Program-made: the position numbers and the translations under genes
Assembly (NCBI GenBank): GCA_029856425.1
Contig: JAHQWZ010000002.1
Location: forward strand, 1 to 38,223
Direction: 5' to 3'
DNA length: 38,223 bases
From: Candidatus Thorarchaeota archaeon
GTDB taxonomy: Archaea; Asgardarchaeota; Thorarchaeia; Thorarchaeales; Thorarchaeaceae
Shown: piece by piece, positions 1 to 38,223 of the stretch
How positions within the stretch are numbered: the first letter of the stretch is position 1
Layout of the letters: each line of letters starts with the position of its first letter
The notes under the pieces: generated by a model
The model's input: the letters and a program-made list of their open reading frames with translations, nothing else
Told to the model about the DNA's origin: nothing
Databases searched by the model: none

Positions 1-46
1 CGAGGAGCGTTGCGATGAAGCAAGTCTTCATGAGGACTAACATGAT

Positions 47-631
47 GTGGATGGAGTGTTACTGACACCCGGATTCGGGGAGCGTGGTGTAGAAGGCATG
101 ATTTGTGCAGCCACACTGACCTTTGATCTTAAGATTCCGCTATTAGGAATCTGCTATGGTGCTCAGCTTGGGACCGTGGCTTTCGCAAGAAAATTGATGG
201 ACTGGAAGGGCGCGCATACAACCGAAGTAGATGCAGACAGTCTCTATCCTGTCATCGACTTGATGGATGAACAAAAGACTGTAGACGACAAGGGCGGAAC
301 AATGCGTTTAGGAGGGCATGAGGTCTCAATTTTGGAGAACACAAAGCTTCACAGTATCTACGGAAAGACTACAACTAGAGAGAGGTTCAGACATAGATTC
401 CATCTCATTGATAGATATATCAACAGAATGAAGGAACAGGGGCTGATTGTTTCTGCGTATGATACTAGTGGCGATATAATCAACGCAGTAGAACTAGTCA
501 ATCATCCCTTCTGGATAGGTGTGCAGTTCCATCCAGAGTTCAAGTCTCGTCCTGATTTCCCCCACCCCCTCTACTTGGGCCTTATTAGAGCAGCTCTAGA
601 ACACAAGAAGCAGAGAGGGAAGGCTGAGTGA
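47..631 (+). CDS. pyrG: CTP synthase, C-terminal glutamine amidotransferase domain. The gene runs off the 5' window edge, and its frame is interrupted by TAA at 38-40.
   Basis: The translation carries CTP synthase GATase motifs: PGFGERG, catalytic Cys in LGICYGAQL, GGTMRLGG, HRHRF and QFHPEF. The same frame is open from nt 2 (EERCDEASLHED) but hits TAA at 38-40. The ORF-track start at 47 is a GTG. Confidence 0.85.
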   Translation: MDGVLLTPGFGERGVEGMICAATLTFDLKIPLLGICYGAQLGTVAFARKLMDWKGAHTTEVDADSLYPVIDLMDEQKTVDDKGGTMRLGGHEVSILENTKLHSIYGKTTTRERFRHRFHLIDRYINRMKEQGLIVSAYDTSGDIINAVELVNHPFWIGVQFHPEFKSRPDFPHPLYLGLIRAALEHKKQRGKAE

Positions 632-1785
632 AACATAACCTTGACTCAATGCTTGCCATATTAGTCGAGGAGATAGAACGTGTTGAGGACACTAGGAAGC
701 GATTTGGCACAGTTCTATCCAAAATTAAGGGCGAGCTAGATTTGGGGAGATATCCTGCACTTGCAGCAGATGCAGTGGAAACCAGATTCTCCAAGAAAAT
801 CAATCCCACAGATTTGGCTGGGTTGAGAATTGCAGGAGTTGATGGCGGACTGATAAGAAGACGATTCAGGTCGATAGATTTGATACTCACACGTGGTGTG
901 GCAGTGGTCTTTCAATTTGGTCCAGAGGAAGGTCCAAGTGTGGATTTCTTTCCCAGCGCTTTTCCTGAGCCCATTATTAGGCCAGTGATGCTCACGCTAC
1001 CAGGTCCAGAACTTGACCAACTTGCGTCACTAGAGCGAATTGCCGCAGAACTAAGAGTCACTCTTTCTGTACTTGATGAGTACTATGTCGATTTGGTTCT
1101 TGTAGACGGTTCTTTGTTTTATCATCCCCGAGATCGTCCGAGCATTGGATCGGCTGTGTACGAGAAGTTTCAGGAAGTAGTCGCATTGTACAGGCAGTTA
1201 TACCATAAGGCCAGAGAAAAAAGTACAATCCTAGTAGGTGTCGTAAAGGACAGTCGATCGACCCGAATAGTCAGCATTCTTGGTGATATTCTTCCTCATA
1301 TCTTGCGTAATCCTAGCGTTTTCGAGATGATGCAGGGTGTGGACTATCGTTGGCTTCTCAAATTTTCCCGAGACTGTGACCTCCTTGACACATTCTTAGA
1401 AGAGGGTGAACGAACATTCGCCTTCAAGTATTCTGCTGAGTTGACACAAAACACCAACACACTCTCAGACGACCTTTCTATATGGGCCTCGTCTATCTGG
1501 GTCACATACTTGAAAACTGCACGCGACGACCTACCAATCAGAATTGAAATTCTCGTAGATGGTAGTAATGGTGCTGCACAAGTAGATAAGGCTCTTTCAG
1601 TTATTCTTCCTCTCTCTTGGCAACATCCCGAGTATGGAATTCCTGCTCCTGTTCTGGAAGCAGATACGCGGGCTCGAATAAGCAACAACGAAACTCAACT
1701 TATTGTTGATCGATTGATAGCTTTGTCTGGCCTTACCTATGCTACACTGGAAAGAAGACGCTCGAGAAACCCATTTGGAGGCTAA
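628..1785 (+). CDS. nurA: NurA-family 5'-3' nuclease
   Basis: 385-aa ORF with NurA-type acidic motifs (IAGVDGGLI, LVLVDGSLFYH). Its GTG start overlaps the pyrG stop (GTGA). It lies directly upstream of, and overlaps, a HerA ATPase gene. Confidence 0.75.
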   Translation: MKHNLDSMLAILVEEIERVEDTRKRFGTVLSKIKGELDLGRYPALAADAVETRFSKKINPTDLAGLRIAGVDGGLIRRRFRSIDLILTRGVAVVFQFGPEEGPSVDFFPSAFPEPIIRPVMLTLPGPELDQLASLERIAAELRVTLSVLDEYYVDLVLVDGSLFYHPRDRPSIGSAVYEKFQEVVALYRQLYHKAREKSTILVGVVKDSRSTRIVSILGDILPHILRNPSVFEMMQGVDYRWLLKFSRDCDLLDTFLEEGERTFAFKYSAELTQNTNTLSDDLSIWASSIWVTYLKTARDDLPIRIEILVDGSNGAAQVDKALSVILPLSWQHPEYGIPAPVLEADTRARISNNETQLIVDRLIALSGLTYATLERRRSRNPFGG

Positions 1786-3304
1786 TGAATTGTCTGAAAT
1801 ACCGCCGCTCACACGGATTGGAACAGTCATTTGCGAACAAGATTCGCCTAATGTCATGGAGTTTTCATTTGTAGTTGAAGGAGAAGCACATGAGCTAATA
1901 GTAAGACGTGGTGAATTCGTTTCAGTCGCAAACGAAGACCGGATTGTCATTGCTAGAGTGCAAGATCTGGTGAGAGTCAATCGGTATTACCAACATGCTG
2001 AAGCCGTAAGAGAGTACCAATCGAGAGGTGAGCCTCTACGTTCAATCTTTCCCACGGACCGTTGGCAATATACAATCGCTAGGGCGCAAGTGCTTGGTCT
2101 GTGGTCAGAGAACAGGTCAGTTCGTCCCTACTTTGCCGTATCTCCTGGAGCACGAGTGCGCAAAGCTGATAACGAAGTGCTTAATGCTTTTCTAAAACTT
2201 GATGACAAGGATGGTCTCTTGTTGGGCAGTCTAGCCCATCACAATCTGGAGTTTAGACCATCCATCAACCGGCTTCTCTCAAAGCATCTTGCTATATTAG
2301 CCATGAGTGGCGCAGGCAAATCTTACTTTGTATCCGTTCTCCTTGAAGAGCTATTGACACGCTCCAAGAAACAAGGCAGGCTTGCTGTGATTGTTATTGA
2401 TGTACACGGAGAATACACTTACCTGAAACACCTCACAAGTGATAATCTGGGGGTGCCAGATCTTGACATTGATGTGGAGCACATTCGAGGGTCTCACATT
2501 CAGATTCCAGTCCAATCCCTAGCAGCTGAAGCAATCGGATCCTTTGTTGCTGACATGAGTGCTATTCAAGTCCGTGATTTAAGACGAGTGGTTTCCATAA
2601 TGCGTAAGAATTCCAATAACGGCTATACGCTTGGAGACGTCATTGACTATGTCCGAACTGATGAAACCATCAGCAAGAACACAAGGGAGGCCCTTCTTGG
2701 ATGGCTGGTAAATCTGGACGAAACGGGTTTGTTCGGCAAAGAGGGTCTTCCAAATCTTAAGAATACCGTCAAACCTGGCAAGCTGACTCTCATTGACTTG
2801 AGTGATTTCATCAGTCTTAAGAAGAAGCAAATTGTAGTCTCTCATTTGGTGAATGAGCTCATGTATCTGAGGCGTCGAGATTCAATCCCCCCATTTCTAT
2901 TAGTCCTGGAGGAAGCACATCAATTCTGTCCCGAGAGCCGTCATGAGCTTGCCCTTCCTAAGAGCCGAATCGAAACCATTGCTAGAGAAGGACGTAAATT
3001 CTTTGCGTTGCTCTGCCTAGTTTCACAGAGACCTGTGAAGCTCTCAACAACTGTGCTAAGTCAATGTAGTAATCAAGCAATCTTCAGGGCAACGAATCCT
3101 TATGACCTCGAACATATTGGACGTAGTAGTGAGGGCATTGACCGAGCATCATTAGATGCTATAACCACGCTCGAGGTGGGCGAGGCTCTTTTTGTCGGAG
3201 AAACTGTTTCTGTTCCAACATTTGTTAAGATACGTAAGAGGCGCTTTGAGCCATCAGGACTCACCCAAGGGCTATCCGAGGCTCTGAGAAAGACTGACAA
3301 ATAG
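1739..3304 (+). CDS. herA: HerA-family hexameric DNA helicase/translocase (FtsK-HerA ATPase)
   Basis: Walker A is LAMSGAGKSY and Walker B is LLVLEEAHQFCP, and the length (~500-520 aa) is typical. The longest ORF overlaps nurA by 47 nt. An alternative TTG start at 1790 is preceded by GGAGG (1777-1781). Confidence 0.85.
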   Translation: MLHWKEDARETHLEANELSEIPPLTRIGTVICEQDSPNVMEFSFVVEGEAHELIVRRGEFVSVANEDRIVIARVQDLVRVNRYYQHAEAVREYQSRGEPLRSIFPTDRWQYTIARAQVLGLWSENRSVRPYFAVSPGARVRKADNEVLNAFLKLDDKDGLLLGSLAHHNLEFRPSINRLLSKHLAILAMSGAGKSYFVSVLLEELLTRSKKQGRLAVIVIDVHGEYTYLKHLTSDNLGVPDLDIDVEHIRGSHIQIPVQSLAAEAIGSFVADMSAIQVRDLRRVVSIMRKNSNNGYTLGDVIDYVRTDETISKNTREALLGWLVNLDETGLFGKEGLPNLKNTVKPGKLTLIDLSDFISLKKKQIVVSHLVNELMYLRRRDSIPPFLLVLEEAHQFCPESRHELALPKSRIETIAREGRKFFALLCLVSQRPVKLSTTVLSQCSNQAIFRATNPYDLEHIGRSSEGIDRASLDAITTLEVGEALFVGETVSVPTFVKIRKRRFEPSGLTQGLSEALRKTDK

Positions 3305-3395
3305 GACAGTCTGTGACAATTTCGAATGAGAGGCTATTCCCACAACAGTCAAAAAGAAAGAATATTAGCTCTCTCCAAAGCACTCGCTAGGACAT

Positions 3396-3926
3396 TTGGG
3401 GGCTCTATGTTTGTCTGACAAGAACCTTGAGCAAATTAAGAAACTCATTGACGCTATGCAATCCGGACTTGTAGAGTTATTCGACCAGCTGCATGAACTC
3501 AGACGTCAATTGGACCTGGCCGGTGAGAGTTTTGAATCTACTCCTTCGTTATCTCCAGCTCCTATATTCTCCGAAGTTTCGCCTGCAACCAAAGAACCAG
3601 AGGCTGATGTTTTATCAGCAGCTGCGAGCCCTTCTAAAGACGAATCTACAAGCACTTCTTTAACAAATGGGAATGTTTCCCGTGTTCTTGATCCAATTAC
3701 GCAAGAATTACAGACTGGGGAGGCATCCGCGGGTGTCATAGCTGAATACCTTGAAGCTGCAAAGGAGTATTTAATTCAAGAACACTCAGCCAATGAAAAG
3801 GTAGTCCACGATATGGAAGTTGTATTGAAATTTCTCCACGCAAGGGGTACGAAGGCAATTCGTCCAGAAGAGCGTGAAAACATTCTTGAGCGGATTAGAA
3901 GGTGGAAGGTTCACCTCGCAACCTAG
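3396..3926 (+). CDS. Hypothetical protein with helical ends and a Ser/Thr/Pro/Glu-rich disordered middle
   Basis: 176-aa ORF with a TTG start, on the same strand 92 nt downstream of herA. I recognise no family motif. The low-complexity segment is TPSLSPAPIFSEVSPATKEPEADVLSAAASPSKDESTSTS. Confidence 0.4.
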   Translation: MGALCLSDKNLEQIKKLIDAMQSGLVELFDQLHELRRQLDLAGESFESTPSLSPAPIFSEVSPATKEPEADVLSAAASPSKDESTSTSLTNGNVSRVLDPITQELQTGEASAGVIAEYLEAAKEYLIQEHSANEKVVHDMEVVLKFLHARGTKAIRPEERENILERIRRWKVHLAT

Positions 3927-3969
3927 CCTGTCTATTATCCTATTATGCTCTCTCTTAGGAAATACAAAA

Positions 3970-3994
3970 CCTCACCCGGAAGTTCCGGATGAGG
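3970..3994. terminator. Inverted repeat between convergent genes; possible bidirectional terminator hairpin
   Basis: CCTCACCCGGAA-G-TTCCGGATGAGG pairs at 11 of 12 positions. It lies between the 3' ends of ORF 3396..3926 (+) and the ArsR gene (-). Confidence 0.3.
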
Positions 3995-4009
3995 CTAAAA
4001 AGACACCTT

Positions 4010-4375
4010 CTATTCCAAATCAATTATGATTCGCTTGACTTTTGTCTTTGATATCTTCTTCAAACCATGTTGCCCGGGTTCGTAGCGGCATTCCAGCAAA
4101 TCCGATTCATAGAGTATCTTGATTTGGGCACTGGCATTTGCCTCCGTTCCCCCGAGGTGTCTTGCCACTCGTGTTACATCCTTTTCCCCCTGCAGAAGGA
4201 GTCTGAGTATTTTTAGTCTAGTTCCCGATGAAAGTGCACGTCCGATACGTAAAATCGCGTCTTCGTTGTCAATTTGCAGTGTTTCTGACAGTAGTAACAC
4301 CTCGCATGAGTTAGCTTGTTGCTCAAGTAAGTCTTTATTATACTTGTTGTTTGTATATGTTCTTCGGAATGGCAC
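4010..4375 (-). CDS. ArsR/SmtB-family winged-helix transcriptional regulator
   Basis: The wHTH pattern is LSSGTRLKILRLLLQGEKDVTRVARHLGGTEANASAQIKILYESDLL. The longest ORF starts at GTG 4375. An alternative GTG at 4300 would give a 95-aa protein and leave room for a promoter. Confidence 0.75.
   Translation of the reverse strand: MPFRRTYTNNKYNKDLLEQQANSCEVLLLSETLQIDNEDAILRIGRALSSGTRLKILRLLLQGEKDVTRVARHLGGTEANASAQIKILYESDLLECRYEPGQHGLKKISKTKVKRIIIDLE
4334..4359. promoter_or_regulatory. AT-rich TATA-like elements for a possible divergent promoter pair (ArsR gene / DUF460 gene)
   Basis: TTTATTATA (4334-4342) reads TATAATAAA on the minus strand, about 34 nt upstream of GTG 4300. TTGTATATG (4351-4359) lies about 36 nt upstream of ATG 4395. 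Confidence 0.3.
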
Positions 4376-4394
4376 CTAGTGCGTATCTGAACCG

Positions 4395-6464
4395 ATGTCA
4401 ATCCTTATAGCCAAAACAACGAACGCGCAATCGAGTGCAGAGCCCATGGGCGATGAAAGCGTATTCATAATGGGATTCGACATCCTACCCAGCCAAAGTC
4501 CAAAGTCTAAGAGGAGTCCAAAGTTCGCCTGTGTAATCATGCACGAGGATGTTTTACTCAATGAACACTCTGAAATTTCGCGTGGAACGCTTTTGAAGCT
4601 CATCCGAGAGATTCGTCCTAAATGGCTATGCACCGATAACATATTTGAAATCGTGCCTGACAGCAAATCCCTCTTTCGTTTTGTTGAAAAGATACCCCCA
4701 GAAACTCGGATCGTTCAGGTGACAGGAGTCCCACCCCGTCAAGTTTCTCTGAAAAGACTTGCAAAAAGACATGGATTAAGCATCCGTGGAAAACCAAATC
4801 CCCTTGAGTCTGCCTATCTGGCAGCTCAGTTAGCCCTACTGGGTGTTGGACATAGTTTGGAATGTTTTGGTGAACAGACAGAGGTTAAGATAGCCCGTGG
4901 TAGAAAACCAGGTCGTGGAGGCCAGAGTGCAAATCGTTTCAGACGCAAGGTCCATTCACAAATTCAGCAGATGACAAGGTATATTGAAGACCAACTGAAG
5001 GCTGCAAAGATTGATTATGACATTGATGTAAGAAGTTCGGATTTTGGCTATGCAAGTGCTCGAATAATAGCATATGCGTCTCTGCCCAATATTCGCACAC
5101 TTGTCGAATCTAAACGTGGTGGCGACTTCAAGGTTCTTATATCACCAGTTAGAAAAAGGGTTGAATTCCTTCCTCTTGAGCCAAAACCTATCTCTAGTTC
5201 TCTACGACCAAGATATTTCATTCTAGGAATTGATCCAGGATCCACAGCAGCAATCTGCATGCTCACCTTGGACGGAAGGATATATCGACTAGTAAGTGGG
5301 AAGTCGCTAACTAGAGCTGACATCATTCGGCATGTGTATGAACAAGGAATTCCTGTGATGGTTGCAACTGATGTCACTCCCGTACCACATTTCGTAAAGA
5401 AGATAGCAAGCACGGTGAATGCTGAGCTATATGTACCAAAGCGAGAAATAGCAGTTTCAGACAAACAGGAATTAGCAAGGGAGTTTTCTGAGGGTATCAA
5501 GATACGAAATGCGCACGAACGCGACGCCCTCACAGCAGCAGTCTATGCATATCGTAGCATTTTGCCAAAGCTAGAACAGATCGAACGTAAGATGCGCGAC
5601 GAACAACTAGCAGTCGATAGAAATCAATTGAAAGCACTTGTCATCAAAGGCATGTCGATGCAGGAAGCCACGTCCAGTCTTCTTCATGAAGAGTCAAAGG
5701 AAGTCGATATTGTACCGGAGCATGTCACGGAGGAGGAAACTCTTACACCAGAACGATTTACCTCACTTGTCACTAGGCAAGCAGAAGTTGAAGCAGAGAA
5801 CATTGCGCTCAGTGAAAGAGTTGAAGATTTAGGACGTTTTGTAGAGTTCTTACAGTTTCGGGAGAGCGAACTGGCAGATAGTCTTGATATAGTCACGAAG
5901 GAGAACTATTGGAAGGTAAAAAGAGACAGAGAAATTGTGAAGAAAGAGAATGAACTGAAACAGGTTAGGAGTGAGGTAAGGAACCTCAAGAAAGAGGTCG
6001 AGAAGCTGAACAAGCGCCTAGAGAACCTTAGGGGTGTCAAGCGGCGTGAGATTCGAGGTGACATGCTTGCCATAAAGACGGTTCCCCAATTCACCAGAGA
6101 GAGTATTGAAGAATATATACAGAATGTAGGCCTAAAGCCTGGGGACATCATTCTCTTTGAGGATGCAAGCGGAGGCGGCCCTCAAACAGCTGGGCTGCTG
6201 ATTAATAGGGGTATTCGTGCTGTGATTGTGGACACTCCTCTTTCGCATCTCTCAGAAGAGCAGCTAGTGCAATCCGTAATTCCCGTTATTAATGCGGAAG
6301 AAGTGGAACTGCAGAGAGTTGATGAGTTCGCATTTATCAGTAGAAAGAAGTTTGATAGGCAGCTTCAATCATTCATTGCAAAAGTACGTGAAGAGGCTCG
6401 TCAGAGAGGCGAGGATGAGCTTGTTGAGCTGGTTGAAAGATACCGACGTGAGATAGAACGCTAG
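4395..6464 (+). CDS. DUF460/COG2433-type archaeal protein: RNase H-fold (RuvC/YqgF-like) nuclease domain, long coiled coil and a C-terminal domain
   Basis: The motifs are YFILGIDPGSTAAICMLTLDG, VMVATDVTPVPHFVKK and NAHERDALTAAVYAY. A K/E-rich heptad region spans roughly aa 430-560. Alternative ATG starts are at 4446 and 4470. Confidence 0.6.
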   Translation: MSILIAKTTNAQSSAEPMGDESVFIMGFDILPSQSPKSKRSPKFACVIMHEDVLLNEHSEISRGTLLKLIREIRPKWLCTDNIFEIVPDSKSLFRFVEKIPPETRIVQVTGVPPRQVSLKRLAKRHGLSIRGKPNPLESAYLAAQLALLGVGHSLECFGEQTEVKIARGRKPGRGGQSANRFRRKVHSQIQQMTRYIEDQLKAAKIDYDIDVRSSDFGYASARIIAYASLPNIRTLVESKRGGDFKVLISPVRKRVEFLPLEPKPISSSLRPRYFILGIDPGSTAAICMLTLDGRIYRLVSGKSLTRADIIRHVYEQGIPVMVATDVTPVPHFVKKIASTVNAELYVPKREIAVSDKQELAREFSEGIKIRNAHERDALTAAVYAYRSILPKLEQIERKMRDEQLAVDRNQLKALVIKGMSMQEATSSLLHEESKEVDIVPEHVTEEETLTPERFTSLVTRQAEVEAENIALSERVEDLGRFVEFLQFRESELADSLDIVTKENYWKVKRDREIVKKENELKQVRSEVRNLKKEVEKLNKRLENLRGVKRREIRGDMLAIKTVPQFTRESIEEYIQNVGLKPGDIILFEDASGGGPQTAGLLINRGIRAVIVDTPLSHLSEEQLVQSVIPVINAEEVELQRVDEFAFISRKKFDRQLQSFIAKVREEARQRGEDELVELVERYRREIER

Positions 6465-6481
6465 AAGAATCCAGGAGAATC

Positions 6482-6709
6482 TTATTCAGGAATCTGAATC
6501 CAGAGAATGTTGTTTCCTCGCAGCAAGAGCTGACCATATTTAGCACGAATCTCCTCATTCTCAAGTTCTTCTGCATCAGCAAGAGTCAGGTTCATGTACA
6601 TATCACACCTTGTTAGTCGACCTCGGAAGATTCGTTGGTCCTTCAGTTTTATTGAAATGACATCGTTGAGAACGGATTCTAATGCTTTGATTGGCAAGTT
6701 CTGTGACAC
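6482..6709 (-). CDS. Sm-like (LSm/SmAP) RNA-binding protein
   Basis: 75 aa. The Sm1/Sm2 pattern is VISIKLKDQRIFRGRLTRCDMYMNLTLADAEE ... LLLRGNNILWI. Confidence 0.85.
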   Translation of the reverse strand: MSQNLPIKALESVLNDVISIKLKDQRIFRGRLTRCDMYMNLTLADAEELENEEIRAKYGQLLLRGNNILWIQIPE

Positions 6710-6846
6710 GCTCTTCTCCTCAGGTCAAGGCCAAGTCTGGGCATTATAAAGCCTTTGCTGAAAACAATAGAGAACGATCCATTTCTCAAAACACGCGTCA
6801 ATGTTAAGTACCGATTGAGATGCAAACCAAATGGACTCGAATCACA

Positions 6847-7839
6847 ATGTCAATAATCTGTCTAGGCATTGAGGGAACTGCACATTCCTTTGGGGCTGGA
6901 ATAGCATCCAGTGGTGGCGACGTATTGTCCAATATTTGGGATATGTTCTCCCCGGATGAGGGCGGAATACATCCACGCGAGGCAAGTCGCCATCATTCAG
7001 ACGTGGGACCCAGCGTAATTCGGAAAGCTATAGAGGTTGCCTCTATTGATGTTACGGATATTGACTTAGTCGCTTTCTCTAGGGGTCCTGGTCTTGGACC
7101 ATGTCTGAGGACGACTGCAACAATCGCACGCGCTCTATCTCTAAGACTAAACATACCCTTGATTGGAGTAAATCACTGTGTTGCACACATAGAGATTGGC
7201 TGCCTTGAATCTGGTTTCAAGGACCCAGTGACCGTATATGTTTCGGGGGGCAACACGCAAATCATTGCATACGCTGGGAAACGATACCGCACATTTGGGG
7301 AAACTCTAGATATTGCCATTGGGAATATGCTTGACACCTTTGGTCGAGATGTGGGAATGCGCTTTCCAGCAGGTCCTCGAATTGAACGAGAAGCTAGGAA
7401 TGCTTCTAATTACCATCAATTACCCTATTCTGTCAAGGGAATGGACCTCAGCTATTCAGGGCTGCTGACTGCTGCTAAGAGGCTCGTTTCCGAAGGTGTT
7501 CCAATGGCCGATGCATGTTTCAGTGTACAAGAAACGGCATTTGGCATGCTTGCTGAGATTGCCGAAAGAGCAATTGCTCATACAAGAAAGAAAGAACTCC
7601 TTTTGACTGGCGGAGTTGCACGAAACGATCGTCTCACAGATATCCTATTAGGAGTCGCAAAACGACACAATGCAGTTTTTCATCGAGTCACGCCATCTCT
7701 TGCTGGCGATCAGGGAGCAATGATTGCATGGACCGGAATTTTGCAGCATGAGGCTGGAGACCGACTGAATATTGCAGACTCCATTGTCTTACCAAAATGG
7801 CGCACAGATGAACAAGACATTGTGTGGAGGAAGTCATGA
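6847..7839 (+). CDS. kae1: tRNA N6-adenosine threonylcarbamoyltransferase Kae1 (KEOPS catalytic subunit)
   Basis: The motifs are LGIEGTAHSFG, HCVAHIE, VSGGNTQ and TGGVARN. The ORF opens at 6820, but ATG 6847 (MSIICLGIEG) fits the family N-terminus. Confidence 0.9.
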   Translation: MSIICLGIEGTAHSFGAGIASSGGDVLSNIWDMFSPDEGGIHPREASRHHSDVGPSVIRKAIEVASIDVTDIDLVAFSRGPGLGPCLRTTATIARALSLRLNIPLIGVNHCVAHIEIGCLESGFKDPVTVYVSGGNTQIIAYAGKRYRTFGETLDIAIGNMLDTFGRDVGMRFPAGPRIEREARNASNYHQLPYSVKGMDLSYSGLLTAAKRLVSEGVPMADACFSVQETAFGMLAEIAERAIAHTRKKELLLTGGVARNDRLTDILLGVAKRHNAVFHRVTPSLAGDQGAMIAWTGILQHEAGDRLNIADSIVLPKWRTDEQDIVWRKS

Positions 7840-8462
7840 TGGAGCCGTGGACCATTGGTGCAGAGTCTACGATATATAGACTTGAGCAGTGGGGCCGTAT
7901 AGTACTACTAAAACATCGCCCACAGAAACCCTACTTACTGAAGGCTATAGACGAATTCTTGAGAACGTCAAGGACGAGTAGAGAATGCAAGATGTTGACC
8001 GTGGCAAGAAATCTGGGAGTCCCTACTCCAATGGTGTATTGGGTTGATATGCATAGACACTACATTGCAATGGAATATATCCAAGGCAAACAACTCAAAC
8101 AACTAGTTGCGGAGCTTGCAGCTGATAGGCTACAAAAGATCACATGCAAATTTGGGAAACTGATTGGTCTACTACATCGTGGGGGAGTGGTTCATGGTGA
8201 TCCAACCACCAGTAATGTAATTGTAAACCAGAAGGGGGATATTTGGCTGGTTGACTTCGGGCTTGCTGAGATGAATGCAACTGTAGAAATGAAAGGAGTT
8301 GATCTTCATCTAATGAAGCGAGCGTTCGAAACCACTCATTGGGATCATGAAGAAATCATGTGGAGTGCTGCTCTTGATGGCTACAGGACCATCCATTCTG
8401 ATGAAACAGAGAATGTATTCTCTAGAGTTGAAGAGATTCGAGAACGCGGCAGATATCACTAG
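7836..8462 (+). CDS. bud32: Bud32 (Kae1-associated) atypical Ser/Thr kinase, KEOPS subunit
   Basis: The kinase motifs are HGDPTTSNVIV and DFGLA, at the small RIO-like size. ATG 7836 overlaps the kae1 stop (ATGA) and GGAGGAAG lies just upstream. The ORF track opens at GTG 7824. Confidence 0.85.
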   Translation: MMEPWTIGAESTIYRLEQWGRIVLLKHRPQKPYLLKAIDEFLRTSRTSRECKMLTVARNLGVPTPMVYWVDMHRHYIAMEYIQGKQLKQLVAELAADRLQKITCKFGKLIGLLHRGGVVHGDPTTSNVIVNQKGDIWLVDFGLAEMNATVEMKGVDLHLMKRAFETTHWDHEEIMWSAALDGYRTIHSDETENVFSRVEEIRERGRYH

Positions 8463-8554
8463 CATAACAAGTCATTGAGCAATCTTTATATCCACACCCA
8501 TTGGCCGTGAGGCTGACCCGGTTTTTTGGGGCCTAAAACTCAGAGGCAATCTTA

Positions 8555-9016
8555 ATGGCAAGAATGCACACACGCCGCAAAGGCCAATCTGGAAGCAGGC
8601 GACCCTCTACATTGCGAACTCCTGAGTGGTTAGATAAGGAGAAGAATGCAGAATGGGTAGAGAACAAAGTGGTAGAACTTGCTAAGGCTGGCAATACGCC
8701 ATCAATGATTGGAATGCTGCTTAGGGATCAATTTGGCATACCTTTAGTGAAGGTGATAACAGGAAAGAGGATAATGGACATCATCATTGAGAATAATCTT
8801 CAAAGACAAGTTCCTGAAGACCTTCGTAATATGATTGCCAAAGCCGCCAAACTACGAAGGCATTTGGAAGAGAACAGACAAGACTTTGTATCAAAACGCG
8901 GCCTCCAGCTTATTGAAAGCAAGATTCACAGACTGTCGAGATATTACAGGAAGAAACACGTTCTCCCGGCAGATTGGAAATATAGTCCTGACCAAGCCGC
9001 TGTTTTATTGAGGTAG
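8555..9016 (+). CDS. rps15: 30S ribosomal protein uS15 (S15P/S13e)
   Basis: The N-terminus MARMHTRRKGQSGSRRP and the 153-aa length are typical of archaeal S15P. Confidence 0.9.
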   Translation: MARMHTRRKGQSGSRRPSTLRTPEWLDKEKNAEWVENKVVELAKAGNTPSMIGMLLRDQFGIPLVKVITGKRIMDIIIENNLQRQVPEDLRNMIAKAAKLRRHLEENRQDFVSKRGLQLIESKIHRLSRYYRKKHVLPADWKYSPDQAAVLLR

Positions 9017-9050
9017 CTTTATCATCAAGGCCTTGCTCTAAAGTCCTGAG

Positions 9051-10376
9051 ATGAGCGCCAAATCGCGTGGGACTCCCAGTTTAAAGAGCATAAGAACGCA
9101 GTATTCAGACCTTTCTTTCAAAACAGGTAGGCATGTTCTAATCGTAAGCTCATCAATGCCCGAATCTACGATTTCTTCTGCCATACTATCAAGATCCATT
9201 CTCAAGTCTGGTGATTTGTTTCACATGACGTTTGTTGAGCCAGTCATACAGTCTGAAGAATTAAACAGCGTACGAAGCATTTACCCTGATTCATCAGTCA
9301 TTGTCATAGGGGTTGACGTTGTGGACAAGAAAAGAATCAAGAAGGGAAAGAGCTATCCCATTTTCATTGGCGGTGTCCACGAGTCCGAACAGATTCAATC
9401 ACTTTGTCTAGGAAACGAGCGGACCATTTCTTCGGCAGCATACGTACTTGCCGATGAAATCATCGAAACTGGTCCTGAAGAACTTCAACTTGCTGCTGCA
9501 GGAACACTGCTCAGTGATCAGTCCATAAAGCTGAAGGGTGCGGCTAGAGAGATAGTAACATCAGCCCAGAATAAAGGCCTCATTGAAGAAACAAAGGGAT
9601 TCAGACTATTCGGAGTCAATTTCATGCCTTTGAATGAGGTCTTGGCGTATAGCATAAGACCCTATCTACCCAATCTAAGTGGCCGTCCTGAAATCTGTGA
9701 TAAAATCTATGAAGAAGCCGATATCCCGTACTCTAAATTCAGAACACCTCTTAGTTCTCTCACTTCTCAAGAAGCAAAACGGATGAACGCGCAGCTTCTC
9801 CCCAAGCTCGATCCCAGCGTAATCCCTCAAGTCTTAGGACAAGACTTCATCCTCTCCTCAGAAAGTGAGGTAAGTCCAGCACGCCTACTATCGGGCATAA
9901 AGGCCATAGCTGAAACTGCTTGGACTCTTGCTGAATCGGGGGCGTCCACAGCCATCTGGATTGGCGACCGTGCACGTATACTACGAGGTCTTCTTGATTC
10001 ATATATGGCACACTCGAAAGACGTTATTGCAGGTGTAGAACGAATGGTCGCGACTCTTCAAGAGTCTGAATCCAAAAGAACGGATTGGCCTATTACGATT
10101 TCGCAAACCGAAGCACGCGAAGAAGTACTGAGCGATGTAGGACGAGTGGTACTAGAAGCAAATTATGTAGAAACAGACAGATTGATAGTCATTTCTAAAG
10201 ACAGTTGCATCTCTGCAATATGGAAATCCGGGTCTTTTGTTCTTCAGGACTTATTGCGCTCTCTAATCAGTGTGGGCATTCATCCAATTGCCACATCCTC
10301 TAACTCATTAAGAGTCAATGACGCATCCGAGGAAACGAAATCGAAGATAGAGAGCACTCTAAGAGGCAAGCGATAG
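9051..10376 (+). CDS. RecJ/Cdc45-like DHH-superfamily protein with degenerate catalytic motifs (putative non-catalytic replisome component)
   Basis: The N-terminal pattern HVLIVSSSMPESTISSAIL sits where RecJ/GAN proteins carry hxDxDG(i)sSaaIl. There is no DHH or GGGH motif. The gene follows rps15, as I recall for many archaeal recJ/GAN genes. Confidence 0.4.
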   Translation: MSAKSRGTPSLKSIRTQYSDLSFKTGRHVLIVSSSMPESTISSAILSRSILKSGDLFHMTFVEPVIQSEELNSVRSIYPDSSVIVIGVDVVDKKRIKKGKSYPIFIGGVHESEQIQSLCLGNERTISSAAYVLADEIIETGPEELQLAAAGTLLSDQSIKLKGAAREIVTSAQNKGLIEETKGFRLFGVNFMPLNEVLAYSIRPYLPNLSGRPEICDKIYEEADIPYSKFRTPLSSLTSQEAKRMNAQLLPKLDPSVIPQVLGQDFILSSESEVSPARLLSGIKAIAETAWTLAESGASTAIWIGDRARILRGLLDSYMAHSKDVIAGVERMVATLQESESKRTDWPITISQTEAREEVLSDVGRVVLEANYVETDRLIVISKDSCISAIWKSGSFVLQDLLRSLISVGIHPIATSSNSLRVNDASEETKSKIESTLRGKR

Positions 10377-10384
10377 GTGAGTCA

Positions 10385-10624
10385 ATGAGAGCAGTAATCG
10401 AGTTGACCCTTGCATCATCTATGGAGGCAAAAGAAGTTCTTGAAGCAATATCGCCTGATAACTTTCCGCTCCCAGACGGACTTGAAATTGATACACGAGT
10501 TGATGAGAACGTACTTGTTGTTGAAATCACCTGTAGTCGAGGACCCAAGAGTTTCGGCGCAACAGTTGAAGACTTGATGAGTGCAATAGATCTTTCCCTT
10601 CGCACAATGAAGTCAATTGGATAA
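10385..10624 (+). CDS. pcc1: KEOPS complex Pcc1-like subunit
   Basis: 79 aa. The pattern is AKEVLEAISPDN ... LVVEITCSRGPKSFGATVEDLMSAIDLSLRT, and the size and alpha/beta layout are typical of archaeal Pcc1. Confidence 0.6.
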   Translation: MRAVIELTLASSMEAKEVLEAISPDNFPLPDGLEIDTRVDENVLVVEITCSRGPKSFGATVEDLMSAIDLSLRTMKSIG

Positions 10625-10631
10625 TACCAAC

Positions 10632-12092
10632 TCAGTTTCCATCTCGATTTAGAAACTCGTCATGAATGGCTTCCGCCCGTGAACGTGCCTGAGTTGCCAT
10701 TTCGTCAGTAATGAATCCCCGCTGAACTGCACGATTCAATAGGTGCTGGTCAATCACACGTATTCTCCCATTCTCCTCAAATGGGGTCTTGATTACGTCA
10801 ATTTCAAGGTCCACATATCGAATACGTCCAGGTCCGCTTCCATTACTTGGATACAGTTCAACCCCAGTATTGATGTTCAGATAGGTCCCCTTCAATACAT
10901 CATTCTTTGAATAGTATTCAGTGACAAGAGTCATAGAGCCAGGAACCACCTCAGTCAGTGCATAGTCTCCATCATCCCTAGGGACTTCCACCCCCTCTGG
11001 GTAGTCTTGTAGCAGTTTGAGCTTGCGACTAGTATGGCGAAACTGTCTTCGAATCACAAGGCCCCGTGGATTTGTTTCAACCACCCTTCCTTTTGTCAAA
11101 AGGATAGACCTGCCATCCAGTTTCACATGCTCAATGTTAATCGGGTCGTCGACTCTTGGCATGTCTAAGCCAATTACCTTCTCCAACTTTGATGTGATAT
11201 ATTTCCGTTCTTCTGGACGGTCTTCTATCACCAGCTCAACCAAATCCACTAATGGTGCATATCCTGCGCTCTTGTAGAAGTGATGTCTATCTACAGTAGG
11301 TTTGATTTTGGCTCTGGTTTTATCTAGCGCTTCTTTCACTTCTGCTGGAAACTCGATGTCGGCATTGCTAGTTCCCTCAAAAAGCAGACCCGTCGTGTCC
11401 AATTCAGACTGCTTCGAATATATCCGCTGCGCCACATCAAGAAGGTCCTCCACCTCATTTCGTAGCTCTTCTTCCGTGAGTTTCTCTGCAGCAGTTCTCC
11501 AGAGAATTCCCCAATCCCCTGTATGCTCACGCAAATTCCTTCCCAACACCATGAGATTGTTTCTCATTTCTTGGTCTTTGATCTTGGTACTGAGTCTGAC
11601 GACAGGTTCCGGCAGAAGTACTGCAGATCGTCCAGGTATTGTTATGCTTGATGATAGAACTGGAGCCTTGCGACCGTAATCATGCGCACGAACTTGGACC
11701 ATTATGCTGTTTCCCCTTCTCAGTCCTCTATCTGGAAGCAGTCCTGAGATGGTTCCTAGATCTATCCGGGTCTGTCCAGTCTTTTCATCTCTACCAAGGA
11801 CAAATCCCTTGTAGATAGAGCTCTTTGCAACTCGGGGCGTACGTGTTATCACCCATCCGAGGCGTCTCCGCAACACTTCCGTCAATTTATCTAGAATCGC
11901 CTCATAGGCAATTGCTACAATACCTTGAAGGTCGCTTCGATCCCAGATATCGACATCAGGTATTTCACTTCGAAAGGGCAAACCAAATCTTCTTGCTACC
12001 TCAGGAGTGGGTTGAACCATCTCAAAGTGGTTTTGCAGCATAATCTGTGTTAACGACTGAGCGTAGATTCCTCTTATTCTCGCCTTAATCAT
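10632..12092 (-). CDS. fau-1: FAU-1 / RNA-binding protein AU-1 (RNase E/G-like, with C-terminal DUF402)
   Basis: The N-terminus IKARIRGIYAQSLTQIMLQNHFEMVQPTPEVARRFGL and the ~480-aa length match my recollection of the archaeal FAU-1 family. Confidence 0.7.
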   Translation of the reverse strand: MIKARIRGIYAQSLTQIMLQNHFEMVQPTPEVARRFGLPFRSEIPDVDIWDRSDLQGIVAIAYEAILDKLTEVLRRRLGWVITRTPRVAKSSIYKGFVLGRDEKTGQTRIDLGTISGLLPDRGLRRGNSIMVQVRAHDYGRKAPVLSSSITIPGRSAVLLPEPVVRLSTKIKDQEMRNNLMVLGRNLREHTGDWGILWRTAAEKLTEEELRNEVEDLLDVAQRIYSKQSELDTTGLLFEGTSNADIEFPAEVKEALDKTRAKIKPTVDRHHFYKSAGYAPLVDLVELVIEDRPEERKYITSKLEKVIGLDMPRVDDPINIEHVKLDGRSILLTKGRVVETNPRGLVIRRQFRHTSRKLKLLQDYPEGVEVPRDDGDYALTEVVPGSMTLVTEYYSKNDVLKGTYLNINTGVELYPSNGSGPGRIRYVDLEIDVIKTPFEENGRIRVIDQHLLNRAVQRGFITDEMATQARSRAEAIHDEFLNRDGN

Positions 12093-12173
12093 ATGTGAAC
12101 ACTGGCCCGGGCATAAGGCACCAACATCGTACCATCAGCAGTTTTGACTGGCCGCGAACTCCACTAGTCTTGC

Positions 12174-12440
12174 TCATGCATCACGTATTGGCTCTAGATT
12201 GCTCAATACGCGCCAAATTCTTGTTCGAGCAAAGTTGGGACAATTCGGATCTTGATTTGGCTCATCCAGAATCGCTATTGCATTCTGTGCTCTGGCGGCT
12301 GGTGAATCCGCTTCATTTTCAAGGGCTGCAATGGCCTCATTAGCGGCTCGTCTGATGTTTCGGGGAACCGAGTTATTCTCTGATATCTGTTTAAGAAGCT
12401 GCTTGCTTAAATCAACGTTCTGTTGAGTTTCGGTGTCCAT
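12174..12440 (-). CDS. UPF0147-family small archaeal protein
   Basis: 88 aa with the family-typical SVPRNIRRAANEAI ... DPNCPNFARTRIWRVLSNLE. Confidence 0.65.
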   Translation of the reverse strand: MDTETQQNVDLSKQLLKQISENNSVPRNIRRAANEAIAALENEADSPAARAQNAIAILDEPNQDPNCPNFARTRIWRVLSNLEPIRDA

Positions 12441-12613
12441 CTGGACTCACCTCTGAATTGTCTTTACGCACAAATGGAGTGCGAACAACAAGACAAAGAC
12501 CTGATTCTGCGCATATCAACGTTTCCGTCAAGCTCTATTCTCTGTACGTTTGATGGGCCTCCATAGTGGATTGTCTTATATTCGCCAATACCCTGATTCC
12601 TGTAGTGGCCAAC

Positions 12614-12967
12614 ATGGATAAGACAAATGACAGTTCGGTCAAGAAGATGGCTGAGCTTCTCCGCCGTGGAGCGACTATGCTGGCAGAATCATGTCCGCAA
12701 TGTGGTTCTCCTCTCATGAAGGTGGAGAATGACATATACTGCGCTACATGTGATAGAAGAATTGTATATGCAGACTCCGATGAAGAAGCTGAAACTCAGG
12801 CTGTCAAAGTTCTAATCCCTCAGCTCAGAGAAACTCTAATTCGAAAGCTCTCCTCTCTGACCAATGTCCTTGATACTGAAAATGATACGGAAGCACTGAC
12901 AAAGCTCGCAAACCTAATGGTACTGCTTCTACAGGCCCTACACAAACTAGAGAGCATGAGTAGCTAG
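12614..12967 (+). CDS. UPF0148 / autoantigen p27 (Sjogren's syndrome/scleroderma autoantigen 1)-family zinc-ribbon protein
   Basis: MAELLRRGATMLAESCPQCGSPLMKVENDIYCATCDRRI, with a helical C-terminal tail. The ORF opens at 12566 (GTG), but ATG 12614 fits the family length, and a TATA-like TTATAT lies about 30 nt upstream. Confidence 0.7.
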   Translation: MDKTNDSSVKKMAELLRRGATMLAESCPQCGSPLMKVENDIYCATCDRRIVYADSDEEAETQAVKVLIPQLRETLIRKLSSLTNVLDTENDTEALTKLANLMVLLLQALHKLESMSS

Positions 12968-12969
12968 AA

Positions 12970-13614
12970 CTACTCTTTCTTGGTGCCCCTTCGAAGTCTG
13001 GCCCTTCGTGCCTTTACTTCCTCAGGGCCCTTCAGGACTTTGCTCTTTCGAATCTCACACTGTCTGATGGGTATTATCTTCTTGACCTCTTCGTGAACTT
13101 CAGCTGCAAGGTCCCCTAGTAGCACTTTCTCAACCAACTCATCAAAGACATGGAGTTTAGCATGCTTTCTTATGATTCGTTCAATAGTTTTCCTGACTGC
13201 ATGTTCTTGACTTGTTCTTGAACGGGAATTTGTGAAAACTATAACTGAGATCCTCATCAAGAAATCGTCCTTGGTCAAAATAGGACCAATCCAGTCTATT
13301 CTTGATGTACCTCTCCTTACAAGACCTCTGAGGTAGTCCGAACTCCACTCATGGCCATGGAAGACGGTATTCGCCTGCTGTCCAACCACTTCAAGTATCT
13401 TGAATCGAATCTTCACATGAATTGAATCGAAGTCCCCATTCAGATCATACAGTGTAGGTTCTACCGTACGTCCAATCAATAGCTCCGGATTGCCAGAAGG
13501 TGTGAGACCTATTTCCTTGTTGTCGAAATAGTCTGGTGCAACTATTTGATACCAGACCTTCTCACGCCACTTGTCTCGGGTCCTTGCCGCTGCCTGTCTG
13601 CTTCTAGAGGACAT
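12970..13614 (-). CDS. rps3ae: 30S ribosomal protein eS1 (S3Ae)
   Basis: The N-terminus is RTRDKWREKVWYQIVAPDYF. The 214-aa length and basic C-terminus are typical. Confidence 0.9.
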   Translation of the reverse strand: MSSRSRQAAARTRDKWREKVWYQIVAPDYFDNKEIGLTPSGNPELLIGRTVEPTLYDLNGDFDSIHVKIRFKILEVVGQQANTVFHGHEWSSDYLRGLVRRGTSRIDWIGPILTKDDFLMRISVIVFTNSRSRTSQEHAVRKTIERIIRKHAKLHVFDELVEKVLLGDLAAEVHEEVKKIIPIRQCEIRKSKVLKGPEEVKARRARLRRGTKKE

Positions 13615-13806
13615 CTGACTTTCACGCTCATGTGAGTATTAGTGAATCCAAAGAATCACGATTTGGTCCGCGGCTCTGGGCCTCTGGACCGCGCCGACAT
13701 TCAACGAGTCGAATAAAAAGCTTGTGACATGAACGGGTCGAGATTGACCATATTTGCAAAAGGGATGAAAACTAATAGACACACCCGAGCAAACTAGATA
13801 TGGGAT

Positions 13807-13971
13807 ATGTTGCAGGACGATTTGGAGACATTCGGAATGACAGATATTGTATGTCCTCGGTGTGGCTACAAGGAAGTCGCCATGGTGAAGAAAGAGATGA
13901 TGGGGGATGGCGGCTACAGAAGGCATTTCCGCTGTCCAAGATGTAGCAACACTTGGGAGAAAATGGGCTGA
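13807..13971 (+). CDS. Small zinc-ribbon protein (54 aa; 44 aa from the internal ATG at 13837), absent from the ORF track
   Basis: My own translation is MLQDDLETFGMTDIVCPRCGYKEVAMVKKEMMGDGGYRRHFRCPRCSNTWEKMG*. It has two CPRC knuckles 24 residues apart and lies in an otherwise empty 430-nt gap between rps3ae and tRNA-Leu. Confidence 0.5.
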   Translation: MLQDDLETFGMTDIVCPRCGYKEVAMVKKEMMGDGGYRRHFRCPRCSNTWEKMG

Positions 13972-14046
13972 ACATTTTCGCTACGTCAAAACCTTTTCTA
14001 ATTCCATAATGGTTATATCAAGACTACAGGCTTCCATGCAACACAC

Positions 14047-14134
14047 GCGGAGGTTGCCAAGCCTGGTCAAAGGCGCAGGGTTTAGGTCCCTGTCTTGTAG
14101 AAGTTCGCGAGTTCGAATCTCGCCCTCCGCACCA
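14047..14134 (+). tRNA. tRNA-Leu (anticodon UAG), type II, with encoded CCA
   Basis: Hand-folded. The acceptor is GCGGAGG/CCTCCGC, the anticodon stem is CAGGG/CCCTG and the loop is TT-TAG-GT. The variable arm is 14 nt and the T arm is GCGAG-TTCGAAT-CTCGC. The discriminator is A, followed by CCA. Confidence 0.9.
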
Positions 14135-14157
14135 TCATATTCTCTTGTAATCACTTT

Positions 14158-14571
14158 TCACGAACCCTTGGGCTCAATGCCAAATCGACTAGAAACATTT
14201 GTGAAGAAACGCTCGAGACCGAACACAACTGCATCAAGTTCGCTCTTGAAGTTCTCAAGATTTGTCTGCTCTGGAATGTCATTTTCCGAGTACAAATTGC
14301 CCTTCTCATCCATAGAATAGGTTACATCGTCAAGCTGCCAATTCTCATGCAGCAAGAAACCATAGAGATCTTCCTTGCTTTCTGCTGGAATCTCATCCGA
14401 CCTAAGAAGCAACACAGCCACGAGAATCCATTTGTCAGCACGTACTGTAATTCTAATCTCGAAATTGGTGCCCTCAACATCCCACAGCAACTTGAACGTA
14501 TTTTTATCCTCTTCAAGCTCAAAAGGCACTTCAAGCGAGTTCAGCCAATTCTTAATCTGCTCCATTGACAT
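14158..14571 (-). CDS. Hypothetical acidic cytosolic protein, possibly YbjN / secretion-chaperone-like fold
   Basis: 137-aa ORF between the two tRNA loci. The fold suggestion rests only on its size, acidity and alternating beta/alpha pattern. Confidence 0.4.
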   Translation of the reverse strand: MSMEQIKNWLNSLEVPFELEEDKNTFKLLWDVEGTNFEIRITVRADKWILVAVLLLRSDEIPAESKEDLYGFLLHENWQLDDVTYSMDEKGNLYSENDIPEQTNLENFKSELDAVVFGLERFFTNVSSRFGIEPKGS

Positions 14572-14639
14572 TTCGGAAGACTCTCCAGCGTTGAAAGCGG
14601 TATCACTACAGAGTATTGAGTATTATGGATGGACCAGAA

Positions 14640-14686
14640 TGGCGCCGGGGATGGGACTTGAATTCACTGGTCATTTGGATGCTGTC
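14640..14686 (-). pseudogene. Decayed copy of the 3' half of tRNA-Ser (tRNA fragment, possibly a relic att site)
   Basis: The minus strand reads ATGACCAGTGAATTCAAGTCCCATCCCCGGCGCCA. This matches the last 35 nt of the intact tRNA-Ser at 15285-15319 at 27 of 35 positions. The 3' acceptor strand plus GCCA is identical, along with 4 nt beyond it. No matching 5' acceptor strand is present and the T stem is broken. Confidence 0.55.
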
Positions 14687-14763
14687 ATTGATATGCAAGT
14701 TAGTGCATAATCATCTCGCAGCTGAATGCACCGCCTAACTGATATCGCAATAGGGGTTCATAA

Positions 14764-15321
14764 TTGCAAATCCGTCTAGTACTAGAAAGATTCGTCCAGA
14801 GAGGAAGTGCGCTGGGAGCATGGATTGTTATAGTATCGACACTGCTAGGACCAATTACTTGCTTTTACTGGGGTAATCTCCTTTTTCAGGGCGACCACCA
14901 GTTGTATTTCGTTTGGGGTATCTATAGTCTAGATAGGCAGCGAATAATCCCATATAATCCTTTGATGAATCCAATAGATCCATCTGAAATATTCCTTCTA
15001 GTCACACTCTGGTTGGTATGTGGATTTATTCTGGTGGCGACTATGCTATATTCCTCATTGGAGAAACATAGTCCAGTCATTGTGTGGACAGTTCTAGCAT
15101 TTGTCCTCATACTTCAAATCGTTCTTCCATTCGTGGTTCTTCCAATCACAGACCTTGACAAGTATCCCTACTCTGTGGAATGGACCGGCGTATTGGCGTC
15201 ATATCCTTTCCCCGCAGTTCTGGCAATTGCAGCTCAATCAGTTCTGCATCTTATTCAATCGAAGATAAAACGACAGAATACAGATGGCGCCGGGGAAGGG
15301 ACTCGAACCCCTGAGTCATAA
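14764..15321 (+). CDS. Hypothetical integral membrane protein (about 4 predicted TM segments)
   Basis: 185-aa ORF with a TTG start and clear hydrophobic helices (WIVIVSTLLGPITCFYW, IFLLVTLWLVCGFILVATMLY, VIVWTVLAFVLILQIVLPFVVL, VLASYPFPAVLAIAAQSVL). Its last 37 nt overlap tRNA-Ser on the opposite strand. Confidence 0.4.
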   Translation: MQIRLVLERFVQRGSALGAWIVIVSTLLGPITCFYWGNLLFQGDHQLYFVWGIYSLDRQRIIPYNPLMNPIDPSEIFLLVTLWLVCGFILVATMLYSSLEKHSPVIVWTVLAFVLILQIVLPFVVLPITDLDKYPYSVEWTGVLASYPFPAVLAIAAQSVLHLIQSKIKRQNTDGAGEGTRTPES

Positions 15322-15387
15322 AGACAGCGGTTCTCTCGTAGGCGAAATAGTTCGAGACCGCCTCCGTAGCCGCTTGGATACCCCGGC
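15285..15387 (-). tRNA. tRNA-Ser (anticodon CGA), type II, with an 18-nt canonical-position intron (15333-15350) and encoded CCA
   Basis: Hand-folded from the reverse complement. The acceptor is GCCGGGG/CCCCGGC and the anticodon stem is GCGGT/ACCGC. The loop is CT-CGA-A, then the intron CTATTTCGCCTACGAGAG, then A. TCTCG/CGAGA pairing is consistent with a bulge-helix-bulge. The variable arm is 14 nt and the T loop is TTCGAGT. Confidence 0.85.
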
Positions 15388-15443
15388 ATCAATGCAGCAG
15401 GAGTTATGCTCTGAAGTTCCGATTTAACTCTAACTCTCCAAAC

Positions 15444-16829
15444 TCACTTGCTTGCCGTTTCTACAGCACGTTTCATGATATCCATCGAGAGTTTTGCAAG
15501 TTTGTCCAGAGTCGCTTGGTTCTTGGCACCAATGTAGACACGCGCCTTTGGTTCAGTCCCTGACACTCTGACAAGGAGATAGGATCCATCCTTGCGTTCA
15601 ATCCTAATCCCATCTTCCTCAAGGATTTGCTCAATATCACTGATCTCTGGAACAAGCATTTCTTTGACCATTGAAATGAACCGCGGTTTTATCTCGTCTG
15701 GACAAGGTATGTTGTCACGGAGAATTGGATACTCGGGAATAGACTTCATCAATTTGATACAGCTGCCATTTCCCATTTCGTCCATCATCTGAGCAAACCT
15801 AGCGGCACCTGTCACACCATCCATCCATCCGCCAAGTTCTGCGAATATTGGTTTCCATGGTTCAGAAGCAAAGACAACACTGCCATCAGTCCTGACCGCA
15901 AGAATCTCCTGCAACGATCCGAGAGGAGCTCTTACAACTTCACCACCTTCTGCTCGAACCACCTCATCGATAACACTTGAAGTGTCAATTGATACAACTA
16001 CCGTACCTCCGCCTCTACGTTGCACCTCATCTCTAGCAAACAACGCTATGACTCTGTTCTGGTCTATGAAATTTCCATCCTCATCAATCACAGCGAGGCG
16101 GTCGCCATCACCATCATGACACAAGGCAACGGAGAAATCGGAGTCAGCAATCATCTTCATTGTGTCTTGGAGGTTCTTTGGTGACGGTTCTGCGGGCCTT
16201 CCAGGGAAATGTCCATCCTGATGCGCATTCACGGTTGTAACTGAGAATCCAAGCTCCCTGAGAAGACGAGGCGTGTAGTCTGTCGCCGCTCCATTTGCTG
16301 TATCAACAAGAATCTTTGTACCTTCGCTAGTTCCTCCTCTACTCAGCACAAATTCCTTCACCCGATTAAGATACTGGTTCCTGATGTCAAAGTGACGAAT
16401 TTCCCCAATATTCCGCCAATCAGCTTTGACAAACTCTTGATCAGAAACATGAGCCTCAAGAAACTCCTCCTCGGATCGAATGAACTCGCGTCCTGATAGG
16501 AAGAATTTGAAGCCATTATCATTTGGAGGATTGTGACTGGCAGTGATTATTACTGATGCTGATACTTTCTCGACCGAGCTGTGATAAGCCACAGTAGGCA
16601 TTGGAGCTATTCCCAAATCAATCACATCAACCCCTGTCGATAATACTCCCGAAACGAATGCACCCTTCAGCATCTCTCTGGACGTTCTTGCATCGATACC
16701 TACACCGACCGCACCCTGACCTTTCAGGAGAGATCCCAATGCCCTTCCAAGTCCGAGGGCAAGATCAACGGTCACTTTCGAATCTATACCGCCACGAATT
16801 CCACTAGTTCCAAATAGCTTCTGACCCAT
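15444..16829 (-). CDS. Phosphohexose mutase family (phosphoglucosamine mutase / phosphomannomutase)
   Basis: It has FGTSGIRG, the active-site Ser loop TASHNPPNDNGFK and the metal loop CHDGDGDRL. The ORF opens at 16838, and ATG 16829 (MGQKLFGTSGIRG) is likely. Confidence 0.85.
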   Translation of the reverse strand: MGQKLFGTSGIRGGIDSKVTVDLALGLGRALGSLLKGQGAVGVGIDARTSREMLKGAFVSGVLSTGVDVIDLGIAPMPTVAYHSSVEKVSASVIITASHNPPNDNGFKFFLSGREFIRSEEEFLEAHVSDQEFVKADWRNIGEIRHFDIRNQYLNRVKEFVLSRGGTSEGTKILVDTANGAATDYTPRLLRELGFSVTTVNAHQDGHFPGRPAEPSPKNLQDTMKMIADSDFSVALCHDGDGDRLAVIDEDGNFIDQNRVIALFARDEVQRRGGGTVVVSIDTSSVIDEVVRAEGGEVVRAPLGSLQEILAVRTDGSVVFASEPWKPIFAELGGWMDGVTGAARFAQMMDEMGNGSCIKLMKSIPEYPILRDNIPCPDEIKPRFISMVKEMLVPEISDIEQILEEDGIRIERKDGSYLLVRVSGTEPKARVYIGAKNQATLDKLAKLSMDIMKRAVETASK

Positions 16830-16841
16830 TAAGCACACCTT

Positions 16842-17867
16842 TCAGTTCTGTGGTAAGCCCAAATCGGCAATATCCTTTGCAGCTTCTCCAATTCTCAATA
16901 GACAGTCCATTACAAAGAGTTCGGTATGTGGTTCCCGATTTGGCTTTGATAGTATATATTGTCGAATCTTAGCAATATCTTCAATCAGTTCCTTTTCACC
17001 TTTGATAACAGAGGTTACCTTCCTCGAGTCGAATTTGAAGAGATTCTCTACGGACTTAGCTAGCATATCTCTGACACTATTAGCAATTGGTTCCATCTTC
17101 TTTACGAAGCTTCTCTCAACTGCATTTTCAGTAGTCCTAGCTATATCGACCGAGAGATCTGCTATGCGTTCTATATACTGAGCAGCTAGCCTCAAATCAA
17201 GAGCTTCAACTGGAGCTATACTCATCATCTCTGATATTCGAGGATATTGAATAGCGGACCTGAGTTCTCGTACAATGAGGAAGAACAAACGGTCTACCTC
17301 CTCATCCCTCTGAATAACGTCTTCAGCAGATTCGCGCAGGCCATCGAAATACACCTTCAGCGCATCATCCAACATTCTAGATGCAATCAGGTTCATTCTT
17401 CTCATCGCTTTTCGTACGGGCAAAGTTGATGGATCAACTAGGCATCTTACAACAATTTCGTGCCTGTCATCCTCCTCTATTTCATCAGTGATTTCCAGGG
17501 CCACAAACCTGCTAATCATCTTCTTCAATTCTAATCTCTGAACATTGGTTATTGGTTTGCTACTTACTACATGTATCTCGTCAAATCCCAACAGATACTT
17601 GCTGGTTATTTCCCATCGCAGATTGGATTCGATTTGGATAACAGTCGTTCTTCTATCTCCAGGCTTCTGAGGACGTGGGTCTATTATGAGACACCCATCT
17701 TCTCTCTCAGCGACAACGACACTGTCACCTTTAGTGAGGTCCCATCTCTTCCTTACCCAATCCTTCGGGAGGATTATCGAGAATGAACTACCTTTCTCTC
17801 CGCCGGTTTGCTGGAGTTTCCTGTAATTGACCATTTGCTCCACCTGGCTCAGTTGGCGCCAAACCAC
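16842..17867 (-). CDS. AbrB/SpoVT-domain plus PhoU-domain regulator (archaeal phosphate-uptake-regulator-like)
   Basis: The N-terminal swapped-hairpin pattern is GSSFSIILPKDWVRKRWDLTKGDSVVV, followed by two PhoU-like helical repeats. The probable ATG start is at 17834 (MVNYRK). Its stop lies 3 nt from the mutase gene start. Confidence 0.65.
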   Translation of the reverse strand: MVWRQLSQVEQMVNYRKLQQTGGEKGSSFSIILPKDWVRKRWDLTKGDSVVVAEREDGCLIIDPRPQKPGDRRTTVIQIESNLRWEITSKYLLGFDEIHVVSSKPITNVQRLELKKMISRFVALEITDEIEEDDRHEIVVRCLVDPSTLPVRKAMRRMNLIASRMLDDALKVYFDGLRESAEDVIQRDEEVDRLFFLIVRELRSAIQYPRISEMMSIAPVEALDLRLAAQYIERIADLSVDIARTTENAVERSFVKKMEPIANSVRDMLAKSVENLFKFDSRKVTSVIKGEKELIEDIAKIRQYILSKPNREPHTELFVMDCLLRIGEAAKDIADLGLPQN

Positions 17868-17971
17868 ATTTGAAATGCAGGCTTATTACACTTCCCGCTT
17901 GTTTCATTCTCAAGGGCATACGCTAGTATGTAACTAATACTAATTCAATGAAAAGACACTCTAGGGCAGAC

Positions 17972-17980
17972 GTTTAAAAT
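17972..17980 (+). promoter_or_regulatory. TATA-like box upstream of the PolD small-subunit gene
   Basis: GTTTAAAAT is centred about 24 nt upstream of ATG 18000. That spacing would give a leaderless or near-leaderless mRNA. Confidence 0.3.
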
Positions 17981-17999
17981 GGAAATGTAAGTACCAACG

Positions 18000-19628
18000 A
18001 TGCGGTGTCCCTTGACGCAAGTTGATAGACGAAATCTGTTAGAGAAGCTAATCAAAGAGGGTTTCCAGATATCTCCTGACGCATTAGAATATGTCCTGAG
18101 CCTGGAATCGCCCATTCATGTAGTAGACTCCATAATCGCTGCAGGCAGAAGACAAACATCACGACCATCGGTCTTATCACGTGATTTCATAGAAATTCTA
18201 TTGAATAACGGAGTCAAAGAATCAGAAACTTCACTTGAGTCAATTGGTAGTCAAATGCATATCGAACCAACTACGCTGTCCGATTCGGAGCCAATCGATG
18301 AAGCGACCTGGTCAATTAAGGTCCTTAAGAGTCCTGATATAGACTCAGTGGGTTCGGAGGGAACTGTAGATGATTTCAGGGCTCTGTTCGTTGATCGATA
18401 CTCTCGAATCAAGGAAATATATGCAGGTCGAATAGACACTCAAGGCGCTATTTCTCCTGCAGAAGCACGAATGCGAGGAACTGACTCAAGACGTTACAGG
18501 CTCCTGCAAAGTGAGGGGCATAGAAGCAAAAGACCACCAAGCCTGATAGTGATTGGAATTGTGAGGAACAAGAAAACCTCTCAATCTGACAACATAATCC
18601 TCGATATCGAGGACTCAGAGGGGTCGATAATCTGTGTAGTTCCTACAAGCATGAAAGGTCCAAATGGCCAGCAGCTGGCTGAGAAGGCGAACTCTGTCCT
18701 TTTGGACGAAATTCTATGCGTTTCGGGATATGTTGACCAAGATGGAAGAATGATTGCAGATGATGTGATCTTCCCTGACATTCCTATGGTCAGAGAGAGT
18801 GGAAGGGCAATGCGCAATGTCTATGCAGCATTCATCTCGGATTTACATTGTGGAAGTAACGAGTTTTTAGAGGACGAATTTGACCACTTCATTAAATGGC
18901 TAGGTGGAACAGATGTAGACGATTCTGAAAAACTCATGGTTAATAGAACCGAGTATCTGTTCATTGCAGGTGACCTAGTAGATGGGATTGGAGTATATCC
19001 AGAGCAGCGAAATGACTTGGCTATACCAAGCATATACGACCAATACGCCCTACTGGCCAGTAAACTTCGTGACCTTCCTGAAAGAATCAAGATTTTGTGC
19101 ATACCTGGGAATCATGATGCATGCAGACAGGCACTTCCAAGACCCCCAATTCCCAAAGAATTTGCAGGACCCCTGTATGACTTAGGTGATCAAATAGTTA
19201 TGCTTGGGGACCCATGTCAAGTAGTTGTAGAAGGAGTAAATTTCATCCTAACTCATGGTGACTCGCTAGACGACTTGGTGACGAATATTCCAGGTGCATC
19301 ATATAAGAAACCAGCAATTCCAATGAAGTCACTCCTTGAGAAGCGCCATCTAGCTCCTCTGTTTGGTGGGAAAACAGAGCTAGCTCCCCTTCATCGAGAT
19401 TGGATGGTCATAGATACACCTCCAGATGTAATTCACTTTGGGCATGCACACCACAATGCAGTGAGTACTCATCGCAGAGTCCAGATAATCAACTCCGGCA
19501 CTTTCCAAGCTCAGACCGATTTCATGCGCAAACAAGGAATTGTGCCTACTCCTGGAATCGTGACTCTCCTCAACTTGAGTACAGGTGCCCCGGAAATCAA
19601 GCTCTTTTACGACATGATTGGATACTGA
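18000..19628 (+). CDS. dp1: DNA polymerase D (Pol II) small subunit DP1, a Mre11-like phosphoesterase / 3'-5' exonuclease
   Basis: The calcineurin-type motifs are FISDLHCGS, IAGDLVDGIGVYP, IPGNHDA, LTHGDS and FGHAHH. There is also an N-terminal DP1 helical domain and an OB region. Confidence 0.9.
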   Translation: MRCPLTQVDRRNLLEKLIKEGFQISPDALEYVLSLESPIHVVDSIIAAGRRQTSRPSVLSRDFIEILLNNGVKESETSLESIGSQMHIEPTTLSDSEPIDEATWSIKVLKSPDIDSVGSEGTVDDFRALFVDRYSRIKEIYAGRIDTQGAISPAEARMRGTDSRRYRLLQSEGHRSKRPPSLIVIGIVRNKKTSQSDNIILDIEDSEGSIICVVPTSMKGPNGQQLAEKANSVLLDEILCVSGYVDQDGRMIADDVIFPDIPMVRESGRAMRNVYAAFISDLHCGSNEFLEDEFDHFIKWLGGTDVDDSEKLMVNRTEYLFIAGDLVDGIGVYPEQRNDLAIPSIYDQYALLASKLRDLPERIKILCIPGNHDACRQALPRPPIPKEFAGPLYDLGDQIVMLGDPCQVVVEGVNFILTHGDSLDDLVTNIPGASYKKPAIPMKSLLEKRHLAPLFGGKTELAPLHRDWMVIDTPPDVIHFGHAHHNAVSTHRRVQIINSGTFQAQTDFMRKQGIVPTPGIVTLLNLSTGAPEIKLFYDMIGY

Positions 19629-19640
19629 ACGCACACGAGC

Positions 19641-20885
19641 TCATAGGACTTCTTCAGCTATCTTGCCAAGTCGAACATCCTCATCGAGGATTATCCCAAT
19701 CTGTTTCCTGCTTACAGCAAGTCGTATCTTCTTTGTACGACCATAGCGTCCTTTTGAGATGACAGTTGTGTTGATCAGTCCTAACATATCAAGTTCTGAG
19801 ATCAAGTCTGAAACACGTCTCTGTGTGAGTGTGTCTAAGGACAATGACTGTGCAATCTCTGAATAGACATTGTAGCATTCACCTGTGAAGATGTCCTTTT
19901 GTCCCTTATTGGCCAATGCATAGACAGAGAAGAGCACTGCTTTAGACTGCATAGGAAGAGTCTTGACAGTTTCTGTTATGGTGTCCCGCTCGATTATCTT
20001 CTGAGCCTCACGAACATGTCCTTGGATTACTTTTTCATCACCACTACGTTCAGCAAGCTCGCCTGCCGTTCTCAAGAGGTCAAGTGCCCTCCTTGCATCA
20101 CCGTGTTCCTGAGCAGCAAGAGCTCCCACAAGGTTGATCACTCCCTCTTCGCCAATAGCATCCCTGTTGAACGCGATTGCCACTCTCTGTTGAAGAATGC
20201 CCTTTAGCTCGACTGCATTATATGGTGCGAATATGACCTCTTCTTCTCCCAACGTCGAGAGGACCCTGGGGTCCAACATCTCTTTGAACTTCAGGTCATT
20301 ACTTATTCCGATGATTGAGATTCGACTTTGTTCTAGTTCTCCATTCATTCTAGTTAATCCGTAGAGAATATCATTACCTTGACCCACGTCTCTTTTCACA
20401 AGTGAATCTACCTCGTCAAGCACGACCACCATTATGTTGGAATCTGAGTCAAGCTTCTTCTTGAAAATGGATCTAATCTCATCAGTCGGCAAACCTGTAA
20501 ATGGCACCTCAGAACCATCCGGCATCCGTGCATCAATGTCTTCACACAGCTGGCGAAGCACTCGGTAGTTAGTCCCAACAATTCGGCAGTTGATATGTGC
20601 AGTCAGTGGAGGGCTGACTCTGCTCTCCTTTGCTTTCTTTACAAGCAGGTCCAAAACATAACGCGCAACAACAGTCTTCCCTGTACCAGTCTTGCCATAG
20701 CAGAGGATGTTTGATGGCGGAGCTCCACGAAGTGTTGGTCCTAGAATCGCACCTATCCGGTTCATTTGCTCATCTCGATAGGGTAGGTCATCAGGCACAT
20801 ATGTCGGTCTCAATGCATTTCTGTCTCTGAAAATGGCTTGGCCTTGGAGGAACTTGTCAAAAAGCTTGTCTAGAGGTTTCTCCAC
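19641..20885 (-). CDS. cdc6: Orc1/Cdc6 replication initiator (AAA+ domain plus winged helix)
   Basis: Walker A is YGKTGTGKT, Walker B is VVLDEVD, sensor and arginine regions are present, and the C-terminal WH is RVSDLISELDMLGLI. It is convergent with dp1, with a 12-nt gap. Confidence 0.9.
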   Translation of the reverse strand: MEKPLDKLFDKFLQGQAIFRDRNALRPTYVPDDLPYRDEQMNRIGAILGPTLRGAPPSNILCYGKTGTGKTVVARYVLDLLVKKAKESRVSPPLTAHINCRIVGTNYRVLRQLCEDIDARMPDGSEVPFTGLPTDEIRSIFKKKLDSDSNIMVVVLDEVDSLVKRDVGQGNDILYGLTRMNGELEQSRISIIGISNDLKFKEMLDPRVLSTLGEEEVIFAPYNAVELKGILQQRVAIAFNRDAIGEEGVINLVGALAAQEHGDARRALDLLRTAGELAERSGDEKVIQGHVREAQKIIERDTITETVKTLPMQSKAVLFSVYALANKGQKDIFTGECYNVYSEIAQSLSLDTLTQRRVSDLISELDMLGLINTTVISKGRYGRTKKIRLAVSRKQIGIILDEDVRLGKIAEEVL

Positions 20886-20917
20886 ATTCTCTCACTCCAT
20901 TAGAAGATGAGGCAAGT

Positions 20918-20957
20918 TCCACTGGATTTCCACTGGAGCCTGTGGAGCGTATGGAGT
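20918..20957. promoter_or_regulatory. Tandem ORB/mini-ORB-like repeats upstream of orc1/cdc6
   Basis: Two perfect TTCCACTGGA copies (20918-27 and 20929-38; TCCAGTGGAA on the orc1 strand) are followed by two degenerate xxTGGAG units at 9-11 nt spacing. The block lies 33-72 nt upstream of the orc1 start. Confidence 0.45.
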
Positions 20958-21062
20958 TCTCGTCCAGTTAAAGGTACGTATTACCGGCCGGAGTCCTTTG
21001 AAATCCGTAGGATTCATGAGGGGCCGTCTTCTGGGAAGCTCACGTTTCCGGGTGATTGAATA

Positions 21063-21689
21063 TTGCGTCTTAGAGACCTTGAAATCATGCTACAGTCAAT
21101 CGAAAGAATGGGGGAGTATGAGGTTTCTTTAGAGCAATATCCTACACCGGCCAACATAGCAGCAGCAGTTCTTTTTGCAGCGCACATAGAACATGATGAT
21201 ATCAGACACAAGACAATATGCGATCTTGGATGCGGTGATGGCATATTTGCCATTGGAGCCGCACTCCTAGGAGCATCATGCGTTATCGGCCTTGATGTGC
21301 AATCCAAAGCCTTAAAGGTCTCTCGAAGAAACTCAGCCTCACTCGGGACTGATGACACAACAGATTGGGTTCTTGGGGATGTGGCCTCATTTGAGGTGCT
21401 AGGACCTATTGATACTGTAGTGACCAATCCCCCTTTCGGAGTCAAGAAGAGAGGCGCAGACCTGAGGTTCCTGACGAAGGCAATATCAATCGCGAAAGTC
21501 ACGTACAGCATGCACTTGGCAGGTGAAAAGAATAGGGCCTTCTTGGAATCAACGATTGAAGACCTTGGAGGAAGAATAACACAGGTCGAAACTTTCGAGT
21601 TTCCAATACCTCGAATCTACGAATTTCACAGGAAACAGAAGCATTTGGTTGGAGTGGATCTTTATCGCATATGCAGACAAGAGGAATGA
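21063..21689 (+). CDS. SAM-dependent N6-adenine-type RNA methyltransferase (COG2263 / METTL5-like)
   Basis: It has LEQYPTP, SAM motif I DLGCGDGIFAIGAALLGA and the catalytic VVTNPPFG. The TTG start gives the family-typical N-terminus. Confidence 0.8.
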   Translation: MRLRDLEIMLQSIERMGEYEVSLEQYPTPANIAAAVLFAAHIEHDDIRHKTICDLGCGDGIFAIGAALLGASCVIGLDVQSKALKVSRRNSASLGTDDTTDWVLGDVASFEVLGPIDTVVTNPPFGVKKRGADLRFLTKAISIAKVTYSMHLAGEKNRAFLESTIEDLGGRITQVETFEFPIPRIYEFHRKQKHLVGVDLYRICRQEE

Positions 21690-21695
21690 AATACA

Positions 21696-22442
21696 ATGGC
21701 TGACGTAAAGAGTGGGGACATTGTAGTCCCTGGAGACCAGCTATGTGTGATTGAAGAGCTGATGCCTGGTTTCGGTACATATGAACAGGATGGAATTGTC
21801 TATGCGGCAACCTCTGGTGGGGTTGCAATCGACCTCAAGGACCGCAGTATCAGAGTTCTAAATGGGGATGGAAGCATGAGGCTTGCACTCCCGGTGAGAG
21901 GTGACATAGTGATTGGGGAGGTCAACAATGCATGGGAACAACGTGCTGAGGTCATTATAGTCAAGCGAAACGAAGAAGATGTTCTAAGCACCTATATTGG
22001 TGAGATTCACATAAGCAATGTAACCCGACGCTTTGTAAAGTCCATGAGTGATGTGCTGCGTCAGGGGGACATCGTTAGAGCGACAGTCCTCAATACGCAT
22101 GAGATTCCCGTCCAACTAAGTCTCGTGGGGCCTGAATTGGGTGTTTTGGGTGCCAAGTGTGTTAAATGTGGCTTCGACCTCACCCTGACGACATATAACA
22201 ATCTCATCTGTCTACGATGTGAAAATCGCGAAACACGTGAAGTAGCAAAAGACTATGGGACAATGTTTGGTATTGAAGCGAGACAAGACCTTGCACCCCG
22301 CAGGAGATCTTATGACGATCGAGGACATGACCGCAGACGCGACTCTCGGGACAGGGAAGGAGGTCGATTCTCTAGGCGTTTCGATGATAGAAGAGACAGC
22401 AGAGGTCGAGGCAGTCGGGAGAGAGACCGGAGGCGACATTAG
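21696..22442 (+). CDS. csl4: Exosome RNA-binding subunit Csl4 with an added Arg/Asp/Ser-rich C-terminal tail
   Basis: It has the N-terminal domain (VVPGDQLCVIEE), an S1 domain (GDIVIGEVNN ... IHISNV) and a Zn-ribbon (CVKCGFDL ... CLRCENRE). A 49-aa RD/RS-rich tail follows. Confidence 0.85.
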   Translation: MADVKSGDIVVPGDQLCVIEELMPGFGTYEQDGIVYAATSGGVAIDLKDRSIRVLNGDGSMRLALPVRGDIVIGEVNNAWEQRAEVIIVKRNEEDVLSTYIGEIHISNVTRRFVKSMSDVLRQGDIVRATVLNTHEIPVQLSLVGPELGVLGAKCVKCGFDLTLTTYNNLICLRCENRETREVAKDYGTMFGIEARQDLAPRRRSYDDRGHDRRRDSRDREGGRFSRRFDDRRDSRGRGSRERDRRRH

Positions 22443-22742
22443 ATGAAGCCAAGAATTATCGAACAAGATCGATATGAGTTGAAGATTGAGTTCCAAGAAG
22501 AAGACCATGGGTTCTGTAATCTATTGCGCAAGACCCTTCTCGAAGAACCAGCGGTAGAATTTGCTGGATACAATATAGACCACCCACTTCTTGCAAGTCC
22601 TGTGGTCACCTTGAGGACGAAAAAATCCTCAAGACGACAAGCGAATGTGGTCCTTAGAGAGGCTCTCGAGAAGATGCTCGCGCGCACCGAAGAGTTCAGG
22701 AAGAACATCAACCAGGCCGTATCCGATCATAGCGTTGACTAG
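22443..22742 (+). CDS. rpoL: DNA-directed RNA polymerase subunit L (Rpo11)
   Basis: ELKIEFQEEDHGFCNLLRKTLLEEPAVEFAGYNIDHPLL, 99 aa. The start abuts the csl4 stop. Confidence 0.85.
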   Translation: MKPRIIEQDRYELKIEFQEEDHGFCNLLRKTLLEEPAVEFAGYNIDHPLLASPVVTLRTKKSSRRQANVVLREALEKMLARTEEFRKNINQAVSDHSVD

Positions 22743-22777
22743 GATTGGAAACACGAAGCCCTTCCGTTGGTGAAGCA

Positions 22778-23203
22778 ATGATGTGGGGTTTCTTCAAAGA
22801 GCACTCAAGCACAAAAGATATTGTGAGAAACAAAGGTCTTGCAAAGCTAGGCGATAGTCTTGTAAATTTCTGCTATTCTCTGGCCAAGTCTGAAGTTCTA
22901 ACGAAACCTACAGGAGAGAAAGTACGAGATTCAGTCCTTGCCCGTGCTATTCGTGACACACCGGTCTATGCTTCTATTGGGCGAAGGGCGGACTCAGGCG
23001 TGGCTGCCGATGCGTATGAGGCAATAATGGCTTACTTCTGGCTTAATGGCAATGTGACTATAGAGTCTATTGTTTCAAATCTCGTTCAGGAGCTTGACAT
23101 TGATTCAGATTCAAGCAGGAAGGAGGAAGGAGAGATAGCTTCTCGTGCTTTTCGGAAACTACTACTTGGTGGAATGAGCTTTCTTCCTGATCAATCAGAA
23201 TGA
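22778..23203 (+). CDS. Single-domain RNase III-like protein
   Basis: LAKLGDSLVNFCYSLA resembles the RNase III signature (LexLGDavL). AADAYEAIMAYFWL resembles the second catalytic motif (aDxxEAliGA). The ORF opens at TTG 22745, and an ATG is at 22778. Confidence 0.35.
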   Translation: MMWGFFKEHSSTKDIVRNKGLAKLGDSLVNFCYSLAKSEVLTKPTGEKVRDSVLARAIRDTPVYASIGRRADSGVAADAYEAIMAYFWLNGNVTIESIVSNLVQELDIDSDSSRKEEGEIASRAFRKLLLGGMSFLPDQSE

Positions 23204-23281
23204 TTCATTCCCATATATTGTCCTTCAGCAAGGCTTAATTTGAAAGTGTAAAGTCCCATCGAGAAATCGGAGTGCCGAAAT

Positions 23282-23611
23282 ATGGAATTCTGTGACAAAT
23301 GTGGCGCAATGATGGTCCCTTCAACAGAAGAGAACGGGTCAAGACATTTGAAATGTCGAAGCTGCGGGCATTCCAAACCTATCAAAGGCAAGCTTACAGT
23401 TTCTCATCGCCTTGAGAAGACACCGCGCGACAAGATCGTGGTGGTTGAGGATGACTCAATTCCAATGCCTGTAACCAAGGCGATATGTCCAAAATGTGGC
23501 CACACTGACGCCTACTATTGGACCGTCCAAACAAGACGTGGTGACGAAGGAGCCACCGAGTTTTATAGATGCACTGAATGCAAACACACTTGGCGAAACT
23601 ATGGTGGCTGA
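23282..23611 (+). CDS. tfs: Transcription factor S (TFS) / RNA polymerase subunit M-type cleavage factor
   Basis: The N-terminal Zn-ribbon is CDKCG ... CRSCG. The C-terminal Zn-ribbon is CPKCGHTDAYYWTVQTRRGDEGATEFYRCTECKHTW. Confidence 0.85.
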   Translation: MEFCDKCGAMMVPSTEENGSRHLKCRSCGHSKPIKGKLTVSHRLEKTPRDKIVVVEDDSIPMPVTKAICPKCGHTDAYYWTVQTRRGDEGATEFYRCTECKHTWRNYGG

Positions 23612-23704
23612 ATGGAGGACTTAATATCTGGTTCTACCTGAACTAGGTTTGTCGTGATAACCTTGACTGAGGAAAAGAAATTTCCCCGCCAAAAACCTGC
23701 TAGA

Positions 23705-24034
23705 ATGGCTAAAATTCGTTCGTTATCAGCTGATACTGAAGGTCCTGTTCGTATAATGGCTATTGTGATTGAGTCTAGTCCAGGTGTTTCCTTGGTACAG
23801 GATATCTACGACAATGTAGAAGATGCTGCGAAAATCATTGTCAATGTAGAAGGGACTCTTACTGTTGCTGAGAAGTACCTATTGATAGGCGAAGTCACAG
23901 AAAGAACTGGTCCTGAAGGAAAGGAACTCAGACTAGCAGCTTCTTTGGCATACAACATCAATAACCTTGACACAAAGCTGTACAAACAGGCAATCGAGAT
24001 GGAAGACGAAGTCATACGGGCCCTATCTCGGTGA
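23705..24034 (+). CDS. Small OB-fold-like protein (possibly an RPA small-subunit / RPA-associated type)
   Basis: The pattern VRIMAIVIESSPGVSLVQD ... IIVNVEG ... YLLIGEVTER ... LRLAASLAYNINNLDTKLYKQAI resembles RPA14/Ten1-like OB proteins. It lies next to pcna. The ORF opens at GTG 23654. Confidence 0.3.
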   Translation: MAKIRSLSADTEGPVRIMAIVIESSPGVSLVQDIYDNVEDAAKIIVNVEGTLTVAEKYLLIGEVTERTGPEGKELRLAASLAYNINNLDTKLYKQAIEMEDEVIRALSR

Positions 24035-24151
24035 ACTGAGAGGTTCTGTGTTTCTTTAACCGCTACCATGTGAACTTCACAGGTAGACGAGTAGATTTTA
24101 ATGGGTAACACGAATGACAATATGTCCCAGAGAAACTGGAGGCGCGTCGTG

Positions 24152-24913
24152 ATGTTTCATGCAACTCTTGATAGTACTAGTACTTGGAAGCAAATTGTAG
24201 ATGCTCTGGCAACACTCCTGACAGAGGTGCACTTCATCGTATCCGATAGTGGCATAGTCTTGCGACAGCTTGACTCGTCCAAGGCTGCAATGGTTGATCT
24301 AGTTCTGCCTGCTAAGGTTTTCCAAGAGTATAACTGCGATGGCAATTACGATATATGCCTCGGAGTTGACGAGCTTAATAAGGTCAGCAAGCGAATGGCT
24401 GGTGATGATCGCCTCGAGTTCAGGTTGGACGAGGACGAGAATCGATTTGAGATAAAGATGATTGGCCAGGCACAGAGGCAGTTCAAACTCCAGCTCCTGA
24501 CCGCTCCAGATGAACGTACAAAGAAGCCATCCTTGGAGTTTGATGCAAAGGCCGAGATGTTTGCAGACGCGTTCAAGCAGGCAGTGAAAGACATTGGAGT
24601 AGTGTCGAGTCATCTACGAATATCGGCTAGTGGCAAGACATTGACCTTCACAGGCGAAGGTGATACTGGAGAGGCGGAGGTTTCGATGAAGGCATCTGGT
24701 GATGAATCGGTAGTTTTCCATCTCGAGGTGAGTGCCAAGCCTACAGCGATGTATGCACTAAACTACCTCTCTGAAATCGCGAAAGCAATGTCAACAGATA
24801 GTCTCACGCTCCAGTTCAGCGAAAACAAACCTATGCTACTGGAGTTCCCAATCGCAGAGATAGGTAGTATCAGTTTCATTCTGGCACCTCGTGTGGAGCG
24901 TGATCGGAGATAG
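24152..24913 (+). CDS. pcn: DNA polymerase sliding clamp PCNA
   Basis: 253 aa from ATG 24152, with GGAGG just upstream. It aligns by eye along its full length with archaeal PCNA (MFHATLDSTSTWKQIVDALATLL ... SISFILAPRVE). The ORF track opens at 24101. Confidence 0.9.
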   Translation: MFHATLDSTSTWKQIVDALATLLTEVHFIVSDSGIVLRQLDSSKAAMVDLVLPAKVFQEYNCDGNYDICLGVDELNKVSKRMAGDDRLEFRLDEDENRFEIKMIGQAQRQFKLQLLTAPDERTKKPSLEFDAKAEMFADAFKQAVKDIGVVSSHLRISASGKTLTFTGEGDTGEAEVSMKASGDESVVFHLEVSAKPTAMYALNYLSEIAKAMSTDSLTLQFSENKPMLLEFPIAEIGSISFILAPRVERDRR

Positions 24914-25001
24914 ACTTGATTGACAATCATGCCCTCAATCATGATGAAACATCAAGGAAGATGGCCTTAGGTTCCAGGTCGCTGCTGACGGGGTTGTAGG
25001 A

Positions 25002-26420
25002 ATGTCAAATCGCACTTGGGAAACAAGAAGCAAATTCCTACGTCTGACGTTTCAGAACTACTACCAATCAAATCATGCCAATGTAGATGAACCAAACAAG
25101 ATTCACACACGAGAATTCGCATTTGAGGATTGGGAATACACTTGGAGCTGCCCGAAGGGCACGAAGAAGGATGATTCGGGAAATGTAATCAACTATGGAT
25201 GTGACCGTTCAGGTATCGCGTTCAATAGATATTCTTCATGTCCATACTGTGGTTCCACTGACATTATGGTGACCAATTGGACACGTCACATAGGATTTCG
25301 TACACAGAAAGCGCTGCTCAAAGAGTTAGTCGAAGTGGCTCCCCATAGTGTCTATCACTCCGCAGCTTTCTATAATATACCAGTCGCTCGAGACAAGGGA
25401 TGGCAGGGTGCTGAGCTCGTCTTTGATATAGATGCGGACCATCTTGATTCCCCATGCACTAAGGAACATGACTCGTGGAGATGCAATGGCTCAAGCTGTC
25501 TGGAAACAGGCACGGGCCCTCCTCCCACCAATGGCTGTCCAAAGTGTGGAGGGCTGAGCTTCATTACTCGTAATTGGTTATGTGATAAGTGTCTAGAGGA
25601 CGCCAAGAGTGAAACAATAAAGGTTCGTGATGATTTTTTAATCAAAGACTTTGGAATTGATCCTGAATATATTCAGTTAAACTTCAGTGGCCACAGAGGA
25701 TACCATCTCAGAGTTCGTGACCCTCGAGTTTTCCACCTTGATTCGGATGGTCGAACAGAAATTGCGCATTATATTATTGGAATGGGTTTCAGAATTGCAC
25801 CCGCAAAGGAAACTTCTCCAACCGATAGCCATAGAGTAATCATAGTTTCCAAGAATGTGCCCTTACCTACAAAGAACAATCCTCAACTTGACGTACCCGG
25901 TTGGGGCAATCGTGTAGCAGAGGCCATAATCGATTTCATTCGAAACATTGATACTTATGATGGAGAGGAGCGATGGGTTCGTCTGCTCAGAGCAAACAAG
26001 GAAGCTGCAATCAAAGGTCTCATGAGAGACCCTCCTATACTGAGTCCTAAGGTCAAGGGAATAGGGGACAAGTTCTGGCAGGAGATTGCAGTCAAGTCCG
26101 TTGAGTCATTTGGTGGCGAAATCGATGTTCCGGTGACCCATGACATAGGAAGGGTAATTCGCCTGATTGGCAGTCTCAATGGAAAGACCGGTTTTTCGGT
26201 GAAGATTCTGACTCGTGATGAGATTGATCAATTTGATCCATTCAGCGACGCACTTGCAGTTACAAAGGGTATGCTGAAAGTACGATTTGATGGTGTACTC
26301 CCAGTTCCGAAAATCCGGATTGGCCATGAAACCTATGGTCCATTTCATAAGGAAAGTGCGGAGTTACCAATGGAAGTCGCAGTATTCATGTTATGCAAGG
26401 GAGTGGCGACGATTGAGTGA
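25002..26420 (+). CDS. priS: DNA primase small (catalytic) subunit PriS, with an extra N-terminal Cys-rich insertion
   Basis: It has REFAFEDW, the catalytic ELVFDIDADHLD, a zinc knuckle (CTKEHDSWRC ... CPKCGG ... CDKC) and FSGHRGYHLRV. At 472 aa it is longer than typical PriS. Confidence 0.85.
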   Translation: MSNRTWETRSKFLRLTFQNYYQSNHANVDEPNKIHTREFAFEDWEYTWSCPKGTKKDDSGNVINYGCDRSGIAFNRYSSCPYCGSTDIMVTNWTRHIGFRTQKALLKELVEVAPHSVYHSAAFYNIPVARDKGWQGAELVFDIDADHLDSPCTKEHDSWRCNGSSCLETGTGPPPTNGCPKCGGLSFITRNWLCDKCLEDAKSETIKVRDDFLIKDFGIDPEYIQLNFSGHRGYHLRVRDPRVFHLDSDGRTEIAHYIIGMGFRIAPAKETSPTDSHRVIIVSKNVPLPTKNNPQLDVPGWGNRVAEAIIDFIRNIDTYDGEERWVRLLRANKEAAIKGLMRDPPILSPKVKGIGDKFWQEIAVKSVESFGGEIDVPVTHDIGRVIRLIGSLNGKTGFSVKILTRDEIDQFDPFSDALAVTKGMLKVRFDGVLPVPKIRIGHETYGPFHKESAELPMEVAVFMLCKGVATIE

Positions 26421-26424
26421 TAAA

Positions 26425-27018
26425 ATGTACAAGGACATAAGTGATGCGTGGGCCGCTGAAATAGAGAATAAGGAGCTTCAAAATCTTGAAGATCTACGTT
26501 TCAGTAAGATGGCAGACTATCTCTCGAAAATTCGATACGCCTTGACTGAAACCCTTGCTGAGAACCAGCTTCAGGCGGATATGTATACTCAAGAGGCCCT
26601 TAACCTAGAGTTCATGCTCAAGGACCTCCTAATGATGCGTAGGGATAAGATAATCAGAGCTGCATTGGCACAAAGACGCCCTCTTGGTTCAATGATATTA
26701 TCTGAGGAGGAACTCTACAACAGACTTCTCCGAGGATTTGAGGGCCACTCAGACTTTGTAAGAGAGGCTCTCGCAGGACTGTCCTCCTCGACCTTGAAGC
26801 ACCCTACTGAGGCGACAGCCTCTCAGGAAGATGTGATGGACTACGTTATCGTGAGATTTCTACGGGCCATAGACAATCCTATAATCGGGATTGATGAGGT
26901 TACATATGGCCCATTCAAGAAGGAGGACTTGATAACAATCCCCGCAGCCAATGCAAGAGTCTGGCTTAAGGATGGCACTGTGGTGAGAGTCACAACTAAT
27001 GGGGGAGGCCGTGATTAG
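26425..27018 (+). CDS. gins: GINS subunit (Gins51/Gins15 type)
   Basis: ATG 26425 lies 5 nt after the priS stop. It has a helical A-domain and a small beta B-domain (VIVRFLRAIDNPIIGIDEVTYGPFKKEDLITIPAANARVWLKDG). I recall priS-gins15 adjacency as a known archaeal arrangement. Confidence 0.65.
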   Translation: MYKDISDAWAAEIENKELQNLEDLRFSKMADYLSKIRYALTETLAENQLQADMYTQEALNLEFMLKDLLMMRRDKIIRAALAQRRPLGSMILSEEELYNRLLRGFEGHSDFVREALAGLSSSTLKHPTEATASQEDVMDYVIVRFLRAIDNPIIGIDEVTYGPFKKEDLITIPAANARVWLKDGTVVRVTTNGGGRD

Positions 27019-27320
27019 TGGAGGATGGTTCACTATCAAACCAATTGCGAGGAGTGTTACTGCAAATCGAATCATCAAGAGATTCCATCGAAAAAGCATA
27101 TGATAAGTTTCAAATTGCCATAAGCGGGGTGCTCCGTCTTCTTGATGACAATGCCCCAACGCTTGAAAAACTACGAGGAAGTCCTGATGACCTAAAGGCC
27201 TTCGTGTTGAGACTTGTTACCGAGCTAGGTATGGAAACAATCAGCCACTGGGAGTCACTCCAAGCACAAATAGAGCAGATCCTTGTCAACATATCTGAGT
27301 TTCATGACAGAAAATCCTAA
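27018..27320 (+). CDS. Hypothetical small helical protein
   Basis: 100-aa ORF whose GTG start overlaps the gins stop by 1 nt. I recognise no motif. Confidence 0.35.
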   Translation: MEDGSLSNQLRGVLLQIESSRDSIEKAYDKFQIAISGVLRLLDDNAPTLEKLRGSPDDLKAFVLRLVTELGMETISHWESLQAQIEQILVNISEFHDRKS

Positions 27321-27537
27321 GAGAGACATAAACAACCACGTAGACATGAGTCTGAAATTGAAATGGATACTCTACCTCGTGGCTATCATCTGCTGCTTCT
27401 TGGCTATTGTCGGGGGATTGTCCTACCCTCTAATCAATCAAGGTCTCTTGGAAATCATGATGTATGAAGCAGTAGTCTTTCTAGTTACATTTGGGATTCT
27501 TCTTCTAGTCTATAAGAGAGCCCTGCCTGAGACTTAA
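27304..27537 (+). CDS. Hypothetical small membrane protein (2 TM segments)
   Basis: The hydrophobic helices are WILYLVAIICCFLAIVGGL and AVVFLVTFGILLLVY. Possible starts are TTG 27283, ATG 27304 and ATG 27346. Confidence 0.35.
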   Translation: MTENPKRDINNHVDMSLKLKWILYLVAIICCFLAIVGGLSYPLINQGLLEIMMYEAVVFLVTFGILLLVYKRALPET

Positions 27538-27586
27538 TCTGCCTAATGTCCTTGATTCACCCGAAAACGTGTTCCTTCTGCAAACC

Positions 27587-27595
27587 TTTAATATA
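27587..27595 (+). promoter_or_regulatory. TATA-like box upstream of the hdr cluster
   Basis: TTTAATATA lies about 64 nt upstream of the hdrC ATG, in a 121-nt intergenic gap. AGAGGTG (a Shine-Dalgarno-like sequence) lies 8-15 nt upstream of the ATG. Confidence 0.3.
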
Positions 27596-27658
27596 GGTCC
27601 CTAATTCCGCTGTCGCATTCAGTCACTATGTCGGTCATATCCTAGAGGTGCACCCTTC

Positions 27659-28201
27659 ATGACAGAAACGGAAGAGAAGACTGGTCCTCCAGTTACCCTG
27701 ATTGACCCTATTGACATGACAAAGCTGGACGCTAATTTTCGTAGAGATATTAGCAGCATGCCCAATGGTGAGGAGCTATCGGCTTGTTTTGCATGTTCAA
27801 CTTGTACAGCTGCATGTCCCATTGCCAACCAATGGAACTACAAACCGCATCAGCTGATACGCATGATCCTCCTTGGTATGCGTGATGAAGTTCTTTCCAG
27901 TAAGGAGATATGGGAATGTCTGACATGCTTTCAGTGCCAAGAGCGTTGTCCCCAGAACGTGCGTGTCACTGACATATTCTTCGACTGCAAAAACTTGGCG
28001 GCTGAAGAGGGTTATGTTCCTGAGAACATTATTGCCTTAGCAAAGTCATTGGTTGAGAAGGGACAGCTCTATGAGATCATCAATGACTGGGAACGTGAGG
28101 ATCTAGGCCTAGAACCAGAAGTGCCCGGCCTCTCCATAGAGGGCATACAATCAATTCTGAAAGGCACTCGGACACACAAACTTGTGGAGGGCGATGAGTA
28201 A
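27659..28201 (+). CDS. hdrC: Heterodisulfide reductase subunit C-like protein (2x[4Fe-4S])
   Basis: CFACSTCTAACP and CLTCFQCQERCP, at the typical ~180-aa size, directly upstream of hdrB. Confidence 0.85.
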   Translation: MTETEEKTGPPVTLIDPIDMTKLDANFRRDISSMPNGEELSACFACSTCTAACPIANQWNYKPHQLIRMILLGMRDEVLSSKEIWECLTCFQCQERCPQNVRVTDIFFDCKNLAAEEGYVPENIIALAKSLVEKGQLYEIINDWEREDLGLEPEVPGLSIEGIQSILKGTRTHKLVEGDE

Positions 28202-29069
28202 GATGCCAGTCTATAGCTTGTATATGGGCTGCAGCGTTCCAGCCAATTATCCTAATTATGAGGCAGCAATGTTCAAGGTAGCTGAAGCTCTGGGCATGGA
28301 ACTCAATTACCTTGAAGACGTCGCATGCTGTGGCAGCCCCAATCTGCGATCAATTGATAGCTTTGGCTGGCTATTGGTGAATGCACGTACAATCGCTATC
28401 GCTGAGAAGAGCGGCCATGACATTGTGACTCCATGCAACGGTTGTTTTGGATCTCTGAAGGACGTGCTCTATCATCTCAAGCATCACAAGGACGACTTGA
28501 AGAAGATCAACGTCGAACTCGAGAAGATGGGATTGGAATTCAAAGGCACTATCAATGTTCGACACATTATCGAGGCCATGTACACAGACATTGGAATCAA
28601 GGAGATCAAATCGAAGGTGACAAAGCCTCTAGACGGCGTGGGAATTGCAATTCACTATGGTTGCCATCTACTCCGTCCGGTAGATGTGACAGAATTCAAA
28701 CCCGAGGTTTTGCAAGAGATGGTCTATGCCACGGGCGCAACTGTAATCGATTATCCCTTATGGAAGCAATGTTGTGGTGCCACAGTTCTCCCGGTGAATG
28801 AGCAGCTGGCCATCAGACTCGCTCGAGACAAACTCAAGTCAATGAAAGAATCCGGTGCAGTGTTTATCACTGTGGTGTGTCCAGCCTGCGGGAACCAACT
28901 TGATCTCCAGCAGCTGGGCCTGAAAGACTCATATGGCGAGGTCTATGACCTTCCAGTTCTTCTATATCCACAGATTTTGGCATTGGCAATGGGCATGGAT
29001 GAGGAAGATATAGGTCTCAGTATGAACCGTGTTCCTGCTGACCCCATCCTTGATCATCTATCCGGTTGA
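28194..29069 (+). CDS. hdrB: Heterodisulfide reductase subunit B-like protein (two CCG domains)
   Basis: The first CCG domain is GCS ... ACCGSPN ... CNGC. The second is GCH ... QCCGATV ... CPACG. ATG 28194 overlaps the hdrC stop. Confidence 0.85.
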   Translation: MSKMPVYSLYMGCSVPANYPNYEAAMFKVAEALGMELNYLEDVACCGSPNLRSIDSFGWLLVNARTIAIAEKSGHDIVTPCNGCFGSLKDVLYHLKHHKDDLKKINVELEKMGLEFKGTINVRHIIEAMYTDIGIKEIKSKVTKPLDGVGIAIHYGCHLLRPVDVTEFKPEVLQEMVYATGATVIDYPLWKQCCGATVLPVNEQLAIRLARDKLKSMKESGAVFITVVCPACGNQLDLQQLGLKDSYGEVYDLPVLLYPQILALAMGMDEEDIGLSMNRVPADPILDHLSG

Positions 29070-29070
29070 G

Positions 29071-30333
29071 GTGATTCTAGTAGTGACTGGCCCTGTTCTA
29101 GTCATAGGTGCCGGTGTGGCAGGCATGACTGCGGCAGTTGAGTTGGCAGACAACGATGTCAAGACCATCTTGATTGACAGAAAGACAACTATCGGTGGAA
29201 ACGCGCTTGAATTATACAAAGCATTTCCCACAGACGATTGTTTCTACTGCTTTGAAGGTAATAGATGGCGCCCCGGTATTCGAAAATGCTTCTACCGAAG
29301 TGCAATGATTGACCAACCCAATATCGACCTGAAAATCAGTACACGGGTGAAAGGAATCTCAGGAACGCCTGGCACGTTCTTAGTTAATCTTGAGGTCGGC
29401 CCTCAGTATGTAGACCCAAGGAAGTGTACTCTATGTGGTCTTTGTACTGATGCTTCGGAGGCGTTTCATTTGGTATCACCGCAATGTCAGCCACAGGCCG
29501 TAAGCTATAATCCTGAGAGGGCGGACGATGGTGCGAAGAAGGCTGAGGAGGACTGTCCGACAGGAGCAATCAATCTAAGTGCCACTCAGACTGAAGAAAC
29601 AATCACAGTTTCAGACATCGTTATTGCGACTGGCTACCATGAGATGAAGCCCTCAACCATTGATGAATATGGTTATGGGAAACTGCCCAACGTTATCACA
29701 CAGCTTGAGCTTGCACAGATGCTCGATCCAAATGGTGAATCCTCTGGTGCGTTGTTGCGCCCCTCCGATGGAGCTCAAGTCAAGAGTGTGATGATGATTC
29801 AGTGTGTGGGTAGTAGAGACGAGAATTACTATCCATTCTGTTCCAAGATTTGCTGTGTCTTTGCTCTGAAACATGCCAGTATCATATCAAAGGAGCGCAA
29901 CAACTCGAGAGTGAGTGTTGTATACATGGACATTCGGACTTATGATAGGCATGAGAGATATTACCGCGAAACGCGTGATGCTGGAGTGGAGTTCGTTCGA
30001 GGTAGAGTCAGCCGAGTGGAAGCCCACAAGGATGGCACATTGGATGTATACGTCTATGATTCATTACTGAACAAGTATCTCAAGTTCGTAGTGGATCTCC
30101 TGGTGCTCTCATCTGCATTGGAACCACCAGAAGCCAGTAACGAGCTTATCAGCTCACTGGGGTTAAACTCAGCAAGTGGTTATGTAGGCTCTGCTGACCC
30201 ACTCTCTGAGAATGAAGTAGTCGCAGGAGACCATGTTTATGCTTGCGGTGGCGCTCTGGGTCCAGCAGAAGTTCCTGAGAGCGTCAATCAGGCAAGAGCT
30301 GTGGTGAGTAAGATTCTCCAGGGGAGGAAGTGA
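29071..30333 (+). CDS. hdrA: HdrA-like FAD/FeS oxidoreductase, short form (lacks the N-terminal Cys domain and C-terminal ferredoxins)
   Basis: FAD motif VLVIGAGVAGMTAAVELA, FPTDDCFYC, a single ferredoxin-like CTLCGLC ... DCPTGAI, and the HdrA signature MIQCVGSRDENYYPFCSKICC. GTG 29071 lies 2 nt after the hdrB stop and is preceded by GAGG. Confidence 0.75.
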   Translation: MILVVTGPVLVIGAGVAGMTAAVELADNDVKTILIDRKTTIGGNALELYKAFPTDDCFYCFEGNRWRPGIRKCFYRSAMIDQPNIDLKISTRVKGISGTPGTFLVNLEVGPQYVDPRKCTLCGLCTDASEAFHLVSPQCQPQAVSYNPERADDGAKKAEEDCPTGAINLSATQTEETITVSDIVIATGYHEMKPSTIDEYGYGKLPNVITQLELAQMLDPNGESSGALLRPSDGAQVKSVMMIQCVGSRDENYYPFCSKICCVFALKHASIISKERNNSRVSVVYMDIRTYDRHERYYRETRDAGVEFVRGRVSRVEAHKDGTLDVYVYDSLLNKYLKFVVDLLVLSSALEPPEASNELISSLGLNSASGYVGSADPLSENEVVAGDHVYACGGALGPAEVPESVNQARAVVSKILQGRK

Positions 30334-30339
30334 TGAACA

Positions 30340-32505
30340 GTGACCAATAAATCCCCCGTCCTTCTCTGCACATGCGGAAAACAGCTAAAGCTAGACTATG
30401 ACTACTTGGAAACAGAGATTAGCAAGTTGGACTTGGCTGGTTCGGTAACTGTACACGATTTTGGCTGCCAAGATTCAGGACTTGAAACCATAGCAGAACT
30501 GATTGGTGAGAGTGAGGCCAGACTTGTGATAGCTGCATGCACAAGTCAGAAGATACAACCTCGTATTGATCAATACCTCCAATCTCTTGGCAAGGACTCT
30601 TCGAGAATTGCATATGTGAACATCCGAGAGCATTCCGCTTGGGTCCACAAGGACCCCTCTGAGGCATCTAAGAAATCTCTAGACATGATTAGAGGTGCAT
30701 TGGCACGTGTAGAAGATTCAAAATCAATTGTGTCTGAAACGAAAGAGATTCCAAACCATGTGACCGTGATTGGTGGTGGGATTGCCGGAGTTGAAACCGC
30801 GCTCAGCCTCTCAAACTTGGGCTATCGTGTGACTCTGATGGAGCGTGAATCAAGCATTGGTGGTCATGTCGTCCAGCTACCAGTCATTGCTCCTACTGGC
30901 AAGTCTGGGAAGGAAATCTTCAGTAGTCGACTCAAAGCACTTGAAAATGACAAAAACATAGACGTCATGACAAATACAACTGTGAAATTTATTGAAGGCG
31001 AAATGGGCGACTTTTTGGCTCATTATATCTCCCCTGATGATGAAGATGAGAAGACCTTACAGACCTCCGCAATTGTACTAGCAACAGGATTCAAGGAGTT
31101 CAAACCCACAATGATAGATGAATATCATTATGGGAAGAACCCCGATGTTGTGACACAACTCGAGCTCTCTCGGATGTTGACAGAAGATCGCATGGTACGT
31201 CCTTCGGACGGGAAGCCTGTAAATGAGGTCGTAATGGTCCAATGTGTTGGCAGTAGATCTGAGGACTACAAACGGGATTGCAGCAAGCTCTGCTGTACTT
31301 TTGCAATTGATAACTCATTGGAGATTCTTGAGAGGAACCCTGATGCGAACGTGCAGGTTGTGTACATGGACATCCGAGTTCCATTTGAAAACGAGATGAT
31401 ATACAAAGAGTCCAGAGAGCGTGGAGTCGATTACATCCGAGGCCGAATCAGTATGGTCTGGGAGAATGATAATACCACTCACGTTCGTATCTATGATTCA
31501 CTTTTGAACCAGTATCTGGAAACCACCCCCGATCTCGTAGTCCTTTCCTCTGCCATTCTACCTTCAGACGGCGTGGCTGAGCTGTCTGAAACACTTGGTT
31601 ATGCACTTGAAGAAGACGGTCATGTCAAGGATCTTTATGGCAAGCTGAGAAGAACTGAAACACGGAGACGTGGCGTAGTTGCAGTAGGCGCAATCACACG
31701 CCCACAATTTGTCTTTGAGGCTGTCACAGATGCTCAAGCTGCGGCTCTTGTTTTACACAATGAGCTTCATGGAGGTAAAATCGAGAAGGTGGCGCGGGGT
31801 GCCGTTCTCAATGTCGATGACTGCGTGGGTTGTAGTCTCTGCGCACAGCAATGCCCCCGCGGCGTTCCTCTGATGATTGAACAGACAGATGCCGAGGAGG
31901 AGGATGAAGCACAGAAAATCCTCTTCAAAGCAGCAATTGACACTCTGAACTGTCATTCCTGCGGCGTATGCCAAAGCCTTTGCCCCTCAGGTGCGACACA
32001 ACTCAACTTCCTATCAAACTCACAGCTCTGGTCGGAAATAGAGGCTGTTCTTGAAGGGGCTGATCATGAATATCCAATAACGGTCTGCTTCTATTGTGAA
32101 GAGTGTTCTGTATCTACGATAGACATTGTAGGTACACAAAGGATGGAGTATCCTGCTAGCTCACGATTAATTCCTGTTCCATGCGCAGGAAGAGTTTCCA
32201 TTATTGATATCTTGAAGGCTTTTGAGCATGGAGCCAGTACAGTGATGATTGCAGCCTGCGAGAAGGATCGATGTCACATTGGTGGGACTGGTAACGAGAT
32301 TGCCCAAGTCCAAATTGACGTCGCCCGTGATATACTGAATGCTATCGGCTGGAAAGGCGAACGAGTTGACATGTATCGAATGTTCAGTGCTGAGCCTGAC
32401 AGGTTCACAAATGCAATTCGTGAGATGGTGAAGCGAGCTCAGGAGCTTGGCCCCACACCAGTGCATAAAGGAACAGCTGGTAAATGGATGGAGGCGGTTG
32501 AGTGA
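30340..32505 (+). CDS. hdrA: HdrA fused to an MvhD-like domain
   Basis: The N-terminal HdrA Cys domain is LLCTCG ... FGCQ ... IAACTSQ ... VNIREHSAWVH. It also has FAD motif VTVIGGGIAGVETA, VQCVGSRSEDYKRDCSKLCC, and ferredoxins CVGCSLCAQQCP and CHSCGVCQSLCP. The C-terminal MvhD pattern is CFYCEEC ... IPVPCAGRVS ... VMIAACEKDRCH. Confidence 0.8.
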   Translation: MTNKSPVLLCTCGKQLKLDYDYLETEISKLDLAGSVTVHDFGCQDSGLETIAELIGESEARLVIAACTSQKIQPRIDQYLQSLGKDSSRIAYVNIREHSAWVHKDPSEASKKSLDMIRGALARVEDSKSIVSETKEIPNHVTVIGGGIAGVETALSLSNLGYRVTLMERESSIGGHVVQLPVIAPTGKSGKEIFSSRLKALENDKNIDVMTNTTVKFIEGEMGDFLAHYISPDDEDEKTLQTSAIVLATGFKEFKPTMIDEYHYGKNPDVVTQLELSRMLTEDRMVRPSDGKPVNEVVMVQCVGSRSEDYKRDCSKLCCTFAIDNSLEILERNPDANVQVVYMDIRVPFENEMIYKESRERGVDYIRGRISMVWENDNTTHVRIYDSLLNQYLETTPDLVVLSSAILPSDGVAELSETLGYALEEDGHVKDLYGKLRRTETRRRGVVAVGAITRPQFVFEAVTDAQAAALVLHNELHGGKIEKVARGAVLNVDDCVGCSLCAQQCPRGVPLMIEQTDAEEEDEAQKILFKAAIDTLNCHSCGVCQSLCPSGATQLNFLSNSQLWSEIEAVLEGADHEYPITVCFYCEECSVSTIDIVGTQRMEYPASSRLIPVPCAGRVSIIDILKAFEHGASTVMIAACEKDRCHIGGTGNEIAQVQIDVARDILNAIGWKGERVDMYRMFSAEPDRFTNAIREMVKRAQELGPTPVHKGTAGKWMEAVE

Positions 32506-34763
32506 GCGAATCCAAGAGCCTTGACGATATGGCACCAAAACGCAGACGTATGATGGACATGGTCTTGGCACTCGGTGGTCTGAAAGAAGAGTCTGTCATC
32601 CCGCTGAGTAAAGTCAGTGAAGAAATAGCCAATCTTAAGAGCGAGCTAGAACCACTTGCTACCGAAATCCTTGCATTCCCTGATGCCTACTTCGAGCATT
32701 TCCTAGATGCCACAGAGAAGTCTGCTATCATTTCCCGAATCACCAATAAAGGGCTGCTAAAGCAAGCAACATCTTATCTGCAGCAGGCTGTTTCTATCCG
32801 TGACACAGGAGGCACTCGTGGTCTTCTGAATTCGATGAGCAGTGCACTAGAGGTCCTTGAAACCAAAGATGAGATAGAGGATACTGCTGCAGTCAATATC
32901 GAATCCGTTCTGAGCCCCGTATCTGATTTAATCGTACAGATTGAAGACATCGTCACGGGGTATGAGGTTGCTGCAGAAGCCGCTGCTGAATCAGCGCATT
33001 CTGAACTGAAGTCATTGCTCTCCTCGATGTCAGAGGCTGTTTCTGGAATCCAAGGTGATCCCACATCCGCTTTAGATGCTCTTCAGAAGCTGGGAACAAA
33101 GACAAGATATGGACCATTTCTTAGGACTTCGGCTCAAGTCAAGCGAGGGATTCGCGAGGGGCGTATCGATGAGAAGAGAGCGTTACACCTCGTTTCTGAG
33201 AATATACTGATAGAGCTCAGACGTGGAGTAATCATGTTCATCCTGTCCAAGATGGGCTCACGTACAGTCGTTGAAATTAGCAGACTGATGGACTCACATT
33301 CATCCGACATTCAGGCTGCCATAGTAAGTATGATTCAAAGAGGCGAGGTTGAGATGGTTGGTCTCGACGAGGACGCGCCTGTATTCTCACGAGTTCTTGA
33401 AACCGTACCCGATTCTACATTGGTGTTCAAGAGAATACTACAACAGCTCAATGGCATAGGAAAGTCGCTCGAAGGTGACATACACGCCTTTGTTGACCAA
33501 TCAGTAAGAAGAATGGAGTTTCTGCTTGAAAGGCTTCAGAAACTTGGTCAATATGATGAAACGACTCTTGCCGAGGCTCTAAACAGCCTACGTGAAACCG
33601 TTGACCAAGCAACAGAAGCGGTTCTGCAATCCAAGCCCGCTGACAGCTCCGAGGACTTGCGCCTACTTGTTTCTGCAGGTCTTGAGGCTTTTGCAAGATT
33701 CAGACTGAAGATCGCACTCGAAAAGGGTCCTAACCTTGTTTCTGGAACCAATGTCTATGGAGAGAAACTAGACCCAGAAGTCTATGAGAGAATGATGTCA
33801 AGTTATCTGGATAACGAACTTGAACGGGGAACCATTCTAATTCTCATACGTGAACTGGGAGCAATGACTGCAAAGGATCTTGGAGAGAAGACCAACATCC
33901 CCAAAGACCGAATTCTGCAGCATCTGCTTCGAATGAAGAGGGACGAGTTACTCACTTCAGCTGGTGAGAGTCATGGCTATCTTCTCTATGATGTTCCAAG
34001 AACCCCCACAGAGGCAGAGCTCGCAGTTGAAACTGCAAGTTCTCTCGCACTTCAACTCACAGAGGCATCATCCGAATTTGAATCTCTTCTTCAGGAACTG
34101 AGGGCTGAGGACATTGGCAAAGTGGTCAATGCTCTGGACGTCCTATCGAAGGGTCGCGATAAGTTGGTCAAGCTCACGATCGAAGGAAATGTGGTGGGAA
34201 AAGAAATACTCCTGGGGATAGAGGAGAAGATTCGATCAGCCGTGTCACTATCCTACCGCACACGCACCAAAATTCCCAGTACTCGTCCAAAGGTGACATT
34301 GGATGACTTGGCAGAGGTGGACGTTCCATCAGTTCTTGATGAATACAAGGCAATGATGGGCTATGCCCCCTTGCTTGGCTTTGGCACAATTGAGTGGGAT
34401 ATTTCCAAGTGTCTAGGCTGCAAGTCTTGCGAGATTGCATGTCCTGAGGACGCAATTGAACTGAAACCAGTGTTCGAAGTTTCTAAAATCTTTGATATCT
34501 CTGACGAGGCTCTTGACAACCTGCCCGTAAACAGATCGCTCTTCTACAAAACCGTGAAGGGTCTTGCAACTCAAAAGCCAACACGTGATATTGTTCTGGC
34601 AGATGACTCGCCTGGCTTTGGAACAGTCGAAGTTGATCTCTGGTTGTGTGTGGCATGCCGAACATGTGTAAGGCGCTGTCCAGGTCCTGATGAAGGGGCA
34701 CTAGAGCTAGAACTCAAGTGGAGTCTTCCAGAGGTGGTTCGTCAAATCACTAGCAAACATTGA
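32502..34763 (+). CDS. Uncharacterised 753-aa protein: long helical N-terminal region, two winged-helix-like modules and a C-terminal 2x[4Fe-4S] ferredoxin-like domain
   Basis: Its GTG start overlaps the hdrA/mvhD stop (GTGA), with GGAGG upstream. The wHTH-like segments are FILSKMGSRTVVEISRLMDSHSSDIQAAIVSMIQRGEVEMVG (about aa 245-287) and ILILIRELGAMTAKDLGEKTNIPKDRILQHLLRMKRDELL (about aa 445-484). The Cys motifs are CLGCKSCEIACP (aa 637-648) and CVACRTCVRRCP (aa 716-727). Confidence 0.6.
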   Translation: MSESKSLDDMAPKRRRMMDMVLALGGLKEESVIPLSKVSEEIANLKSELEPLATEILAFPDAYFEHFLDATEKSAIISRITNKGLLKQATSYLQQAVSIRDTGGTRGLLNSMSSALEVLETKDEIEDTAAVNIESVLSPVSDLIVQIEDIVTGYEVAAEAAAESAHSELKSLLSSMSEAVSGIQGDPTSALDALQKLGTKTRYGPFLRTSAQVKRGIREGRIDEKRALHLVSENILIELRRGVIMFILSKMGSRTVVEISRLMDSHSSDIQAAIVSMIQRGEVEMVGLDEDAPVFSRVLETVPDSTLVFKRILQQLNGIGKSLEGDIHAFVDQSVRRMEFLLERLQKLGQYDETTLAEALNSLRETVDQATEAVLQSKPADSSEDLRLLVSAGLEAFARFRLKIALEKGPNLVSGTNVYGEKLDPEVYERMMSSYLDNELERGTILILIRELGAMTAKDLGEKTNIPKDRILQHLLRMKRDELLTSAGESHGYLLYDVPRTPTEAELAVETASSLALQLTEASSEFESLLQELRAEDIGKVVNALDVLSKGRDKLVKLTIEGNVVGKEILLGIEEKIRSAVSLSYRTRTKIPSTRPKVTLDDLAEVDVPSVLDEYKAMMGYAPLLGFGTIEWDISKCLGCKSCEIACPEDAIELKPVFEVSKIFDISDEALDNLPVNRSLFYKTVKGLATQKPTRDIVLADDSPGFGTVEVDLWLCVACRTCVRRCPGPDEGALELELKWSLPEVVRQITSKH

Positions 34764-34849
34764 TGCCTAACCACGTCTTTGCCATTTGACAATGGCCTTA
34801 TACCACCTCGTCCTACCAGTGTTAGTTTCAATATCTATGAGGGAGAATA

Positions 34850-36049
34850 ATGGTCGATTTCAGCCTTACAAAAGAACAGATTGATCTACAGAACAGAACA
34901 CGCGAGTTTGCTCAGGAGTATATGATTCCATACGCTCACTACTACGACAAGACAGGTGAGTTTCCCCTACCAATCATCAAGAAATGCTGGGAAGCAGACC
35001 TCATGAACTTGGCAATACCAAAGGAGTATGGTGGTCTGGGCTTAGGTGCTATCGAACAGTGTATTGTTGTCGAAGAGATGGCTGCAGGCTGTGCTGGAAT
35101 GACCACCAGTATCTATGTGAACAGTCTTGGCGCAGAACCAATCTTGATTGCTGGTAACGATGACCAGAAGGAGAAATATCTGCGCCCTCTCACCAAGGAC
35201 CTGAAGTTCGTAAGCTTTGCATGCTCTGAGCCTGGCATGGGCAGTGATGTAGCTGGGATCAAGACACTTGTGAAGAAGGAGGGCGACTACTATGTTCTCA
35301 ATGGTTCCAAGTTCTGGATTACCAATGCACCTCATGCTGACTACTTCACAGTATTTGCCTCTCTTGACCCAAGTCAGAGACACAAGGCATTGTGTGCCTT
35401 TATCGTTGACGCGGACACCCCGGGAGTCAAGACTGGTCGTCCAGTTGAGAAGATGGGCCACAGAGCATCTACTACTTCCTCAGTGATATTTAGAGATGCA
35501 AAGGTCCCTGCTGAGAACCTGCTGGGTAAAGAAGGCATGGGATTCAAGATAGCAATGCAGACCTTCAGTGTGACAAGACCCTCAATTGCTGCTTTTGCTA
35601 CAGGTCTGGCTCGTGCTGCAATGGAGTATGCCAGGGAATACGTCAACAGAAGAGAGGCATTCAATCAGAAATTGAGGGAATTTCAGGTTGTCAGTTACAA
35701 ATTGGGCGATATGTATGCCAAGATCGAAGCTGCACGACTTCTTTATCTAAAGGCTGCCTGGGCGGCTGATAACGGAATGGACCCAACGATTCCGGCCAGT
35801 GTTGCGAAAGTCATGGCAACAGAAAGCGCTATGGAGGTAGCACATCAAGCAGTACAGGTTCATGGAGGATATGGTTACATCGACCAATACCCAGTGGAAA
35901 AGCTGTTCAGAGATGCCAAACTCTATGAGATTTACGAAGGCACAAGTGAAATTCAAAGGCTCGTAATCTCACGGCATGTACTAGACGGTTATACACCCGC
36001 GATGGAAAATATCCCCAAATGGTATAACAAGAATGCTCCAGATTTTTGA
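34850..36049 (+). CDS. Acyl-CoA dehydrogenase (short/medium-chain, butyryl-CoA dehydrogenase-like)
   Basis: It resembles ACADs along its full length: FACSEPGMGSDVAG, GSKFWITNA and the catalytic-Glu region YEIYEGTSEIQRLVISR. GAGGGAG lies upstream of the ATG. Confidence 0.9.
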   Translation: MVDFSLTKEQIDLQNRTREFAQEYMIPYAHYYDKTGEFPLPIIKKCWEADLMNLAIPKEYGGLGLGAIEQCIVVEEMAAGCAGMTTSIYVNSLGAEPILIAGNDDQKEKYLRPLTKDLKFVSFACSEPGMGSDVAGIKTLVKKEGDYYVLNGSKFWITNAPHADYFTVFASLDPSQRHKALCAFIVDADTPGVKTGRPVEKMGHRASTTSSVIFRDAKVPAENLLGKEGMGFKIAMQTFSVTRPSIAAFATGLARAAMEYAREYVNRREAFNQKLREFQVVSYKLGDMYAKIEAARLLYLKAAWAADNGMDPTIPASVAKVMATESAMEVAHQAVQVHGGYGYIDQYPVEKLFRDAKLYEIYEGTSEIQRLVISRHVLDGYTPAMENIPKWYNKNAPDF

Positions 36050-36128
36050 AGCAGAACGGTCATCGCTATTGAGTCAATACATAAAGCAAATACGTCTGAA
36101 ATCGCAGCCAGCAAATGAGTTGGATTGC

Positions 36129-36500
36129 ATGTGGATCAAGCGGTTTGATGACTGTGAGGAGATTGTGGCTTTGGATGGCACGATACTCCGAGAACTACTG
36201 AACCCTCGTCATGAAAAGGAGGACCTGAAGCTAGGCTATAGCATTGCTCATGCCATTGTAAAGCCCGGCAAGTCTTCTATGCCACACAGATTCTTTGAGG
36301 CATCTGAGGTCTACTATATACTTCAAGGTAAAGGAATCATACATATTGATGATGAAACCGCCGAGGTTGCACCAAGCCAAGTGGTCTATATTCCACCAAA
36401 AGGCATTCAATATATCGAGAATACAGGTGACTCAGATCTAGTGTTTCTATGTATAGTATACCCCGCATGGTTTCCAGAGTCTGAAGAGTTGGTGGAGTAG
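36129..36500 (+). CDS. Cupin-domain protein
   Basis: The cupin motifs are GKSSMPHRFFEASEVYYILQGKG and VVYIPPKGIQYIENTG. The ORF opens at 36033 and overlaps the acd end, so ATG 36129 is likely. Confidence 0.65.
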   Translation: MWIKRFDDCEEIVALDGTILRELLNPRHEKEDLKLGYSIAHAIVKPGKSSMPHRFFEASEVYYILQGKGIIHIDDETAEVAPSQVVYIPPKGIQYIENTGDSDLVFLCIVYPAWFPESEELVE

Positions 36501-36512
36501 ATCTCAGGACCG

Positions 36513-37451
36513 TCATTCAGTTTCGAATGGTACGCAGAGGGACGAAGGCGCTCCCACGATACTCTTCACTTTCTGCATGTTCAATAGCACTCCCCAGATG
36601 ACAAGAAAGAGGATTGTAGACATCGATGGCAACATGTTCAGAAAGGCAGTTGGTACACCAAGTGGTTGGAAGGTATAGCGAAGGACATCGAACGCACCAA
36701 AGATGTAGCTCCCTACGAAGGCTCCTGCAGGATGCCACAGTCCAACGACCACTAAGGCAATGACTATCCATCCCCGTGCAGTAGTGATACCTTCGACCCA
36801 CATTGGAATCCATGCAAGAGTCAGATATGCACCACCAAGACCGCACATCATCCCGCCAAATATCACACTCAGATACCTGACTCGAACTACATCAACCCCC
36901 TGTGTGTAAGCCGCCATCGGATTCTCTCCAACACTGCGTATCATTAGCCCATAGCGTGTCTTGAAGAGGAAAAACCAGAGAACTGGGACCATCACATATG
37001 AAAAGTAGACGAGCAAATTCTTGTTGAAGAAGATTGGACCAATAACTGGAATCACACTGAGGCCTGGAATGGCTACAGGTCCAAACGGGACTATTGGCAC
37101 ACCTATTAATCCCAGTCCTAGAATACTACTCAGTCCTGCTCCAAGAATGGTCAGGGATATACCCGAGACAACTTGATTCCGCTTGAATGTTATCGTCACT
37201 CTTGCATGTATAAGTGCTAATACTCCGCCTACTAAAGCTCCAACAAACGCACCAATCCAGAGGCTGCCTGTTATGTGCGCCGCCGCAAAGGCTCCTGCCG
37301 CTCCTGAGATGACCATCCCCTCTACTCCCAAATTCAGTATTCCGGAACGTTCTGACACCATTTCACCCAGTGTTGGTATCAGAAAGAAGGTGGCAGCTAT
37401 CACAATCTGAGATCCTGTCTGCTCAATCGTCACGACGTAACCTCCCTTCAA
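36513..37451 (-). CDS. ABC transporter permease (BMP/simple-sugar or nucleoside family, COG1079-like)
   Basis: It is polytopic and hydrophobic, with the family-typical GEMVSERSGILNLGVEGMV. It overlaps the upstream permease gene by 29 nt. Confidence 0.75.
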   Translation of the reverse strand: MKGGYVVTIEQTGSQIVIAATFFLIPTLGEMVSERSGILNLGVEGMVISGAAGAFAAAHITGSLWIGAFVGALVGGVLALIHARVTITFKRNQVVSGISLTILGAGLSSILGLGLIGVPIVPFGPVAIPGLSVIPVIGPIFFNKNLLVYFSYVMVPVLWFFLFKTRYGLMIRSVGENPMAAYTQGVDVVRVRYLSVIFGGMMCGLGGAYLTLAWIPMWVEGITTARGWIVIALVVVGLWHPAGAFVGSYIFGAFDVLRYTFQPLGVPTAFLNMLPSMSTILFLVIWGVLLNMQKVKSIVGAPSSLCVPFETE

Positions 37452-38223
37452 TTGTGTATCGTAGGAAGAACTCGGTCACAAGGACAAAGAAGAGAATGGC
37501 ACCATTGAAGAGGTTCACAACACCGAATGGCAGTCCTGCAGATTGAATCTCAACGCCTCCTGCCAACAGACCCGCAAAGAAGAGTGCACTGACAATGACT
37601 CCTATCGGATTAAGTCCTCCAAGCCATGCAACAGCAATGCCCGTGAATCCCAGTCCTGTGGAAATCTCCATCCGTAGTCGGTATAGATTGGGGTTTCCTG
37701 CAACCTCACTCACCCCAGCAAGGCCGGCCAGTCCTCCCGAGAGAAGTACTGTGATTATTGCTACCTTGAGGAAGCTCATTCCCATGGACTCCCCAGCCTC
37801 TGGGTTCTCTCCCATCACGTTGATCTCGTAGCCCAGCTTTGTTTCTGTGATGCCCTCTTTGGTTCTGACAAGATAATGATGAATGAGTAATGTCAAGGCA
37901 ACCGCTAAGATGATCATTAGGTGGATTCTAGTAGTGGGGAACAGGGGTATTCGAGCTGCCTCAGGTATCAGTGGTGATTGAGGAAAACCCCAACCCGCTG
38001 GGTCTTGCCAAGGGCCAGTGACAAGGTACTCAACAAGATAAAGTGCAGGGAAGAAGAGAAGAAAGCTAATCACAACATCAGAGCCCTTGAACTGACTCTT
38101 CACTCTAAAAATCGCAATAGGCAGTGCCCAAAGAGCACCAGCAGCAAATCCTGCCAAGAACATGATTGGAATCAGGATTACACTAGGCAGATGCTGTAAG
38201 GAGAATGCTATGCCCGTAGCTGC
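37423..38223 (-). CDS. ABC transporter permease (COG4603-like partner); the N-terminus lies beyond the window edge
   Basis: The frame stays open through nt 38223 (AATGIAFSLQHLPSVILIPIMFLAG...). It has multiple TM helices and is paired with the downstream permease. Confidence 0.7.
   Translation of the reverse strand, partial: AATGIAFSLQHLPSVILIPIMFLAGFAAGALWALPIAIFRVKSQFKGSDVVISFLLFFPALYLVEYLVTGPWQDPAGWGFPQSPLIPEAARIPLFPTTRIHLMIILAVALTLLIHHYLVRTKEGITETKLGYEINVMGENPEAGESMGMSFLKVAIITVLLSGGLAGLAGVSEVAGNPNLYRLRMEISTGLGFTGIAVAWLGGLNPIGVIVSALFFAGLLAGGVEIQSAGLPFGVVNLFNGAILFFVLVTEFFLRYTIEGRLRRDD

Follow-up and report, generated by a model that had tools for sequence, protein, structure and literature searches.

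A conserved iron-sulfur protein encoded in the Hdr operon of Thorarchaeota and related archaea, and its possible role as an electron-input adaptor

In a 38,223-nt stretch of Candidatus Thorarchaeota DNA (hereafter the window), a run of hdr genes leads directly into a 753-aa ORF, here termed X, for which an earlier note made from the sequence alone had offered two roles, that of a redox-sensing regulator of the cluster and that of an electron-input subunit or scaffold. The question raised by this locus is what a protein that joins winged helices to a ferredoxin-like domain contributes to an Hdr operon. The results presented below indicate that X is a genuine iron-sulfur subunit, conserved and as yet uncharacterised, whose gene lies within the Hdr operon in Thor-, Loki- and Helarchaeota; its role is most likely electron-donor coupling, not gene regulation.

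Pfam and NCBIfam searches identified the genes upstream of X as hdrC, hdrB, a short hdrA and a gene encoding HdrA fused to FlpD/MvhD (Table 1), in agreement with the earlier assignment of these neighbours to Hdr. The short hdrA, which terminates with tandem TGA TGA stops, matches HdrA2 at model positions 137-556 and falls below the curated cut-off despite its low E value. The product of hdrA/mvhD comprises an HdrA core, a 2x[4Fe-4S] region at residues 489-552 and a FlpD/MvhD domain at 582-704. As had been proposed, X begins on the stop codon of this gene, with its GTG (32502-32504) and the TGA (32503-32505) overlapping as GTGA downstream of GGAGG, and a 4-nt ATGA/GTGA overlap of this kind was present in 67 of 68 Thorarchaeota loci. 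The linkage expected in other genomes was likewise found, with the HdrA/MvhD C-terminus encoded at most 120 nt upstream of X in 67 of 69 Thorarchaeota species loci. In Helarchaeota and Lokiarchaeota, where relatives of X share 21-25% identity, the order is hdrA-hdrA/mvhD-X-hdrC-hdrB, placing X mid-operon and directly 3' of the MvhD-bearing gene. Thus, the position of hdrCB differs between these lineages and Thorarchaeota, whereas the linkage of X to hdrA/mvhD is kept. The association of X with hdr genes is very tight and strongly conserved.

Table 1. Positions in the window of X, its domains and the neighbouring features
Feature	Coordinates	Strand	Basis or remark
Candidate archaeal hdr-operon promoter: BRE-like CTGCAAAC and TATA box TTTAATAT	27578..27597	+	about 65 nt upstream of hdrC ATG
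hdrC, 180 aa, 2x[4Fe-4S] Fer4_8/Fer4_17	27659..28201	+	Pfam; syntenic in Thorarchaeota loci
hdrB, 295 aa, two CCG domains	28182..29069	+	Pfam CCG, E 2e-30
Short hdrA paralogue, 434 aa, FAD/TrxR-like core	29029..30333	+	NCBIfam HdrA2, E 1.8e-83
hdrA/mvhD fusion, 721 aa	30340..32505	+	Pfam FlpD, E 6.7e-33; NCBIfam HdrA2, E 1.6e-141
GGAGG, Shine-Dalgarno-like site	32490..32494	+	7 nt 5' of X GTG; direct sequence reading
X, putative Hdr-operon FeS adaptor protein	32502..34763	+	GTG start
Conserved N-terminal peptide of X, aa 9-26, APKRRRMMDMVLALGG	32526..32579	+	low pLDDT
Acidic N-terminal helical region of X, aa 35-218	32604..33155	+	AlphaFold2 helices
Winged helix 1 of X, aa 224-297, non-basic recognition helix SSDIQAAIVSMIQ	33171..33392	+	
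Helical linker of X, aa 304-384	33411..33653	+	AlphaFold2
Amphipathic helix (FARFRLK), NVYGEKLD motif and winged helix 2 of X, aa 385-500	33654..34001	+	
Helical hairpin / coiled coil of X, aa 504-590	34011..34271	+	structure models
Polyferredoxin-type 2x[4Fe-4S] domain of X	34377..34760	+	Pfam Fer4_7 above threshold
First cluster motif of X: C637, C640, C643, C647, P648	34410..34445	+	invariant
Second cluster motif of X: C716, C719, C722, C726, P727	34647..34682	+	invariant
X-ACAD spacer element: imperfect palindrome GCCATTTGACAATGGC, then TATA-like CTTATAC	34781..34803	+	
Acyl-CoA dehydrogenase (ACAD), 399 aa	34850..36049	+	Pfam; synteny

The earlier description of X as an orphan does not hold, as the family comprises at least 250 full-length homologues in Thorarchaeota and is nearly universal among the species sampled. 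Profile and sequence searches (Pfam, NCBIfam, PDB) did not assign the whole of X to any characterised family, as the earlier note had anticipated; they recognised no more than the ferredoxin domain and a winged-helix similarity that was sub-threshold or of ArsR type, and Pfam MarR/TrmB scores were below the gathering thresholds. JGI pipelines annotate X as 'ferredoxin/MarR'. The absence of a TM segment was confirmed (highest Kyte-Doolittle 19-residue mean, 1.35), and the net charge of X in Thorarchaeota is -32.

An AlphaFold2 model of X was obtained from a 22-sequence alignment, with a mean pLDDT of 73.5. The structure models are of moderate confidence overall (pLDDT 68-74, pTM 0.36-0.41), and their inter-domain geometry is therefore unreliable. 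The model contains helices at residues 12-218, a first winged helix (H224-251/H256-263/H267-279/E283-289/E292-297), further helices at 304-413, a second winged helix (H425-452/H457-463/H468-480/E485-490/E493-497), helices at 504-590 and, beyond a disordered segment (592-622), a ferredoxin-like domain that spans 626-751, so that the helical N-terminus, the two winged helices, which fold as such, and the additional helical linkers read from the sequence all reappear. Residues 1-204 carry a net charge of -14 and form the least conserved part of the protein, with pLDDT below 50 at residues 1-5 and 23-33. In the N-terminal peptide, a candidate docking element, K13 and R14 are nearly invariant, and M20, L24 and G26 do not vary across Thorarchaeota and Helarchaeota. 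Conservation peaks in the FRLK helix, in winged helix 2 including the YxLYDVPR wing, in the linker and in the ferredoxin domain; invariant or nearly invariant positions within residues 385-500 are F400, R401, K403, E407, K408, P410, E441, R442, G443, G488, Y493 and R500.

The two winged helices share homology (hhalign probability 97.4%, E 1.3e-11; residues 221-309 against 422-509). The profile of the second matches ArsR/HlyU structures at E 9e-7, and its sub-model aligns with winged-helix domains at TM 0.8-0.89. Its recognition helix, KDRILQHLLRMKR, is conserved and has a charge of +4, and on this basis winged helix 2 may bind nucleic acid. Regulators that combine FeS clusters with a wHTH are an established class. 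Together with the JGI label, these features would fit a redox-sensing transcription factor whose clusters sense redox state and whose winged helices bind the hdr promoter.

The ferredoxin domain (Pfam Fer4_7, 39.4 bits against a cut-off of 27) consists of two GFGxI-x5-CxxCxxCxxxCP units separated by a helical insert with an LPxN motif, and these units share homology as well (hhalign 98.1%, E 9.7e-14). The ligand spacing is C637-x2-C640-x2-C643-x3-C647-P in the first and C716-x2-C719-x2-C722-x3-C726-P in the second, and all eight cysteines are invariant in 22 sequences of 21-100% identity. The two motifs and the long spacer noted earlier are thus present, with the spacer measuring 68 residues instead of about 66.

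To place the conserved winged-helix module, we used a profile of residues 385-505, which retrieved 62 proteins, 25 of them with FlpD/MvhD N-terminal to the module. The segment is therefore homologous to a C-terminal extension fused to MvhD adaptors in other organisms, and these fused relatives are located in bacterial HdrCBA/Flx-like clusters. One copy seems to stand alone, but an in-frame TGA that occupies a Cys position joins it to MvhD. A 449-aa form that has the X-type ferredoxin domain and a single winged helix is encoded directly 3' of a free MvhD gene, which itself follows an HdrA-like gene, and a fusion of MvhD to a split ferredoxin also exists. According to a 2026 preprint describing cryo-EM work on class II benzoyl-CoA reductase (BCRII), the winged-helix motif of BamF, a long MvhD adaptor, contacts the input module, not DNA, and is described as a protein-docking element; the comparison with X is drawn from that description.

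At the orthologous position, and with identical synteny throughout, six Thorarchaeota species (loci L080-L085) and the separately fetched loci L008/L009 carry a 972-aa variant of X. It retains residues 1-204, including the N-terminal peptide, and 417-752, whereas residues 205-416 (winged helix 1 and residues 298-416) are replaced by an NfnB/GltD-type NAD(P)H flavoprotein that matches NfnA, NfnI-L, GltD and the NADPH module of a Mo-oxidoreductase at E 1e-121 to 1e-63. With this swap, the Hdr complex would depend on NAD(P)H, in the manner of FlxABCD-HdrABC.

Based on these data, we consider it about evenly balanced whether X, a protein of uncharacterised function, is an FeS-bearing, non-enzymatic adaptor that docks at MvhD and joins an electron-input module to HdrA. 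Of the two roles first proposed, an input subunit or scaffold is favoured over a regulator because the module is homologous to MvhD-fused or MvhD-adjacent extensions, because the BamF winged helix as described in the preprint meets the input module, because a flavoprotein takes the place of winged helix 1 in six species, and because winged helix 1 lacks a basic recognition helix. As an adaptor, X would be a dedicated subunit of a soluble Asgard HdrA-HdrA/MvhD-HdrB-HdrC complex. Its winged-helix module and N-terminal peptide would hold it beside the MvhD domain of HdrA/MvhD, and its two [4Fe-4S] clusters would form a one-electron relay that links an external donor module to the [2Fe-2S] cluster of MvhD, from which electrons would reach the bifurcating FAD of HdrA. 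The conserved half (residues ~385-753) comprises the helix and winged-helix module, the helical hairpin and the 2x[4Fe-4S] domain; the variable half (residues ~30-384, helices and winged helix 1) would offer a docking or scaffolding surface for the donor, replaced in one Thorarchaeota sub-lineage by the built-in NAD(P)H:FAD/FeS module. The data establish the architecture of X, its cluster ligands and internal duplications, the linkage to the operon, the homology of the module to MvhD extensions and the domain swap; that X touches MvhD, which way electrons move and which donor serves the 753-aa form are inferred.

Alternatively, the ferredoxin domain might dock on the HdrA ferredoxin domain, like VhuB/MvhB and FwdF/FmdF, and deliver bifurcated low-potential electrons to a partner enzyme that the helical and winged-helix scaffold would recruit. 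The best PDB matches of its profile are FwdF (9sw6_H, E 1e-23; 5t5i_F, E 2e-22) and MvhB (9sw6_G, E 6e-23), scores inflated by many repeated motif matches, with two clusters in X compared to 12 to 16 in these polyferredoxins; NCBIfam gave a weak VhuB match, and Foldseek also found FwdF. Methanogen FwdF/MvhB dock on the low-potential output side of HdrA, not on MvhD, which counts against the input reading, and in the M. maripaludis super-assembly VhuB contacts the HdrA ferredoxin domain via an extended internal hairpin (PMC13518236), to which the large insert between the cluster motifs of X may be compared. However, the X gene always adjoins the one that encodes MvhD, the winged-helix module of X is elsewhere fused to MvhD, not HdrA, and, given established bifurcation energetics, an NAD(P)H module at about -320 mV would suit mid-potential input better than output at -500 mV. 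We therefore regard such an output role as rather unlikely.

It is less probable still that X links the Hdr complex to the adjacent ACAD in place of ETF, with the enoyl-CoA/acyl-CoA couple as bifurcation or confurcation partner in Thorarchaeota. ACAD lies directly 3' of X in 69 of 70 Thorarchaeota loci, with its start 70-170 nt beyond the last codon of X in the alignment, and the window contains no ETF genes. Moreover, since ETF, according to the BCRII preprint, serves as acceptor for an HdrBC-like branch, Hdr-like modules can communicate with the ETF/ACAD world. However, ACAD is absent from X-bearing Loki- and Helarchaeota clusters. The spacer, for which an alignment of 73 sequences shows the conserved block tgCc.tTT.g.AA.tGACTTATAC, has its own TATA-like element and Shine-Dalgarno site, suggesting separate transcription, possibly from ACAD's own promoter. 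The 972-aa variant also keeps its ACAD neighbour, and ACAD is therefore no alternative to the built-in donor.

Returning to the adaptor reading, the regulator set against it is very unlikely given the size and acidity of X, its translational coupling within a structural operon (between hdrA/mvhD and hdrCB in Loki- and Helarchaeota), a dispensable winged helix 1, covalent placement of the homologous module in MvhD electron-transfer adaptors of unrelated Hdr clusters, the sub-threshold MarR/TrmB scores, and the lack of any conserved palindrome seen around the hdrC BRE/TATA element in 58 loci. That element, a candidate promoter for the hdr operon as judged from its motif, occurs once in the window, and the alignment of 58 orthologous upstream regions revealed a conserved block, tTCTGcAAACTTTTAATAT, upstream of hdrC.

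The open reading frame of the 753-aa protein encoded directly after the hdrA/mvhD fusion gene (hereafter X) has exactly the boundaries that the earlier note had assigned to it, and its coordinates are collected with those of the other features in the table below. When each GTDB species was represented by a single genome, scanning gave 86 relatives, and the best 80 of these correspond to 78 loci, with titles that are mostly Thorarchaeota or Promethearchaeota, together with one Hermodarchaeota-labelled metagenome-assembled genome (MAG) and other archaeal MAGs. Among these best 80 of 86 relatives, X was present in nearly every recovered Thorarchaeota species locus, the C-terminus of HdrA/MvhD lay no more than 120 nt upstream of the X start in 67 of the 69 Thorarchaeota loci with sufficient upstream sequence, and the 4-nt ATGA/GTGA overlap between hdrA/mvhD and X was kept in 67 of 68. 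The synteny exceptions, one with a 2.7-kb insertion (L076) and one rearranged (L058), leave the overall pattern unaltered. The order in Helarchaeota and Lokiarchaeota is two giant fused-HdrA proteins, FlpD, a 93-aa coiled coil, hdrA, hdrA/mvhD, X, hdrC and hdrB, so that X again comes directly after the MvhD-bearing gene, in the middle of the structural operon. X is thus co-located and translationally coupled with hdr genes across distant lineages, bearing out the linkage claimed in the earlier note, and the persistence of this adjacency through a change in gene order, even at an identity of 21-25%, strongly indicates that this Hdr system includes X as a component.

Coordinates of features in the window, in X and in homologous loci
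Feature	Position	Strand	Remarks
X ORF	window 32502..34763	+	753 aa, GTG start
X GTG start	window 32502-32504	+	overlaps TGA stop (32503-32505) of hdrA/mvhD
GGAGG	window 32490-32494	+	ahead of X GTG
hdrC	window 27659-28201	+	upstream of X; Pfam/NCBIfam
hdrB	window 28182-29069	+	upstream of X; Pfam/NCBIfam
hdrA short paralogue	window 29029-30333	+	upstream of X; Pfam/NCBIfam
hdrA/mvhD fusion	window 30340-32505	+	FlpD/MvhD domain at protein aa 582-704, E 6.7e-33
Acyl-CoA dehydrogenase (ACAD)	window 34850-36049	+	downstream of X
BRE/TATA-like block CTGCAAAC-TTTAATAT	window 27578-27597		~65 nt upstream of hdrC; conserved in 58 orthologous loci
X-ACAD spacer element	window 34781-34803		imperfect palindrome GCCATTTGACAATGGC, then CTTATAC and invariant GAGGGAG
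NurA/HerA; Kae1/Bud32; ribosomal proteins S15 and S3Ae; Rrp4; TFS; GINS51	within window 628-27018		
PolD small subunit	window 18000-19628		
Orc1/Cdc6	window 19641-20885	-	
PCNA	window 24101-24913		
Primase	window 25002-26420		
Helices	X aa 12-218		AlphaFold2
Winged helix 1	X aa 224-297		AlphaFold2, H-H-H-E-E
Helices	X aa 304-413		AlphaFold2
Winged helix 2	X aa 425-497		AlphaFold2, H-H-H-E-E
Helical hairpin	X aa 504-590		AlphaFold2
Disordered linker	X aa 592-622		AlphaFold2
Ferredoxin-like domain	X aa 626-751		AlphaFold2
972-aa variant of X	L008 10001-12919		also L009, L080-L085
Gene inserted between hdrA/mvhD and X	L076 4587-6158	-	523-aa protein
93-aa ORF	L005 6003-6284; L010 6314-6595		just upstream of hdrA-short
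Free-standing FlpD/MvhD gene	L001 16402-16812; L003 5783-6193; L008 20351-20761		136 aa, few kb downstream
MvhD and winged-helix ORF	L091 6740-7498		one frame

Several features of these loci were observed in passing. The gene inserted at L076 is unrelated and may represent a mobile element; its product has approximately eight tandem HTH-like repeats and is rich in Cys/His at the C-terminus. The giant fused HdrA-dimer proteins of Lokiarchaeota and Helarchaeota, of ~1020-1170 aa, are encoded with an FlpD gene alongside, upstream of the conserved 93-aa ORF; the latter was considered as a free winged-helix module and rejected, being a K/E-rich coiled coil instead. In the window, hdrA-short and hdrA/mvhD share one reading frame, with only TGA TGA ACA preceding the GTG (30331-30342), but selenocysteine read-through joining the two was discounted on account of the tandem TGA TGA and the out-of-frame overlap in Helarchaeota and Lokiarchaeota.

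The earlier note had also labelled X an orphan, a description that does not hold. At least 250 homologues, nearly all of 735-760 aa, were recovered by a word-indexed search from Thorarchaeota/'Promethearchaeota' MAGs, where they are labelled at most as '4Fe-4S dicluster domain-containing protein' or 'ferredoxin/MarR'. When 1.84 billion cluster representatives were scanned exhaustively with HMMER, only 65 matches were obtained. Full-length relatives occur in Helarchaeota and Lokiarchaeota at 23-27% identity, and from their distribution in these searches the full architecture is confined to Thor-, Loki- and Helarchaeota. X was not found named or discussed in the literature searched, including work on Asgard metabolism and Hdr diversity; the Asgard metabolism papers searched list 'HdrABC/MvhD' genes and make no mention of it.

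An AlphaFold2 model based on 22 homologues (mean pLDDT 73.5, pTM 0.41) divides X into the segments listed in the table. Every particular of the structural description in the earlier note was recovered by the model, hhalign, profiles or motifs: X has no TM segment, and both segments proposed to be winged helices are predicted to adopt the winged helix-turn-helix fold of the ArsR/MarR/TrmB type, with the model of winged helix 2 superposing on Z-alpha/ArsR domains at TM 0.8-0.89 (Foldseek). Each winged helix, together with a preceding long helix, is one copy of an internal duplication (aa 221-309 and 422-509; hhalign 97.4%, E 1.3e-11), and no repeat linking the N-terminal helices to these units was detected (hhalign probability <1%). 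The winged helix 2 profile matched the ArsR-like HlyU in the PDB (E 9e-7), and Pfam winged-helix scores at aa 445-485 were below their gathering thresholds (MarR_2 20.7 against 27, TrmB 19.0 against 25.6, HTH_5 14.6 against 22). The recognition helix and wing carry charges of -1 and -3 in winged helix 1, and of +4 and -1 in winged helix 2. With the whole model as query, the top Foldseek matches were RPC62/C82 of RNA polymerase III and PCI proteins (5afq_B, E 3.7e-4), at a TM of only 0.12-0.19. X resembles RPC62/C82 and the PCI-domain lid subunits, which are protein scaffolds, in combining helical regions with several winged helices, but it has no sequence similarity to them, and the likeness is an architectural analogy rather than membership. 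A separate model of aa 385-753 was no better (pLDDT 68.2) and gave generic winged-helix and ferredoxin matches as well as PFOR/FwdF.

The C-terminal domain is the only part of X recognised by Pfam, NCBIfam and PDB phmmer, as a Fer4 domain, and these searches place the whole protein in no characterised family. Fer4_7 scored 39.4 bits on aa 636-727, against a cut-off of 27, and Fer4_6, Fer4, Fer4_2, Fer4_9 and Fer4_8 likewise exceeded their Pfam thresholds. Two CxxCxxCxxxCP motifs (C637/640/643/647-P648 and C716/719/722/726-P727) provide eight predicted ligands, and these cysteines are invariant in 22 sequences whose identities run from 100% down to 21%. The domain consists of two homologous GFGxI-x5-CxxCxxCxxxCP units (hhalign 98.1%, E 9.7e-14), with the motifs parted by a 68-residue insert containing helices and a conserved LPxNR, compared to a spacing of ~20-35 residues in compact ferredoxins. 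Judged from these motifs, it is a variant of the 2x[4Fe-4S] bacterial-type fold.

The region at aa ~361-500, which comprises an amphipathic FRLK helix, an NVYGEKLD motif and winged helix 2, gave partial phmmer matches in the exhaustive search to the C-terminal extension of small MvhD/FlpD proteins. With the helix and winged helix 2 module (aa 385-505) as the profile, 62 proteins were retrieved; 25 of them are annotated with an FlpD domain on the N-terminal side of the module, and the others are 93-194 aa long with no FlpD domain on record. X therefore shares the helix, NVYGEKL motif and wHTH with metagenomic MvhD-wHTH proteins, its aa 385-505 being sequence-homologous to the C-terminal extension that these carry in Hdr/Flx-like clusters. 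The contexts of the module (n=3; one Planctomycetota MAG and two unclassified metagenome contigs) were all Hdr-type clusters with the order hdrC-hdrB-hdrA(~1100 aa)-[MvhD-wHTH or MvhD + wHTH]-hdrA-like(~1000 aa)-MvhD-FlxC/B/A-like, and one 'free' copy is fused to MvhD via an in-frame TGA replacing a conserved Cys, which makes it a probable selenoprotein. At L091, the MvhD gene and the 'free' winged-helix ORF form a single frame with a TGA at the conserved Cys position (FVSG-TGA-HLGECHY), so that gene calling has probably split one MvhD-wHTH adaptor containing selenocysteine into two. A 449-aa 'short X', with one winged helix, a coiled coil and a ferredoxin domain split as in X, is encoded directly after a free 130-aa MvhD gene, itself behind an HdrA-like gene, and fusions of MvhD to a split ferredoxin are present in Bathyarchaeia-type metagenomes.

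In BamF, the MvhD adaptor of the class II benzoyl-CoA reductase, which is >100 aa longer than usual, a winged-helix element beside MvhD forms the protein-protein interface to the electron-input module (2026 cryo-EM preprint, Geobacter metallireducens). A winged helix beside MvhD therefore has structural precedent as a docking device in Hdr-type machines, and on MvhD adaptors it appears to be a widespread building block in Hdr-like clusters of bacteria and archaea. X would share with BamF, as the preprint describes it, and with the MvhD-wHTH proteins a winged helix placed beside MvhD in an HdrA-type bifurcating complex. Unlike the BamF type, X has no FlpD/MvhD domain of its own by Pfam, this domain being the C-terminus of the preceding protein, and it carries a second copy of the winged-helix unit, along with ~220 aa of N-terminal helices and the 2x[4Fe-4S] domain.

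A natural variant indicates which parts of X can be exchanged. A 972-aa relative occurs on at least 10 contigs from several independent MAGs and in six GTDB species, always in the orthologous position of the series PCNA-PCNA-primase-GINS-x-hdrC-hdrB-hdrA-hdrA/mvhD-[972]-ACAD-cupin, and this recurrence with constant synteny rules out an assembly chimera. It retains aa 1-204 (36% identity) and aa 417-752 (62% identity) of X, while aa 205-416, containing winged helix 1 and the following helices, are swapped for an NfnB/GltD-type NAD(P)H flavoprotein module (Fer4_20 + Pyr_redox_2) matching the NADPH module of a Mo-oxidoreductase (9bov_A, E 1e-121), NfnA of Nfn-Bfu (9n5u_A, 4.6e-119), NfnI-L and GltD. 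The junction lies directly ahead of the NVYGEK motif, and the core that is conserved therefore comprises the N-terminal peptide, the MvhD-type winged-helix module, the hairpin and the ferredoxin domain. The centre is variable and is the site at which an enzyme that oxidises NAD(P)H can be accommodated, as would be expected of an electron-input socket and not of a transcription factor, and the variant predicts an NAD(P)H-dependent, ferredoxin-reducing Hdr.

Soluble Hdr complexes are central flavin-based electron-bifurcating machines of anaerobes, and they are distinguished functionally by the module docked on MvhD, whether hydrogenase, formate dehydrogenase, Flx or BamGHI. No hydrogenase gene lies beside the X-hdr cluster, and the X family, translationally coupled to HdrA/MvhD and shared with Loki- and Helarchaeota, occupies the slot where the donor module would attach. 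We infer, with about even confidence, that X docks beside MvhD and that electrons from a donor reach the [2Fe-2S] cluster of MvhD and the FAD of HdrA by way of the two [4Fe-4S] clusters of X. Docking would be through winged helix 2, perhaps with the conserved low-pLDDT N-terminal peptide, and electrons would run from the donor through the clusters of X and MvhD to the bifurcating FAD of the HdrA/HdrA' heterodimer; by the logic of the Mvh-, Fdh- and Flx-Hdr complexes, the outputs would be HdrBC and a ferredoxin site. The donor would be NAD(P)H in the 972-aa form, and that of the 753-aa form may be recruited by the acidic scaffold of helices and winged helix 1, which raises the question of what docks there.

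Like FlxABCD (of FlxABCD-HdrABC in Desulfovibrio), MvhAG and FdhAB, X is encoded with hdrABC and an MvhD-like adaptor, and by analogy with these input modules it would supply mid-potential electrons via FeS clusters. From established knowledge and its module matches, the 972-aa variant would be functionally analogous to FlxA-C. Unlike the Flx, Mvh and Fdh subunits, to which its similarity is limited to generic Fer4 motifs, the 753-aa form lacks any substrate-oxidising domain, and searches for membership in MvhA/G, FdhA/B, FlxA/B/C, FrhB-like or QmoC families gave nothing beyond generic Fer4 in Pfam and NCBIfam and ferredoxin motifs in PDB phmmer. We class X as an accessory electron-transfer/adaptor subunit of HdrA-type bifurcating complexes, with a lineage-specific architecture and belonging to no named Hdr, Mvh, Flx, Qmo or polyferredoxin family. 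Although X does not represent a new category, it bears on the question of what supplies electrons to an Asgard Hdr that has no hydrogenase, and its natural domain swap is informative. A bolder proposal, which we offer as speculative and rather doubtful, is that X marks a class of Hdr complexes specific to Asgard archaea, whose electron-input socket is exchangeable. The scaffold would recruit a separate dehydrogenase, possibly the adjacent ACAD, and in one sub-lineage an NAD(P)H module has become a fixed part of that socket. Thorarchaeota would then link fatty-acid/acyl-CoA redox chemistry, or NAD(P)H, straight to flavin-based bifurcation with neither hydrogenase nor ETF, which would bear on the disposal of reducing equivalents by Asgard archaea in syntrophy models of eukaryogenesis.

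The ferredoxin domain could also be read as a polyferredoxin-like, low-potential output, an explanation that we consider unlikely. The polyferredoxins VhuB/MvhB and FwdF/FmdF share with X a repeating unit of a strand followed by CxxCxxCxxxCP and are its best PDB sequence matches, with FwdF and MvhB the best in the PDB for the ferredoxin-domain profile. In methanogens, polyferredoxins act as FeS wires associated with Hdr and play structural or bridging parts, and VhuB docks on the HdrA ferredoxin domain via an internal hairpin (PMC13518236), which we counted in favour of an output. However, X is tied exclusively to MvhD, and its 972-aa variant carries an NAD(P)H module. Whereas the polyferredoxins have 12-16 clusters in six to eight two-cluster domains, X has a single such domain and a long helical and winged-helix body that they lack. 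Only two motifs are present in X, and its NCBIfam scores are below the cut-offs (VhuB 22.2 bits against 600, FwdF 18.2 against 375).

It seems less probable still that X substitutes for ETF and couples ACAD to Hdr. ACAD does follow X in 69 of 70 Thorarchaeota loci among the best 80 of 86 relatives, but it does not do so in Lokiarchaeota and Helarchaeota, where the clusters contain no ACAD, and it is retained beside the NAD(P)H variant. Furthermore, ACAD probably has its own promoter, given a conserved TATA-like element in the spacer; the conserved spacer element as a whole may serve this gene as a promoter, operator or hairpin of its own.

The strongly conserved BRE/TATA-like block upstream of hdrC is likely the hdr operon promoter, and in the alignment of 58 loci no other conserved operator-like palindrome was found near it, which is weak negative evidence against autoregulation. 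That X is a redox-sensing regulator, as the earlier note had suggested, is very improbable, given that its resemblance to ArsR/SmtB and MarR proteins lies only in the fold, profile and basic recognition helix of winged helix 2, whereas X is a large, acidic, multi-domain protein encoded in the middle of an enzyme operon, its Pfam matches are sub-threshold, its winged helix 1 is non-basic and dispensable, the module is fused to redox adaptors elsewhere, and no conserved operator was seen at the hdrC promoter in the 58 loci.

Some observations concern the wider neighbourhood. A GGTG Shine-Dalgarno site precedes the hdrC ATG, and a cupin gene lies downstream of X in addition to ACAD. The free-standing FlpD/MvhD gene that recurs downstream of the cluster in several Thorarchaeota loci is absent from the window. 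The hdr operon is surrounded by a block of information-processing genes (628-27018), and the primase-GINS-hdr synteny is conserved in Thorarchaeota. Between GINS and the hdr promoter (27018-27537) lie two small ORFs with no family matches, one of 84 aa with hydrophobic segments that, judged by eye, resemble membrane spans, and the other of 100 aa, which is also kept at this position in related loci.
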